A DNA stretch of 45,077 nt. It comes from an uncultured Candidatus Saccharibacteria bacterium. Lineage in GTDB: Bacteria > Patescibacteriota > Minisyncoccia > Phycocordibacterales > UBA2100. Both the position numbers and the translations under genes were made by a program. Of the stretch, positions 1 through 45,077 are shown one piece after another. The stretch's first letter is position 1. The number at the start of each line of letters is the position of its first letter. The notes beneath the pieces were generated by a model. The model saw only the letters and a list, made by a program, of their open reading frames with translations, did no database searches and had not been told where the DNA came from. Location: assembly GCA_964351105.1 (NCBI GenBank), contig CAYGMC010000002.1, positions 11,010-56,086 of the forward strand, in the 5' to 3' direction.

Positions 1-2636
1 AACTCAACCCGCGCGACTGGACTCTGAGTAACATCGCGTACATGAAAAAGCAGATCAAATCTATGGGGACTTCCTTTGACTGGTCGCGCGAGGTCGTTAC
101 CTGCGATCCCGCATACTACAAATGGACGCAGTGGCTTTTTCTGCAATTTTTCAAAAAAGGCCTCGTATATCGTAGAGAGACGGCGGTCAATTGGTGTCCT
201 TCATGCAAGACGGTCTTGGCAAATGAGCAGGTGGTGGATGGTAAGTGTGAACGATGCAGTACCGAAGTAATGCAAAGGCAAATGCTCCAGTGGAATATCA
301 AAATCACCGATTACGCGGACAGACTCGTTGACGACCTCGATGCACTCGATTGGCCAGAGCAAATTAAGGAATCCCAGCGCAATTGGATCGGCCGGAGCGA
401 AGGCGCGGAGGTAGATTTCTTTTTGGATTTCGGCAGTGCAGAGACAAACGCTCGTGTAGATAGTGCGGGCAAAAAAGCTCATCTCACCGTGTTTACTACG
501 CGCATCGACACGCTCTACGGCGCCACGTATCTTGTATTGGCACCCGAGCATCCCCTCCTTCGCCAAAGCTTCGGAGGGCAAGCGTTTAGTGCCATTCTCC
601 AGAATAAAAATGAAGTCGAGGAGTATATCGAGCAAGCAAAAAAGAAAACAGAAATTGAGCGGCTGACGGAACAAAAAGACCCTTCCACGGGCTCGGGGCA
701 GGCAAAGACAGGAATTGAGGTGAAGGGCGTACAGGCGATTAATCCAGCAACCGGAGAAAAAATACCTTTGTATGTGGCGGATTATGTACTCGGTCATTAC
801 GGCACGGGAGCTGTGATGGGCGTGCCCGCGCACGATGAACGTGATTTTGAATTCGCCAAAAAATATAATGTTGAGATCAGGGGGGTACTCGAGCCGCTCA
901 CGGAGCGAGCGTCCGGATTCGACGCGGTGAAAGCGGGAGAATCTTTTCAAGATAGATACGCAGCGATGGCTATTGTTAAACACCCAACCGAAGACAAGTA
1001 TCTATGCCTTCGATGGCAAAAGAATGATTTGCGCGGATTTGTTTCTGGCGGCATTGAATCGGGCGAGACCGCTGAAGAGGCTGCGAGACGCGAGATAACC
1101 GAAGAGACGGGTTATAAAAATCCGCGCCTTGTTCGAGCACTCGGACAAGTACATACAAAATTTTATCGTGTCGATAAGGGTGGCAATTTGTTCGGGCATT
1201 TTCAGGGGTTTCTTTTTGAGCTGGAGGATGAAGAGTACGAAGAACCAAGCAAGGACGAACAACTAATACACAAGGCTGAATGGGTCGCTGTAGACGATGT
1301 AGAAAACTTTATCAGCCGCGACGACATGAAAATTTTATGGTCGAGAATAAACGGCGATAAACCGTATTCCGAGAAAGGAATTCTTGTGAACTCGAACGAT
1401 TTCAATGGACTTACAACCGATGAAGCGAAAATTGCACTCACCGAAAAATTTGGCCGCGTCAAAACGACCTACAAACTTCGTGATTGGATAGTCTCGCGCC
1501 AACGCTATTGGGGAGTACCGATTCCCATTATTCACTGCGAGAAATGCGGAGCTGTTGCTGTCGAAGATTCGGATTTGCCCGTAAAGCTCCCCGATGTCGA
1601 AGATTATCTCCCCGAAGGAAGTGGTAAATCACCGCTTGCCAAAGCAGAGAAGTGGGTGAGGGTGAAGTGTCCGCAGTGCAAGGGGGACGCCGAACGTGAG
1701 ACAGATACGCTTGATACATTTGTAGACTCTTCTTGGTATTTCTTGCGCTACACGGATCCCAAAAACGACACGCAATTTGCAGACGCGCAAAAGCTCGCTT
1801 CGTGGATGCCTGTCGATCTCTACTCGGGAGGGGCAGAACACACGACGATGCATGTGCTCTATAGTCGTTTTTGGCAGAAGGCGATGTATGATCTCGGGCT
1901 TGTAAAAGACACAGAGCCGTACCAACGACGCATGAATCGCTCTCTCATCATGGGGCCAGATGGACAAAAGATGTCGAAGTCGAAAGGTAACGTGATCGAT
2001 CCCGATGAAGTGGTAGAGCGGTTGGGGGCAGACACGGTGCGTATGTATCTTGCGTTTATCGGGCCCTACAGTGAAGTGTCCAGTTATCCGTGGAATCCTG
2101 ATGGGGTAGTGGGCGTACGCAGATTTCTTGAGCGCGTATGGCGGGCGCAAGACTACATGCTCGACACCGACGTGGACGAGCTCGGTACTATACTGCATCA
2201 GAGCATAAAAAAAGTAGGCGAAGACATCACGCAATTGAAATTCAACACAGCAATTGCACAGATGATGATATTTTTGAACAAACTCGAGAAAGTTAAAAAA
2301 ATAGGACAATCACAGTGGCAAGCGTTCTTAATACTGCTCGCACCCTTTGCGCCGCACATCGCGGAAGAATTGTGGCACGAGGGGGGTAATAAAAGTTCGG
2401 TACATATCCAAGCGTGGCCAGACTACGACCCCGCACTTCTCGTTGAAGATGAAATATCTATTGCTATTCAGATCAACGGAAAGACACGAGGAGAGATACG
2501 GGTCGCGGCTGGAGCAGACAAAGCAGAAATTGAGCAAGCGGCTCGGGAAGCGGTAGCAATGAAATTACAAGGAAAATCAGTAATCAGAACAATTTTGGTG
2601 CCCGGCCGCCTCGTCAATTTTGTTGTGGGGGAGTAA
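1..2636 (+). CDS. leuS: Leucine--tRNA ligase (class Ia), 5' end cut by the window edge; carries an in-frame Nudix-domain insertion
   Basis: The frame is open from nt 3 (..NPRDWTLSNIAYMKKQ..), so the ATG at 42 is internal. LeuRS hallmarks are present: the Zn knuckle CPSCKTVLANEQV..CERC, the CP1 editing motifs TVFTTRIDTLYGATYL and GTGAVMGVPAHDERDFEFA, YKLRDWIVSRQRYWGVPIPI, and the KMSKS loop (QKMSKSKGN). TAA stop at 2634-2636. Confidence 0.93.
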   Translation, partial: LNPRDWTLSNIAYMKKQIKSMGTSFDWSREVVTCDPAYYKWTQWLFLQFFKKGLVYRRETAVNWCPSCKTVLANEQVVDGKCERCSTEVMQRQMLQWNIKITDYADRLVDDLDALDWPEQIKESQRNWIGRSEGAEVDFFLDFGSAETNARVDSAGKKAHLTVFTTRIDTLYGATYLVLAPEHPLLRQSFGGQAFSAILQNKNEVEEYIEQAKKKTEIERLTEQKDPSTGSGQAKTGIEVKGVQAINPATGEKIPLYVADYVLGHYGTGAVMGVPAHDERDFEFAKKYNVEIRGVLEPLTERASGFDAVKAGESFQDRYAAMAIVKHPTEDKYLCLRWQKNDLRGFVSGGIESGETAEEAARREITEETGYKNPRLVRALGQVHTKFYRVDKGGNLFGHFQGFLFELEDEEYEEPSKDEQLIHKAEWVAVDDVENFISRDDMKILWSRINGDKPYSEKGILVNSNDFNGLTTDEAKIALTEKFGRVKTTYKLRDWIVSRQRYWGVPIPIIHCEKCGAVAVEDSDLPVKLPDVEDYLPEGSGKSPLAKAEKWVRVKCPQCKGDAERETDTLDTFVDSSWYFLRYTDPKNDTQFADAQKLASWMPVDLYSGGAEHTTMHVLYSRFWQKAMYDLGLVKDTEPYQRRMNRSLIMGPDGQKMSKSKGNVIDPDEVVERLGADTVRMYLAFIGPYSEVSSYPWNPDGVVGVRRFLERVWRAQDYMLDTDVDELGTILHQSIKKVGEDITQLKFNTAIAQMMIFLNKLEKVKKIGQSQWQAFLILLAPFAPHIAEELWHEGGNKSSVHIQAWPDYDPALLVEDEISIAIQINGKTRGEIRVAAGADKAEIEQAAREAVAMKLQGKSVIRTILVPGRLVNFVVGE
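897..1367 (+). other. Nudix hydrolase domain (~155 aa) inserted inside LeuRS
   Basis: A complete Nudix box Gx5Ex7REUxEExGU reads GGIESGETAEEAARREITEETGY at nt 1047-1115. It is in frame with leuS (ORF-track aa 336-358). It is flanked by the LeuRS segments ..AKKYNVEIRGVLEP and EKGILVNSNDFNGL... Confidence 0.8.
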
Positions 2637-4101
2637 CGCTCACACGCGTATCTGTCTCGGTGTCATCGAGCGTATATCCGCGTTTACTGATCTTCTGCCG
2701 TAATATATCTGCGGACTGCCAATCTTTCTTTTCACGCGCATGCGCTCTCTGTGTGAGCAATTCACGCACATCGGCGGGTATCTCCTCTTTTCGCAGTTCA
2801 ACTCTTGAAAGCGTGCGGGCTTGTATATCGGGTTCCTTGAGATTGAGCCCCATGATTTGATCAAAATCGAGCAAAGTTGCCAAGAGATTGCATGGTTCGA
2901 GGTGTGTGTCTTTGGTCATATCCCATAGAGTAGCAATTGCTCCGGGAGTATCGAGGTCGTCGTTGATATGCGAAATAAATCTCTTTCTCCATACGCGGCT
3001 CACCTTGCCTGATGAGTCACTGATAGAGAGTCGGAGTGCCACAAGTTTTGCGAACGCCGTTTGTGCGGCGGCAAGGGCTTCCCAACTAAAATTTGAATTG
3101 GTGCGGTAATGGGCACCAAGAAAAAGATATCGTAGTGCAAGTGGATGAAAGCCGCGCTCCAAAATTTCGGATAGATAGATCACGTTGCCTTGCGATTTGG
3201 CGATCTTTCCACCCTCGATCTGTATGTGTGCTCGATGCATCCAAAATCGCGACAGAGGTGCTTTTCCTGTGGCACTTTCGGACTGTGCAATTTCGTTGTT
3301 GTGATGGATAGGAATATGCTCAATACCGCCCGTGTGAATATCGATCTGCGTCCCCAGTGTGGCACGAATCATCGCCGAGCACTCGATATGCCATCCAGGG
3401 AAGCCTTTGCCCCAGGGGCTATCCCACCCCAGATGTGCGTCAAGTTTCCACAATATAAAATCAGTAGGGTTTCGCTTTTCGTGAGAGGCAGTCACTCGAG
3501 CACCTTCACGCAATCCGGTGAGGTTGATTCCACCGAGTCTGCCATAATCGGGGAATCGAGAGGTATCGAAATAGACACCATCAGAAATTTTGTAGGCGTA
3601 TCCTTTTTTCTCCAGCGTCTTAATCATTGCGATTTGTTCTGGAATATAATCACTGGCGCGCGGGAATTCTACGCGCTTTGTATTGATGTTGAGTTTAGCT
3701 AAGTCGGCAAGAAAAACAGTGGTGTATTTCTCCGCAAGAAGTCGCATGTTTTCAATGGTGAGTGCAAGGCCTTCTCGCTGCAAACCCAGTGTCATTCTGT
3801 CCTCACCGAGATCCGCATCGGAGCTCAAATGTCCCACATCGGTGATATTGACGGTTTGTTTGACTTCAAGTCCAGTGTATTCGAGTGTGCGGCGTAGAAT
3901 ATCGGCAAAAACAAACATCGATAGATTGCCGATGTGCTGTGTCGCGTACACGGTGGGTCCACAGTTGTACATGCGGACTTTTTTGCTCCCATGCTTTGCG
4001 CGAAAGACTTCTTTTTTTAGCGAAAGCGTATTATAAAAAATAGGTTGTGTGCGCCCTAAAATGTTGTCGAGAAAATCAAATAACCCCATATTTAAAGCCA
4101 T
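2614..4101 (-). CDS. cysS: Cysteine--tRNA ligase
   Basis: Contains MYNCGPTVYATQHIGN (HIGH-type motif with the Zn-binding Cys), WHIECSAM, and the KMSKS variant KIAKSQGN, plus a C-terminal anticodon-binding extension. The start could instead be the ATG at 4089 (MGLFDF..). Confidence 0.9.
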   Translation of the reverse strand: MALNMGLFDFLDNILGRTQPIFYNTLSLKKEVFRAKHGSKKVRMYNCGPTVYATQHIGNLSMFVFADILRRTLEYTGLEVKQTVNITDVGHLSSDADLGEDRMTLGLQREGLALTIENMRLLAEKYTTVFLADLAKLNINTKRVEFPRASDYIPEQIAMIKTLEKKGYAYKISDGVYFDTSRFPDYGRLGGINLTGLREGARVTASHEKRNPTDFILWKLDAHLGWDSPWGKGFPGWHIECSAMIRATLGTQIDIHTGGIEHIPIHHNNEIAQSESATGKAPLSRFWMHRAHIQIEGGKIAKSQGNVIYLSEILERGFHPLALRYLFLGAHYRTNSNFSWEALAAAQTAFAKLVALRLSISDSSGKVSRVWRKRFISHINDDLDTPGAIATLWDMTKDTHLEPCNLLATLLDFDQIMGLNLKEPDIQARTLSRVELRKEEIPADVRELLTQRAHAREKKDWQSADILRQKISKRGYTLDDTETDTRVSVTPPQQN

Positions 4102-5042
4102 TTATTATGCTTGAAGTACCACACCATCCCACTTCCTGCGGCGACAACAATGCCCACTATTATCCAAAATCCATACGGTAAGTCGGTGAGTGGATTTGAT
4201 TTGGAATTGATATCAAAAATGGTAACAAGAAGCGCAAGAGGGAAGGTGAGTAAAGCCATAATGGTGAGTATGCGCATGGTTTCGTTTTGCTTGGTCGTAA
4301 GGAGAGAATTGTTTGTCTCGCGAAGTTCATGCAAAAAGTCGGTCGCGCGTGTAATGTGATTGTGGACGCGATAATATTCGTTGGAAAGTCCGCGCAGATA
4401 TGGCAAGAATTCTGCGCCAAAAAAATCCGACCCGTTGTCTTCAATGATCTTTAGAATGTCGCGGTGCGGCTCTATCGTCTGACGAAGATTCAAGAGCCCG
4501 CGCGCGGCGCGAGATATGGCGGAAACCATTTCTACCTCGTGTCCTGAATAGATGTGCTCTTCGATGGTTATGAGTTCTCGACGAATAAAATCAAGTTCGT
4601 ATTCAATGGCTTTGTATAATTTTTTTACGGTAAAAAAGAAAAGGAAGCCTGCATGTTCGCCAAGACTGGTCGTTTCGAGCGTTGCGTTGACTTCGAAAAT
4701 TTTGGAAAATTTGTGGATCGGATCAATGGTGTCGTAGTGGGTGGTGATAAGAAAATTTTTGCCGACAATAAAATCAACCTCTTGCTCACGTGTAGCATGA
4801 GAGTGTTTGAGTGCGGGAAAATGCATCACGATATACGCATATTCTCCGTAGAACTCGGCACGTGGCTTGGAAGCGGGGAGGAGCAGTTCTTCGGCGATAG
4901 TTTCTGCAATACCAAACTCTTCTGCCATTGCTCGCACTTCGAGTCTGTTGGGCGATTCGAGATCAATCCACACCAAACCACCATATTCCTGTCGTGTACG
5001 CATAGGGGGCATTATAACGCATTCAAAACAGATATGCCGCAT
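4092..5042 (-). CDS. corA: CorA-family divalent cation channel with a non-canonical pore motif (F-D-I-N instead of Y-G-M-N)
   Basis: Long soluble N-terminal domain followed by two C-terminal TM helices. The segment ..NETMRILTIMALLTFPLALLVTIFDINSKSNP..WYFKHNKWL aligns with the CorA signature region ..LTIIATIFMPLTFIAGIYGMNF..YFKKKKWL. Alternative ATG starts at 5012 and 5003. Confidence 0.75.
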   Translation of the reverse strand: MRHICFECVIMPPMRTRQEYGGLVWIDLESPNRLEVRAMAEEFGIAETIAEELLLPASKPRAEFYGEYAYIVMHFPALKHSHATREQEVDFIVGKNFLITTHYDTIDPIHKFSKIFEVNATLETTSLGEHAGFLFFFTVKKLYKAIEYELDFIRRELITIEEHIYSGHEVEMVSAISRAARGLLNLRQTIEPHRDILKIIEDNGSDFFGAEFLPYLRGLSNEYYRVHNHITRATDFLHELRETNNSLLTTKQNETMRILTIMALLTFPLALLVTIFDINSKSNPLTDLPYGFWIIVGIVVAAGSGMVWYFKHNKWL

Positions 5043-5065
5043 TGTTTCCCCCTGCTCTATACCTC

Positions 5066-5074
5066 TGCTACAAT
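5066..5074 (+). promoter_or_regulatory. Extended -10 box TGCTACAAT, 6 nt upstream of the ctpA ATG (possible leaderless transcript)
   Basis: TGn + TACAAT lies at 5066-5074, followed by the spacer CCTGTG and the ATG at 5081. There is no Shine-Dalgarno sequence in between. Confidence 0.45.
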
Positions 5075-5080
5075 CCTGTG

Positions 5081-6349
5081 ATGCGTAGAGAAGAACGGAA
5101 TATTATTCTTTCCATTGCCACAACGATCGTGGGCTCTCTCTTTCTCATTGCCGTGGGCTTTGGCGGCGGCTTTTTTGTTTCAGCGCAACGAAGCGGGGGA
5201 GGTGATGTTCTTTCGGCACGCGCGTCTTCCCATGTTGATCTCGAGCCCTTGTGGAAAGCGTGGGATATTATCAACGAAAAATTTGTGCCAGCGAGCGTGG
5301 CCACTTCGTCGCCCCTTGCGACAACGACGGTCGTACAGAATCAAAGAAAAGTATACGGCATGATTGATGGGCTTGCCGCTTCACTCAACGATCCGTACAC
5401 ATTCTTTTTGCCACCCGTCGAGAACAAACGATTTGAATCCGAGATGAGCGGTAGTTTTGAAGGAGTCGGGATGGAGATAGAAGTTAAAAACGAGATTCTC
5501 ACCGTCGTTTCGCCACTCAAGGGGACACCTTCGGAGAGAGCTGGTATACGCAGTGGCGATCAAATTCTCAAGATTGATGGTGTGTCGACCGAAGGAATGG
5601 ATGCGAGTGATGCGGTAGGAAAAATCCGCGGTCCACGAGGGACAAAGGTCGATCTTTTTATCATGCGTGCCTCGTGGAGTGTCCCGCGCAGTATTAAAGT
5701 TACGCGAGATGTGATTAGCGTGCCCATCGTTATATCCACCGAACGTGATGATGGTATTTTCAACATTCAACTCACCACGTTTACCGCAAATTCACCCGAC
5801 TTATTCCGTAAGGCGCTCCGCCAGTTTGTTGAATCGGGCGGTAGCAGACTTATTGTGGATATGCGCGGCAACCCCGGTGGATATCTCGACGCGGCGGTGG
5901 ATATTGGGAGCTGGTTTTTGCCCGGCGGAGCCATTATTGTGACAGAAGATTATGCAGGTAAAGGACAAAATATCGTGCGCCGTTCTGCTGGGTACAATAT
6001 CTTTAATGAGAATCTAAAGATGGTCGTTCTTGTTGACCGAGGATCCGCTTCGGCATCTGAAATCCTCGCCCTCGCCCTCAAACATTACGGAGTGGCGACC
6101 ATCATCGGCACCAATACGTTTGGAAAAGGTTCTGTGCAGGAATTGGTGCAGATAACACCTGAAACATCACTGAAGATCACTGTCGCGCGTTGGCTTGGGC
6201 CAGATGGCGCGCAGATACCGCGCGAGGGAATTGCGCCCGATACGCGGGTGGACCTCACCGAAGCCGATCACACCGCACATAGAGATCCACAGCTCGATGC
6301 GGCGGTGCGATTGCTTGGGGGAGTAGTCGCAACATCGACCAGTAGGTAG
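5081..6349 (+). CDS. ctpA: Carboxy-terminal processing peptidase (S41 family) with a PDZ domain and an N-terminal membrane anchor
   Basis: Contains FEGVGMEI..GTPSERAGIRSGDQILKIDG (PDZ), VDMRGNPGGYL, and LVDRGSASASEILALALK (catalytic Ser region). The start is trimmed to the ATG at 5081 (MRREERN), which is preceded by TGCTACAAT. Confidence 0.88.
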   Translation: MRREERNIILSIATTIVGSLFLIAVGFGGGFFVSAQRSGGGDVLSARASSHVDLEPLWKAWDIINEKFVPASVATSSPLATTTVVQNQRKVYGMIDGLAASLNDPYTFFLPPVENKRFESEMSGSFEGVGMEIEVKNEILTVVSPLKGTPSERAGIRSGDQILKIDGVSTEGMDASDAVGKIRGPRGTKVDLFIMRASWSVPRSIKVTRDVISVPIVISTERDDGIFNIQLTTFTANSPDLFRKALRQFVESGGSRLIVDMRGNPGGYLDAAVDIGSWFLPGGAIIVTEDYAGKGQNIVRRSAGYNIFNENLKMVVLVDRGSASASEILALALKHYGVATIIGTNTFGKGSVQELVQITPETSLKITVARWLGPDGAQIPREGIAPDTRVDLTEADHTAHRDPQLDAAVRLLGGVVATSTSR

Positions 6350-6352
6350 CGT

Positions 6353-6805
6353 ATGAAAGTTGTACTACTGAAAGATCTCAAGGGTGTTGGGAAAAAGGAT
6401 ACCATCGTCGAATCTGCCGACGGATATGCGCTCAATTTTCTGATCCCTCAAGGTTTTGCCGTACAAGCGACTACTGAAAAGGTGGGCGCCGTGCAAAAAC
6501 GAGTAGAAGATGAGCGCACACAAAGCGAAGCAAAGAAAAAAGTATTGGCAGAAGATCTCAAAAAACTTGATGGTGCAACAATTACGCTCCATGCCCGTTG
6601 TAATGAGCATGGGCTACTCTTTCGCGGGATTCACGTAGATGAAGTGGTTGCAAAGATAGTCGAGCATGGCGCGCATATAACAGCGGGAATGCTTCACGAC
6701 GTATCGACGATCAAAAAAATCGGCGATTATCCGATACGTATCGTGGCAGGAGACGTTTCTGCGCGAGTTGTTATCGCCGTCCAGAGTCTCCAAACGAAAA
6801 ATTAA
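6353..6805 (+). CDS. rplI: 50S ribosomal protein L9
   Basis: [37 protein letters not shown] is a typical L9 N-terminus. Length is 150 aa. Confidence 0.9.
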
Positions 6806-7074
6806 ACGACTTCAACGAGTCGGCGCACCGTGCGCCGACCGTCAAAATTGACTTTGCGAGTACTGCGGAAATGTACCGATCCGTTGGCGAGCGCGAAAAG
6901 AGTGTGGTCTTTGCCGACACCGACGTTTTTGCCAGCCATGATGGCTGTCCCGCGTTGGCGCACAATAATTTCCCCCGGGGCCACGTTTTGGCCGTCAGAG
7001 CGCTTCACACCGAGATATTTCGGGTTGGAGTCATTGAGATTATGGGCTGTTCCGCCTGCTTTTGTATGTGCCAT
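6802..7074 (-). CDS. rpmA: 50S ribosomal protein L27
   Basis: [43 protein letters not shown].. is canonical L27. The start is trimmed to the ATG at 7074. The 57-aa upstream extension in the ORF track has no L27 counterpart. Confidence 0.93.
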
Positions 7075-7083
7075 ACTGTATGC

Positions 7084-7449
7084 ATGAGTATAGCAGAACT
7101 CAAGATACATATCAAGGGTATCCTTGATGCGGGACTGCAAGACTGGGGGCTTTTCGGCGTCGTATTTCTTGTCGGAGCCATCTCCTTTGGGCTTGGTCGA
7201 ATATCTGTTCTTGAAGATGTTCGGCCGCCCGTAGCGCTCTCGCACGCACCTCGTGAGACCGCTCCGCGAGCTCTTTTTGTCGGAGGGCTTTATGTGGCGT
7301 CAAAAAGCGGGAGCACGTATTTCTATCCCTGGTGTAGTGGTGCCACTAAAATCGCAGTACAAAATAGAATTTGGTTTGCGGATGAGGCGGCGGCCCGTCG
7401 AGCGGGCTTTGGTCCTTCAAAAAGTTGCAAAGGTTTGGGCAATGAGTGA
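7084..7449 (+). CDS. Small membrane-anchored protein with a C-terminal Ada-N/'sunset'-like Cys motif
   Basis: One TM helix ([18 protein letters not shown]). The following segment [40 protein letters not shown] resembles the Y..P.C....I...N...F.S..EA...GFRPCK.C motif of the Ada N-terminal metal-binding domain. The 5' part of ORF 6871-7449 is antisense to rpmA and was trimmed to the ATG at 7084. Confidence 0.5.
7087..7095 (-). promoter_or_regulatory. Extended -10 box TGCTATACT, 12 nt upstream of the rpmA ATG
   Basis: The minus strand reads TGCTATACT-CATGCATACAGT-ATG. The box lies inside the first codons of the divergent gene that starts at 7084. Confidence 0.35.
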
Positions 7450-7456
7450 TTTAAGG

Positions 7457-7462
7457 TAGAAT
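7457..7462 (+). promoter_or_regulatory. -10-like TAGAAT, 6 nt upstream of the exonuclease ATG
   Basis: TAGAAT-GCAGAC-ATG(7469). Confidence 0.35.
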
Positions 7463-7468
7463 GCAGAC

Positions 7469-8062
7469 ATGATAGTTGTTGATGTAGAGGCATCCGGTAC
7501 GGAAGCCAAAAAACACTCTATGGTGAGTGTGGGAGCGATTGACTTGGCGAACCCGACTAATCGGTTTTATGAAGAGTGTCGCATATGGGATGGAGCACAC
7601 ATTATGGATGAGGCACTCGCGGTGTGTGGTTTTTCTCGCGCGGAAATAACAGATACCAAAAAGCAATCGGAAGCGGATCTTGTCCATGCTTTTCTCACAT
7701 GGAGTGAAGGTGTTGAAGAAAGGACTCTTGCGGGGCAGAATGTTTCTTTCGATCGGGATTTTCTTAAGGCGGGCGCGGAGCGCGCGGGACACACTGATTG
7801 GCCGTTTGCATATCGCACGATCGATACGCACACACTGTGCTATATGCACATAATCCAACGCGGAGAACAGCCCCCCGTGAGACACCGTCGCTCGGCACTA
7901 GATCTCGACGCAGTCCTCAATTATTGCGGCATACCAGATGAGCCGATGCCACACAATGCACTTACGGGTGCGCTCTCGCATGCAGAAGTCATTTCTCGAT
8001 TGCTGTACGGAAGAAAATTATTGCCCGAATTTATGGAATTTGAGATTCCGTGGAAAAAGTAA
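7469..8062 (+). CDS. DEDDh-type 3'-5' exonuclease (DnaQ/epsilon-like fold)
   Basis: Exo I MIVVDVEASG, Exo II GQNVSFDRDFL, and Exo III HNALTGALSHAEV (H-x4-D-like). Confidence 0.75.
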   Translation: MIVVDVEASGTEAKKHSMVSVGAIDLANPTNRFYEECRIWDGAHIMDEALAVCGFSRAEITDTKKQSEADLVHAFLTWSEGVEERTLAGQNVSFDRDFLKAGAERAGHTDWPFAYRTIDTHTLCYMHIIQRGEQPPVRHRRSALDLDAVLNYCGIPDEPMPHNALTGALSHAEVISRLLYGRKLLPEFMEFEIPWKK

Positions 8063-8247
8063 GTTGCACAGACCTATCCCCGATAGGGGAGGGCCAGCAA
8101 ATTTTTCACGACTGTTCTAACAGTAATTCCTAAATTTCAGAACCTCGAGCAAATTTTTTCATGGGGGACTTCTCTGAAGGGTATTGACATGACCGTGGTC
8201 TAATGTGAATAGGTGCGGTTGTAGTACAGGAGAGACGAGATATAACC

Positions 8248-8275
8248 GCGTCGCACAATATATCTTTTGCGACGC
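8248..8275. terminator. Perfect 8-bp stem hairpin (GCGTCGCA / TGCGACGC, 12-nt loop) in a convergent intergenic gap
   Basis: Arms at 8248-8255 and 8268-8275 are exact reverse complements. There is no clean U-tract on either strand. Confidence 0.3.
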
Positions 8276-8293
8276 ATATCACAACTAAATAAG

Positions 8294-8326
8294 GCCGGCC
8301 AGTTGGCTAAAAAAATTCTGGCCGGC
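8294..8326. terminator. Perfect 9-bp GC-rich stem hairpin (GCCGGCCAG / CTGGCCGGC, 15-nt A/T-rich loop)
   Basis: Arms at 8294-8302 and 8318-8326. On the minus strand the hairpin is followed by CTTATTTAGTTG. It could terminate the murG-gltX-M23 transcript, whose stop lies ~130 nt away. Confidence 0.4.
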
Positions 8327-8459
8327 TCAAATCAAATACCTCCTCGGTGTTTGTTTCTATCGGACCGATTGAGGGTTGAAGCACCTGTTTTGCTTTCCTC
8401 CGCAATTGATTCCCCCAGCCCATCGAATTCGTTTTTTTACGAAATCGGAAAAGTCTCGT

Positions 8460-9746
8460 TTATAGCGACGGCAGATAGTTTTGAGGATTCAAATAACCAG
8501 AAAGTGGCACCACTGGCATGGTCGCGTTTGCACACGGTGTTTTAGTCTGGGTGGCGCTACCGAGCGACATGATTTGAGTGGCCAAGGCTACATATACGCC
8601 AAAATGAAGGTGTGGGCCTGTGGCGTAGCCTGTCTCGCCGCTGTAGCCGATGACCTGACCAGTCGACACCGAATCCCCTTGTTTGACACTGATTTGCGAG
8701 AAGTGTGCATACATCGTGCCGAGCCCGTTGTTGTGACGCACAAACACCCATTTGCCGAATGAATAGCATCCTTTGACAGTATCGGTATTTCCGGTACCGA
8801 CGACCGTGCCTGAGAGCGCGGCACGGATGGGTGTACCAATAGGAGCCGCAAAATCCATACCGTTGTGACCTTTGCCATTGTAGGCACCACTTGCCGCAAA
8901 AGCGGTGTTGCCAAAGTACTGTGTGATACGCACGTCATCAAGCGGCCAGCGCAAAATGCCTCTACCGGGCGACGTGATTTTTGAAGGATCGACCGTGTAG
9001 CGCAGTTTTTCTTGGAGGTCGTTGAGCGCCATCTCAAAAGCTGCCTCCTGCGCCTTCTTTTGGGCAATAATTGCCTGGTAGGTCGATTCTTGTGATTTGG
9101 TTTGCGCGAGCAATTCGCTCTGCGCTTGCTTGGTCGCGTTCAAAGAACCCTGTTGTGTTAGCAGTGTGTCCTTTTGCTTTACCAATTGCGCTCTTTTCTC
9201 CTCCGTCTCGACCTTTGTGTCGGTAAGTACTTGTTTTTCAGATTTTAGACTCGTCATGTGCGCCCGAATCGCGTTCTGGATTGACTGAGATGCCGCGATG
9301 TCATTCCACAAGGCGGCCATATTGCCGTCTGACAAAACATGCACGGCAAACGAGCGAGATTCTTGTTCTGCCAGAGTGCGGATCGATTGCCCAAGACCCG
9401 CGGCTTCGCTATCGATAGAGCCCTGTGTCTTTGAAATATTTTTCCCCAGCTGTTCTATTTGAAGCTCGGTAGAGCTGATCTGCTTTTTGGTACGCTCAAT
9501 CGATGCAGTTGTCGTCTTGATAGACAGACTCAATTGCGCGAGTTGATTTTGAAGTGTTTGTTTTTTGGCCGACGTAACGGAAAGTTGTCTCTGATATTGA
9601 GCAATCTCTTTGTCGAGCTCCGCGATCTGTGCACTGTGTTGTCTGATCTGTTCTTGAAGATGACTGGAGGTATCAGCGAATGCAACGATGGGTGCGCATG
9701 TCAGTGCCCAAAGCACGACACTCATGTGCCAAACCTTGGTGGTCAT
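8460..9746 (-). CDS. M23-family metallopeptidase with a long N-terminal coiled coil (EnvC-like murein endopeptidase or activator)
   Basis: Signal peptide, then Q/E/K-rich heptad region. The M23 motifs GHNGMDFAAPIGTPI (HxxxD) and GYATGPHLHFGVY (HxH) are present. An ATGA overlap joins it to the gltX stop. Confidence 0.85.
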   Translation of the reverse strand: MTTKVWHMSVVLWALTCAPIVAFADTSSHLQEQIRQHSAQIAELDKEIAQYQRQLSVTSAKKQTLQNQLAQLSLSIKTTTASIERTKKQISSTELQIEQLGKNISKTQGSIDSEAAGLGQSIRTLAEQESRSFAVHVLSDGNMAALWNDIAASQSIQNAIRAHMTSLKSEKQVLTDTKVETEEKRAQLVKQKDTLLTQQGSLNATKQAQSELLAQTKSQESTYQAIIAQKKAQEAAFEMALNDLQEKLRYTVDPSKITSPGRGILRWPLDDVRITQYFGNTAFAASGAYNGKGHNGMDFAAPIGTPIRAALSGTVVGTGNTDTVKGCYSFGKWVFVRHNNGLGTMYAHFSQISVKQGDSVSTGQVIGYSGETGYATGPHLHFGVYVALATQIMSLGSATQTKTPCANATMPVVPLSGYLNPQNYLPSL

Positions 9747-11107
9747 AGATTTTCGAGGGCCTTGATCGCAGTACCAACACGGTGCATCGTAATCGATTTA
9801 CCTATCGTGGAAGCAATAAAGAATGGATCGGCACTTTTTTCTATTCCTGAAAGTGCGTACCGAAAAGGCCATAACACATTTCCACGTCCGTGTAAAGTGG
9901 CATATTCCCAGAGCGCGGTCTTAAGCGCGTCCCCACTCCATTGTGCATCAGGATGTCCCTCGAGTGTCGCGTATATGTAACGCAGGTGAACAAGAGCAGT
10001 ATGTGGCTCAGACTTCTTCTCAGGGATGCGTACTGCTTCAGGCGCTGGGTCACGAAAAAAGAAATCCAACTCCCCCGTTTGGACCATTTCGTCGATATCC
10101 GAGATAACACTAATTCGTTCTCGAATGAGCGGGACAAGCTGACGGCCAATTGTTTCGTCCCACGGAAGTGGGCGCTCTTCGATGCATGGTTTCAAGGTAG
10201 ACACGATCGAATGTAGTAGGGCATCTTCATTTTGTTGGAGCAGGTAGTGACGATTGTACCAACGAAGTTTGTCCACATCAAAAACAGCACCGCTTCTGTG
10301 TAAATCGCCAAGATGGAATTCCCCAACCATCTCATTCAACGACATTACTTCCCTTCTTGATGGCGGCGTCCAGCCCAACAGAGCGATATAATTGAGCAGT
10401 GCTTCGGAGAGATATCCCTTTTCACGATAACTTTTTAGCGAAACATCTCCCGTGCGTTTGGAAAGTTTGGAGCGATCAGAACCAAGATGCAATGGATAGT
10501 GTGCGTAGGAAGGTCGCTCAAGCCCAAGCGCTTCTTGTATGAGGATTTGGCGTGGAGTATTTGAGATATGATCTTCGCCTCGAATAACGTGCGTGATTCC
10601 CATATCAGCGTCGTCTACCACGACCGCCAAGTGGTAGAGAGGGTCGTCTATCGAGCGCGCTATGACGAAATCGTGGAGCTCCGTGGTGTCGAAAGTAATC
10701 TCACCCCTGATTATGTCGGTAAACGTTATACTCCTACCAGGATTCTTGAGTCGCACGGGATGTACCTGTACACCGGGCTCTTTCTTGCTCTCCTCTTCGG
10801 ATATGTAGGCCTTCTCTTCTTTGATGAGTTGTTCGATGGATGCGCGGTATATATCGGTACGCTCTGATTGCCGGTAGAATTCATCCCACGACAGCCCAAG
10901 CCATGTGAGACTTTCGGTAATGTCAGTTTCGAATTGTCGCGAACTCCGTTCCTGATCGGTGTCTTCGCTCCGAAAGGTAATACGACCGCCATGTCTGCGC
11001 GCAAAGAGATAATTCAAAATCGCCATGCGTGCGGTACCCACATGGCAAAACCCTGTGGGAGAAGGCGGGAATCGTACGCGCACTTCCTTTGTGGATTCGC
11101 TACTCAT
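9743..11107 (-). CDS. gltX: Glutamate--tRNA ligase
   Basis: Contains VRVRFPPSPTGFCHVGTARMAILNY (HIGH) and KLSKR (KMSKS). The start is trimmed to the ATG at 11107 (MSSESTKEV), which forms an ATGA overlap with the murG stop. The 91-aa extension in the ORF track overlaps murG. Confidence 0.92.
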   Translation of the reverse strand: MSSESTKEVRVRFPPSPTGFCHVGTARMAILNYLFARRHGGRITFRSEDTDQERSSRQFETDITESLTWLGLSWDEFYRQSERTDIYRASIEQLIKEEKAYISEEESKKEPGVQVHPVRLKNPGRSITFTDIIRGEITFDTTELHDFVIARSIDDPLYHLAVVVDDADMGITHVIRGEDHISNTPRQILIQEALGLERPSYAHYPLHLGSDRSKLSKRTGDVSLKSYREKGYLSEALLNYIALLGWTPPSRREVMSLNEMVGEFHLGDLHRSGAVFDVDKLRWYNRHYLLQQNEDALLHSIVSTLKPCIEERPLPWDETIGRQLVPLIRERISVISDIDEMVQTGELDFFFRDPAPEAVRIPEKKSEPHTALVHLRYIYATLEGHPDAQWSGDALKTALWEYATLHGRGNVLWPFRYALSGIEKSADPFFIASTIGKSITMHRVGTAIKALENL

Positions 11108-12246
11108 ATGGGTTGGTGCTGAACACCGATATCTACGAGCATACGAGCGATTTTTTTTGCGGCGTCTGGTTGTGCAAAGCTTTTGCCAGCGGCGGACATT
11201 TTTTCTCGCAGGGCGGAATCGGACATGATGCGATCGATCTCTGCGGACAAAAGATGGGGAGTAAGATTGCGTTGTTCGATAACAGAAGCCGCGCCAGAGC
11301 GTGCGTAGGAGAAAGCGTTTTCTGTCTGGTCGTGTGCAACGTGCTGTGGTATCGGAATGAGTATTGCAGGCAGGCCCCACGATGCTATTTCAAATATCGT
11401 ACCACTACCCGCGCGAGCGACCACAATGTTCGCTGAACCTGCCGCCATACGCAAAGCGAGCGTATTGAGTAGTCCAAATGGACGATAGCGGCTTGCATAA
11501 GGAGAGTCCTTGAGTGCTACTGAAGCGATGCCTTTTACTTCTTCAATGTGTGCCGTGCCGGTTTGGTGGACGACATTGTATCGAGTGACGAGGTCCGAAA
11601 GTGCGTCAAGGACTGTCTCGTTGATGACGCGAGCACCCTGTGAGCCACCTACGATGAGAACTACCGGTGCTGATTGGTCGAGTTGGAGAAATTCAAATCC
11701 TCCCTCGTGCGCCACACCCGCTATTTCTTTGCGAATCGGATGTCCGACGCGCGCTATTTTGTCGCGGACGCGAGCAGGAAATTGCGCCGCCGCATCGGGA
11801 TGGGCGACTGCTATCGCACGGGCAAATGTTGACGACCATGTTGATACACGGCCAGGTTTGGAATCCGCATCGTAGATAATGACTGGAATCCGCAATATTC
11901 GTGCAGCAACAAGAGCCGGAAATGCCGCATATCCTCCCGTGGAAAATATCACATCAGGATAGAGGGTAAACATTTGTGGAATTGCGCGGATAATACCGAC
12001 AACAGTCTTTAGCGCATCGAAAATATTGACTGCACTCCCCCATCGTCGCATTTTTCCCGCCGTACCTGCTTTGTATGCTATATCGTGCTCGAGCAACGTT
12101 GGTGGATCAAAAGCCGGAGGACCAATATAGTACAATTCTGGCTCAACAAGCGTTCTCTCTTCGCAGAGGTCCTCTATAGCCTCGGCGACCGCAATGAGCG
12201 GATAAAAATGCCCACCTGTTCCCCCACCTACCAATACGATTCTCAT
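11104..12246 (-). CDS. murG: UDP-GlcNAc:lipid I N-acetylglucosaminyltransferase MurG
   Basis: MRIVLVGGGTGGHFYPLIAVAEAI.., a GT28 N-terminal G-loop, and a C-terminal ..ARAGSGTIFEIASWGLPAILIP..DQTENA region. Confidence 0.93.
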   Translation of the reverse strand: MRIVLVGGGTGGHFYPLIAVAEAIEDLCEERTLVEPELYYIGPPAFDPPTLLEHDIAYKAGTAGKMRRWGSAVNIFDALKTVVGIIRAIPQMFTLYPDVIFSTGGYAAFPALVAARILRIPVIIYDADSKPGRVSTWSSTFARAIAVAHPDAAAQFPARVRDKIARVGHPIRKEIAGVAHEGGFEFLQLDQSAPVVLIVGGSQGARVINETVLDALSDLVTRYNVVHQTGTAHIEEVKGIASVALKDSPYASRYRPFGLLNTLALRMAAGSANIVVARAGSGTIFEIASWGLPAILIPIPQHVAHDQTENAFSYARSGAASVIEQRNLTPHLLSAEIDRIMSDSALREKMSAAGKSFAQPDAAKKIARMLVDIGVQHQPI

Positions 12247-12252
12247 CCCCCC

Positions 12253-12261
12253 ATTTTACCA
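12253..12261 (-). promoter_or_regulatory. Extended -10 box TGGTAAAAT, 6 nt upstream of the murG ATG
   Basis: The minus strand reads TGGTAAAAT-GGGGGG-ATG(12246). It lies in the 18-nt gap after the 1061-aa gene. Confidence 0.4.
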
Positions 12262-12264
12262 CCC

Positions 12265-15200
12265 TTATCTACTTACCAAACTATTCAACACCCCTCTCGT
12301 CTGCTCCCCTACACTGCCCACGGGTTCAAGATTGTGCGCTGCCTGGAGTGCTTTCACCGCTTCTTCGGTGAGAGGGCCGTAATTATCTGATGGTTCACCT
12401 TTGAAGAAGCCGAGAGTAGTGAGACGGAGTTGGAGCTGGAAGACTTCTGCTCCTCGTGAACCTCTCCAGAGGTTGCGGGTGAAGTGGAATGTGTCTGATG
12501 ATTCTGTGGTGTCAGAGGACAGGGCGGTGGCGGCGTTGGCGAGATTGGCAGTTTGCGAGTCTGCAGTGGTGGGCGAAGGACACGTCATCGTCTTTTGCGG
12601 CTGTACAAAAGCGACTTTGGTATTGGTGGTGGTGTCCACTCCATATCCACGGAAGGTGTGTGCGATGCCATCTTTGAGACTTGCGGGGAATGGCATGTAG
12701 ATGCCGTGATTACCGGTGATACCTTTTGCGGTGTTTATTCCTGCATGTGCGGCATTGGCCACAGAGCTGTAGAGTATGCCTTTCTCGTCTTCGATTCTGA
12801 CGATGATTGAGGTGGCGGGAGCGTCTGGATCGTATGCCCAGCCCCAGAAGCTTGAGCAGTTGCCGTCGAGATAACCGAGAGGTGGGTTGTTGACTGGTGG
12901 TGGTGGAGAGCAGGTGATGGTGCGGGGGCTTGATGTCAACACCGTGCTAGCCCCTCTCGCGGCGCTGTCGATGGCATGGATTTTGAGCGTGTGCGGTTTG
13001 CCGTCCTTCAAGCTCAAGGGAGTAGGTATGGAGAAGCCGTGATTCCCACTCACCTTCATGATTGTGTTGACATCTGAACGCGACTTATCTGCTTTTGCCA
13101 CTGTAATCGCTCTGTTTCCTTCGTACACAAGCACATCAACCGATGTTCTCGAACTATCGGGGTCGTATGACCAACCCCAAAGAGCTGAACAGGTTGCGCC
13201 GTCGAAGTAGCCGAGTGGGAGTTTGTTTAAGCTGATTGGCGCTTCGATAGTAACAGTCTTTGTATCAAGCAGTGCATTGGTGCGTGTGTCGTAGAGCTTG
13301 ATGTTGTGAGTGCCAGCTCCCCACATACGAACTCCGCTTGTGTAGCTTGTGGGACTGCCGTCGTCGTACATGTTGGATTCGCTTCCACCCTGTTGCGTGG
13401 ACGTAACACGCACTCCTTGTGGCGTGTTTGCGCTTGCCCAACTGAATCTAAACGCGCAAGTTGTGGCTCCTGTTGGAACAGTACAAGTGGTAGCGGTAAT
13501 GTTTCCTGTGGGGCCACCGACAGGTACATTCTGAGAGACAACCGAGATCTTTTGGTACGGATTATTGACTTGCCTTTTACCGGCATCCCCAAATGATTCC
13601 CAGAGGGTGAGATAATATCCCCCACGTGATAGATTTTTTGTAATACTGCCAGAAAATCCGCCCAGTGTTTGCGTTTCCATTTTTAAATCATCGCCAAAAA
13701 GACCAGTGAATGTTGTATCAAGGATTAGTGTGCTGCCACTCTTTTGCGGCCAATTCCATGTAAAGGTAACGGGGCAGGATAAAACATCACCAGAAGTAGG
13801 GCATGGAGCAGTTTGGGATGCAGTAAGCGGCGATACGCTATTTGGCGTGACGAGTGATTGTGTTGGACTGGGCCACGGGGCGAGCCATGCGTTCAATACA
13901 TCAAAATTTTGCGGAGTGAGAGGCGCGAAAGAAAAACGCACGGTAGCCGCACCTGGTTTTTGAGGAATGGCCGTTAGCTTGTGAACAAATACACTCGAGG
14001 CGTACACAGAACCTGATATGTTGTGATATATTCCGGCGTCATCTTGCACACTATCTCCCCACAAGACATTGCCGCTTGTATCCAATATCTGAATAGTAAC
14101 TTGTATTTTTTTGTTATCGTATGTAGGCGTGGAATATGCTTGTATGCCGAAAGCATAGCTTTGTCCGAGCGAAAAACGATGTATCGGTATATCTTGATAT
14201 ATAAATTGCACACCGGCACCCCCACACCTTCCATCAGAGCCAGCACCACAATTGGTCTTCAGGTATCGCACACCTACGGGAGAATATGCTTTGTCGTGGG
14301 TAACAGAAGAATTATTGAGTGTCCAATTGATGAGATTGCCCGCGGGGCTTGTCCCTGCTCGTTTCCATGCCGGTTCAAGTGCCGTAAAGTGCGGATTCTG
14401 TAGTAAATTAACGTTTGGTATGGGCCAAACGGGAATCTCACTCGATGATGCAAGAATCACGTCTGTCCAATCACGACAATCCGTGACGACAAAAGAGATG
14501 CCTTTGTAGTTTCTTGTGGGTGATCCGGAACAAGCAGTCGCATCGCCAGTTTTGTTTTGGGCAACTGGAGTCCACACTTCCCAGCGTGTAATGCCATATT
14601 CTTTTGTAAAGTAGAAAACCTCGATATGACCGTCGTTTAAAAAGTAGTTCCCTGTCTGGAAGCCATGGTAAGAAATCATAGTATCCATGATTTTTCTGCC
14701 ATAATTCAAATCGCCAAAAGGAAATGCTGTCTTTAATTCCCATTCTGTCAGACTGTCGTTTGTGTATCCAGATGGACATGCTCCTGGAAAGTCTTGCCCA
14801 CTCTGTTCCCAATACACGCCTGCAATAGGAAGATACGCTTGCCCTCCTGCCAGAAAGCCGGTGGATGGAAACAATCCCCATCCACCACCGATCGAGCAAT
14901 TTTTACCAAAGAACGTAGTCCCATATCCGCCACCGTCACTCGTGTTGTGTGCACTCACCCACCCGTCTTTTATTGCATATACATCATAGCCGTCGGTGCC
15001 TCCAGAAAAAGTGAAAGAATTGTAGGGATAATGATCAAAATTTGCAACAATCAGGATGTTCCCAGTCAGGTCTTGTATCGGAAATGAATCTCTTTGCTGC
15101 ACTCCTCTCTGGTCTCTATTGTGGTATGGAAGAGGCTCACCGACGCGGATTTTTCGTATGGAAGATCCATTGGGGCAACCATCATACGGATCTGCGCGCA

Positions 15201-15450
15201 AAAGATTGTTTTGAGCGTCGACACAGACGCTTTTTACTAACCAGTTGTAAGGGTCATTAGAATCAAGTGCAGACACCGTACTATCAGCCGAAACTAAAAC
15301 GGGCAAAAACAAAAAGCCTGAAAGTGCAGAGAAAACAACGAGAAAGAATGCTTTGGAGTCGTGAGAATAATGAGGCACACTCACATTATACACTTTACAC
15401 ACTGACAAACGTGCAGATAACGCAATACGTATGGCCGCAGGGGTAGCCAA
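12265..15450 (-). CDS. Large secreted protein: unknown N-terminal domain, CBM-like beta-sandwich, 2 copies of the ~100-aa Cys-bounded module, and a C-terminal peptidoglycan-binding (PG_binding_1-like) domain
   Basis: The ORF-track start at 15450 is TTG. A GTG at 15378 (VPHYSHDSKAFFLVVFSALSGFLFLPVLVSA) gives a textbook signal peptide. The PG-binding repeat WRGSRGAEVFQLQLRLTTLGFF..YGPLTEEAVKALQAAHNL lies at ~12277-12486. Confidence 0.8.
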   Translation of the reverse strand: MATPAAIRIALSARLSVCKVYNVSVPHYSHDSKAFFLVVFSALSGFLFLPVLVSADSTVSALDSNDPYNWLVKSVCVDAQNNLLRADPYDGCPNGSSIRKIRVGEPLPYHNRDQRGVQQRDSFPIQDLTGNILIVANFDHYPYNSFTFSGGTDGYDVYAIKDGWVSAHNTSDGGGYGTTFFGKNCSIGGGWGLFPSTGFLAGGQAYLPIAGVYWEQSGQDFPGACPSGYTNDSLTEWELKTAFPFGDLNYGRKIMDTMISYHGFQTGNYFLNDGHIEVFYFTKEYGITRWEVWTPVAQNKTGDATACSGSPTRNYKGISFVVTDCRDWTDVILASSSEIPVWPIPNVNLLQNPHFTALEPAWKRAGTSPAGNLINWTLNNSSVTHDKAYSPVGVRYLKTNCGAGSDGRCGGAGVQFIYQDIPIHRFSLGQSYAFGIQAYSTPTYDNKKIQVTIQILDTSGNVLWGDSVQDDAGIYHNISGSVYASSVFVHKLTAIPQKPGAATVRFSFAPLTPQNFDVLNAWLAPWPSPTQSLVTPNSVSPLTASQTAPCPTSGDVLSCPVTFTWNWPQKSGSTLILDTTFTGLFGDDLKMETQTLGGFSGSITKNLSRGGYYLTLWESFGDAGKRQVNNPYQKISVVSQNVPVGGPTGNITATTCTVPTGATTCAFRFSWASANTPQGVRVTSTQQGGSESNMYDDGSPTSYTSGVRMWGAGTHNIKLYDTRTNALLDTKTVTIEAPISLNKLPLGYFDGATCSALWGWSYDPDSSRTSVDVLVYEGNRAITVAKADKSRSDVNTIMKVSGNHGFSIPTPLSLKDGKPHTLKIHAIDSAARGASTVLTSSPRTITCSPPPPVNNPPLGYLDGNCSSFWGWAYDPDAPATSIIVRIEDEKGILYSSVANAAHAGINTAKGITGNHGIYMPFPASLKDGIAHTFRGYGVDTTTNTKVAFVQPQKTMTCPSPTTADSQTANLANAATALSSDTTESSDTFHFTRNLWRGSRGAEVFQLQLRLTTLGFFKGEPSDNYGPLTEEAVKALQAAHNLEPVGSVGEQTRGVLNSLVSR
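12580..13221 (-). repeat. Two tandem ~100-aa Cys-bounded modules (GY[FL]DG..C...WGW.YDPD..GNHG[FI]..SLKDG..H..T[IM]TC)
   Basis: These are aa 744-847 and 856-957 of the 1061-aa ORF. They are collinear with nt 17464-18105 of the 991-aa gene. Confidence 0.8.
12782..12924. repeat. 143-bp stretch 100% identical to 17666-17808
   Basis: A base-by-base comparison of both copies shows no mismatch. The first mismatches are at 12781/17665 and 12925/17809. The stretch encodes ..TITCSPPPPVNNPPLGYLDGNCSSFWGWAYDPDAPATSIIVRIEDEKG. Confidence 0.95.
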
Positions 15451-15452
15451 GG

Positions 15453-17366
15453 TTATTTAGCGATTACTCCAGAAGTCCAGGCGAAGTTGTCGGAAACATC
15501 AACAGCCTTTACGTTGACTGCACTTCCGTTATTTACAGCGCCTAGTTTAAAGACGATAGAGCAAGCCGGTGGCGTGGGGGTCGGTGTTTTAGGGGTGCAC
15601 GTCTTCTTCAAGACTCCACCGACCAGTATCTGGATTTGCCTAACGGCTACGTTGTCAGTCGCCAGAGCAGTAATCGTATACTGCGTCCTACTAGTTTGCT
15701 GATTGGTAGTGATGGCGATTGTTGGTGGAGTTGACTCCAGCACTCCGGTAGAAATACTTGCAGTATTGCTGAACGTGGAGTTGCCGGAGCTGTTGTAAGC
15801 AGTAACTCGATAGTAATACGTCGTATTTGGTACCAAACTAATATCGTACCAGCTCGTAATGTTGGCTCCGACGGAAGTATAGCTCGTATAGTTGATTCCA
15901 TCTAGAGACCTATGTATATAAAACCCAGTTTCGTCATTTGAATTATCTGTCCAAGAGAGCTCTGCACGTAAATTCGAGAGCAGTGTGGCAGTAAGAGCAG
16001 TCGGAGCGGTTGGCAGTATAACGGGAGTAGGGGGAGGTGTTACGGGCGTGCTACTACTAAACCCAGCGACAATCGACGAAGTCAGGTTAGCTGTCCGCGC
16101 ATTATCTCTTTGGTCAGCTATCCCAGTAGGGTAACTGGCGTAAGATACAGACGGGTTTGAGAAGTGAGCGACTCGGGGACAACCCGATGGACAATTGTAA
16201 GACATCACTGTTTTAAATACGCCATCTAGATAGTGTCCATACGACCAGGGGTAAGAAGATCCACTGGCATTTGCGGGATCATGCGCCATACCCATATTGT
16301 GACCATTCTCATGCGCGTAGGTCAGGTTTCCGACAGCGCATGACCTCGCTGTTACTTGGAACGCGTAAGGAGCAAAAGATGAGGCCGGTGTGCTCATCAT
16401 ATAACCAACACCACAATAGCCCCCGCCATTTTCGACAATGAGAGACACCATATCGGCAGAGTACTGCTGGCGCAGTGCTGCTACCGCGGAGTTTGTTTGC
16501 ACCCAATTCAAGTCGGCAACGCTGTTACCAGAATCGTTGTACGCTGCTTCGGCTGTCGCTACCAAGTTAAAACGAGTGCTCACCTGGCTGTTTGCGAAAG
16601 CGACGTTGGCGTGATCAACAGCCGCTTGAATCAGAGTATCAATCTGCCCAGCGCCTCCTGCTGCAGTCATAGCCTGGGGAGTATAGACCGAGAGCACATC
16701 GATTTGCACTACATCACCAGCAGTGACGCTGATACTATCGACTGTTTGGCTACCTCCGCTCTGCACGTCGCTTTTTATATCATGGGGCGCAATTGGATCC
16801 TTTTCTGCTGGAAAGAGTTTCGGATCTATCTTTTCGATTATATGGTCTGTTCCCTCGTGCGGTCTGACTTCATATAATTCGCCACCAGTCCTAATAACTC
16901 CGGCCAAGAAACCATTCTTAAGAGTCAAGCTTACTTCAGAATCAGCTCGACCCTCCACAGTTCCCCTCCAATGCACGTTACCCAATTGACGTCTCTCGAA
17001 GGATTTTTGATTTATTACGATTGTTTTTCCATCGGGCAACTTTACTTGCATTCTTGGAGCGCCTCGTTCGACTTTTTCAGAATCAGTACTAAGCAAGTTA
17101 GCGGCAAGACCAAAAGGGCCAACCTCCATATTAACTGGCTTACCAACAAAAAGATGAGGTAACGTCATAGACTCTTCCTGAGCCATTATAGCCGCATAGA
17201 GCGCGGCTTGTTCATTGAACTCAATATTAGTGTTATACAAAAAAGAGCTAGCCCACAAAATTGCCAAAAATAAGACGGCGAGGTGAAGCGGAGTTTGTGC
17301 AGCATTGGCGTGCCAACGAGCGTACCAAGTAAATCTATTGGATAAGTTTTCGTGCAGTTTCTTCAT
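15453..17366 (-). CDS. Secreted or membrane-anchored metzincin-type zinc metalloprotease with a fibronectin type III domain and a C-terminal Ig-like domain
   Basis: HENGHNMGMAHD (HExxHxxGxxHD) lies at nt 16278-16313. The FN3 domain reads LTATLLSNLRAELSWTDNSNDETGFYIHRS..YYYRVTAYNSSG. The start is trimmed to the ATG at 17366 (MKKLHEN..), which is followed by a TM/signal anchor. Confidence 0.85.
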   Translation of the reverse strand: MKKLHENLSNRFTWYARWHANAAQTPLHLAVLFLAILWASSFLYNTNIEFNEQAALYAAIMAQEESMTLPHLFVGKPVNMEVGPFGLAANLLSTDSEKVERGAPRMQVKLPDGKTIVINQKSFERRQLGNVHWRGTVEGRADSEVSLTLKNGFLAGVIRTGGELYEVRPHEGTDHIIEKIDPKLFPAEKDPIAPHDIKSDVQSGGSQTVDSISVTAGDVVQIDVLSVYTPQAMTAAGGAGQIDTLIQAAVDHANVAFANSQVSTRFNLVATAEAAYNDSGNSVADLNWVQTNSAVAALRQQYSADMVSLIVENGGGYCGVGYMMSTPASSFAPYAFQVTARSCAVGNLTYAHENGHNMGMAHDPANASGSSYPWSYGHYLDGVFKTVMSYNCPSGCPRVAHFSNPSVSYASYPTGIADQRDNARTANLTSSIVAGFSSSTPVTPPPTPVILPTAPTALTATLLSNLRAELSWTDNSNDETGFYIHRSLDGINYTSYTSVGANITSWYDISLVPNTTYYYRVTAYNSSGNSTFSNTASISTGVLESTPPTIAITTNQQTSRTQYTITALATDNVAVRQIQILVGGVLKKTCTPKTPTPTPPACSIVFKLGAVNNGSAVNVKAVDVSDNFAWTSGVIAK

Positions 17367-17454
17367 GCAATCATCACCATGGTACCCACCCACACCAACA
17401 GACGCTAGCCTGATCTGTTGATAAGTAAACCGACCTACTTACGAGACGCGACTA

Positions 17455-20430
17455 CTACAGACCGCATGTCATCGTCTTTTGCGGCTGTACAAAAGCGACT
17501 CTAGTATTGGTAGTGGTGTCTACGCCGAATGCTTTAAAGGTATGAGGTTTACCGTCTTTGAGACTTGCGGGGAATGGTGAGTAGATGCCGTGGTTGCCGG
17601 TGAGACCATAAGTGCTATTTACACCGGCATGTTTTGCATTGGCGACTGAACTATATACGGTCCCCTTCTCGTCTTCGATTCTGACGATGATTGAGGTGGC
17701 GGGAGCGTCTGGATCGTATGCCCAGCCCCAGAAGCTTGAGCAGTTGCCGTCGAGATAACCGAGAGGTGGGTTGTTGACTGGTGGTGGTGGAGAGCAGGTG
17801 ATGGTGCGAGGACCTTGTTGGAGCTCTCCTAACGTAGTCGTGCCTGTTGTGTCTACTCCATACACTTTGAGCGTGTGTGGTTTTCCGTCTTTCAAGCTCA
17901 ATGGGGTGGGTATGGAGAAGCCGTGATTCCCACTCACCTTCATGATGGTGTTTACATCGGAGCGTGAGGCGTTGGCCGCGGCTGATAGGAGGAATTTGTC
18001 ACCTTCGTACACATGAACAGCGATTGAGGTAGAAGCGGAATCAGGGTCGTATGTCCAACCCCAGAGAGCGGAGCAGGAGGCACCGTCGAAGTAGCCGACT
18101 GGAGTGTTGCTTTGTACGACAGGAGCGCAGGTGATGGTCTGGGGACTTCCCGTGAGCGGAGTAACACCGTTTCCGGTGAGATCAATGGCATACGCGGTGA
18201 GAGAATGCGGCTTACCGTCTCGCAAGCTTGCGGGTATGAGTATGGAGAAACCGTGATTGCCCGTGATGCCCTTTGCCGTGTTGATATCTGTGCGTAGTAT
18301 GTCTGCTCTGCCGCCAGCGCGGAAGGTGCTTCCTTCGTAGATGTGGATGTCGGTGGAGTGCGAGAGAATGTCGGGATCATACGCCCACCCTTTGATTGCG
18401 GTGCAATTTGCAGAATCGAGCTGTCCGACAGATGGTCTGGTGATGACCACGTTGCGTGTCAACACAAACTTTCGGTTGTTGGTAATGTCGCTCACTGTCG
18501 CGGTGAGCGTGTGCTCCCCTTTCACACTGGTGTTCGATGCTTCGTACTGAACGTAGTACCGTACGGACTCACCGGGCGCGAGCGTTCTCGTGCTTGACGG
18601 CAAAGGAGATTGTTGAAGTTTTATTCCTTCAGGGGAAGAAATGACTGTGTTAGTAGAAAACGTACTCGATGAGCATGCGATGCTATCGTTGTTAGTTACG
18701 GTAAATTGTAATTGTCCTTGGTCTCCCGGAGCGAGTGCGATAGTGGCATACACATATCTAAAATCAATCCCGACCCGTGTACAAGAGGGCGTCTTGAGCG
18801 TTACCTTAAAGGTTGCCAAAGACGATGATGCGCTCAAAAAATCTATTGCAATTCCACGTGAATCCCACAAAAATGTTTGTCCGGGCATAAGCGATTCTGC
18901 TTCGGCAGAGGGGTTTGTGGCGTAGTGTGCGTCGATGAGTCGAGGGTGCGGAAGTGGTTCGTCGTTTGCATGGACGACTTGATTGAAAAAGAGTCCCGCA
19001 GACGACGTGGGGAGTATCGAATCAAACCCGAGCGGCTGTCTAAACTCGACATAGAATGGTAGCGCAGAAGGGGTTGCGGGGTTGGTAATAACGGCTGTGC
19101 GTACACCGCTGTTCCCCTCGTATGGCGCAAGTGAGTACGTGCCGTCAGCCGTTATGTTGACTTTGGACGATGGATCAATCCATCCGAGTAAATCTTTATA
19201 AAATGCGTTGAAATGTCGGCCATTCGAAGCAAAGCCCATGACATCGTACGTGTTGCCAAATTCGAAATGCTGACAATTTATATCCAGCGAGGGGCCGGAG
19301 CAATCCCACGCGTTTGCTTCCCATACTCCCAGAGCGTGCCCCATCTCATGGGAGAGAGTGTAGTCAAAAATTGACATGTTTTTGTATGGAACTTCATTCA
19401 GAGGTGGAGGTGCTGTTCGAGTAAGGGAAAACCTATAATTTTTGCCGTCGATGATTACGTCTGATTTTCCTACGAATGAACAACCGTAGTTGAGACCGTT
19501 GATCAGCATCACAATTCTGCCGTATTGCGACAAATCTATTCCGTGTGTCTGAATATAATTTTTGATACTCGGATGTTCTGGGGTAATACTGATACCACTA
19601 CCACTGAAGCACATGTTTGGGTCGTACGCAGTAGTAATCCAGTCAGTCACATCACCTTCGAACGAGATTTTTCCATACGATTGCTCTTTGTAAAACGCTT
19701 GGAATTTGCCTGAGAAAATAATGTTCTTGATTTCTGCTGGAGAGAGTCCTGCGGGCATCCCCGGAGCAGTAACGAGCATGACCAGCGTCTTTTGGACGCC
19801 AGTGGCTTCAAGTATTGGCTGGTAGAGCACTTGCACTCCGGCAGGTCCCCCATCCGCGACGAGAGCCTCTCCGATCTGGTAGCCAGTAATCCTTACTTCT
19901 GTACCGGAAGAAAGCGCGGGTGCTGGAGCAAGATAGAGCGGATACGTAGTAGAATTCGCGCGAACAAAATATCGGAGCTGTGAATTCTTAGGGTTTTTAA
20001 AGTCGTCAGCATACGTAACGGTTGTTTTGCCATCGAGCGTTACTCCTTTCTCACTTACCGCCTGTGAGGCAGGCGATAGTTGGGCAAAGATAGATGACGG
20101 CATCACGTTCTGTAGGAAAGTTGCAGTATCTTCTTTTGCGATGGTTTTCATGAGCACACCTCTTTTGGTCGCGATTTCTAATTGCAGTGCTGAATCTGAC
20201 GGTGGTGCATGTAGCATCAAAGTCGTCGCGCCACTCGTACTACTAATGGCGTTTGTATTTTTGATTGTCGCGTACAAAGCATTCGTAAGCGTTTGCAGTT
20301 CTTGTAGAGAAGAAGCGGAGGTGGATTGCATTTCACTGGCCAAAAGCGGACCCGGTATTAAAAACGCCAAAAAGAGGAGCACGGTATTCCCTACCCTTAG
20401 AATCGTCCCTTTTTGAGGGCATCCTTGCAT
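17455..20430 (-). CDS. Large secreted HExxH metalloprotease-like protein with 3 C-terminal copies of the ~100-aa Cys-bounded module; paralog of 30445-34146
   Basis: Signal peptide VLLFLAFLIPGPLLASE. The block GVQKTLVMLVTAPGMP..FYKEQSYGKISFEGDVTDWI and LSHEMGHALGVWEANAW are collinear with the 1233-aa protein. The protein ends ..TMTCGL. Confidence 0.85.
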   Translation of the reverse strand: MQGCPQKGTILRVGNTVLLFLAFLIPGPLLASEMQSTSASSLQELQTLTNALYATIKNTNAISSTSGATTLMLHAPPSDSALQLEIATKRGVLMKTIAKEDTATFLQNVMPSSIFAQLSPASQAVSEKGVTLDGKTTVTYADDFKNPKNSQLRYFVRANSTTYPLYLAPAPALSSGTEVRITGYQIGEALVADGGPAGVQVLYQPILEATGVQKTLVMLVTAPGMPAGLSPAEIKNIIFSGKFQAFYKEQSYGKISFEGDVTDWITTAYDPNMCFSGSGISITPEHPSIKNYIQTHGIDLSQYGRIVMLINGLNYGCSFVGKSDVIIDGKNYRFSLTRTAPPPLNEVPYKNMSIFDYTLSHEMGHALGVWEANAWDCSGPSLDINCQHFEFGNTYDVMGFASNGRHFNAFYKDLLGWIDPSSKVNITADGTYSLAPYEGNSGVRTAVITNPATPSALPFYVEFRQPLGFDSILPTSSAGLFFNQVVHANDEPLPHPRLIDAHYATNPSAEAESLMPGQTFLWDSRGIAIDFLSASSSLATFKVTLKTPSCTRVGIDFRYVYATIALAPGDQGQLQFTVTNNDSIACSSSTFSTNTVISSPEGIKLQQSPLPSSTRTLAPGESVRYYVQYEASNTSVKGEHTLTATVSDITNNRKFVLTRNVVITRPSVGQLDSANCTAIKGWAYDPDILSHSTDIHIYEGSTFRAGGRADILRTDINTAKGITGNHGFSILIPASLRDGKPHSLTAYAIDLTGNGVTPLTGSPQTITCAPVVQSNTPVGYFDGASCSALWGWTYDPDSASTSIAVHVYEGDKFLLSAAANASRSDVNTIMKVSGNHGFSIPTPLSLKDGKPHTLKVYGVDTTGTTTLGELQQGPRTITCSPPPPVNNPPLGYLDGNCSSFWGWAYDPDAPATSIIVRIEDEKGTVYSSVANAKHAGVNSTYGLTGNHGIYSPFPASLKDGKPHTFKAFGVDTTTNTRVAFVQPQKTMTCGL
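17464..18432 (-). repeat. Three tandem ~100-aa Cys-bounded modules
   Basis: These are aa 667-768, 776-879 and 888-989 of the 991-aa ORF. Each begins ..G(Y/Q)(F/L)D..C and ends T(I/M)TC. Confidence 0.8.
17666..17808. repeat. 143-bp stretch 100% identical to 12782-12924
   Basis: See the partner entry at 12782-12924. Confidence 0.95.
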
Positions 20431-20436
20431 GTCTCC

Positions 20437-20465
20437 ATGATACCATGCTTATAAGATTATTGCAA
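20437..20465 (-). promoter_or_regulatory. Sigma70-like promoter: TTGCAA, 17-nt spacer, TGGTATCAT, then 6 nt to the ATG of the 991-aa gene
   Basis: The minus strand reads TTGCAA-TAATCTTATAAGCATGG-TATCAT-GGAGAC-ATG(20430). The -35 box is at 20460-20465 and the -10 box at 20437-20442. Confidence 0.45.
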
Positions 20466-20556
20466 GGCACGTGCCATTGACATTCTCCCTCGTTCATGCC
20501 ATCCTTAAATATGGGTGGACACCCGTCCCTCCATAGCTCCAACTGGGGATATACTC

Positions 20557-20919
20557 ATGCGCACAGTTTTATCGTTGGTTCTTGCCGCTTTCCTTCTCGC
20601 GGGATGCGCGGGAATTCCAGGCTCCCCCGCCGAGACGTCTGGGCCTGACGAATGGCGGTGGTTCAGGGTCGATGTTGTAGCCCTAAAGGACGACCTTAGA
20701 TACGGCGCTAGGTCGTTCTGCGATTCTGGAACCTCACGCGAGCAAAGTGCTTGCAGGGAGGGCTACTGGCTCCTTCGAGACCAACTGGAGCGTATACACG
20801 GTCAGCTGTATGACGGCGATATCGTGGCTTTACGCAAGTGGTATCAAGACGTGCAACGTCAGGCCTGCGACATGTTCCGCGAGGCGGACTTTCACCGAAT
20901 CGCCTGTCGCCGCCTCTGA
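20557..20919 (+). CDS. Small hypothetical lipoprotein
   Basis: MRTVLSLVLAAFLLAGCAG is a signal peptide with the lipobox LAGC. I recognised no other motif. GC content is visibly higher than in the flanks. This is one of the few plus-strand genes in the region. Confidence 0.55.
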   Translation: MRTVLSLVLAAFLLAGCAGIPGSPAETSGPDEWRWFRVDVVALKDDLRYGARSFCDSGTSREQSACREGYWLLRDQLERIHGQLYDGDIVALRKWYQDVQRQACDMFREADFHRIACRRL

Positions 20920-20939
20920 CATTCAAGGGCGACCAAAAT

Positions 20940-20987
20940 CGGCCTGGGGCAGACTACTCGCCCTGGGCCGTTCCGTTTTATATTTTC
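20940..20987 (+). terminator. Rho-independent terminator between the convergent lipoprotein gene and ftsW
   Basis: An 11-bp stem, CGGCCTGGGGC / GCCCTGGGCCG, includes two G-U pairs and a 9-nt loop. It is followed by TTCCGTTTTATATTTTC. On the minus strand it is followed by GATTTTGG, so it may act in both directions. Confidence 0.6.
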
Positions 20988-21026
20988 AAAACTAGTCTCA
21001 AATTCCCCTCGGCACACAAGTGCTTT

Positions 21027-22136
21027 TTATGTACGGGTGCGGGAGATGTTGAGGAGGATGCCAGCGGAGGCGAGTGCGACGAGCATGGCAGAGCCACCTT
21101 GGGATACAAAGGTAAGTGGAATACCGGTGAGAGGCGCGATACCGAGCATGGCCGCGATGTTGATAAACGCTTCGCCAATGAGGTAGCATGAGATACCGAC
21201 GCCAAGATATGTGCCAAAGAGATCGGGAGCGCGCGCGGAAATGGTAAATCCACGAAGCGCGACCCCGAGAAAGAGGAGTATTAATACCACGGCACCAACA
21301 AAACCAAGTTCTTCACCAGCGACTGCAAATATGGAATCACCCATCGGTTCGGGCAAATAGGTAAATTTTTGTATCCCCTGCCCCAAGCCGCGTCCCAAAA
21401 AACCACCGGAGCCGATTGCCACCAGCGCCTGCTTTATTTGATAACTTTCTGCCTGTTGTCCCTGTGATGGATTGAGGAATGTCATCACGCGGTCGCGGAC
21501 ATATGGTCGCACCGATGCTACGAGCGCAATCGTGAGAATAGCGATACACAAAGCGATGGCAATGTCGCGGACCCGACCTCCGGCGGCCACGAACACCGCT
21601 CCAATGCCGGCGATGACCACACCTAGGGTTCCCATGTCGGGCTGAAGAATGAGCAGTATCGCGGGGCCCGCGAGAATAGCAAAAAGTCCACCAAGTCCAA
21701 AACGAATGTCGCTAATCTTTGTCTTTATCATCGCAAAATACGCCGCGGCAAGCATAATGCCCGTGATCTTCAGACCCTCGGATGGTTGGAGCGAAAAATT
21801 GAGAATGTAGATCCACCGGCGACCACCTCCGTGCATCACGCCGATCTGTGGCACGAAAACGAGGGCCGTTACCAGGAGTGCGAGAAGAAAAAGGTATGGA
21901 GCAAAGGGGCGCCACCGCCGATAATCAATATGTGCGCCGATAACAAGCAATATGGTACCGACACCCACACCGAGTACGAGATGATTGAAAGCGACCGAAG
22001 ACATACTTTCTGCCCCCCGCGCAAGCAATCCAAACGCGGCCGAGGCAAATATCAACGCCCCAGCCAAGACCAATGCCCCGATGAGGAGGGCGAGTGGCTT
22101 GTCGATATGTGAACGCTTGGCAATCACAAATATCAA
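21027..22136 (-). CDS. ftsW: FtsW/RodA/SpoVE (SEDS) family peptidoglycan glycosyltransferase
   Basis: About 10 TM helices, with ..LQPSEGLKI.., ..QPDMGT.. and ..FTYLPEPMGDSIFAVAGEELGF.. motifs. The ORF-track start at 22193 (TTG) overlaps mraY by 61 nt. A TTG at 22136 forms a TTGA overlap with the mraY stop and keeps the first TM helix. Confidence 0.88.
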   Translation of the reverse strand: MIFVIAKRSHIDKPLALLIGALVLAGALIFASAAFGLLARGAESMSSVAFNHLVLGVGVGTILLVIGAHIDYRRWRPFAPYLFLLALLVTALVFVPQIGVMHGGGRRWIYILNFSLQPSEGLKITGIMLAAAYFAMIKTKISDIRFGLGGLFAILAGPAILLILQPDMGTLGVVIAGIGAVFVAAGGRVRDIAIALCIAILTIALVASVRPYVRDRVMTFLNPSQGQQAESYQIKQALVAIGSGGFLGRGLGQGIQKFTYLPEPMGDSIFAVAGEELGFVGAVVLILLFLGVALRGFTISARAPDLFGTYLGVGISCYLIGEAFINIAAMLGIAPLTGIPLTFVSQGGSAMLVALASAGILLNISRTRT

Positions 22137-23194
22137 TGTGCCGCGAGTGCGACTATGACGCCGGCAAAGGCTAGAATGATGGACAAAACCCAATACCGCA
22201 TGACGACTTTATACGCGGGCCATCCGAGCGCCTCAAAATGATGGTGAAGGGGGGCGATGCGAAAGAGTTTTCTGCCGAAAAATCGTTTGGAAATTATCTG
22301 GAGTATATCGGAGAGTACTGTAAGCACGAGTATTGCTCCCACAATCGGTAAGACTGCAACGCCAATACCACCACCGAGAGTATCTGTCATAAATACAACG
22401 ACTGAAAGAGCGAGCGTGAGTGCCATAGTGCCGGTATCGCTCATGTAGAAGCGCGCAGGAGGAATGTTGAACCACAGAAAGGCAAGCAAGCCGCCCAGAA
22501 CGGCGGCGCAAAAAGCGGCTAAATCGAACTGCTGTTCGCTGAAAGCGATAATAGTGTACGAAGCGAATATTGAAGCAAATACGGCGCCGGAAAGTCCATC
22601 AATCCCATCAATAACTCCAGAAGCATACAGTGCAAGTGCGACCATCACAAAAAGCGGGACGATAAGCCACCCAATCTCAAACGGTCCGTGGAACGGAATT
22701 TCAATCGCTGAGACCCCCAACTTTGCCCAAAACCACCACCCTGCAAAAAGCGAGAGCGCAAGCACGATTACTACGCGCAAGCGCAAAGGAAGTCCCCTGC
22801 CACTTGGCCGAATGACCAAAAGATCGTCGGCAAGTCCTACAATTGCTCCGACGATGAGTGCAGTAAACGGCAACCACGTTTGACTTCGTGTTAAGAAATT
22901 TAAATTTTCAAATAGTGTTGATGACGTAAGATTGGCAAGAAGGGCAATGCCAAGCGTAGTGAGACCCACACTCGCCCAGATAACGATACCTCCCATGCGT
23001 GGCGCGCGCGTTTCGTTCTTTTCGTGCAATTGATTAAATGTATGAGCCGGAGTCCCATCAAGACTTTTTTTGCCCGGAGTTTTCTTCCATGCACGGTACG
23101 AATAGAGATAGTGGGTCACAATCGGCGTAATACATATACCAATGACAAACGACGCGATTGCTGGAGTGAGTACTTGTATGGTCGGTGAGAGCAT
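22133..23194 (-). CDS. mraY: Phospho-N-acetylmuramoyl-pentapeptide transferase
   Basis: Contains GLADDLL, DGIDGLSG, NIPPARFYMSDTGTMALT and APLHHHFE. Confidence 0.93.
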   Translation of the reverse strand: MLSPTIQVLTPAIASFVIGICITPIVTHYLYSYRAWKKTPGKKSLDGTPAHTFNQLHEKNETRAPRMGGIVIWASVGLTTLGIALLANLTSSTLFENLNFLTRSQTWLPFTALIVGAIVGLADDLLVIRPSGRGLPLRLRVVIVLALSLFAGWWFWAKLGVSAIEIPFHGPFEIGWLIVPLFVMVALALYASGVIDGIDGLSGAVFASIFASYTIIAFSEQQFDLAAFCAAVLGGLLAFLWFNIPPARFYMSDTGTMALTLALSVVVFMTDTLGGGIGVAVLPIVGAILVLTVLSDILQIISKRFFGRKLFRIAPLHHHFEALGWPAYKVVMRYWVLSIILAFAGVIVALAAH

Positions 23195-23237
23195 GCCCTA
23201 TTGTACGTTCTCTTGCGAGCGAGACCAAATGCCGTTT

Positions 23238-24230
23238 TTATTGCACCAGAGCCTCTTTGGTGAGAGCGACGAGCGTTTTCATATCTTCAAATCGACCAGC
23301 CATGGTCGACCCGAGCACTACGGCAACGATACGATGTCCTGCTTCGTCAAACGTAACTGCAAGGTTTCCTCCGGCGAGGTCCGTATACCCTGTCTTTCCC
23401 ATGACAATGCCGGTTATGGCGGGAAGTGCTTCATCCGTGTTGATGGCAGATGTTTGCGCTCCGTCAATCGACTTCATTTTGAAACTTTCCTTGGTGGTGG
23501 CGGAAAATATATGGGGAGAGGATGAGGCAGCGTACGCAAAAAGCGTCGCCACATCGCGCGCTGACCCAAATGCGCCTGCTTGCGTCGGACTTTCGTCGAG
23601 TCCCGTCGTATTAAGGAAATAGGTGCGAGACAAATTGAGTTCGCGGACAAGTTTGTTCATTCTCCAGAGCGTTGCATCTGTATCAGGAGCAGTCGGATAT
23701 CGAGCTTGTATGAACGAGTCTGCCGCGCGCGCGAGAATATCTGCTCCCGCATTTGATGAAACAGCCAAGGTAAAATCAATCACATCGCGCACTTTCCATC
23801 TCTGTCCTTCTCCAAGACGCTGAAAACTTCCTTCAGGGGCAGTGTCGTACGGAATGGTAAGCACAAGGTCCGGCTCGAGTACTTGCGACGCGGCGAGAGC
23901 AAGTGCCACTTTGGTGAGTGAAGCAAGCGGTAATTGAATATCCGCACGGTGTTCAAAGAGCGTTTGACCAGTTGTTGTGTCCACTACGATCGCACTCTGT
24001 GCCTGCAACTGTATATCTGCAAAAACATCAGTGCTTGGAGATGGTACCGGCACAACAGCACTGGCTGTCTGCGCATATAAAGCAGGCGTCGTTGTTTCAG
24101 ATAAATAGCTCCACGTAAATGCAGTAGTGGCGCAGAAAATCAGAGCAAGAACGAGCGTCCCGATGATATTTTGTCCTGTAAACACCGATGAACTCAGCGT
24201 CTCCTCAGGTATCTGCGGTGTCTCGGTCAT
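23238..24230 (-). CDS. D-alanyl-D-alanine carboxypeptidase (S11, PBP5-like)
   Basis: Contains SxxK (ASLTK), SxN (SSN) and KTG (GKTGYT) in the correct order, plus an N-terminal TM anchor. The ATG at 24230 is preferred over the TTG at 24239. Confidence 0.82.
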   Translation of the reverse strand: MTETPQIPEETLSSSVFTGQNIIGTLVLALIFCATTAFTWSYLSETTTPALYAQTASAVVPVPSPSTDVFADIQLQAQSAIVVDTTTGQTLFEHRADIQLPLASLTKVALALAASQVLEPDLVLTIPYDTAPEGSFQRLGEGQRWKVRDVIDFTLAVSSNAGADILARAADSFIQARYPTAPDTDATLWRMNKLVRELNLSRTYFLNTTGLDESPTQAGAFGSARDVATLFAYAASSSPHIFSATTKESFKMKSIDGAQTSAINTDEALPAITGIVMGKTGYTDLAGGNLAVTFDEAGHRIVAVVLGSTMAGRFEDMKTLVALTKEALVQ

Positions 24231-24804
24231 GGTGGTCAAATGGCGTTAGTGACTTCTCAAAATTTTCTAATTCGCTTCGAATTGTAGCATAGTCGGGCAA
24301 TTCACTGACGGCGCGTACCCCCAAGTGCGCAAGCAGGTCTGTCGTGGGACGATAGAGATACTCGCGGGCGTCTGCGGGGTTTTGTTCGCGCTCAATGAGT
24401 CCTCGCGAAAGAAGTAGTCTGATGGTCGATCCTGTATTGACACCTCGAATATGATCTATGTGCGCACGCGTGGAGGAGCCGCGATAGAGAATAATCGCCA
24501 ATACTTCAAGGCCAGCGTTGCCAATATCGCGATTGAGTGCCTCCTCAAAGACCTTTCGTACGGTCTCGGCTGATCGAGGAGATGTGGCAAGCGCAACGTC
24601 GGAATCTGTTCTAATGACGCACATGCCAGTTCCTTCAAGAAAGTTCGCCAACTCTTCGACCGCTCGAACAGTGGCGGATTCGTCGACCCCAAGAAGTGTT
24701 GAAAGTTTGCTGATAGAAAGTGAACCACCTTCGGCAAAGAGAAATGCTTGTGCATTCGCCGCGTTGTCGCTCAACAATCGTTTTATATCTGGCATATATC
24801 TCAT
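24205..24804 (-). CDS. scpB: Segregation and condensation protein B
   Basis: Two winged-helix repeats, ..LSISKLSTLLGVDESATVRAVEEL.. and ..LEVLAIILYRGSSTRAHIDHIRGVNTGSTIRLLLSRGLI... An ATGA overlap joins it to scpA. Confidence 0.88.
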   Translation of the reverse strand: MRYMPDIKRLLSDNAANAQAFLFAEGGSLSISKLSTLLGVDESATVRAVEELANFLEGTGMCVIRTDSDVALATSPRSAETVRKVFEEALNRDIGNAGLEVLAIILYRGSSTRAHIDHIRGVNTGSTIRLLLSRGLIEREQNPADAREYLYRPTTDLLAHLGVRAVSELPDYATIRSELENFEKSLTPFDHHDRDTADT

Positions 24805-25526
24805 CCGAAGCGCGGAGCCCCAAGATGTTCTAATTCTATCGTAATATCAGAAAAAAGTTTGTCTTGCATGACCGAGGCCGATCCGGCTCTGACGAGCTCA
24901 AGTATTGCAAGAAAATGCACGATAACTTCGTGGCGATCCGATGACTTGGTGAGGTCAGAAAATTGCGCGCGAATTGCCAGCGACAATTTTTCGTGAACGG
25001 ATCTAATCACGTCCTCAAGAGCAACAACGGGAGCAACAAGCGCCTCCGTGAGTTTTGTCGATTTAGGAAGACTCCTCATGATGCGGCAGGCTGCCTCGGA
25101 CAAAGATTCGATATGTGCCTCGCCAGCGTTAAATATCACCGGCCGCTGGGGCGCGCTTTCGCTAAAGAGGAGTGGGGAAATGCCCCACGCGCTTCGCAGT
25201 ACTTTTGCGGCTTTGCGCACGAGCGCATAGTGGGCGAGTCGTCGTTCTAGCTCATCCACGCCTTCCTTCTCATCCGAAGTAAGTTGAAGCGATGGGAGGA
25301 GAGACCGTGATTTAATCAGCAAAAGAGTGGAAGCGACCAAGATAAATTGCGACGTTTCGCCGAGCGGTAATTGCGGCAAACTTTCGATGTGGGCGAGGTA
25401 GGCATCGCACACCTCTGCGAGCGACACAGTGGTAATCGAAAGTTTTCTTGATTCGATAAGGTCAAGGAGTGTTTCGAGAGGTCCCTCGAATGTCGGTGTC
25501 GAAAGTGTGAAGAGCGCGGTGTTCAT
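24801..25526 (-). CDS. scpA: Segregation and condensation protein A (kleisin)
   Basis: FEGPLETLLDLIESRKLSITTVSLAEVCDAYL is a typical ScpA N-terminus. It sits upstream of scpB. Confidence 0.88.
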   Translation of the reverse strand: MNTALFTLSTPTFEGPLETLLDLIESRKLSITTVSLAEVCDAYLAHIESLPQLPLGETSQFILVASTLLLIKSRSLLPSLQLTSDEKEGVDELERRLAHYALVRKAAKVLRSAWGISPLLFSESAPQRPVIFNAGEAHIESLSEAACRIMRSLPKSTKLTEALVAPVVALEDVIRSVHEKLSLAIRAQFSDLTKSSDRHEVIVHFLAILELVRAGSASVMQDKLFSDITIELEHLGAPRFG

Positions 25527-26860
25527 CAGAGTTTACTTTCAAACTCGGGCGCTTCGCTCAAGCGAGAGTCGATGCGGGTCATGTCGCGCGGAAACATCGT
25601 CGCCTCTTTCACGTTTACGATCTCAAGCATACGTGCAGTGAAGCGCTCGAGGCCAGTCGAAGATCCGCCATGTGGCGGAAGACCGTATTTGAATGCCTGA
25701 AGATAAAAAGAAAATTTCTTAGGATCAAGACTGCGCTCCTCCATGCGTGCAATGAGCGTATCGTAATCGTGTACCCGCTGTGCCCCGCTGTTGATCTCGA
25801 GTCCGCGGAAAAGAAGGTCAAAACCACGCGAAAAAGGAGCCTCCGAAGGATCTTCGTAGGTGTAAAATGCTCGCTTTGCTGTGGGATATCGAGTAATGAA
25901 TACAAAATCTGACGAGCGTTCTTTTTTTGCCCACTCACAAATGGCGCGCTCGTGCTCTGGCTCCAAATCAGGATCTTCGGCTACAGCGAGAATACCTTGT
26001 GCTTCGCGCAGAGTGAGCACGGGTATTTCTTGCGGCACGAGGGGGACGTTTGTGTGGAAGCGCTCAAAGACATCAGCATGTGCCTCCCCTACCGCCTTCA
26101 CCGTATCGAAAATTGCGCGCTCAAGCACACGCATCGGATCGCGCTCGTTTGCGATAAAACCCATTTCAAAATCCATGCAGGTCGCCTCCGACAAATGTCG
26201 CGTGGTAGCGCTTTTTTCGGCGCGAAATATTTTTGCAACAGTAAATGCGCGCTCAAACGGCCCCACCATTATTTGTTTGTAGAATTGCGGCGACGTGGCC
26301 AAAAAAGCGCTGACTTCTCGAAAATACTCTACTTTAAAGGCCGCGGCACCACCCTCAGCATCTCCGCCCACGAGCGCTGGCGCGATGAATTCTTTGAAGT
26401 TTTGCGACCGTAGTGAATTGCGATAGGCATCTAAAATAGTGGCCTGCACAGAAAAAATATCACGACTTCGCTCCGTACGCAGTGTGAGCGGAAGATTATC
26501 GAGGTGAGTCTCGAGATGCAGTTCCGCCTCGAGGTCAAATGGAAGCGAATGAGCGGCGCCTAATATTTGCATGGATTGGATTTGGAGCTCAATATGGCCG
26601 TTCGGTTTACCTTGTTGAATATTTTTCTCCGGACGCGCATTTACGAGACCTGTTACTGCGACGGCATATTGCTGGCGCACCTCTTTTGCGATGTCGATGG
26701 CCGCCGACTTTGGTAGCACAACTCCCTGAACAATCCCCGACATGTCGCGGAAATCAAAAAAGACCATTTTGCCTTGGTCGCGGCGCACCTCTACCCACCC
26801 TGAAATATCCACTGTTTTTCCGATAACTCCGCGGAGATCTTTGATGAATGTCCGTTCCAT
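25526..26860 (-). CDS. aspS: Aspartate--tRNA ligase, class IIb, short (archaeal/eukaryote-like) type
   Basis: N-terminal OB fold (VDISGWVEVRRDQGKMVFFDFRD), TSPQFYKQ, motif 2 FRAEKSATTRHLSE, and motif 3 GGSSTGLERF. I cannot tell by eye whether it is discriminating or non-discriminating. Confidence 0.85.
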   Translation of the reverse strand: MERTFIKDLRGVIGKTVDISGWVEVRRDQGKMVFFDFRDMSGIVQGVVLPKSAAIDIAKEVRQQYAVAVTGLVNARPEKNIQQGKPNGHIELQIQSMQILGAAHSLPFDLEAELHLETHLDNLPLTLRTERSRDIFSVQATILDAYRNSLRSQNFKEFIAPALVGGDAEGGAAAFKVEYFREVSAFLATSPQFYKQIMVGPFERAFTVAKIFRAEKSATTRHLSEATCMDFEMGFIANERDPMRVLERAIFDTVKAVGEAHADVFERFHTNVPLVPQEIPVLTLREAQGILAVAEDPDLEPEHERAICEWAKKERSSDFVFITRYPTAKRAFYTYEDPSEAPFSRGFDLLFRGLEINSGAQRVHDYDTLIARMEERSLDPKKFSFYLQAFKYGLPPHGGSSTGLERFTARMLEIVNVKEATMFPRDMTRIDSRLSEAPEFESKL

Positions 26861-26866
26861 AATTCT

Positions 26867-27802
26867 TTAGAGCATAACACCGATTACTTGGCGCACGGCA
26901 CGCATTTTTGCGCTTGCGAGCGCGCTTGCGCGCTCGCCGCCGTCTTTCAAAATGTCTTTGACATCGGCGTCAGAAATACTCTCCCGTCGCTCACGCATCG
27001 GCCCCACCAATGACTCGATATCTTCCACGAGCGCGTCCTTGAGCACTTTGTATTTGCCTTTGTTCTCTTTGTAAAGAGTTGCGAGCGAATCGCCGCTTCT
27101 GAATAATCGGTGAATGTTATACACGTGTTCTGGCGACTCCCCTTTTGAATCCGTTTTGATGCTCATAACCGCTTTTGCTATCTCGTCTTTTGAAGCAAAA
27201 AGTGGGATGGTATTACCATAGCTCTTGCTCATCTTTTGGCCGTCGAGACCGGGGACGATAGCTACAGACTCCAATATTTTTTCCTGCGGTTCTTTGAATG
27301 TTTGTCCGTAGAGCGTGTTGAATTTGGCGGCCGCTTCGCGCGCGTATTCCACATGCTGACGTTGATCTGCTCCCACGGGCACAATGTCGGTGTCGTAGAG
27401 CAAAATATCGGCGGCCATGAGCATTGGGTACGTGAAAAGCCCTGCATTAGCCTCCAAACCTTTAGCCACTTTGTCTTTGTATGCGTGCGCTTGCATGAGA
27501 AACGGTACGGTAACAAGGCAATCGAATATCCATGCAAGTTCGGTATGTTCGGGCACTGATGATTGCTGGAAAAGAATTGCGCGTTTTGGATTGAGCCCAA
27601 CTCCAATATAATCCCTCACGACATCAGAAATATTACTGCGTAATTGCGAAGGTTCTTTAAGAGACGTGAGTGCGTGGTAGTCGGCAATCATCACCAAACC
27701 TTCGGCGTCGTAAAACATTTCCACCGTCTGTTTCAAGGCACCAAAGTAATTCCCAATGTGAAGTTGCCCACTCGGTTGAAGCCCCGTAAAAAGTCTTTGC
27801 AT
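26867..27802 (-). CDS. trpS: Tryptophan--tRNA ligase
   Basis: Contains MQRLFTGLQPSGQLHIGNYFGAL (HIGH) and GQKMSKSYGN (KMSKS). The start is trimmed to the ATG at 27802. The upstream extension overlaps the 3' end of the 816-aa gene. Confidence 0.9.
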   Translation of the reverse strand: MQRLFTGLQPSGQLHIGNYFGALKQTVEMFYDAEGLVMIADYHALTSLKEPSQLRSNISDVVRDYIGVGLNPKRAILFQQSSVPEHTELAWIFDCLVTVPFLMQAHAYKDKVAKGLEANAGLFTYPMLMAADILLYDTDIVPVGADQRQHVEYAREAAAKFNTLYGQTFKEPQEKILESVAIVPGLDGQKMSKSYGNTIPLFASKDEIAKAVMSIKTDSKGESPEHVYNIHRLFRSGDSLATLYKENKGKYKVLKDALVEDIESLVGPMRERRESISDADVKDILKDGGERASALASAKMRAVRQVIGVML

Positions 27803-27808
27803 AGACAC

Positions 27809-27817
27809 AATATAGCA
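27809..27817 (-). promoter_or_regulatory. Extended -10 box TGCTATATT, 6 nt upstream of the trpS ATG
   Basis: The minus strand reads TGCTATATT-GTGTCT-ATG(27802). No Shine-Dalgarno sequence is present. Confidence 0.45.
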
Positions 27818-27905
27818 GATTTTGGACCAGAAAGAATCCCGTATTTTGGACGGGGTTCTTTCGCGCTTCTGTATCACGAGAGTACTCGTTCCTACACGTA
27901 CTACT

Positions 27906-30356
27906 CTATATTGCGATCTTAGTAAGTGATCCTGAGTATGAGAGGTTGTCCTGTGCCGCAGTTGCCTCATCTGCGTTGACTTCGACAACTACAGTGTCAG
28001 GAGTAGTTGAAGATGTCGCAGTTACAGTGAAGGTTTGCATAGCGCTCGTACCGTTTGCGTTGGAGACAACAACTGACCAAGAGGACGGATACACTGGTAC
28101 GGCTCCCGGTGGGCAAACTACACTAGAGCCAGGAACATCGTCGCATGCTGATACGGCCGAAGGAACGATGTACTTGATGAGGGTGCCATTTTCAGTAGTC
28201 GTGACAGTGCGTTTGCCGCCACTGCCAAAACGGACGGTGTCAGCACCAGTAAAACCAGTACCGCGTATAGCAATTTCAGTCCCTATAGGACCAGATGTGG
28301 GGGTGATGGAGGTGATAGTGGGAATGGTGGAAGGTGCCGCGGTTACCGTCACATCTCTCCAAGGTCCACAATTGGTAGATTCAGGAACGCTCGTGTACTG
28401 TCCGAGCTTGTTTACACACACACGAACAGAGTACCTGCCCGTCGTTGCGAAAGTATGAGATTGAGTAACGGTACGACTTGCGCCAGCACCGAGTGCTGGA
28501 GAATCTTGTCCGGGAAGGCTGTTGAGCGTCCCCACGCCAGACGGCGAGCTATACATGGTGAAGAATATGACGGGGAAACCGCCGGTGGTCGCTGTGCCGT
28601 TGTTGGTTATGACTGTAGAGAGTGTGGTGGGAGTGCCAGCAATTATTGTAGCGGGAGTTGTAATCACACTAGCGGAGATATTGGGGGTGGTAGGAGCGGA
28701 AGTATGTGTCGTCGGCGTGATCGTGCTGTGGAGATACTGCATGCCCGAGTTATAGAGTTGAGACACCTGACTACCCGAGAGTGCGGAGTTGTAGTAGCGC
28801 ACATCGGAGATTTTGCCGTTGAAATACGAGACGCCACGTGGATATGAGCCAGTGGTACCATCCCACATACGGCCTATCTGAGCCCCAAGGCTGTGATACC
28901 CAACGTTGCTTCCCGAGACTGGTAGTGTGCGCACAAGTACTCCGTCTACGTAGACGAGCGATTGAGAGCCGGTGTTGACCCACGTGATGTGGTGCCATGC
29001 GTTGGAGAGATTCTTCCCTGCTGGGACACTGTAAAAAGCGTGACACCCTGGAACGCCTGAAGCAGTCATTGGAACGGCGCTATTCAATCCCGCCCCGTTT
29101 TTGTCTGCACGGATGTAGACGTTGGAGGAATCCACCCCGAGTATGACGTCATTGCCTGATACATGGGTTGAGTCGGAGAAAATAACGCCGCATGAGCCGC
29201 CGCTATGCGATGCCCATGCGCTGACGGTAAACGCGGTCGAATCACCGATTTGTGAGAGCGGCACATACTGATCAACGCCGTTTAAGGCAACATTGCCCGC
29301 CATAGATACGGTGGGTGGAGGCACCACAGTCATACCCGCACCGAAGACAAAGCTTCCTTCCCATGAACCCCACGATCTCGTGTTCACGCCGTTTTCAGTA
29401 CTTCCATGATATGCGTCACGCCCTGGCTTGATGGTGTAGGAAACTGCCCCACCTCCCGCTTTAGTGATTACGCCCGCGTGTACTGCGGCGGCGCAGATGT
29501 TGGAATCGTCGGTGTACATGCCATTGCCCCATACCTCCACATTCGTTGCGACATTCGCGGGGCAGGTGCAATTGAAAGTCTGTTCGTTTTTACCGCGATT
29601 TGATTGCGCGGTTGTGCATGTGCTTGAGTCTGTCGTGGCATTGATGGTCAGAGTTTTTAGAGTCTGCCACTCGACGGAAGCTGGCCTACACAGATTATCG
29701 CAGGTCGATCGTAGAAGACTGGCTGTATAGATACCTGGATTGGCGTATGTGTGTTCAATTCCCCATTCTAAACATTGGAATGATCCCAGATTATCTCCTA
29801 TTGACTTTGCGCATGTGATTCTTTCGCGTCCTGTACCGTCACCAAAATCAATGTAATGTTGTGGCGCGCCTGCATCCCCTGTTGAATAGAGATTTGATGT
29901 AAAGCGTACAGTAAGAGGCGTCGAACCTTTTGCTGGTGATGCTGTGAAAATCGGACCTTCAGTCTTTTCGCCACACCTTATTGCCGCACGTGTACGTGGC
30001 CCCATGATGCCGTAGGCGGAGTCGTTCACCGAAGAAACGATACCGAGAGAAAGCTGGAGCTTGCCGACTGCTTGGGCGGTAACGAAGCCGTAGTATCCTG
30101 TTGCACCACGATCGAAGTATCCTTTGTTGGCGAGATAGTTTTGCAATTTGGTAACATCGCTCCCCGAAGACCCGAGGGTGAGATTGGAGGAGAGGTCAAC
30201 GCAAGAAGTCGAGGTAGTTTGCCCTTGTAGTTGTGCAATCTGCGCAAGAAGAGCACTTATCTGTGCTTGGAGGTCCCCGATAGTGTCGGCCGAGGCGACG
30301 AAAGGAGAAACGAGCAAAACAAAGCCAGCGACTACTGATGCGGATGTTTTAAGCAT
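27906..30356 (-). CDS. Secreted mosaic surface protein: signal peptide, coiled coil, PG-binding, PKD, LCCL, LamG/ConA-like, CARDB-like and IPT/TIG domains
   Basis: PG-binding: GSDVTKLQNYLANKGYF..YGFVTAQAVGKLQ (30033-30191). PKD: PLTVRFTS..FGDGTG..HTYANPGIYTASL. LCCL: CPANVATNVEVWGNGMYTDDSNICAAAVHAGVI..GGAVSY..YHGSTENGV (29343-29618). LamG: FTVSAWAS..WHHITWV..VYVDGVL..FNGKISDVRYYNSAL. IPT: PTITSITPTSGPIGTEIAIRGTGF. Confidence 0.85.
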   Translation of the reverse strand: MLKTSASVVAGFVLLVSPFVASADTIGDLQAQISALLAQIAQLQGQTTSTSCVDLSSNLTLGSSGSDVTKLQNYLANKGYFDRGATGYYGFVTAQAVGKLQLSLGIVSSVNDSAYGIMGPRTRAAIRCGEKTEGPIFTASPAKGSTPLTVRFTSNLYSTGDAGAPQHYIDFGDGTGRERITCAKSIGDNLGSFQCLEWGIEHTYANPGIYTASLLRSTCDNLCRPASVEWQTLKTLTINATTDSSTCTTAQSNRGKNEQTFNCTCPANVATNVEVWGNGMYTDDSNICAAAVHAGVITKAGGGAVSYTIKPGRDAYHGSTENGVNTRSWGSWEGSFVFGAGMTVVPPPTVSMAGNVALNGVDQYVPLSQIGDSTAFTVSAWASHSGGSCGVIFSDSTHVSGNDVILGVDSSNVYIRADKNGAGLNSAVPMTASGVPGCHAFYSVPAGKNLSNAWHHITWVNTGSQSLVYVDGVLVRTLPVSGSNVGYHSLGAQIGRMWDGTTGSYPRGVSYFNGKISDVRYYNSALSGSQVSQLYNSGMQYLHSTITPTTHTSAPTTPNISASVITTPATIIAGTPTTLSTVITNNGTATTGGFPVIFFTMYSSPSGVGTLNSLPGQDSPALGAGASRTVTQSHTFATTGRYSVRVCVNKLGQYTSVPESTNCGPWRDVTVTAAPSTIPTITSITPTSGPIGTEIAIRGTGFTGADTVRFGSGGKRTVTTTENGTLIKYIVPSAVSACDDVPGSSVVCPPGAVPVYPSSWSVVVSNANGTSAMQTFTVTATSSTTPDTVVVEVNADEATAAQDNLSYSGSLTKIAI

Positions 30357-30444
30357 GATTTTTGAGCTAATTAAATAATACCTTTACCATAGCACGTCTG
30401 CTGAAGTCGCACAAGGGCAACAGAACACCGAACCAACCCACTCC

Positions 30445-33400
30445 CTACTGCACTAAATGAAGCATGCGGAGAATATTGTGCAATACCCCTGCCGCCGCGG
30501 TTTGACCACTGCTACCTCCGGGGAGCATTGAGTTATTGCCACCCCCACCACTATCCTGATCAACTTCCGGTGGCGAAGGGTCACAACGAACGGTACGAGG
30601 ACCAGAAAAGAGCTCGCCCAGAGCACCGCCGCTGGAGTCGACACCATAGGCTCGTATGTTGTGCTCAACATTGTCTTTGAGGCTTTCAGGTGTGGGGATG
30701 GAGAAGCCGTGATTGCCCGTGATGCCTTTGGCGATGTTTACATCGGTACGCAGGACGTTTGCTGTGCCTGATACGCGTACGATATCCCCTTCTTTGATGA
30801 CAACGCCAATGGAAGTGGACGAGGCGTTGGGATCGTATGTCCACCCTTGGAAGAACGTGCAGTTTGCGGCTTCGAAGTTGCCTCTGGGGAGGGTGTTTAC
30901 TGACAATGGTGTGGTGGTCGGGGCGGCACAGGTGATGGTGCGGGGACTGTTCGTGAGTTGTGGGGTAGCTCCGCCTGATGCGTCTATGGCGTAGACTTTG
31001 AGTGTATGCGGGCGGCCGTCTTTGAGACTCTCGGGGAAGGGGACGGCGAATCCAGGGGCGGAGGCGTTGTTTATATCTGGACGTACTTTACCTGTCTTAC
31101 CACCAGCGACGAATACATCCCCTTCGTACACATGTATATCAATGGATTTTACTAGATAATCAGGGTCATAAGCCCATCCAATTAAGGTCGAGCACGTGGC
31201 TCTTTCGAAGTAGCCTATTGGTTGTCTATCGGGACGCGGAGTTACCGTAATATTCGTCCATCCGCCACAGTTGTCGGTTTCATTGATTTCTTGAACGAGG
31301 CCCTGGCTGTCTGCACATGCGCGCATTGAGTACGTACCAGTAGCGTTGAAGGTACGGGATATCACAACAGATCGTGATTCATTCGGACCAAGCTTTACAA
31401 CATTTAGGTGAGGAGTGTTGGTAATCGTTCCACCACCGCTTGCTTGCGCCGCCACCTGGAAGAAGCTTGTGAAAAAATTGTTTGGTGTTGAGGTAGCGCC
31501 CGTGTTGTAGATAACGGAGGAGAATATCTTTGCGACACCAGAGGTTGCTGTCGTGGGAGTGATTCGTCCCGCAATAAGATTGGGGCGGATTGAGCCCGAC
31601 ACAACAACATTCGTCCACGGCCCGCAATTATCCGTCTCGTTGGATTCTAGTATGGTGCCCGCGCCACCCCTTGGCGTGCCATCTGCGCACGCGCGCATTG
31701 AATAGGTACCCGGAGTGTGGAGTGTGAAAGATTGTGTGATAGTTCGAGACGCGCTTGAGCCAAGTCGCTCGGTGGTTAGAGCATCAGTACTAAGGGCTAT
31801 TCCTCCGCCATTTGGTGCCGTTGTTACTTCAAAGTAACTCTGGAAATTCGCGTTCGTTGCAGAACCTCTGTTTGAAATTACCGATGAGAATGTCTGTGCG
31901 GCACTTGTGATTGCCACTGTGGGGGTGGTTGAACCTGCGGTGAGGTTGGGGGAGCCTGTTATGTTCATCCAAAATGATTGTTGCCCAGTTGGAACACCTA
32001 AAACGGCATAATAAACCCCCGAGGGACTGCTTTCTGATGTTTGGAAATAGTACGTGAATAATTGTGACTCGCCAGGTGAAATTAATACATGTTGGATGCC
32101 ATCTAGCAACGATGGATACGCCGAGATCGTCATCTCTGTTGAAGGTATAGCAACTCCTCCTCGAAGAAGTTCTACACTCATCCGGAAGTTCTTTGGAAAA
32201 CAGGCGGCCGTCCCATTGTTTACTAGTCTAAATTGTATAGATGCGGTTTCCCCTGGACCAACCACATTCTTACTCTCAAGCCCTTGAATGCCTACGTAAT
32301 TAGATTCACAAACAGGTAGACCTAATTGCACATCAAAGGTCGCCAAATTAGACGACGTGGCAAGATTATATATTTTAATTCCCCTACCTGGCCAATCAAA
32401 TGTGTTTCCTGCGATAAGCGAAACTTTCGCGGGGGGCGTAAGAGGACGGACTGCATAATTCTCCCTTGCATAATTTGCATTAAGTAGTCGAGAATAGGGT
32501 CTGTCCCCGTCCTTACGCACCACCTGATTGAGAAAGAGTCCGGAAGCTAGGGGGTATTGAGTCCTGAGAAATGAGGGTACGGAGTCTGGGTATGGGGGTG
32601 TATGATCGGCATCAAATCCCGTTGGTTGTCTAAATTCAATATAGAGAGGTGGTAATCCTCCATGATTTATAATACCGACACGCGGACCAGTGGCTACTTC
32701 GAGTGGCGCCAACGTGTATCTATTGCTACGGTCAATCGTCACTTTTGATGAAGCATCAAACCATCCGAGCAAGTCTTTGTAAAAAGCGTTGAAGTGAGCG
32801 GAAAAAGTGCCTTTCCCCATAACATCAAATAGATTGCCATACTCTCTATGCTCACAGTTGCGATCTAGCGATGGGCTAGTGCAAAACCATGAATTGGCAT
32901 GCATCACGCCGAGTAAATGACCCATCTCATGTGAGAGTAGGTATTCAAATCCAGCCATGTTTGATTTATTCCACGCAGAAGCAGGATAGCCTACCCAGGC
33001 AAAAGATACTAAGCGGTTGAAACGAAGAACATCTTGATTATATTTCCCGACCTGACCACACCCCCCTGGACGTCCATTTATCAAAAAAACTATACGGTCG
33101 GAATTGTACAGTGCATGTGATTTTTCGAAATGTGTCGAAAAATAATCTCTTATGCTTGGTGTATCGATGTCAACGATTGGACCTGATGGTGGACACACCT
33201 CTCCTGACGAATACGGTGGTACCGATATCCAATCCGTAACATCACCCTCAAACGAAACTTTTCCATACGATTGCTCCCTGTAGAACTCTTGAAAGGCTCC
33301 GTTGAAAATCACGTCTTTTACCTCTGCGGGAGTAGGGACGGCGGGCATCCCCGGAGAGGTTACGAGAATAACGAACGTTTTTTGCACACCCACAGCATCG

Positions 33401-34146
33401 GGTACTGGTTGGTGGAGCACTTGAGTACTTGCGGGGCCTCCTTCGGCGGCAAGGGTGTTGCCTATTTGGAAGCCTTCGACTCGGAGGGTGGCACCAGAAG
33501 AGAGTAATGGCGCATCTCCCACAAAGGAGAGTTCTGTGCGTTGGTTGCCTGTACGGAGATGGTATTGGAAGCGGGAATTCTCGGGATCCTCGAAGTCGTC
33601 TATGTGGAGTACTTCGGTGGTGCCAGTGAGGGTGGCTTGTCTCTCTATGTGCGCTTGGACTTCGGAAGAGAGCTTGGCGCGGACGACAGAAGGCATGACG
33701 TTTTGGAGGAATACCTCGGGACTCTTCTTGGCGATCATTTCCATCAAGACTTTGCGTCGCACGGCGAGTTGTACTTGCTCTTTCACTGCGTTTTGTACTT
33801 GGGTGGTGGCGGGCGGTGGAGGAGAAACGACGCCAGTAGACCCTGCAGACATTGGCGCTTGGTGGGTTCTGGGAGGAGAAACGAGACTTTTGGTGAGATT
33901 GCGGAGCTCTTGGAGATCTGCGGGGGCGATGGCTTCGTTTCCCTGAGGAAGTTGGACATTTGTAACAGGAGTGGTACCAACGGCCGCGAATTGGGAGAAG
34001 AAAGCGCTGGGGAGAGTAATGGGTGTGATGAATTTCTCAAAGACTGACTTGATATCAGCGAGAGAGAGCGCCGAGGCAAAGAATGGGAATGTGATTAGAG
34101 GGAGAGAGACGAGCGCGACAGCGAGGGAGCGTTTAAGAGTGTTCAT
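30445..34146 (-). CDS. Giant secreted HExxHxxGxxH metalloprotease-like protein with 2 CARDB-like modules, 2 Cys-bounded ~100-aa modules and a conserved Gly-rich/amphipathic C-terminal tail
   Basis: Signal peptide LAVALVSLPLITFPFFASA. LSHEMGHLLGVMHANSW lies at nt 32899-32931. The N-terminal ~600 aa are collinear with the 991-aa protein. The tail reads ..GGGGNNSMLPGGSSGQTAAAGVLHNILRMLHLVQ*. Confidence 0.85.
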   Translation of the reverse strand: MNTLKRSLAVALVSLPLITFPFFASALSLADIKSVFEKFITPITLPSAFFSQFAAVGTTPVTNVQLPQGNEAIAPADLQELRNLTKSLVSPPRTHQAPMSAGSTGVVSPPPPATTQVQNAVKEQVQLAVRRKVLMEMIAKKSPEVFLQNVMPSVVRAKLSSEVQAHIERQATLTGTTEVLHIDDFEDPENSRFQYHLRTGNQRTELSFVGDAPLLSSGATLRVEGFQIGNTLAAEGGPASTQVLHQPVPDAVGVQKTFVILVTSPGMPAVPTPAEVKDVIFNGAFQEFYREQSYGKVSFEGDVTDWISVPPYSSGEVCPPSGPIVDIDTPSIRDYFSTHFEKSHALYNSDRIVFLINGRPGGCGQVGKYNQDVLRFNRLVSFAWVGYPASAWNKSNMAGFEYLLSHEMGHLLGVMHANSWFCTSPSLDRNCEHREYGNLFDVMGKGTFSAHFNAFYKDLLGWFDASSKVTIDRSNRYTLAPLEVATGPRVGIINHGGLPPLYIEFRQPTGFDADHTPPYPDSVPSFLRTQYPLASGLFLNQVVRKDGDRPYSRLLNANYARENYAVRPLTPPAKVSLIAGNTFDWPGRGIKIYNLATSSNLATFDVQLGLPVCESNYVGIQGLESKNVVGPGETASIQFRLVNNGTAACFPKNFRMSVELLRGGVAIPSTEMTISAYPSLLDGIQHVLISPGESQLFTYYFQTSESSPSGVYYAVLGVPTGQQSFWMNITGSPNLTAGSTTPTVAITSAAQTFSSVISNRGSATNANFQSYFEVTTAPNGGGIALSTDALTTERLGSSASRTITQSFTLHTPGTYSMRACADGTPRGGAGTILESNETDNCGPWTNVVVSGSIRPNLIAGRITPTTATSGVAKIFSSVIYNTGATSTPNNFFTSFFQVAAQASGGGTITNTPHLNVVKLGPNESRSVVISRTFNATGTYSMRACADSQGLVQEINETDNCGGWTNITVTPRPDRQPIGYFERATCSTLIGWAYDPDYLVKSIDIHVYEGDVFVAGGKTGKVRPDINNASAPGFAVPFPESLKDGRPHTLKVYAIDASGGATPQLTNSPRTITCAAPTTTPLSVNTLPRGNFEAANCTFFQGWTYDPNASSTSIGVVIKEGDIVRVSGTANVLRTDVNIAKGITGNHGFSIPTPESLKDNVEHNIRAYGVDSSGGALGELFSGPRTVRCDPSPPEVDQDSGGGGNNSMLPGGSSGQTAAAGVLHNILRMLHLVQ
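30583..31224 (-). repeat. Two tandem ~100-aa Cys-bounded modules (more diverged copies)
   Basis: These are aa 975-1073 (PIGYFERATCSTLIGWAYDPD..TITC) and 1086-1188 (LPRGNFEAANCTFFQGWTYDPN..GNHGFSIPTPESLKD..TVRC). Confidence 0.75.
31243..31944 (-). repeat. Two tandem CARDB-like ~115-aa modules ending ..MRACAD..NETDNCG(P/G)WTN(V/I).V
   Basis: These are aa 735-849 and 855-968 of the 1233-aa ORF. A third related module (..VRVCVN..ESTNCGPWRDVTV) occurs in the 816-aa protein. Confidence 0.65.
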
Positions 34147-34191
34147 GCCCCCGCAGTATACGGGTGAAATACGTGATACCCATCTTGAAAC

Positions 34192-35802
34192 TTACGTGGA
34201 TGTGGATAAGAGCGGGACTTCGACGACAAAACGAGACCCTTTGCCCGCGCCTTCGGATTCAGCGCGGATAGTACCACTGTGCGCTTCGATGATCTGTTTG
34301 GCGATGAAGAGTCCGTAGCCAGTGGAGTGCACGTTGACCTTGATTGATTCCTTACCGTGCCCACCTTCGGTAAAAAGATTGTGCATGTCCTCGGGCGTTA
34401 TGCCGACTCCAGTATCTTGTACGGAAAAGATTGCCCTCTCACCCTTTCTCTCCAACGAGACCATGATTTTTCCAGACAACGTATATCGAAATGAGTTGTC
34501 GACGAGATTGCGTATGATGTGTTGAGAAAACTTCGGCTCATCTCCCACCAAAGTGAATGACCCTTCATCAATTGAGACCGAAAACTCGATGCCTTTTGCC
34601 TCGATGACAGACCTGAGATCGTTGGTTACCGATAGCACGGCGGCTTTCAGATCAAAAGGCACTTTATTAAAGAGCATCGTGCCTCGTTTGAAATTTGAAG
34701 CATCAAGAATATCCATGGTGGTACGCACACCCTGACGCACTTCGCCCAGAGCGTTCTCTGCCATTTTGCGCAGATCAGGACTCACTGCCCCATAATCGCC
34801 TTCCACGATTGCCGCAAAAGCCGCACTGCTTTTGGCCAGATAACCTTTGATCTCGTGGCTCACGAAATGCAACATGGATTCTTGCTGTTTGTTGGCAGCT
34901 TCGAGCCCCTGCTCTTGTTGTTGAATGAGTTCACGCTGCTGGACTTCACGGAGTACGCTTCGTACGAGCATGACGCCAGAAAAAAGTACGAGGACAAACG
35001 TGCTGGTTCTGAAGACTATTGAAACAATGTCCCGAGAAAACAGGATCTCAAGAAAACTTACGACGGCTAAACTGAAGATCAGCAGAGCTGTGGCAGCAAT
35101 TTTGACGTTGAATATATTATGGCGGAGAACCGCGTATCCGATCGAGAGGACAAGAGGAAACATGAAAAGCGCACCGTACGGAACGAATATGGGATTATTA
35201 AACAGCGCGGCGATAACAAAGTTGAATACAATGACCAGCGTAAAGGTTGTTGCGATTCCCCCGAGCATAATGAGCATTCCACTGCGATTATCTTTTTTAG
35301 CCTCAGCAGTTTTAATGATAAGCAAGGCTACTGCGCGTACCACGAGACTTACTGCAAGCAGGCCGAAAAGGATAATGCCGGGACCCGATTCAACGCGAGC
35401 CACTTCTCCAGCCATCGTGCCGCCAACGACATTCGAGAAAACGACGGGTGTAAGTGTAAGCAAAGACACCGCGACCACCGATGGAAATAAAATAAGCCGA
35501 TGATGGCGCGAAAACGTCCGGACATCGTTGGGAAATGTCTCAAAAAGTTCGTGCAGAAAAAAAGCTTGCCACACTGCACAAAACATGATGCCCCGAATCA
35601 ACCATAGAGCCAAAATTGGATTCTGAAACTGATAACTCAAATAATTAAAAATTCCCCACAATGCCGTCGCAATGGAAAAAAGGAAAAACATTCGGTTCGT
35701 AACGCTCGAAGGTTTGCTTACGTACGCGGCAAAACCGATCAGCACAGTACCAGCCACAATGGTAGCAAGTGCGAGTAAATCTAGATTGTGTATCGCCCCC
35801 AT
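34192..35802 (-). CDS. Sensor histidine kinase with a multi-pass (~7 TM) N-terminal domain
   Basis: H-box FVSHEIKGYL, N-box IIRNLVDNSFRYT, G1 VQDTGVGI, and G2 GYGLFIAKQIIEAHSG. No response-regulator gene is present in the window. Confidence 0.85.
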   Translation of the reverse strand: MGAIHNLDLLALATIVAGTVLIGFAAYVSKPSSVTNRMFFLFSIATALWGIFNYLSYQFQNPILALWLIRGIMFCAVWQAFFLHELFETFPNDVRTFSRHHRLILFPSVVAVSLLTLTPVVFSNVVGGTMAGEVARVESGPGIILFGLLAVSLVVRAVALLIIKTAEAKKDNRSGMLIMLGGIATTFTLVIVFNFVIAALFNNPIFVPYGALFMFPLVLSIGYAVLRHNIFNVKIAATALLIFSLAVVSFLEILFSRDIVSIVFRTSTFVLVLFSGVMLVRSVLREVQQRELIQQQEQGLEAANKQQESMLHFVSHEIKGYLAKSSAAFAAIVEGDYGAVSPDLRKMAENALGEVRQGVRTTMDILDASNFKRGTMLFNKVPFDLKAAVLSVTNDLRSVIEAKGIEFSVSIDEGSFTLVGDEPKFSQHIIRNLVDNSFRYTLSGKIMVSLERKGERAIFSVQDTGVGITPEDMHNLFTEGGHGKESIKVNVHSTGYGLFIAKQIIEAHSGTIRAESEGAGKGSRFVVEVPLLSTST

Positions 35803-35813
35803 AGAGAGCCTTT

Positions 35814-35822
35814 ATTGTACCA
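35814..35822 (-). promoter_or_regulatory. Extended -10 box TGGTACAAT, 11 nt upstream of the histidine kinase ATG
   Basis: The minus strand reads TGGTACAAT-AAAGGCTCTCT-ATG(35802). It lies in the 20-nt gap after the nitroreductase stop. Confidence 0.35.
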
Positions 35823-36863
35823 CTACACAAAGCGCACTTCCGCAGGAAGACGTTTGGTGCGTGCTGAAACTTGCCCCGCTTTGCCGACACGGAGCATGAA
35901 GAGGATATGAGGCAACGACGTTTTGCTCGTCGCAACGAGGCGTGCATGAGCGTCTCGAATCATATGTTGGTGCTTTGTGGAAAGCGTACCCACATCCCCA
36001 GCCACAAGGCGCTGATACAGGAGCGGGAGCCCCACGATTGGCTGTACCGCGAGCCCAAGTGATTCTGCGGTCAACCAAAATCGCTCAACCGCCATTCCAA
36101 CACGCAAAAAGGCATTTTTATCGTTGGCTGCAGAAGAAAAAACCGCAATGGCGGGACCAGAGGCATACAGGAGGGCATTTTGACCTGCAATTGCCTTCGA
36201 CACGCCAAGTCGAGTCGCAAAACGCAAGAGAGGCCAATACGAGAATAATTTAAAAGCAATTTTTTGCGGCCCCGCAAGACCAAGAGTATCGACAAAAAAA
36301 CCCGGGCGCTTCTCATCTTCTTTCTTGGTCCATGTTATGTGACTAAAAAGAAATCGGTGTAGTTCTTTATTTTCAAGCACTATTCGCTCGTTGACGCTCG
36401 CAATCTCTGCAATTTGTGTACAGGCGTCTTTTTCTTGCACGATGTCAACATGTGTGTCGCTCGAGTTTGTACTGAGAAGATTCGCCACGATCTCACGGTG
36501 CAATGTTTCCGATGAGTATGTGTTGCGATTCGAATGTCTTGATTCAATGTACGTATTGAGTAGCGTTTCCGATATTTTATCCGCAGTGCACGTGATATAC
36601 GCCACTGCACGGTTGTCGGGGAAGACATTTATTTTTGTTGCATATCCAAGCGCCGCCGCGCGGGTACGCATATTTTCGAGAAGACATCCGTGAGCTATGT
36701 AAGACGCCTGCTGTTGGTAATTGTACAGAGAAGTATCTCGTTCAGGAACATTATATACTGTAATAACGTCTTCGTGAATTTCAAAACGCCATGGTTGCGC
36801 ATTGTCGCCGGAAGGAGCGCGGATACCAGCATCAATGATAGATAGAATATGCGCTCGTGGCAT
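35823..36863 (-). CDS. Tandem nitroreductase-fold protein (Acg/Rv3131-like)
   Basis: ILSIIDAGIRAPSGDNAQPWRFEI is the nitroreductase-superfamily N-terminal signature. At 346 aa the protein is about twice the single-domain size, as in the Acg family. Confidence 0.72.
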   Translation of the reverse strand: MPRAHILSIIDAGIRAPSGDNAQPWRFEIHEDVITVYNVPERDTSLYNYQQQASYIAHGCLLENMRTRAAALGYATKINVFPDNRAVAYITCTADKISETLLNTYIESRHSNRNTYSSETLHREIVANLLSTNSSDTHVDIVQEKDACTQIAEIASVNERIVLENKELHRFLFSHITWTKKEDEKRPGFFVDTLGLAGPQKIAFKLFSYWPLLRFATRLGVSKAIAGQNALLYASGPAIAVFSSAANDKNAFLRVGMAVERFWLTAESLGLAVQPIVGLPLLYQRLVAGDVGTLSTKHQHMIRDAHARLVATSKTSLPHILFMLRVGKAGQVSARTKRLPAEVRFV

Positions 36864-36870
36864 ACGATGA

Positions 36871-38391
36871 CTATCTCGCTACCCAACGTTGCTTTCCAGT
36901 GGAGCTAAAGTATTCAGGGTCACCGTACTCATGTAACACAATATGCGGCGTAGAGCTTGCGGCATCGCTGGAATAGTTGTTATTGAACTCGGAATTTCGA
37001 CGGCGCAATTCTGCGACCACAACTTCTGTTGTCTTGATTCGTATTTCGTCAGAAGGAACGATTTCCTGTCGCAACTCTACATGGATGTCGAGTGTCTGTT
37101 GCATACGGTCGTTCTCACTCCGCACAGCAGTGCATTTACCCGTAAGCCAGTGCTCAAGTACTTTATTATCCAGCGCGACACGGATTTCTTCGGGGTAGAT
37201 GTTTGCCCCTCTAAAAACAATCACAAAATCAGCTCGCGCATGAATATAAACGAACGGCAACGGGAGCACCATTGTTTCGATGTCATACTTTTTTATCTCA
37301 AAATCAAGGTCAACGCCAAGTTTTGTGAGTGTAAGGCGCATCGTGTCGAAGGTAATGACACCACCGAGGTCAGAAAAAGCGTATCGAACAAGAGGTATAG
37401 ACGAACCATACCCTGTGGCAAGAATTTGTCCGTCTGTTTCTTCAAAATACACATGGTCTGGATAGTATTGAGCAAGTGTCGGAATATTTTGAGCGCGTGG
37501 GAAAAGAGCTTGGAAAACATCTGGACGTTCAAAGGCAATTCGACGAATCATGTTGGTAAGGGCGGTTTCGTGAGCAATGGTGCCCTGTTCTACCGTCCCG
37601 TATATATTGACCATGTCACGCACCGGATCTGCCCCACTGAGCTCAGAAAGATGATTACGAAATTCTTCGGAATAACCTTCAGCGGCTGTGAGGATCCGCA
37701 GACGGTGCTTTTTCCAATCAATACCGTGCACACCTCCTTCGTCGAGAATATCTTTGATGAACGGTGGATATCCCATCAAAATAACTTGATCGAACAGCGG
37801 GGCGAACTTTTTGAACGACCGGAGGTACAACTCTTTTTGCGGACCGATCGGAATAAGGGTCATAGGGAAACCATTCTCTGCAAGTTTGTTAAAGTTTTTG
37901 TAAGTAAAAATACCTCCAATCCATATTCCAAGCCCAAAGCCCACGAGACACAGTGTAGAGCGTTTGCCCACGTCCCACTGTCCGGAAAGGAGGACGCGCA
38001 TGGAGCGTTCATAAAAAGCGTCATGCTCACTACTGCGAGGGAAAAAAAACGGTTCTCCTGTCGATCCAGATGTCGCAGATACTGTTGTCGAACGGTGAAG
38101 AGCAAGCGGAGCAAAAAGATCTTGATACGGATAGGCCCGCAAGTAACTGTCTTTTGAGATCGTTGGAATTTTTTTGAACTCTTCTATGGTGTGAATTGGA
38201 TCATTCAGATTAACACCATGAGCATCAAGAAAGTTTTTGTACGCGGGCACGTGGGTGCGCGCAAAATCCAAAAGCCCCAACGCCATTTTCTCTCCTTTTT
38301 TCTCCCAAAATTCAGGAGACTTTGTTCGAGAATCGCTCAGCTTTTTTCTTAAAGGAGCAGATGGAAACACTGGCGCAGGGTGTTTACGCAT
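36871..38391 (-). CDS. Adenylate-forming enzyme, PaaK/CapK/coenzyme-F390-synthetase-like
   Basis: The P-loop-like motif SATSGSTGEPFFFPRS matches (S/T)SGTTGxP in PaaK-type ligases. The protein also has ..NIYGTVEQG.. and a C-terminal lid region. Substrate is unknown. Confidence 0.68.
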   Translation of the reverse strand: MRKHPAPVFPSAPLRKKLSDSRTKSPEFWEKKGEKMALGLLDFARTHVPAYKNFLDAHGVNLNDPIHTIEEFKKIPTISKDSYLRAYPYQDLFAPLALHRSTTVSATSGSTGEPFFFPRSSEHDAFYERSMRVLLSGQWDVGKRSTLCLVGFGLGIWIGGIFTYKNFNKLAENGFPMTLIPIGPQKELYLRSFKKFAPLFDQVILMGYPPFIKDILDEGGVHGIDWKKHRLRILTAAEGYSEEFRNHLSELSGADPVRDMVNIYGTVEQGTIAHETALTNMIRRIAFERPDVFQALFPRAQNIPTLAQYYPDHVYFEETDGQILATGYGSSIPLVRYAFSDLGGVITFDTMRLTLTKLGVDLDFEIKKYDIETMVLPLPFVYIHARADFVIVFRGANIYPEEIRVALDNKVLEHWLTGKCTAVRSENDRMQQTLDIHVELRQEIVPSDEIRIKTTEVVVAELRRRNSEFNNNYSSDAASSTPHIVLHEYGDPEYFSSTGKQRWVAR

Positions 38392-39433
38392 ATGAATTGA
38401 ATATTTCCTCTGCTAATGCGTTCGATATACGGTTGGTGGGACGATTCTCTCTCTTGCTCTGGCTGATGATAGAAGCCAATCTGTCGCCTATTGCGAGAAT
38501 CTTTCTCTCGACACGATTCCTATCATAAGTTGGATTCTCATACTCATCGAATACGGCGATGAGACCGCCAGCGTTTACCACAAAGTCAGGTGCATAGAGA
38601 ATGCCTCTTGCGTGAAGTGCGTCGCCGTCTTCCTCGTGTTCCAACTGGTTGTTCGCTCCACCAACAACGATGGAGCAAGAAAGTTCTGGGATTGTCGTGC
38701 TATTCAACGCGCCACCCATCGCGCAAGGAGCGTACACGTCAACCTTCATCTTGTGAATTTCTTCGGGGCTTACCATAACGATCTCGGGGTAAAGCGTCTG
38801 TATACGAACAACCGCCGACGGGGAGATATCGCACGCAAATATTTTCTCTGCCTTGCCCACAAGAGAAGCAATGAATCCGGAACCTATTTTGCCAAGCCCT
38901 TGGATTGCAAAAGTTCGCCCCTCGATAGAAGGACTGGAAAATACTTCATTGAGCGCCGGGGCGAGTGCATAGTAAATACCGAGCGACGTAAATTCGGTAG
39001 AGTTATCATTAAAACCTACAATGTTGGGCGTCTCGCGTTTCATAAGCAGGAGATCTTCTTGCCGCACACCGACGTCTGTTCCTGTAATAAAGTCGTAGCG
39101 AAGATCTGAGATAGATCTTGCGTAGGCCGACAAAATTTCTTCTCTTTGTACACCTGGATTTGCCTTATCGAGTATAACAGCTTTTGCACCCCCGCACGGT
39201 AAACCCGCAAGAGCCGCTTTATACGACATGAGCCTCGAAAGACGCAGTGCGTCGCGGAGACCTTCAACGTCGGTCGTGTAATGCCAGAATCTTGTCGCCC
39301 CAAAGGAAGGTACGGAATGGTTTTTTCGATGAATTGCTACAAACGCTTCCATTCCCACCTCCTCGTCTCGAAGCAATTTTACAAGATGATGATTTTCATA
39401 TTCGGGCAACTTTCGAAAATCATCAGAGGTCAT
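38384..39433 (-). CDS. Glu/Leu/Phe/Val dehydrogenase family protein (Leu/Phe/Val-dehydrogenase-sized)
   Basis: FGATRFWHY..EGLRDALRLSRLMSYKAALAGLPCGGAKAVI contains the catalytic-Lys region. The Rossmann motif is FAIQGLGKIGSG. The protein also has GGANNQL. Length is 349 aa. Confidence 0.83.
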   Translation of the reverse strand: MTSDDFRKLPEYENHHLVKLLRDEEVGMEAFVAIHRKNHSVPSFGATRFWHYTTDVEGLRDALRLSRLMSYKAALAGLPCGGAKAVILDKANPGVQREEILSAYARSISDLRYDFITGTDVGVRQEDLLLMKRETPNIVGFNDNSTEFTSLGIYYALAPALNEVFSSPSIEGRTFAIQGLGKIGSGFIASLVGKAEKIFACDISPSAVVRIQTLYPEIVMVSPEEIHKMKVDVYAPCAMGGALNSTTIPELSCSIVVGGANNQLEHEEDGDALHARGILYAPDFVVNAGGLIAVFDEYENPTYDRNRVERKILAIGDRLASIISQSKRENRPTNRISNALAEEIFNSYA

Positions 39434-39436
39434 ATG

Positions 39437-40555
39437 TTATGCGGTGTGATGAAGCCATTCTCCTGACGCAGGACTTATATACGCTCGTATGTCGGGCTCC
39501 ATGTTCTTGCGCAAAGCAATCTGTTTAATAATGTACGTAGCAACTACGCCTCCTAAAAGCGCGGCTGACCCCAATTGTGACCACGAAACGAGCTTTTTTG
39601 CAAGCACTCGTTGAACGGATCGAAGCATGGCAGGATCCACCTTCTCAACTCCCCCTACAATGTCCTGCATGATCATACGACCGGCCGCCTCTTTAGTCAT
39701 TGTTCCGCTCACCGCTTCGTCAAAATACGTTGGCTCTTTACCGAAGATAGTTTTAACACCAAGGTCGTATCGTTCGACATGCAAAACAACACCGTCGCCA
39801 TTATCGGTCACCATGACAACAGGAATTTGATATTTCATTGCAAGTTTCCGAGTCATTATTTTGAACGGCATATCATCAACTTCGTCGACGATACAATCAA
39901 TCTCTTTTTTCTCAAGGAGTTCGGTGAGCCTTCTTGCGTCGACACCTTCGGACAGTGCGGTTACGTGAGCAAAAGGGTTGTCTTCGTGTATACGCCGCGC
40001 CGTTACCGTCGTCTTGTTAAGACCTATTTGATGTATACCAGCAAGTATTCTGTTGAGGTTTGTTGTATCAAGTTCATCGAAGTCTGCGATCGTAATGTTG
40101 TTCGAAATACCAGTTTGCGTGAGCATAATCACTACGTTTGACCCTACACTTAATCCAAATACCGCTACGCGAAAATCACGAAGTCGGAGTTGCTCTGAAG
40201 AGGTGATAAGATCTTGGTTGCGATTTGTCTTGAGTTTGAAGTAATCACTCTCGCCCACAGTCGTTACAAGGTGTCCATTCCACGGATAGTACACATAAAC
40301 TTCACTGCCCTGTTTGAGAACAAGGTATTTTTTAAATGCATCGCTAGACCATGCTTCTTGCTTATCCTTCCCTATCCACTCTTCATTGTCGATAAAGAAA
40401 AGTTCACGAAGCTGCCTTGTATAGGCATCGACGCGGACTATGTTTGGATGTTTTTCTAAAAAGTCGGCGAGTGAATCCCTCTCGATAATGAGGGGCATGT
40501 ATGCTTCTTTAGAGTTTTCCATATGCCCCAGTACGTTATTGTGAAGAGAAATCAA
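39437..40555 (-). CDS. ThiF/MoeB/E1-like adenylyltransferase with an N-terminal extension (resembles the ThiF half of Rv1355c/MoeY-type proteins)
   Basis: FRVAVFGLSVGSNVVIMLTQTGISNNITIADFDELDTTNLNR is the E1 nucleotide-binding fold. It is preceded by ..VYYPWNGHLVTT..KLKTNRNQDLITSSEQLRL. The start at 40555 is TTG (a 4-nt overlap with the upstream gene). An ATG alternative lies at 40522. Confidence 0.78.
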   Translation of the reverse strand: MISLHNNVLGHMENSKEAYMPLIIERDSLADFLEKHPNIVRVDAYTRQLRELFFIDNEEWIGKDKQEAWSSDAFKKYLVLKQGSEVYVYYPWNGHLVTTVGESDYFKLKTNRNQDLITSSEQLRLRDFRVAVFGLSVGSNVVIMLTQTGISNNITIADFDELDTTNLNRILAGIHQIGLNKTTVTARRIHEDNPFAHVTALSEGVDARRLTELLEKKEIDCIVDEVDDMPFKIMTRKLAMKYQIPVVMVTDNGDGVVLHVERYDLGVKTIFGKEPTYFDEAVSGTMTKEAAGRMIMQDIVGGVEKVDPAMLRSVQRVLAKKLVSWSQLGSAALLGGVVATYIIKQIALRKNMEPDIRAYISPASGEWLHHTA

Positions 40556-41046
40556 CCTCTACGAAAAAATGCAAGCGCTCCGTATGAAGCAATAACCCAC
40601 CAAAGTTTGTACGTACTGCCGAATATCAGCTGCACTGATGGCCCGAAGTGCCATAGCGGGTTTGAGCCGAGCATTTCATTTGCAAAAACAATCATAAGTG
40701 CGGTCGTGGCAATACCGATGCAAAGAGCTGAAAGAGGGAACGCGCTTCCGATGAAATTGTCGCCGAGCATACGAAATACCATGAAAAAAATGAACACAAA
40801 TACTGCGATAGCAAGCATGAGCTCCGTGGGAGCACTTTCGGTCAGTGTTACCAATTTCGAGAGTCCGAGCGTCGTAGGTATGGAAGTAAGAGTGAAAACG
40901 ACGACAGGCATGGTGAGAGAAAGAGCGAGTGCCAATCGAACACCCATACGGAGCGTGTAAATGGTTATGAACAAAGCGCATAAACCCACAACAACCCAAT
41001 CGAGTGGGAGTGCTGGAATATTTGATGAAATAACGTCTGGGACCAT
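40552..41046 (-). CDS. Small polytopic membrane protein (4-5 TM; possibly CvpA-like)
   Basis: The protein is hydrophobic throughout, with no catalytic motif. The ATG at 41046 lies 5 nt after the dnaJ stop, and a GTG alternative lies at 41055. Confidence 0.55.
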   Translation of the reverse strand: MVPDVISSNIPALPLDWVVVGLCALFITIYTLRMGVRLALALSLTMPVVVFTLTSIPTTLGLSKLVTLTESAPTELMLAIAVFVFIFFMVFRMLGDNFIGSAFPLSALCIGIATTALMIVFANEMLGSNPLWHFGPSVQLIFGSTYKLWWVIASYGALAFFRRG

Positions 41047-41051
41047 AGAGA

Positions 41052-42119
41052 TCACATTCCTTCAGCGCGCAATTTTTCTACTAGTTCGCGCGCGCTTTTC
41101 GAGAGTTTTTTAGGGAATTGTATGTCGATACGGACAAGTAAATCTCCGCGCGCGCCTCTGCCATGTGGCACTCCTTTTCCACGAATACGTATTGACTCGC
41201 CATGAGCTACGCCTGCGGGCACCGTAAGTGCTTCGTCACCTTCGAGCGTGTGAACACGGTACTCCCCTCCCAAAAGTGCGTCAGTAAGCTTGATAGAGAG
41301 CGACGTCTGAAGATTGTTTCCTTCACGCACGAAACGAGCGTCCGATCGCACATGTAGTTTGACGTATAAATCTCCGGCGGCAGCGCCCTGAGCGGCCTCT
41401 CCGAGGCCTGGCATACGTATCATTTCTCCATGTTCTACACCAGCAGGGACCACAATATGAATTTCTTCCTCACGCTTCATCACCCCTTCTCCACGGCACA
41501 CCGTACATGCTGATTCTGGTAGGTCGCCGCGACCGCGACATTTTGGACACGAACGACTTGAACTGAACGCGCCAAAAAATGTATTGCGGGTCTCGCGAAT
41601 TTCTCCCTTGCCGTTGCACGAAGTGCACGAGATTTTTTTTGAGCCAGTCTTTGCGCCAGTGCCAGCACAGGACCCACATGTGCCTACTTTTGCTATCAAC
41701 ACCCGCCTTTCGGTGCCAAACACAGCCTCTTTGAAAGGAAGTTCTATATCAATTGACACATCCCGTCCCCGCGAGCGCCCGTGCGAATTGCCACCGAAAA
41801 AATCACCAAAAATATCACCGAGATCAAATTCCTGTGCACCAAAACCATGTCCGCCTTGCGAAAAATTAGAGAAATCAAAACCGCCAAATCCTCCTTGCGG
41901 CCCACCTCCTCCAGCAAACGTTTTGCCGTATGTATCATACTCTGCGCGTTTCTTTGCGTCAGAAAGAGTGGTATATGCTTCGGATATTTCCTTGAATTTT
42001 GCCTCATTACCGTCTTTTTTGTCGGGATGATACTTTTGGGCAAGTTTTCTGAACGCGCTCTTTATTTCATCAGCACTTGCCGTTTTGGAAACACCGAGAA
42101 TGTCATAGTAATTTTTCAT
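41052..42119 (-). CDS. dnaJ: Molecular chaperone DnaJ
   Basis: J-domain [18 protein letters not shown], a G/F-rich linker, and four CxxCxGxG zinc-finger repeats. Confidence 0.93.
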
Positions 42120-42134
42120 TACTGCGATTATACA

Positions 42135-43982
42135 CTACTTCTGCCCTTCTTCGGGCGGCTGTTCACTTCCTTTTTCGGATTGGGCTTTTTGCATCGCCTC
42201 TCCAATGGCAGACATAGACTTCGATAATTCTTCCGAGGCGGAGTGTATCACCCCAGCATCGCTCCCCCCTCGTGCAGTTTTGAGCGCATCAATCTTTTCC
42301 TGCACGTTCTTTCTGATATCTTCGCTCACTTTCTCTCCGTGCTCTTTCAAAGATTTTTCGGCGGCATATATCACTTGGTCCGCGGCGTTCTGTGACTCAA
42401 TCAGCTCTTTCTTCTTTTTGTCCGCTTCGGCGTTTATATCGGCATCTTTGCGCATTTTTTCGATATCCGCTTCCGAGAGTCCGGAACTTCCCTCGATCCT
42501 GATGGACTGCTCTTTACCCGACGTTTTGTCCTTGGCTTTCACGGTCAAAATACCATTTGCATCAATATCAAACGTTACCTCCACTTGCGGTGTACCGCGT
42601 GCCGCTGGTGGAATCCCGTCGAGATTGAATCTGCCGAGAGATTTATTATCTCCAGCCATGGGTCGTTCACCTTGTACTACATGGATCTCGACGGATGGTT
42701 GATTGTCGGACGCGGTAGAAAAAACCTGCGAGCGCGATGTGGGAATAGTCGTATTGCGATCAATGAGCTTGGTCGCCACGCCTCCTAATGTCTCAATTCC
42801 AAGCGAAAGCGGGATAACATCGAGGAGTAAGACGTCTTTGACATCACCTTTGAGGATTCCTCCCTGAATGGCCGCGCCTATCGCGACAACTTCGTCGGGG
42901 TTGACGCTCATGTTTGGTTTTCTGCCGAAATAGTCCTCCACTGCTTTTTGAAGAGCAGGCATGCGTGTCTGACCGCCCACCAACACGACTTCGTTGATTT
43001 CAGCAATCTTAAACGGTGAATTTTCGACGGCGCGCTTGGTAATCGTCATTGCTCGGTCAATGAATTCACGCGAGAGTTCTTCGAGCTTTGCACGTGTCAT
43101 TTTAATAAGGAGGTGTTGGGGTCCTGCCTCTGTTGATGTGATGAATGGTATATTTATTTCGGTTTCAAGTGCGGTTGAGAGCTCGATTTTTGCCTTTTCG
43201 GCCGCTTCATCGAGACGCTGTCGTGCCAGCGGATCGTTTCGCACGTCGACACCGCTTTGCTTCTTGAATTCATCTGCTATCCAGCTCATGATCTTCTGAT
43301 CAAGGTCTTTTCCACCGAGATGCGCGTCGCCGTCGGTGGAGCGCACTTCTATTACATCATCGCCAACCTCGAGTACTGATACGTCAAACGTGCCTCCACC
43401 GAAGTCGAATACGGCGATTTTCTCGTTCTTTTTCTTATCAAAACCATATGCAAGTGCCGCGGCCGTCGGTTCGTTGATGATTCGTTTTACATCGAGTCCA
43501 GCGATTTTCCCCGCATCGCGGGTGGCCTGGCGCTGACTGTCGTTGAAATAGGCGGGTACGGTGATGACGGCTTCGGTGATTACTTCACCAATGCGGGCCT
43601 CTGCGTCTTGCTTCAATTTCTGCAAAATCATCGCCGAAATTTCCTCAGGTCGGTACCATTTTTCGGCCATCTTTACTTCAATGCCGCCATTGCCGGATTT
43701 TTGTATCTCAAAAGGGACGGCCGCTTTATCTTTGGCCACCCCCGATTCGTCGAAAGAGTGTCCGATAAATCGCTTGATTTGGTATACGGTGTTCTTGGGG
43801 TTTGTGACACCTTGTCGCTTGGCGAGCAAACCGACCAAACGCTCCCCTGTCTTTGAAATGGCAACGACAGACGGCGTTGTGCGCACACCTTCCGCGTTTT
43901 CGATGATGTTTGGTTCGCCGCCCGTAACGATTGCGATGGCGGAATTGGTAGTACCGAGATCTATGCCGAGAATTTTTGACAT
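42135..43982 (-). CDS. dnaK: Molecular chaperone DnaK (Hsp70)
   Basis: Contains [34 protein letters not shown] and an EEVD-less acidic tail. Confidence 0.97.
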
Positions 43983-43984
43983 AC

Positions 43985-44575
43985 TTATTTTTTAACAAAT
44001 ACTTGCGCGGGACGCAAGACCGTCGTGCCCATACTGTATCCAAAACGAAGTATTTTTACAATAGCGTGTGGCTCGCCTTCTCCCTCCACTTCTTGGATCA
44101 CTTCGTGAAATCGCGGGTCAAACGCATCCCCTATCTTTCCAAATCGCTCTACCCCATTGCGCGCCATCACTTCGAGAAGCTGATTGCGCACCTGCTCCAT
44201 GCCGTTTTTCCAATTGTTAGAAACTTGCGCCCATGCCTCTGTGCTTGCCGCCATGTCAAAACTATCCAGCACGGGAATAATATCTTCCATCAACCCCATT
44301 TTTATTCTCTCAGACTTGCGTTCTGCTTCGGCGAGCATGTCTTTGCGGCTATTTATCGCATCCGCCTTGCACCTTTGCCAACCATCAAGATATTCATCGC
44401 GCTTCGCCTGCGCTTCTTTCAACTCATCTCGCAACTTTTTGATTTTTGCCTGCGCACCCGCAACGTCCCCGAGTTCTCCGGTTTCAAAATCAACCTCAAC
44501 TTCCGGAAGCCCTTCTTCAGGAATTCCGTCTTCACGCTTCTTCATTGCTCGCGAGTATACCATATTTGCGTCCAA
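43985..44575 (-). CDS. grpE: Nucleotide exchange factor GrpE
   Basis: A coiled-coil N-terminus, the C-terminal beta domain ..[23 protein letters not shown].., and a position upstream of dnaK. The start at 44575 is TTG, with an ATG alternative at 44563. Confidence 0.9.
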
Positions 44576-44630
44576 GTTTGTGATACCATGGATACATTGG
44601 CCTTATAAGATAATTAAAGCAATATTTTTT

Positions 44631-44915
44631 ATGATAATGGGAGGAAATTGGGAGAGAGGATTTGGGAGAAGAGCGGAATTGGTAACGCCGAACGAATTGC
44701 TACCCGAGCAAGGAGAAATACCGGATGGCTTGATTGCTAGACTCAAAAATGAATTTCCTAATGAGGAAGAACTGCGGGACTCACTCGCGCACCTCGAGCA
44801 AGTAGATTCTTTTGGTGGAGGCGCAGGTGCTCATGCACAAGACACAGAGAGAAAAGCAAAGTTGACGCTTCATATAAACGCTCGTATTCGCGAATTGCGT
44901 TCAGGACCACAATAA
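44631..44915 (+). CDS. Hypothetical small protein (94 aa)
   Basis: This is the only non-antisense part of ORF 44184-44915. It starts at the ATG at 44631, just outside grpE. I recognised no motif. Confidence 0.3.
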   Translation: MIMGGNWERGFGRRAELVTPNELLPEQGEIPDGLIARLKNEFPNEEELRDSLAHLEQVDSFGGGAGAHAQDTERKAKLTLHINARIRELRSGPQ

Positions 44916-44953
44916 TCTTAGCGTGGCACGCAACACAGCGTTAGATTACCTCC

Positions 44954-45077
44954 CTACCGCACCAAATGAAGCATCCGGAGAACATTGTGCAAGACCCCTG
45001 TCGCCGCGGCTTGCGGTGAGCCTGCCTGCACTGAGCTTGTCGAATGTGTCGAAACCGAAGTAGTGGCCGCGGCACAC
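44954..45077 (-). CDS. 3' end of another giant-protein paralog (partial; continues beyond the window)
   Basis: Manual translation of the minus strand gives ..CAATTSVSTHSTSSVQAGSPQAAATGVLHNVLRMLHLVR* with TAG at 44954-44956. The last 21 aa and ~60 nt are ~88% identical to the tail of the 1233-aa gene (30445-30504). The fragment is below the 60-aa cutoff of the ORF track. Confidence 0.6.
   Translation of the reverse strand, partial: CAAATTSVSTHSTSSVQAGSPQAAATGVLHNVLRMLHLVR

Follow-up and report, generated by a model that had tools for sequence, protein, structure and literature searches.

The window, by which we mean the whole 45,077-nt stretch of DNA analysed, carries a run of genes on its minus strand that are listed here in order of transcription.

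41052..44575, minus strand: grpE-dnaK-dnaJ, with GrpE, HSP70 and DnaJ Pfam/NCBIfam matches
40552..41055, minus strand: polytopic membrane protein of 167 aa, between dnaJ and the ThiF-like gene
39437..40555, minus strand: ThiF-like protein, 372 aa if the TTG start is used
38384..39433, minus strand: amino-acid dehydrogenase with ELFV Pfam domains
36871..38391, minus strand: PaaK-family adenylate-forming ligase of 506 aa, recognised by weak NCBIfam matches and its AF2 fold
35823..36863, minus strand: Acg/FDO-type double nitroreductase-fold flavoprotein, with PF00881 in two stretches
34192..35802, minus strand: 7TM-receptor histidine kinase (HisKA_7TM and HATPase_c)

The four enzyme ORFs reported in the first-pass annotation are all intact at these coordinates, and the tight spacing it described is real (gaps of +3, -8 and +7 nt). 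Its four domain types are upheld by Pfam/NCBIfam matches, for the ligase also by AlphaFold/Foldseek, and the membrane ORF upstream and the sensor kinase downstream are both present. Gene decay, which it had raised as a possibility, was not observed: the homologues all share unchanged ATP-binding, FMN-type, P-loop/A10-Lys and catalytic-Lys motifs. The ThiF-like protein probably starts at an ATG at ~40522, since the database copy (P0001) is only 361 aa long.

The four enzymes are the core of a cassette of five genes that is conserved in Patescibacteria, the tiny, uncultured bacteria of the candidate phyla radiation (CPR). We counted 37 GTDB species loci with the cassette, 37/37 from Patescibacteria, and 28 of them were long enough to judge the full set. 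This set, consisting of a deaminase, the ThiF-like protein, the ligase, the nitroreductase and the 7TM histidine kinase, is present in 25 of the 28 long loci. The nitroreductase is wholly absent from L027 and L039, and both nitroreductase and kinase are absent from L012; these losses count against the oxazolone model developed below. The cassette recurs in several gene orders with differing flanking genes, and some variants carry an additional or fused alpha/beta-hydrolase. Several of the enzymes are also found as natural fusions: dehydrogenase-ligase-ThiF (P0322, on two independent assemblies), ligase-ThiF (P0270), ThiF-ammonia-lyase and ThiF-nitroreductase.

The grpE-dnaK-dnaJ genes lie directly upstream of the cassette and are co-directional with it, and dnaJ is found upstream at other loci as well (L012, L013, L017, L019-L021, L031, L035, L038, L040, L123, L127). 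This is a recurrent synteny, possibly corresponding to one transcription unit; no CIRCE element was found. The 167-aa membrane protein has ~4-5 hydrophobic segments and no Pfam or NCBIfam match. Its gene is missing from most loci, with only weak homologues at the equivalent position in L013 (22 bits) and L040 (11 bits), and probably does not belong to the cassette core.

The 7TM histidine kinase gene consistently closes the cassette: it follows the enzymes directly in 27 of the 28 long GTDB loci, and also in all rearranged or fused variants. The protein matches HATPase_c with 82 bits and HisKA_7TM with 25 bits (under the cutoff), and 16 orthologues share its H-box His316 and its N, G1 and G2 boxes without variation. 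No response regulator is encoded in the 45-kb window. Kinases of this 7TM family that are more distantly related can also be found away from the cassette, in some cases still close to dnaKJ, so part of the kinase linkage could reflect conserved synteny. The first-pass annotation had overlooked that the kinase belongs to the conserved set.

The ThiF-like and nitroreductase-fold proteins proved to be, as had been suggested, the split halves of Rv1355c-type fusions. They match the Rv1355c family model NF005901 at positions 26-326 (204 bits) and 377-715 (167 bits), respectively; both scores are under the equivalog cutoff of 476, which counts against the oxazolone model. The ThiF-like protein matches PF00899 with 80 bits and scores at most 69 bits against ThiF, MoeB or TcdA models (50 bits for TcdA), while its residues 84-348 share 35% identity with the ThiF domain of an Rv1355c-family protein from Rhodococcus; the best plasmid matches are also Rv1355c-family proteins. 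An N-terminal extension of ~110 aa before the Rossmann domain is common to that family. Across 21 homologues there is no variation in the Arg finger, Gly loop, D-x-D motif, NLNR, Lys or the acidic DEVDD motif; the sequence lacks both a Cys C-terminal of that acidic motif and a CxxC Zn site. Its AF2 model (pLDDT 89) has AclA, ThiF and MoeB as best PDB matches. The nitroreductase-fold protein matches PRK14851 with 190 bits and the Acg family with 150 bits, the latter under the cutoff of 199, which again counts against the oxazolone model. It aligns colinearly with the Rhodococcus protein's FDO domain (26% identity), and APSxxNxQPW, RxxxR and FRxG are invariant in 20 sequences, the Rhodococcus FDO domain among them. 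Rv1355c had been called uncharacterised; it is in fact TrzS, a fusion of a ThiF cyclase and a flavin oxidase that makes N-acyl tryptazolone (PMC12856293), and OxzB and TyzB/TyzC perform the same type of reaction on Tyr/Phe (PMC10404671; bioRxiv 10.1101/2020.06.11.147165). The chemistry of TrzS, TyzBC and OxzB has been demonstrated experimentally (PMC12856293, PMC10404671, bioRxiv 10.1101/2020.06.11.147165). By homology, the ThiF-like protein is a predicted adenylating cyclodehydratase equivalent to the N-terminal half of TrzS/OxzB, and the flavoprotein is a predicted C-alpha/C-beta desaturase equivalent to the C-terminal half.

The dehydrogenase (ELFV_dehydrog_N, 56 bits; ELFV_dehydrog, 67 bits) has as its best NCBIfam match the Trp dehydrogenase ScyB (275 bits, cutoff of 600 not reached), and its PDB matches at ~225-230 bits are 8gxd, the TrpDH 5b37 and LeuDHs. 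Its pocket motifs ITGTDVG and NAGGLIAVFDE agree with those of TrpDH (ITGQDVN, NAGGLINVYNE) and differ from those of LeuDH (ITAEDVG, NAGGVINVADE). Sequence thus places it as an NAD(P)-dependent enzyme of the Leu/Phe/Trp branch with a predicted TrpDH-like side-chain pocket. In other genomes another enzyme takes its place, a HisC-type aminotransferase at L001, L006 and L012 and an aromatic ammonia-lyase, FlxA-TAL-like or HAL-like, at L064, L123-L127 and L130, a substitution not noticed at first pass. For the ammonia-lyases of the second cassette clade, FlxA is the best-scoring model (595-610 bits).

The ligase has no Pfam match. Its NCBIfam matches to PaaK/F390-synthetase models are weak, at 55 and 35 bits; the former, to TIGR02155, covers the N-terminal part only and compares with a PaaK model cutoff of 646. 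It scores 49 bits against the PaaK structure 2y4o and only 21 bits against FlxY. The AF2 model (pLDDT 86) matches PaaK1/PaaK2 over both domains (Foldseek E ~1e-23 to 1e-21), the leading matches being PaaK1/2, BT_0428, NatL2, AjiA1, HCL and ClxA. A set of 27 homologues shows no change in the P-loop TSGSTGEP, YGTVE, the A8-like RGANIYP or the C-terminal GK(500)Q. Searches returned ~500 + ~360 homologues, and nearly all with a source name come from Patescibacteria; these features point to a CPR-restricted subfamily of the PaaK family that has no Pfam model. PaaK itself is a CoA ligase, and the PaaK-family enzymes NatL2, AjiA1 and ClxA of benzoxazole pathways form ester or amide bonds without CoA, passing the acyl-adenylate directly to a nucleophile. 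Among the sequence features examined none discriminates an amide-forming from a CoA-forming ligase, and this counts against the oxazolone model.

We put at about an even chance the reading that the cassette builds an oxazolone and is a split and re-plumbed relative of OxzAB, TyzACB and TrzAS, with a labile product possibly tied to the kinase. The product would most likely be a small reactive oxazolone derived from aromatic amino acids by a route hitherto undescribed. The dehydrogenase would convert an aromatic or bulky amino acid into its 2-oxo acid by removing the alpha-amino group; elsewhere the aminotransferase would perform the same conversion and the ammonia-lyase would yield an acrylic acid. 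Non-orthologous displacement and the pocket residues suggest this step. The ligase may then adenylate the deaminated acid and attach it to an amino acid at the amino group, forming an N-acyl amino acid. In doing so it would stand in for the acyl-CoA-dependent N-acyltransferase of known pathways, a homologue of which was found neither in the window nor in 45 loci; a CoA-thioester made by the ligase and used by an unlinked transferase is a possible alternative. Homology to TrzS, TyzB and OxzB suggests that the ThiF-like enzyme would adenylate the free carboxylate of the N-acyl amino acid, so that the amide oxygen closes a 5(4H)-oxazolone ring, and homology to FDO domains that the flavoprotein would desaturate the C-alpha/C-beta bond to give a conjugated oxazolone. 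Speculatively, this labile hydrophobic product may be sensed by the co-encoded kinase or made under its control. We infer the substrates of all cassette enzymes, including which carboxylate each adenylating enzyme takes, from sequence. Characterised FDOs use O2 and many CPR bacteria are thought to be anaerobic, which counts against the model. The first-pass idea that the enzymes form a single coupled pathway, in which two carboxylates are adenylated, amino acid and oxo acid are interconverted and a flavin-dependent redox reaction takes place, is supported; its statement that no characterised pathway has the whole gene set holds, as no publication on one was found in the literature.

The small molecule might not be a signal: an oxazolone (azlactone) or ring-opened N-acyl dehydroamino acid could serve as a reactive source of acyl groups, or else as an envelope or stress-protective metabolite, the kinase merely regulating the operon. 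Mycobacterial tyrazolones and tryptazolones are treated as lipids, and tyz has been connected with survival of oxidative stress (PMC10404671). In many genomes grpE-dnaK-dnaJ precedes the cassette, and the alpha/beta-hydrolase of some variants could open or transfer the ring. The sequence data do not separate this reading from signalling. Retention of the kinase through all rearrangements is unusual for a mere regulator without an adjacent response regulator, and we consider this non-signalling reading rather unlikely. We give still less credence to catabolism or salvage of aromatic amino acids, by which aryl-oxo or aryl-acrylic acids would become aryl-CoA through the PaaK-like ligase, with ThiF and nitroreductase as accessory or unrelated proteins. 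Catabolic routes classically begin with a dehydrogenase, aminotransferase or ammonia-lyase, PaaK, like the 4-coumarate ligases, is a CoA ligase, and JGI annotates the ligase as phenylacetate-CoA ligase. However, genes for later steps (paa or beta-oxidation) were not found in the window or loci, the ligase falls far short of the PaaK cutoff and is fused to ThiF in P0270 and P0322, and the ThiF and nitroreductase belong specifically to the oxazolone-synthetase type.

Activation of a protein or ribosomal peptide C-terminus (ubiquitin-like, MccA-like or PaaP-like) by an E1-like enzyme, followed by modification by the other enzymes, appears highly improbable. The ThiF fold is common to E1, MccB and PaaA, all among the Foldseek matches, and an N-terminal extension precedes the Rossmann domain; however, that extension is also present in the small-molecule enzyme family Rv1355c. 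The Cys and Zn motifs are missing, GG-ended ORFs occur only at ~2.3 and 26.8 kb of the window and none near the cassette, and intergenic gaps of 3-20 nt are too small for a precursor gene. Profile searches with Pfam/NCBIfam revealed no E2, JAB, YcaO or sulfurtransferase. The earlier expectation of a protein or peptide carrier or of such partners was misplaced, since TrzS-type homology points to small-molecule cyclodehydration. That the genes are neighbours by chance in a compact, co-directional CPR genome and have no common function has a vanishingly small probability. No promoter or terminator signal above chance was found, and tight spacing alone means little because CPR genomes are densely packed, but the co-conservation of the set in several orders with varied flanks, together with the multi-domain fusions, refutes it.

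The oxazolone-building reading is best judged against OxzAB of Pseudoalteromonas rubra, TyzACB, and TrzAS (Rv1356c/Rv1355c) of Mycobacterium tuberculosis, which likewise combine a ThiF-like ATP-dependent cyclase with a flavin-dependent oxidase of the Acg type, a member of the nitroreductase superfamily. The two window proteins are colinear with the halves of the fused TrzS-type enzyme, retain its ATP and flavin motifs, and are split as in TyzB/TyzC. Unlike these systems, which occur in Proteobacteria/Actinomycetota, have an OxzA/TyzA/TrzA-type N-acyltransferase and use a fatty acyl-CoA, the patescibacterial cassette has no such transferase, its acyl group is probably aryl-derived, and it adds a PaaK-family ligase and a deaminating enzyme between or beside the halves, plus the 7TM histidine kinase. 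TcdA, the tRNA t6A dehydratase, is the closest solved structure to the ThiF-like protein by sequence (34 bits), and this ThiF-like enzyme closes an oxazolone-type ring by ATP-dependent dehydration (PMC12596934). In contrast to the window protein, it acts on tRNA, is shorter and lacks the N- and C-terminal extensions shared by that protein and Rv1355c.

Deamination of an aromatic amino acid and subsequent activation of the aryl acid by an adenylate-forming enzyme are known from flexirubin FlxA/FlxY, and the same logic, as proposed for the cassette, underlies the TAL and p-coumarate ligase pairs of the photoactive-yellow-protein chromophore and aryl-homoserine-lactone signals. Compared with these modules, the cassette has no polyketide synthase, PYP or LuxI partner, its ligase is of the PaaK family and not 4CL-type, and the window dehydrogenase would give a 2-oxo acid. 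NatL2, AjiA1 and ClxA have the fold of the window ligase (Foldseek E 1e-14 to 1e-16) with only ~15-18% identity; unlike it, they take hydroxy-anthranilate-type acids and have no ThiF or nitroreductase partners. In Vibrio, CqsA/CqsS and LuxM/LuxN are signalling pairs of a synthase and a membrane sensor kinase. As proposed for the cassette, genes for a small hydrophobic molecule lie beside a polytopic-membrane histidine kinase without an extracytoplasmic domain; there is no homology, and the parallel is an analogy only. Relative to the known oxazolone systems, the new elements are the lack of an N-acyltransferase, the CPR-restricted PaaK-family ligase, the exchangeable deaminating enzyme and the 7TM sensor kinase that closes the cassette.

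From 34.2 to 44.6 kb, the minus strand of the window carries an unbroken run of genes that are all co-directional. Searches of the ORFs with Pfam and NCBIfam profiles upheld the domain assignments of the first-pass annotation, which had proposed an E1/ThiF-type undescribed modification or biosynthetic operon at 35823-40555, and the spacings between the four enzymes of this region (+3, -8 and +7 nt) match the figures it gave. The annotated run is as follows:

43985-44575, minus strand: grpE
42135-43982, minus strand: dnaK
41052-42119, minus strand: dnaJ
40552-41055, minus strand: 167-aa polytopic membrane ORF (TM167)
39437-40555, minus strand: ThiF-like ORF (ThiF PF00899, 80 bits)
38384-39433, minus strand: ELFV-type dehydrogenase (ELFV_dehydrog_N, 56 bits; ELFV_dehydrog, 67 bits)
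36871-38391, minus strand: 506-aa PaaK-fold ligase (no Pfam match; PaaK and F390-synthetase models weak, 55 and 35 bits)
35823-36863, minus strand: 346-aa nitroreductase-fold ORF (Nitroreductase in two stretches; Acg family model, 150 bits)
34192-35802, minus strand: 536-aa histidine kinase (HisKA_7TM, 25 bits, below cutoff)
closing the co-directional run, minus strand: 1233-aa CARDB protein

Since the database copy of the ThiF-like protein (P0001) is 361 aa long, its ORF probably starts at an ATG near 40522. TM167 was considered as a component of the system and rejected: it is not conserved, having weak homologues in two loci only, and is unrelated to the 7TM domain of the kinase.

Two other parts of the window deserve mention. 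The leucyl-tRNA synthetase at 42-2636 (plus strand, 864 aa) has an unusual architecture, in which an inserted NUDIX domain (PF00293, 66 bits, residues 311-420) separates the editing domain from the second half of the catalytic domain. Positions 12265-34146 of the minus strand encode a series of proteins of great length, probably destined for secretion or the cell surface, among which lies an M12B/reprolysin-like peptidase (15453-17393):

within 12265-34146, minus strand: 1061 aa, PG_binding
within 12265-34146, minus strand: 991 aa, no Pfam match
within 12265-34146, minus strand: 816 aa, LCCL, Laminin_G_3 and CARDB
within 12265-34146, minus strand: 1233 aa, CARDB and M6-like domain

The ThiF-like protein has 1035 matches (E <= 1e-3) in a protein database clustered at 90% identity; the best 120 of these are 55-69% identical to it, are 347-403 aa long and, where named, come from Paceibacterota/Parcubacteria MAGs. 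Scanning one genome per GTDB species yielded 37 loci, nearly all labelled Patescibacteria (Paceibacteria, Kaiser-, Nomura-, Magasanik- and Woesebacteria), a few having automated labels such as 'uncultured Gammaproteobacteria'; the window thus comes from an uncultivated CPR bacterium. In 28 of the loci the sequence continues for 6.5 kb or more on the downstream side of the ThiF gene, and we searched these with the window proteins. A deaminating enzyme, the ThiF-like protein, the ligase, the nitroreductase (NTR) and the 7TM histidine kinase (HK) were found on one strand in 25 of them, most commonly in the order ThiF-dehydrogenase-ligase-NTR-HK. Flanking genes vary among loci, so it is the set itself that is conserved, and its adjacency in the window, which the first-pass annotation had allowed might prove fortuitous, is not. 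In L033 and L036 the dehydrogenase gene precedes ThiF, 3.7-6 kb of unrelated genes are inserted in the cassette in L005, L007 and L026, and L012 has aminotransferase, ThiF and ligase only. In L016, L017, L020, L021, L035 and L036 the nitroreductase slot holds a divergent, shorter Acg-like subtype (~17-21% identity to the window protein) that lacks the WT..EE insertion; L027 and L039 have no nitroreductase, and there the ligase adjoins the kinase. Literature searches found no paper on the cassette, in agreement with the earlier remark that no characterised pathway has this whole gene set.

Genes for TrmB-like regulators occur in or beside the cassette in L005 (13765-15326), L007 (13730-15294), L012 (12609-13430) and L125 (491-1270). 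The call is confirmed by Pfam in L125 only, and is putative, by similar N-terminal sequence, in the other three; two inserted copies separate ligase from nitroreductase in L005 and L007.

The ThiF-like protein and the nitroreductase together resemble a single fused protein. They match NF005901, the model of the Rv1355c family, at positions 26-326 (204 bits) and 377-715 (167 bits), respectively, and are thus colinear with it; these scores, and their sum of 371, fall short of the equivalog cutoff of 476 bits. ThiF, MoeB and TcdA models give at most 69 bits against the ThiF-like protein, which for ThiF and MoeB is below cutoff. Judged by profile scores, the nitroreductase is related to the Acg family (NF047509, 150 bits; subfamily cutoff 199), yet closer to models of ThiF-fused flavin-dependent oxidase (FDO) domains (PRK14851, 190 bits; NF005901). 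The best matches in a plasmid collection were 'Rv1355c family proteins' of Rhodococcus, Mycobacterium and Mycolicibacterium; one of them, from Rhodococcus, is 35% identical to the ThiF part (residues 84-348) and 26% to the flavoprotein part. ThiF-nitroreductase fusions are present among the nearest non-CPR relatives, and in the window the Acg-type oxidase shares an operon with the ThiF gene, two genes apart.

The cassette genes are intact, and the decay that had been considered for these two was not seen. An arginine finger (TNRNQ), a glycine loop (GLSVGSN), D-x-D, NLNR, a lysine and the acidic DEVDD are invariant in 21 CPR ThiF homologues; these motifs align with TcdA and the Rhodococcus protein, and the ATP/Mg-binding residues are kept, including the aspartate equivalent to D217 of TrzS. 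APSxxNxQPW, RxxxR and FRxG are likewise invariant in 20 flavoproteins, the Rhodococcus FDO domain among them. The pair is, by homology, related to the oxazolone synthetases. Proteins of the Rv1355c type had been called uncharacterised in the first-pass annotation, which is out of date, as the chemistry of TrzS, TyzB/TyzC and OxzB has been published. TrzS, which is Rv1355c, acts on N-acyl-Trp, the product of the acyltransferase TrzA, cyclising it at the expense of ATP and then desaturating it with O2 to give N-acyl tryptazolone (PMC12856293); the split pair TyzB/TyzC performs the equivalent conversion on N-acyl-Tyr (PMC10404671); the first known example was OxzB of Pseudoalteromonas rubra (bioRxiv 10.1101/2020.06.11.147165; PMC12596934). 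TcdA, whose entries are the solved structures closest in sequence to the ThiF-like protein, is also an oxazolone-type cyclodehydratase (PMC12596934). Structurally, the nearest neighbour of the ThiF-like protein's model is AclA of Tenacibaculum discolor (PDB 9egb/9egc), a recent ThiF-type deposit 'in complex with substrate', on which our literature searches found no paper; its chemistry may be informative for the ThiF-like enzyme.

The reading to be weighed against oxazolone formation is activation of a protein or peptide in the manner of E1 or RiPP enzymes (ThiF, MoeB, Uba, MccB or PaaA type), a framing raised by the first-pass annotation. The features that would go with it, in cysteines, precursor and partners, were not found, and we reject it. 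The ThiF-like protein has one cysteine, N-terminal to the acidic motif, no CxxC pair or other Cys/Zn motif, and a cysteine-free stretch of 145 residues at its C-terminus, and its N-terminal extension is common to the small-molecule Rv1355c family. A check for small ORFs (20-150 aa) ending in GG found just two in the whole window, at ~2.3 and ~26.8 kb and so away from the cassette, where gaps of 3-20 nt leave no intergenic room for a precursor gene. Pfam and NCBIfam searches of the window ORFs found no E2, JAB, YcaO or sulfurtransferase domains.

Besides this pair, the cassette always contains a PaaK-family ligase and one enzyme that removes an alpha-amino group. An AlphaFold2 model of the ligase, built on 27 homologues (pLDDT 86), matches PaaK1/PaaK2, BT_0428, NatL2, AjiA1, 2-hydroxyisobutyryl-CoA ligase and ClxA across both domains in Foldseek (against PaaK1/2, E ~1e-23 to 1e-21, TM up to 0.72). 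The P-loop, YGxxE and the C-terminal lysine are invariant among homologues; on this evidence the protein has the PaaK fold and its adenylation motifs. The PaaK model TIGR02155 matches the N-terminal half only (55 bits versus an equivalog cutoff of 646), and no paa catabolic genes were found in the window or the compared loci. About 500 ligase homologues, none with a precomputed Pfam domain, have the same taxonomy as the ThiF-like protein (Paceibacterota/Parcubacteria). A second clade of cassettes has a ligase of ~478 aa with at least 363 homologues, likewise from CPR.

Different enzymes can fill the deaminase slot; for the window and the majority of loci it is a dehydrogenase of the Leu/Phe/Trp branch, scoring ~225-230 bits both against the Trp dehydrogenase 5b37 and against Leu dehydrogenases. 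It has the ELFV fold, GxGxxG, a hydrophobic pocket and the catalytic lysines equivalent to K68 and K80 (MSYKAA, GGAKAV), and its pocket motifs ITGTDVG and NAGGLIAVFDE are like those of Trp dehydrogenase and unlike those of Leu dehydrogenase. Its best NCBIfam match is the Trp dehydrogenase ScyB (275 bits, below the equivalog cutoff of 600); no scy genes of a scytonemin cluster accompany it. A HisC-type class I/II aminotransferase takes its place in L001, L006 and L012, and in the second clade an aromatic amino-acid ammonia-lyase with the MIO motif does so, in these gene orders:

L064: lyase-ThiF-HisPhos-ligase-NTR-HK
L123, L124: ThiF-ligase-lyase-NTR-HK
L125: lyase-ThiF-ligase-NTR-methyltransferase-HK
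L126, L127: lyase-ThiF-ligase-NTR-HK

The nearest NCBIfam models of the lyases are FlxA tyrosine ammonia-lyase (TAL, 595-610 bits) or histidine ammonia-lyase (HAL, 345-369 bits), all below cutoff. Four lyases have an 'SH' motif, which we take to be a HAL feature; of these, FlxA-type TAL ranks first for L064 and L126 and HAL for L123 and L124. Since three non-homologous deaminating enzymes, one of them effectively irreversible, fill the same slot, we infer a specific step from an aromatic amino acid to an amine-free aryl acid, which would be the kind of substrate that PaaK-type ligases activate. Directly upstream of the L124 cassette (3237-5897) are genes for indoleamine 2,3-dioxygenase (PF01231) and pterin-4a-carbinolamine dehydratase, further aromatic amino-acid metabolism.

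When 50%-identity representatives were searched exhaustively, the CPR ThiF family fell into approximately one cluster, beyond which lie relatives of 30-44% identity, some of 575-1242 aa. Reading the long ones with Pfam and phmmer revealed fusions of ThiF with nitroreductase (P0277, P0291, P0297, P0355), alpha/beta-hydrolase (P0268, P0269) and ammonia-lyase (P0280), a ligase-ThiF fusion (P0270) and a dehydrogenase-ligase-ThiF fusion (P0322). P0280 stands in the context [ThiF-lyase]-ligase-NTR-HK; P0322, identical on contigs from two different assemblies, in NTR-[dehydrogenase-ligase-ThiF]-hydrolase-7TM HK. Because fusions join them, all the enzyme types belong to one pathway. Variant cassettes may hold optional extra enzymes that point to tailoring or ring-opening reactions: the alpha/beta-hydrolase, free-standing (L128, 9732-10607) or ThiF-fused, and, between nitroreductase and kinase, a class I SAM methyltransferase (L125, 9503-10231).

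The N-terminal region of the kinase is of the 7TM type, and its catalytic core is complete, the H, N, G1 and G2 boxes all being invariant. In all gene orders and fusion states that we saw it is the last gene of the cassette; this includes L027 and L039, which lack the nitroreductase. This linkage could partly reflect regional synteny, given that more distant 7TM kinases of the same family exist without the cassette, some still near dnaKJ. A metagenome scan that started from the kinase alignment used a generic N-box pattern, and most of its 80 loci were unrelated kinases, only L048, L051 and L064 being informative. No response regulator was found in the 45-kb window; stand-alone receiver proteins follow the kinase in L027 (15303-16867), L039 (8410-9943) and L124, and in L124 a fusion of receiver and T2SSE (a pilus/secretion ATPase) and a T2SSF protein also trail it (11192-15440 with the receivers), a possible output of the kinase. 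In L123 a 315-aa kinase-less paralogue of the 7TM sensor domain (4818-5765; 83 bits against the N-terminus of the window kinase) lies between dnaJ and the ThiF gene, and in L127 the cassette kinase appears to be split. Co-directional grpE-dnaK-dnaJ genes lie upstream in the window and in L012, L013, L017, L019-L021, L031, L035, L038, L040, L123 and L127, and co-transcription with the cassette is possible; pattern searches for promoters and terminators gave nothing above chance, and no CIRCE element was found.

The bacteria of the CPR/Patescibacteria are ultra-small, live mostly as episymbionts and have a minimal biosynthetic capacity, and conserved specialised-metabolite or signalling pathways in them are, to our knowledge, hardly known. 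The pathway we propose would begin with conversion of an aromatic amino acid to an aryl acid. The ligase would then make an N-acyl amino acid, standing in for an acyl-CoA transferase; the ThiF-like enzyme would close the oxazolone ring and the flavoprotein would desaturate it. More speculatively, the kinase might sense the product as a ligand or control its making. De Rond et al. described oxazolones as labile in water and antibiotic-induced, and suggested a role as stress signals. We regard it as unlikely that the cassette serves CPR as a chemical signalling module complete in itself, in which four enzymes turn scavenged aromatic amino acids into a labile aryl-acyl dehydroamino-acid oxazolone without acyl-CoA and the 7TM kinase is the receptor. 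If true, it would be a system like quorum sensing or stress signalling in organisms thought to be almost devoid of specialised metabolism. Its output might go to type IV pilus ATPases and receiver-domain proteins, of which L124 gives an example, and its expression might be tied to that of the DnaK chaperone operon. Present in dozens of species-level lineages and in hundreds to ~1000 metagenomic protein clusters, the cassette offers a testable handle on the small-molecule chemistry of CPR and possibly on their cell-cell or stress signalling. The proposed pathway, if correct, would also assign a function to a large branch of the PaaK family that has no Pfam model.

Like OxzB, TyzB with TyzC, and TrzS, the window system pairs a ThiF protein with intact ATP/Mg residues with an Acg-type double-nitroreductase oxidase. 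The product that defines this enzyme class is a 4-alkylidene/arylidene-oxazol-5-one, formed by cyclisation with ATP and oxidative desaturation. It differs from the known systems in that the adjacent acyl-CoA-dependent amino-acid N-acyltransferase of the OxzA/TyzA/TrzA type, which is part of them, was not found at the cassette. Searches of the window and 45 loci (E <= 1) with the gene in the trzA position of Rhodococcus and with a Streptomyces GNAT adjoining a related ThiF, which stand in for authentic OxzA/TyzA/TrzA, returned no homologue, and there are no GNAT Pfam matches in the scanned window ORFs or the called genes of related loci. If the proposed pathway holds, oxazolone biosynthesis gains a new phylum and a new acyl supply, in which a deaminase together with a PaaK-type ligase replaces the acyl-CoA N-acyltransferase, with products that are probably aryl-acyl, not fatty-acyl. 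The core chemistry, oxazolone biosynthesis, has precedent; what is new is the proposed logic of acyl supply, the fixed sensor-kinase partner and the CPR-wide spread.
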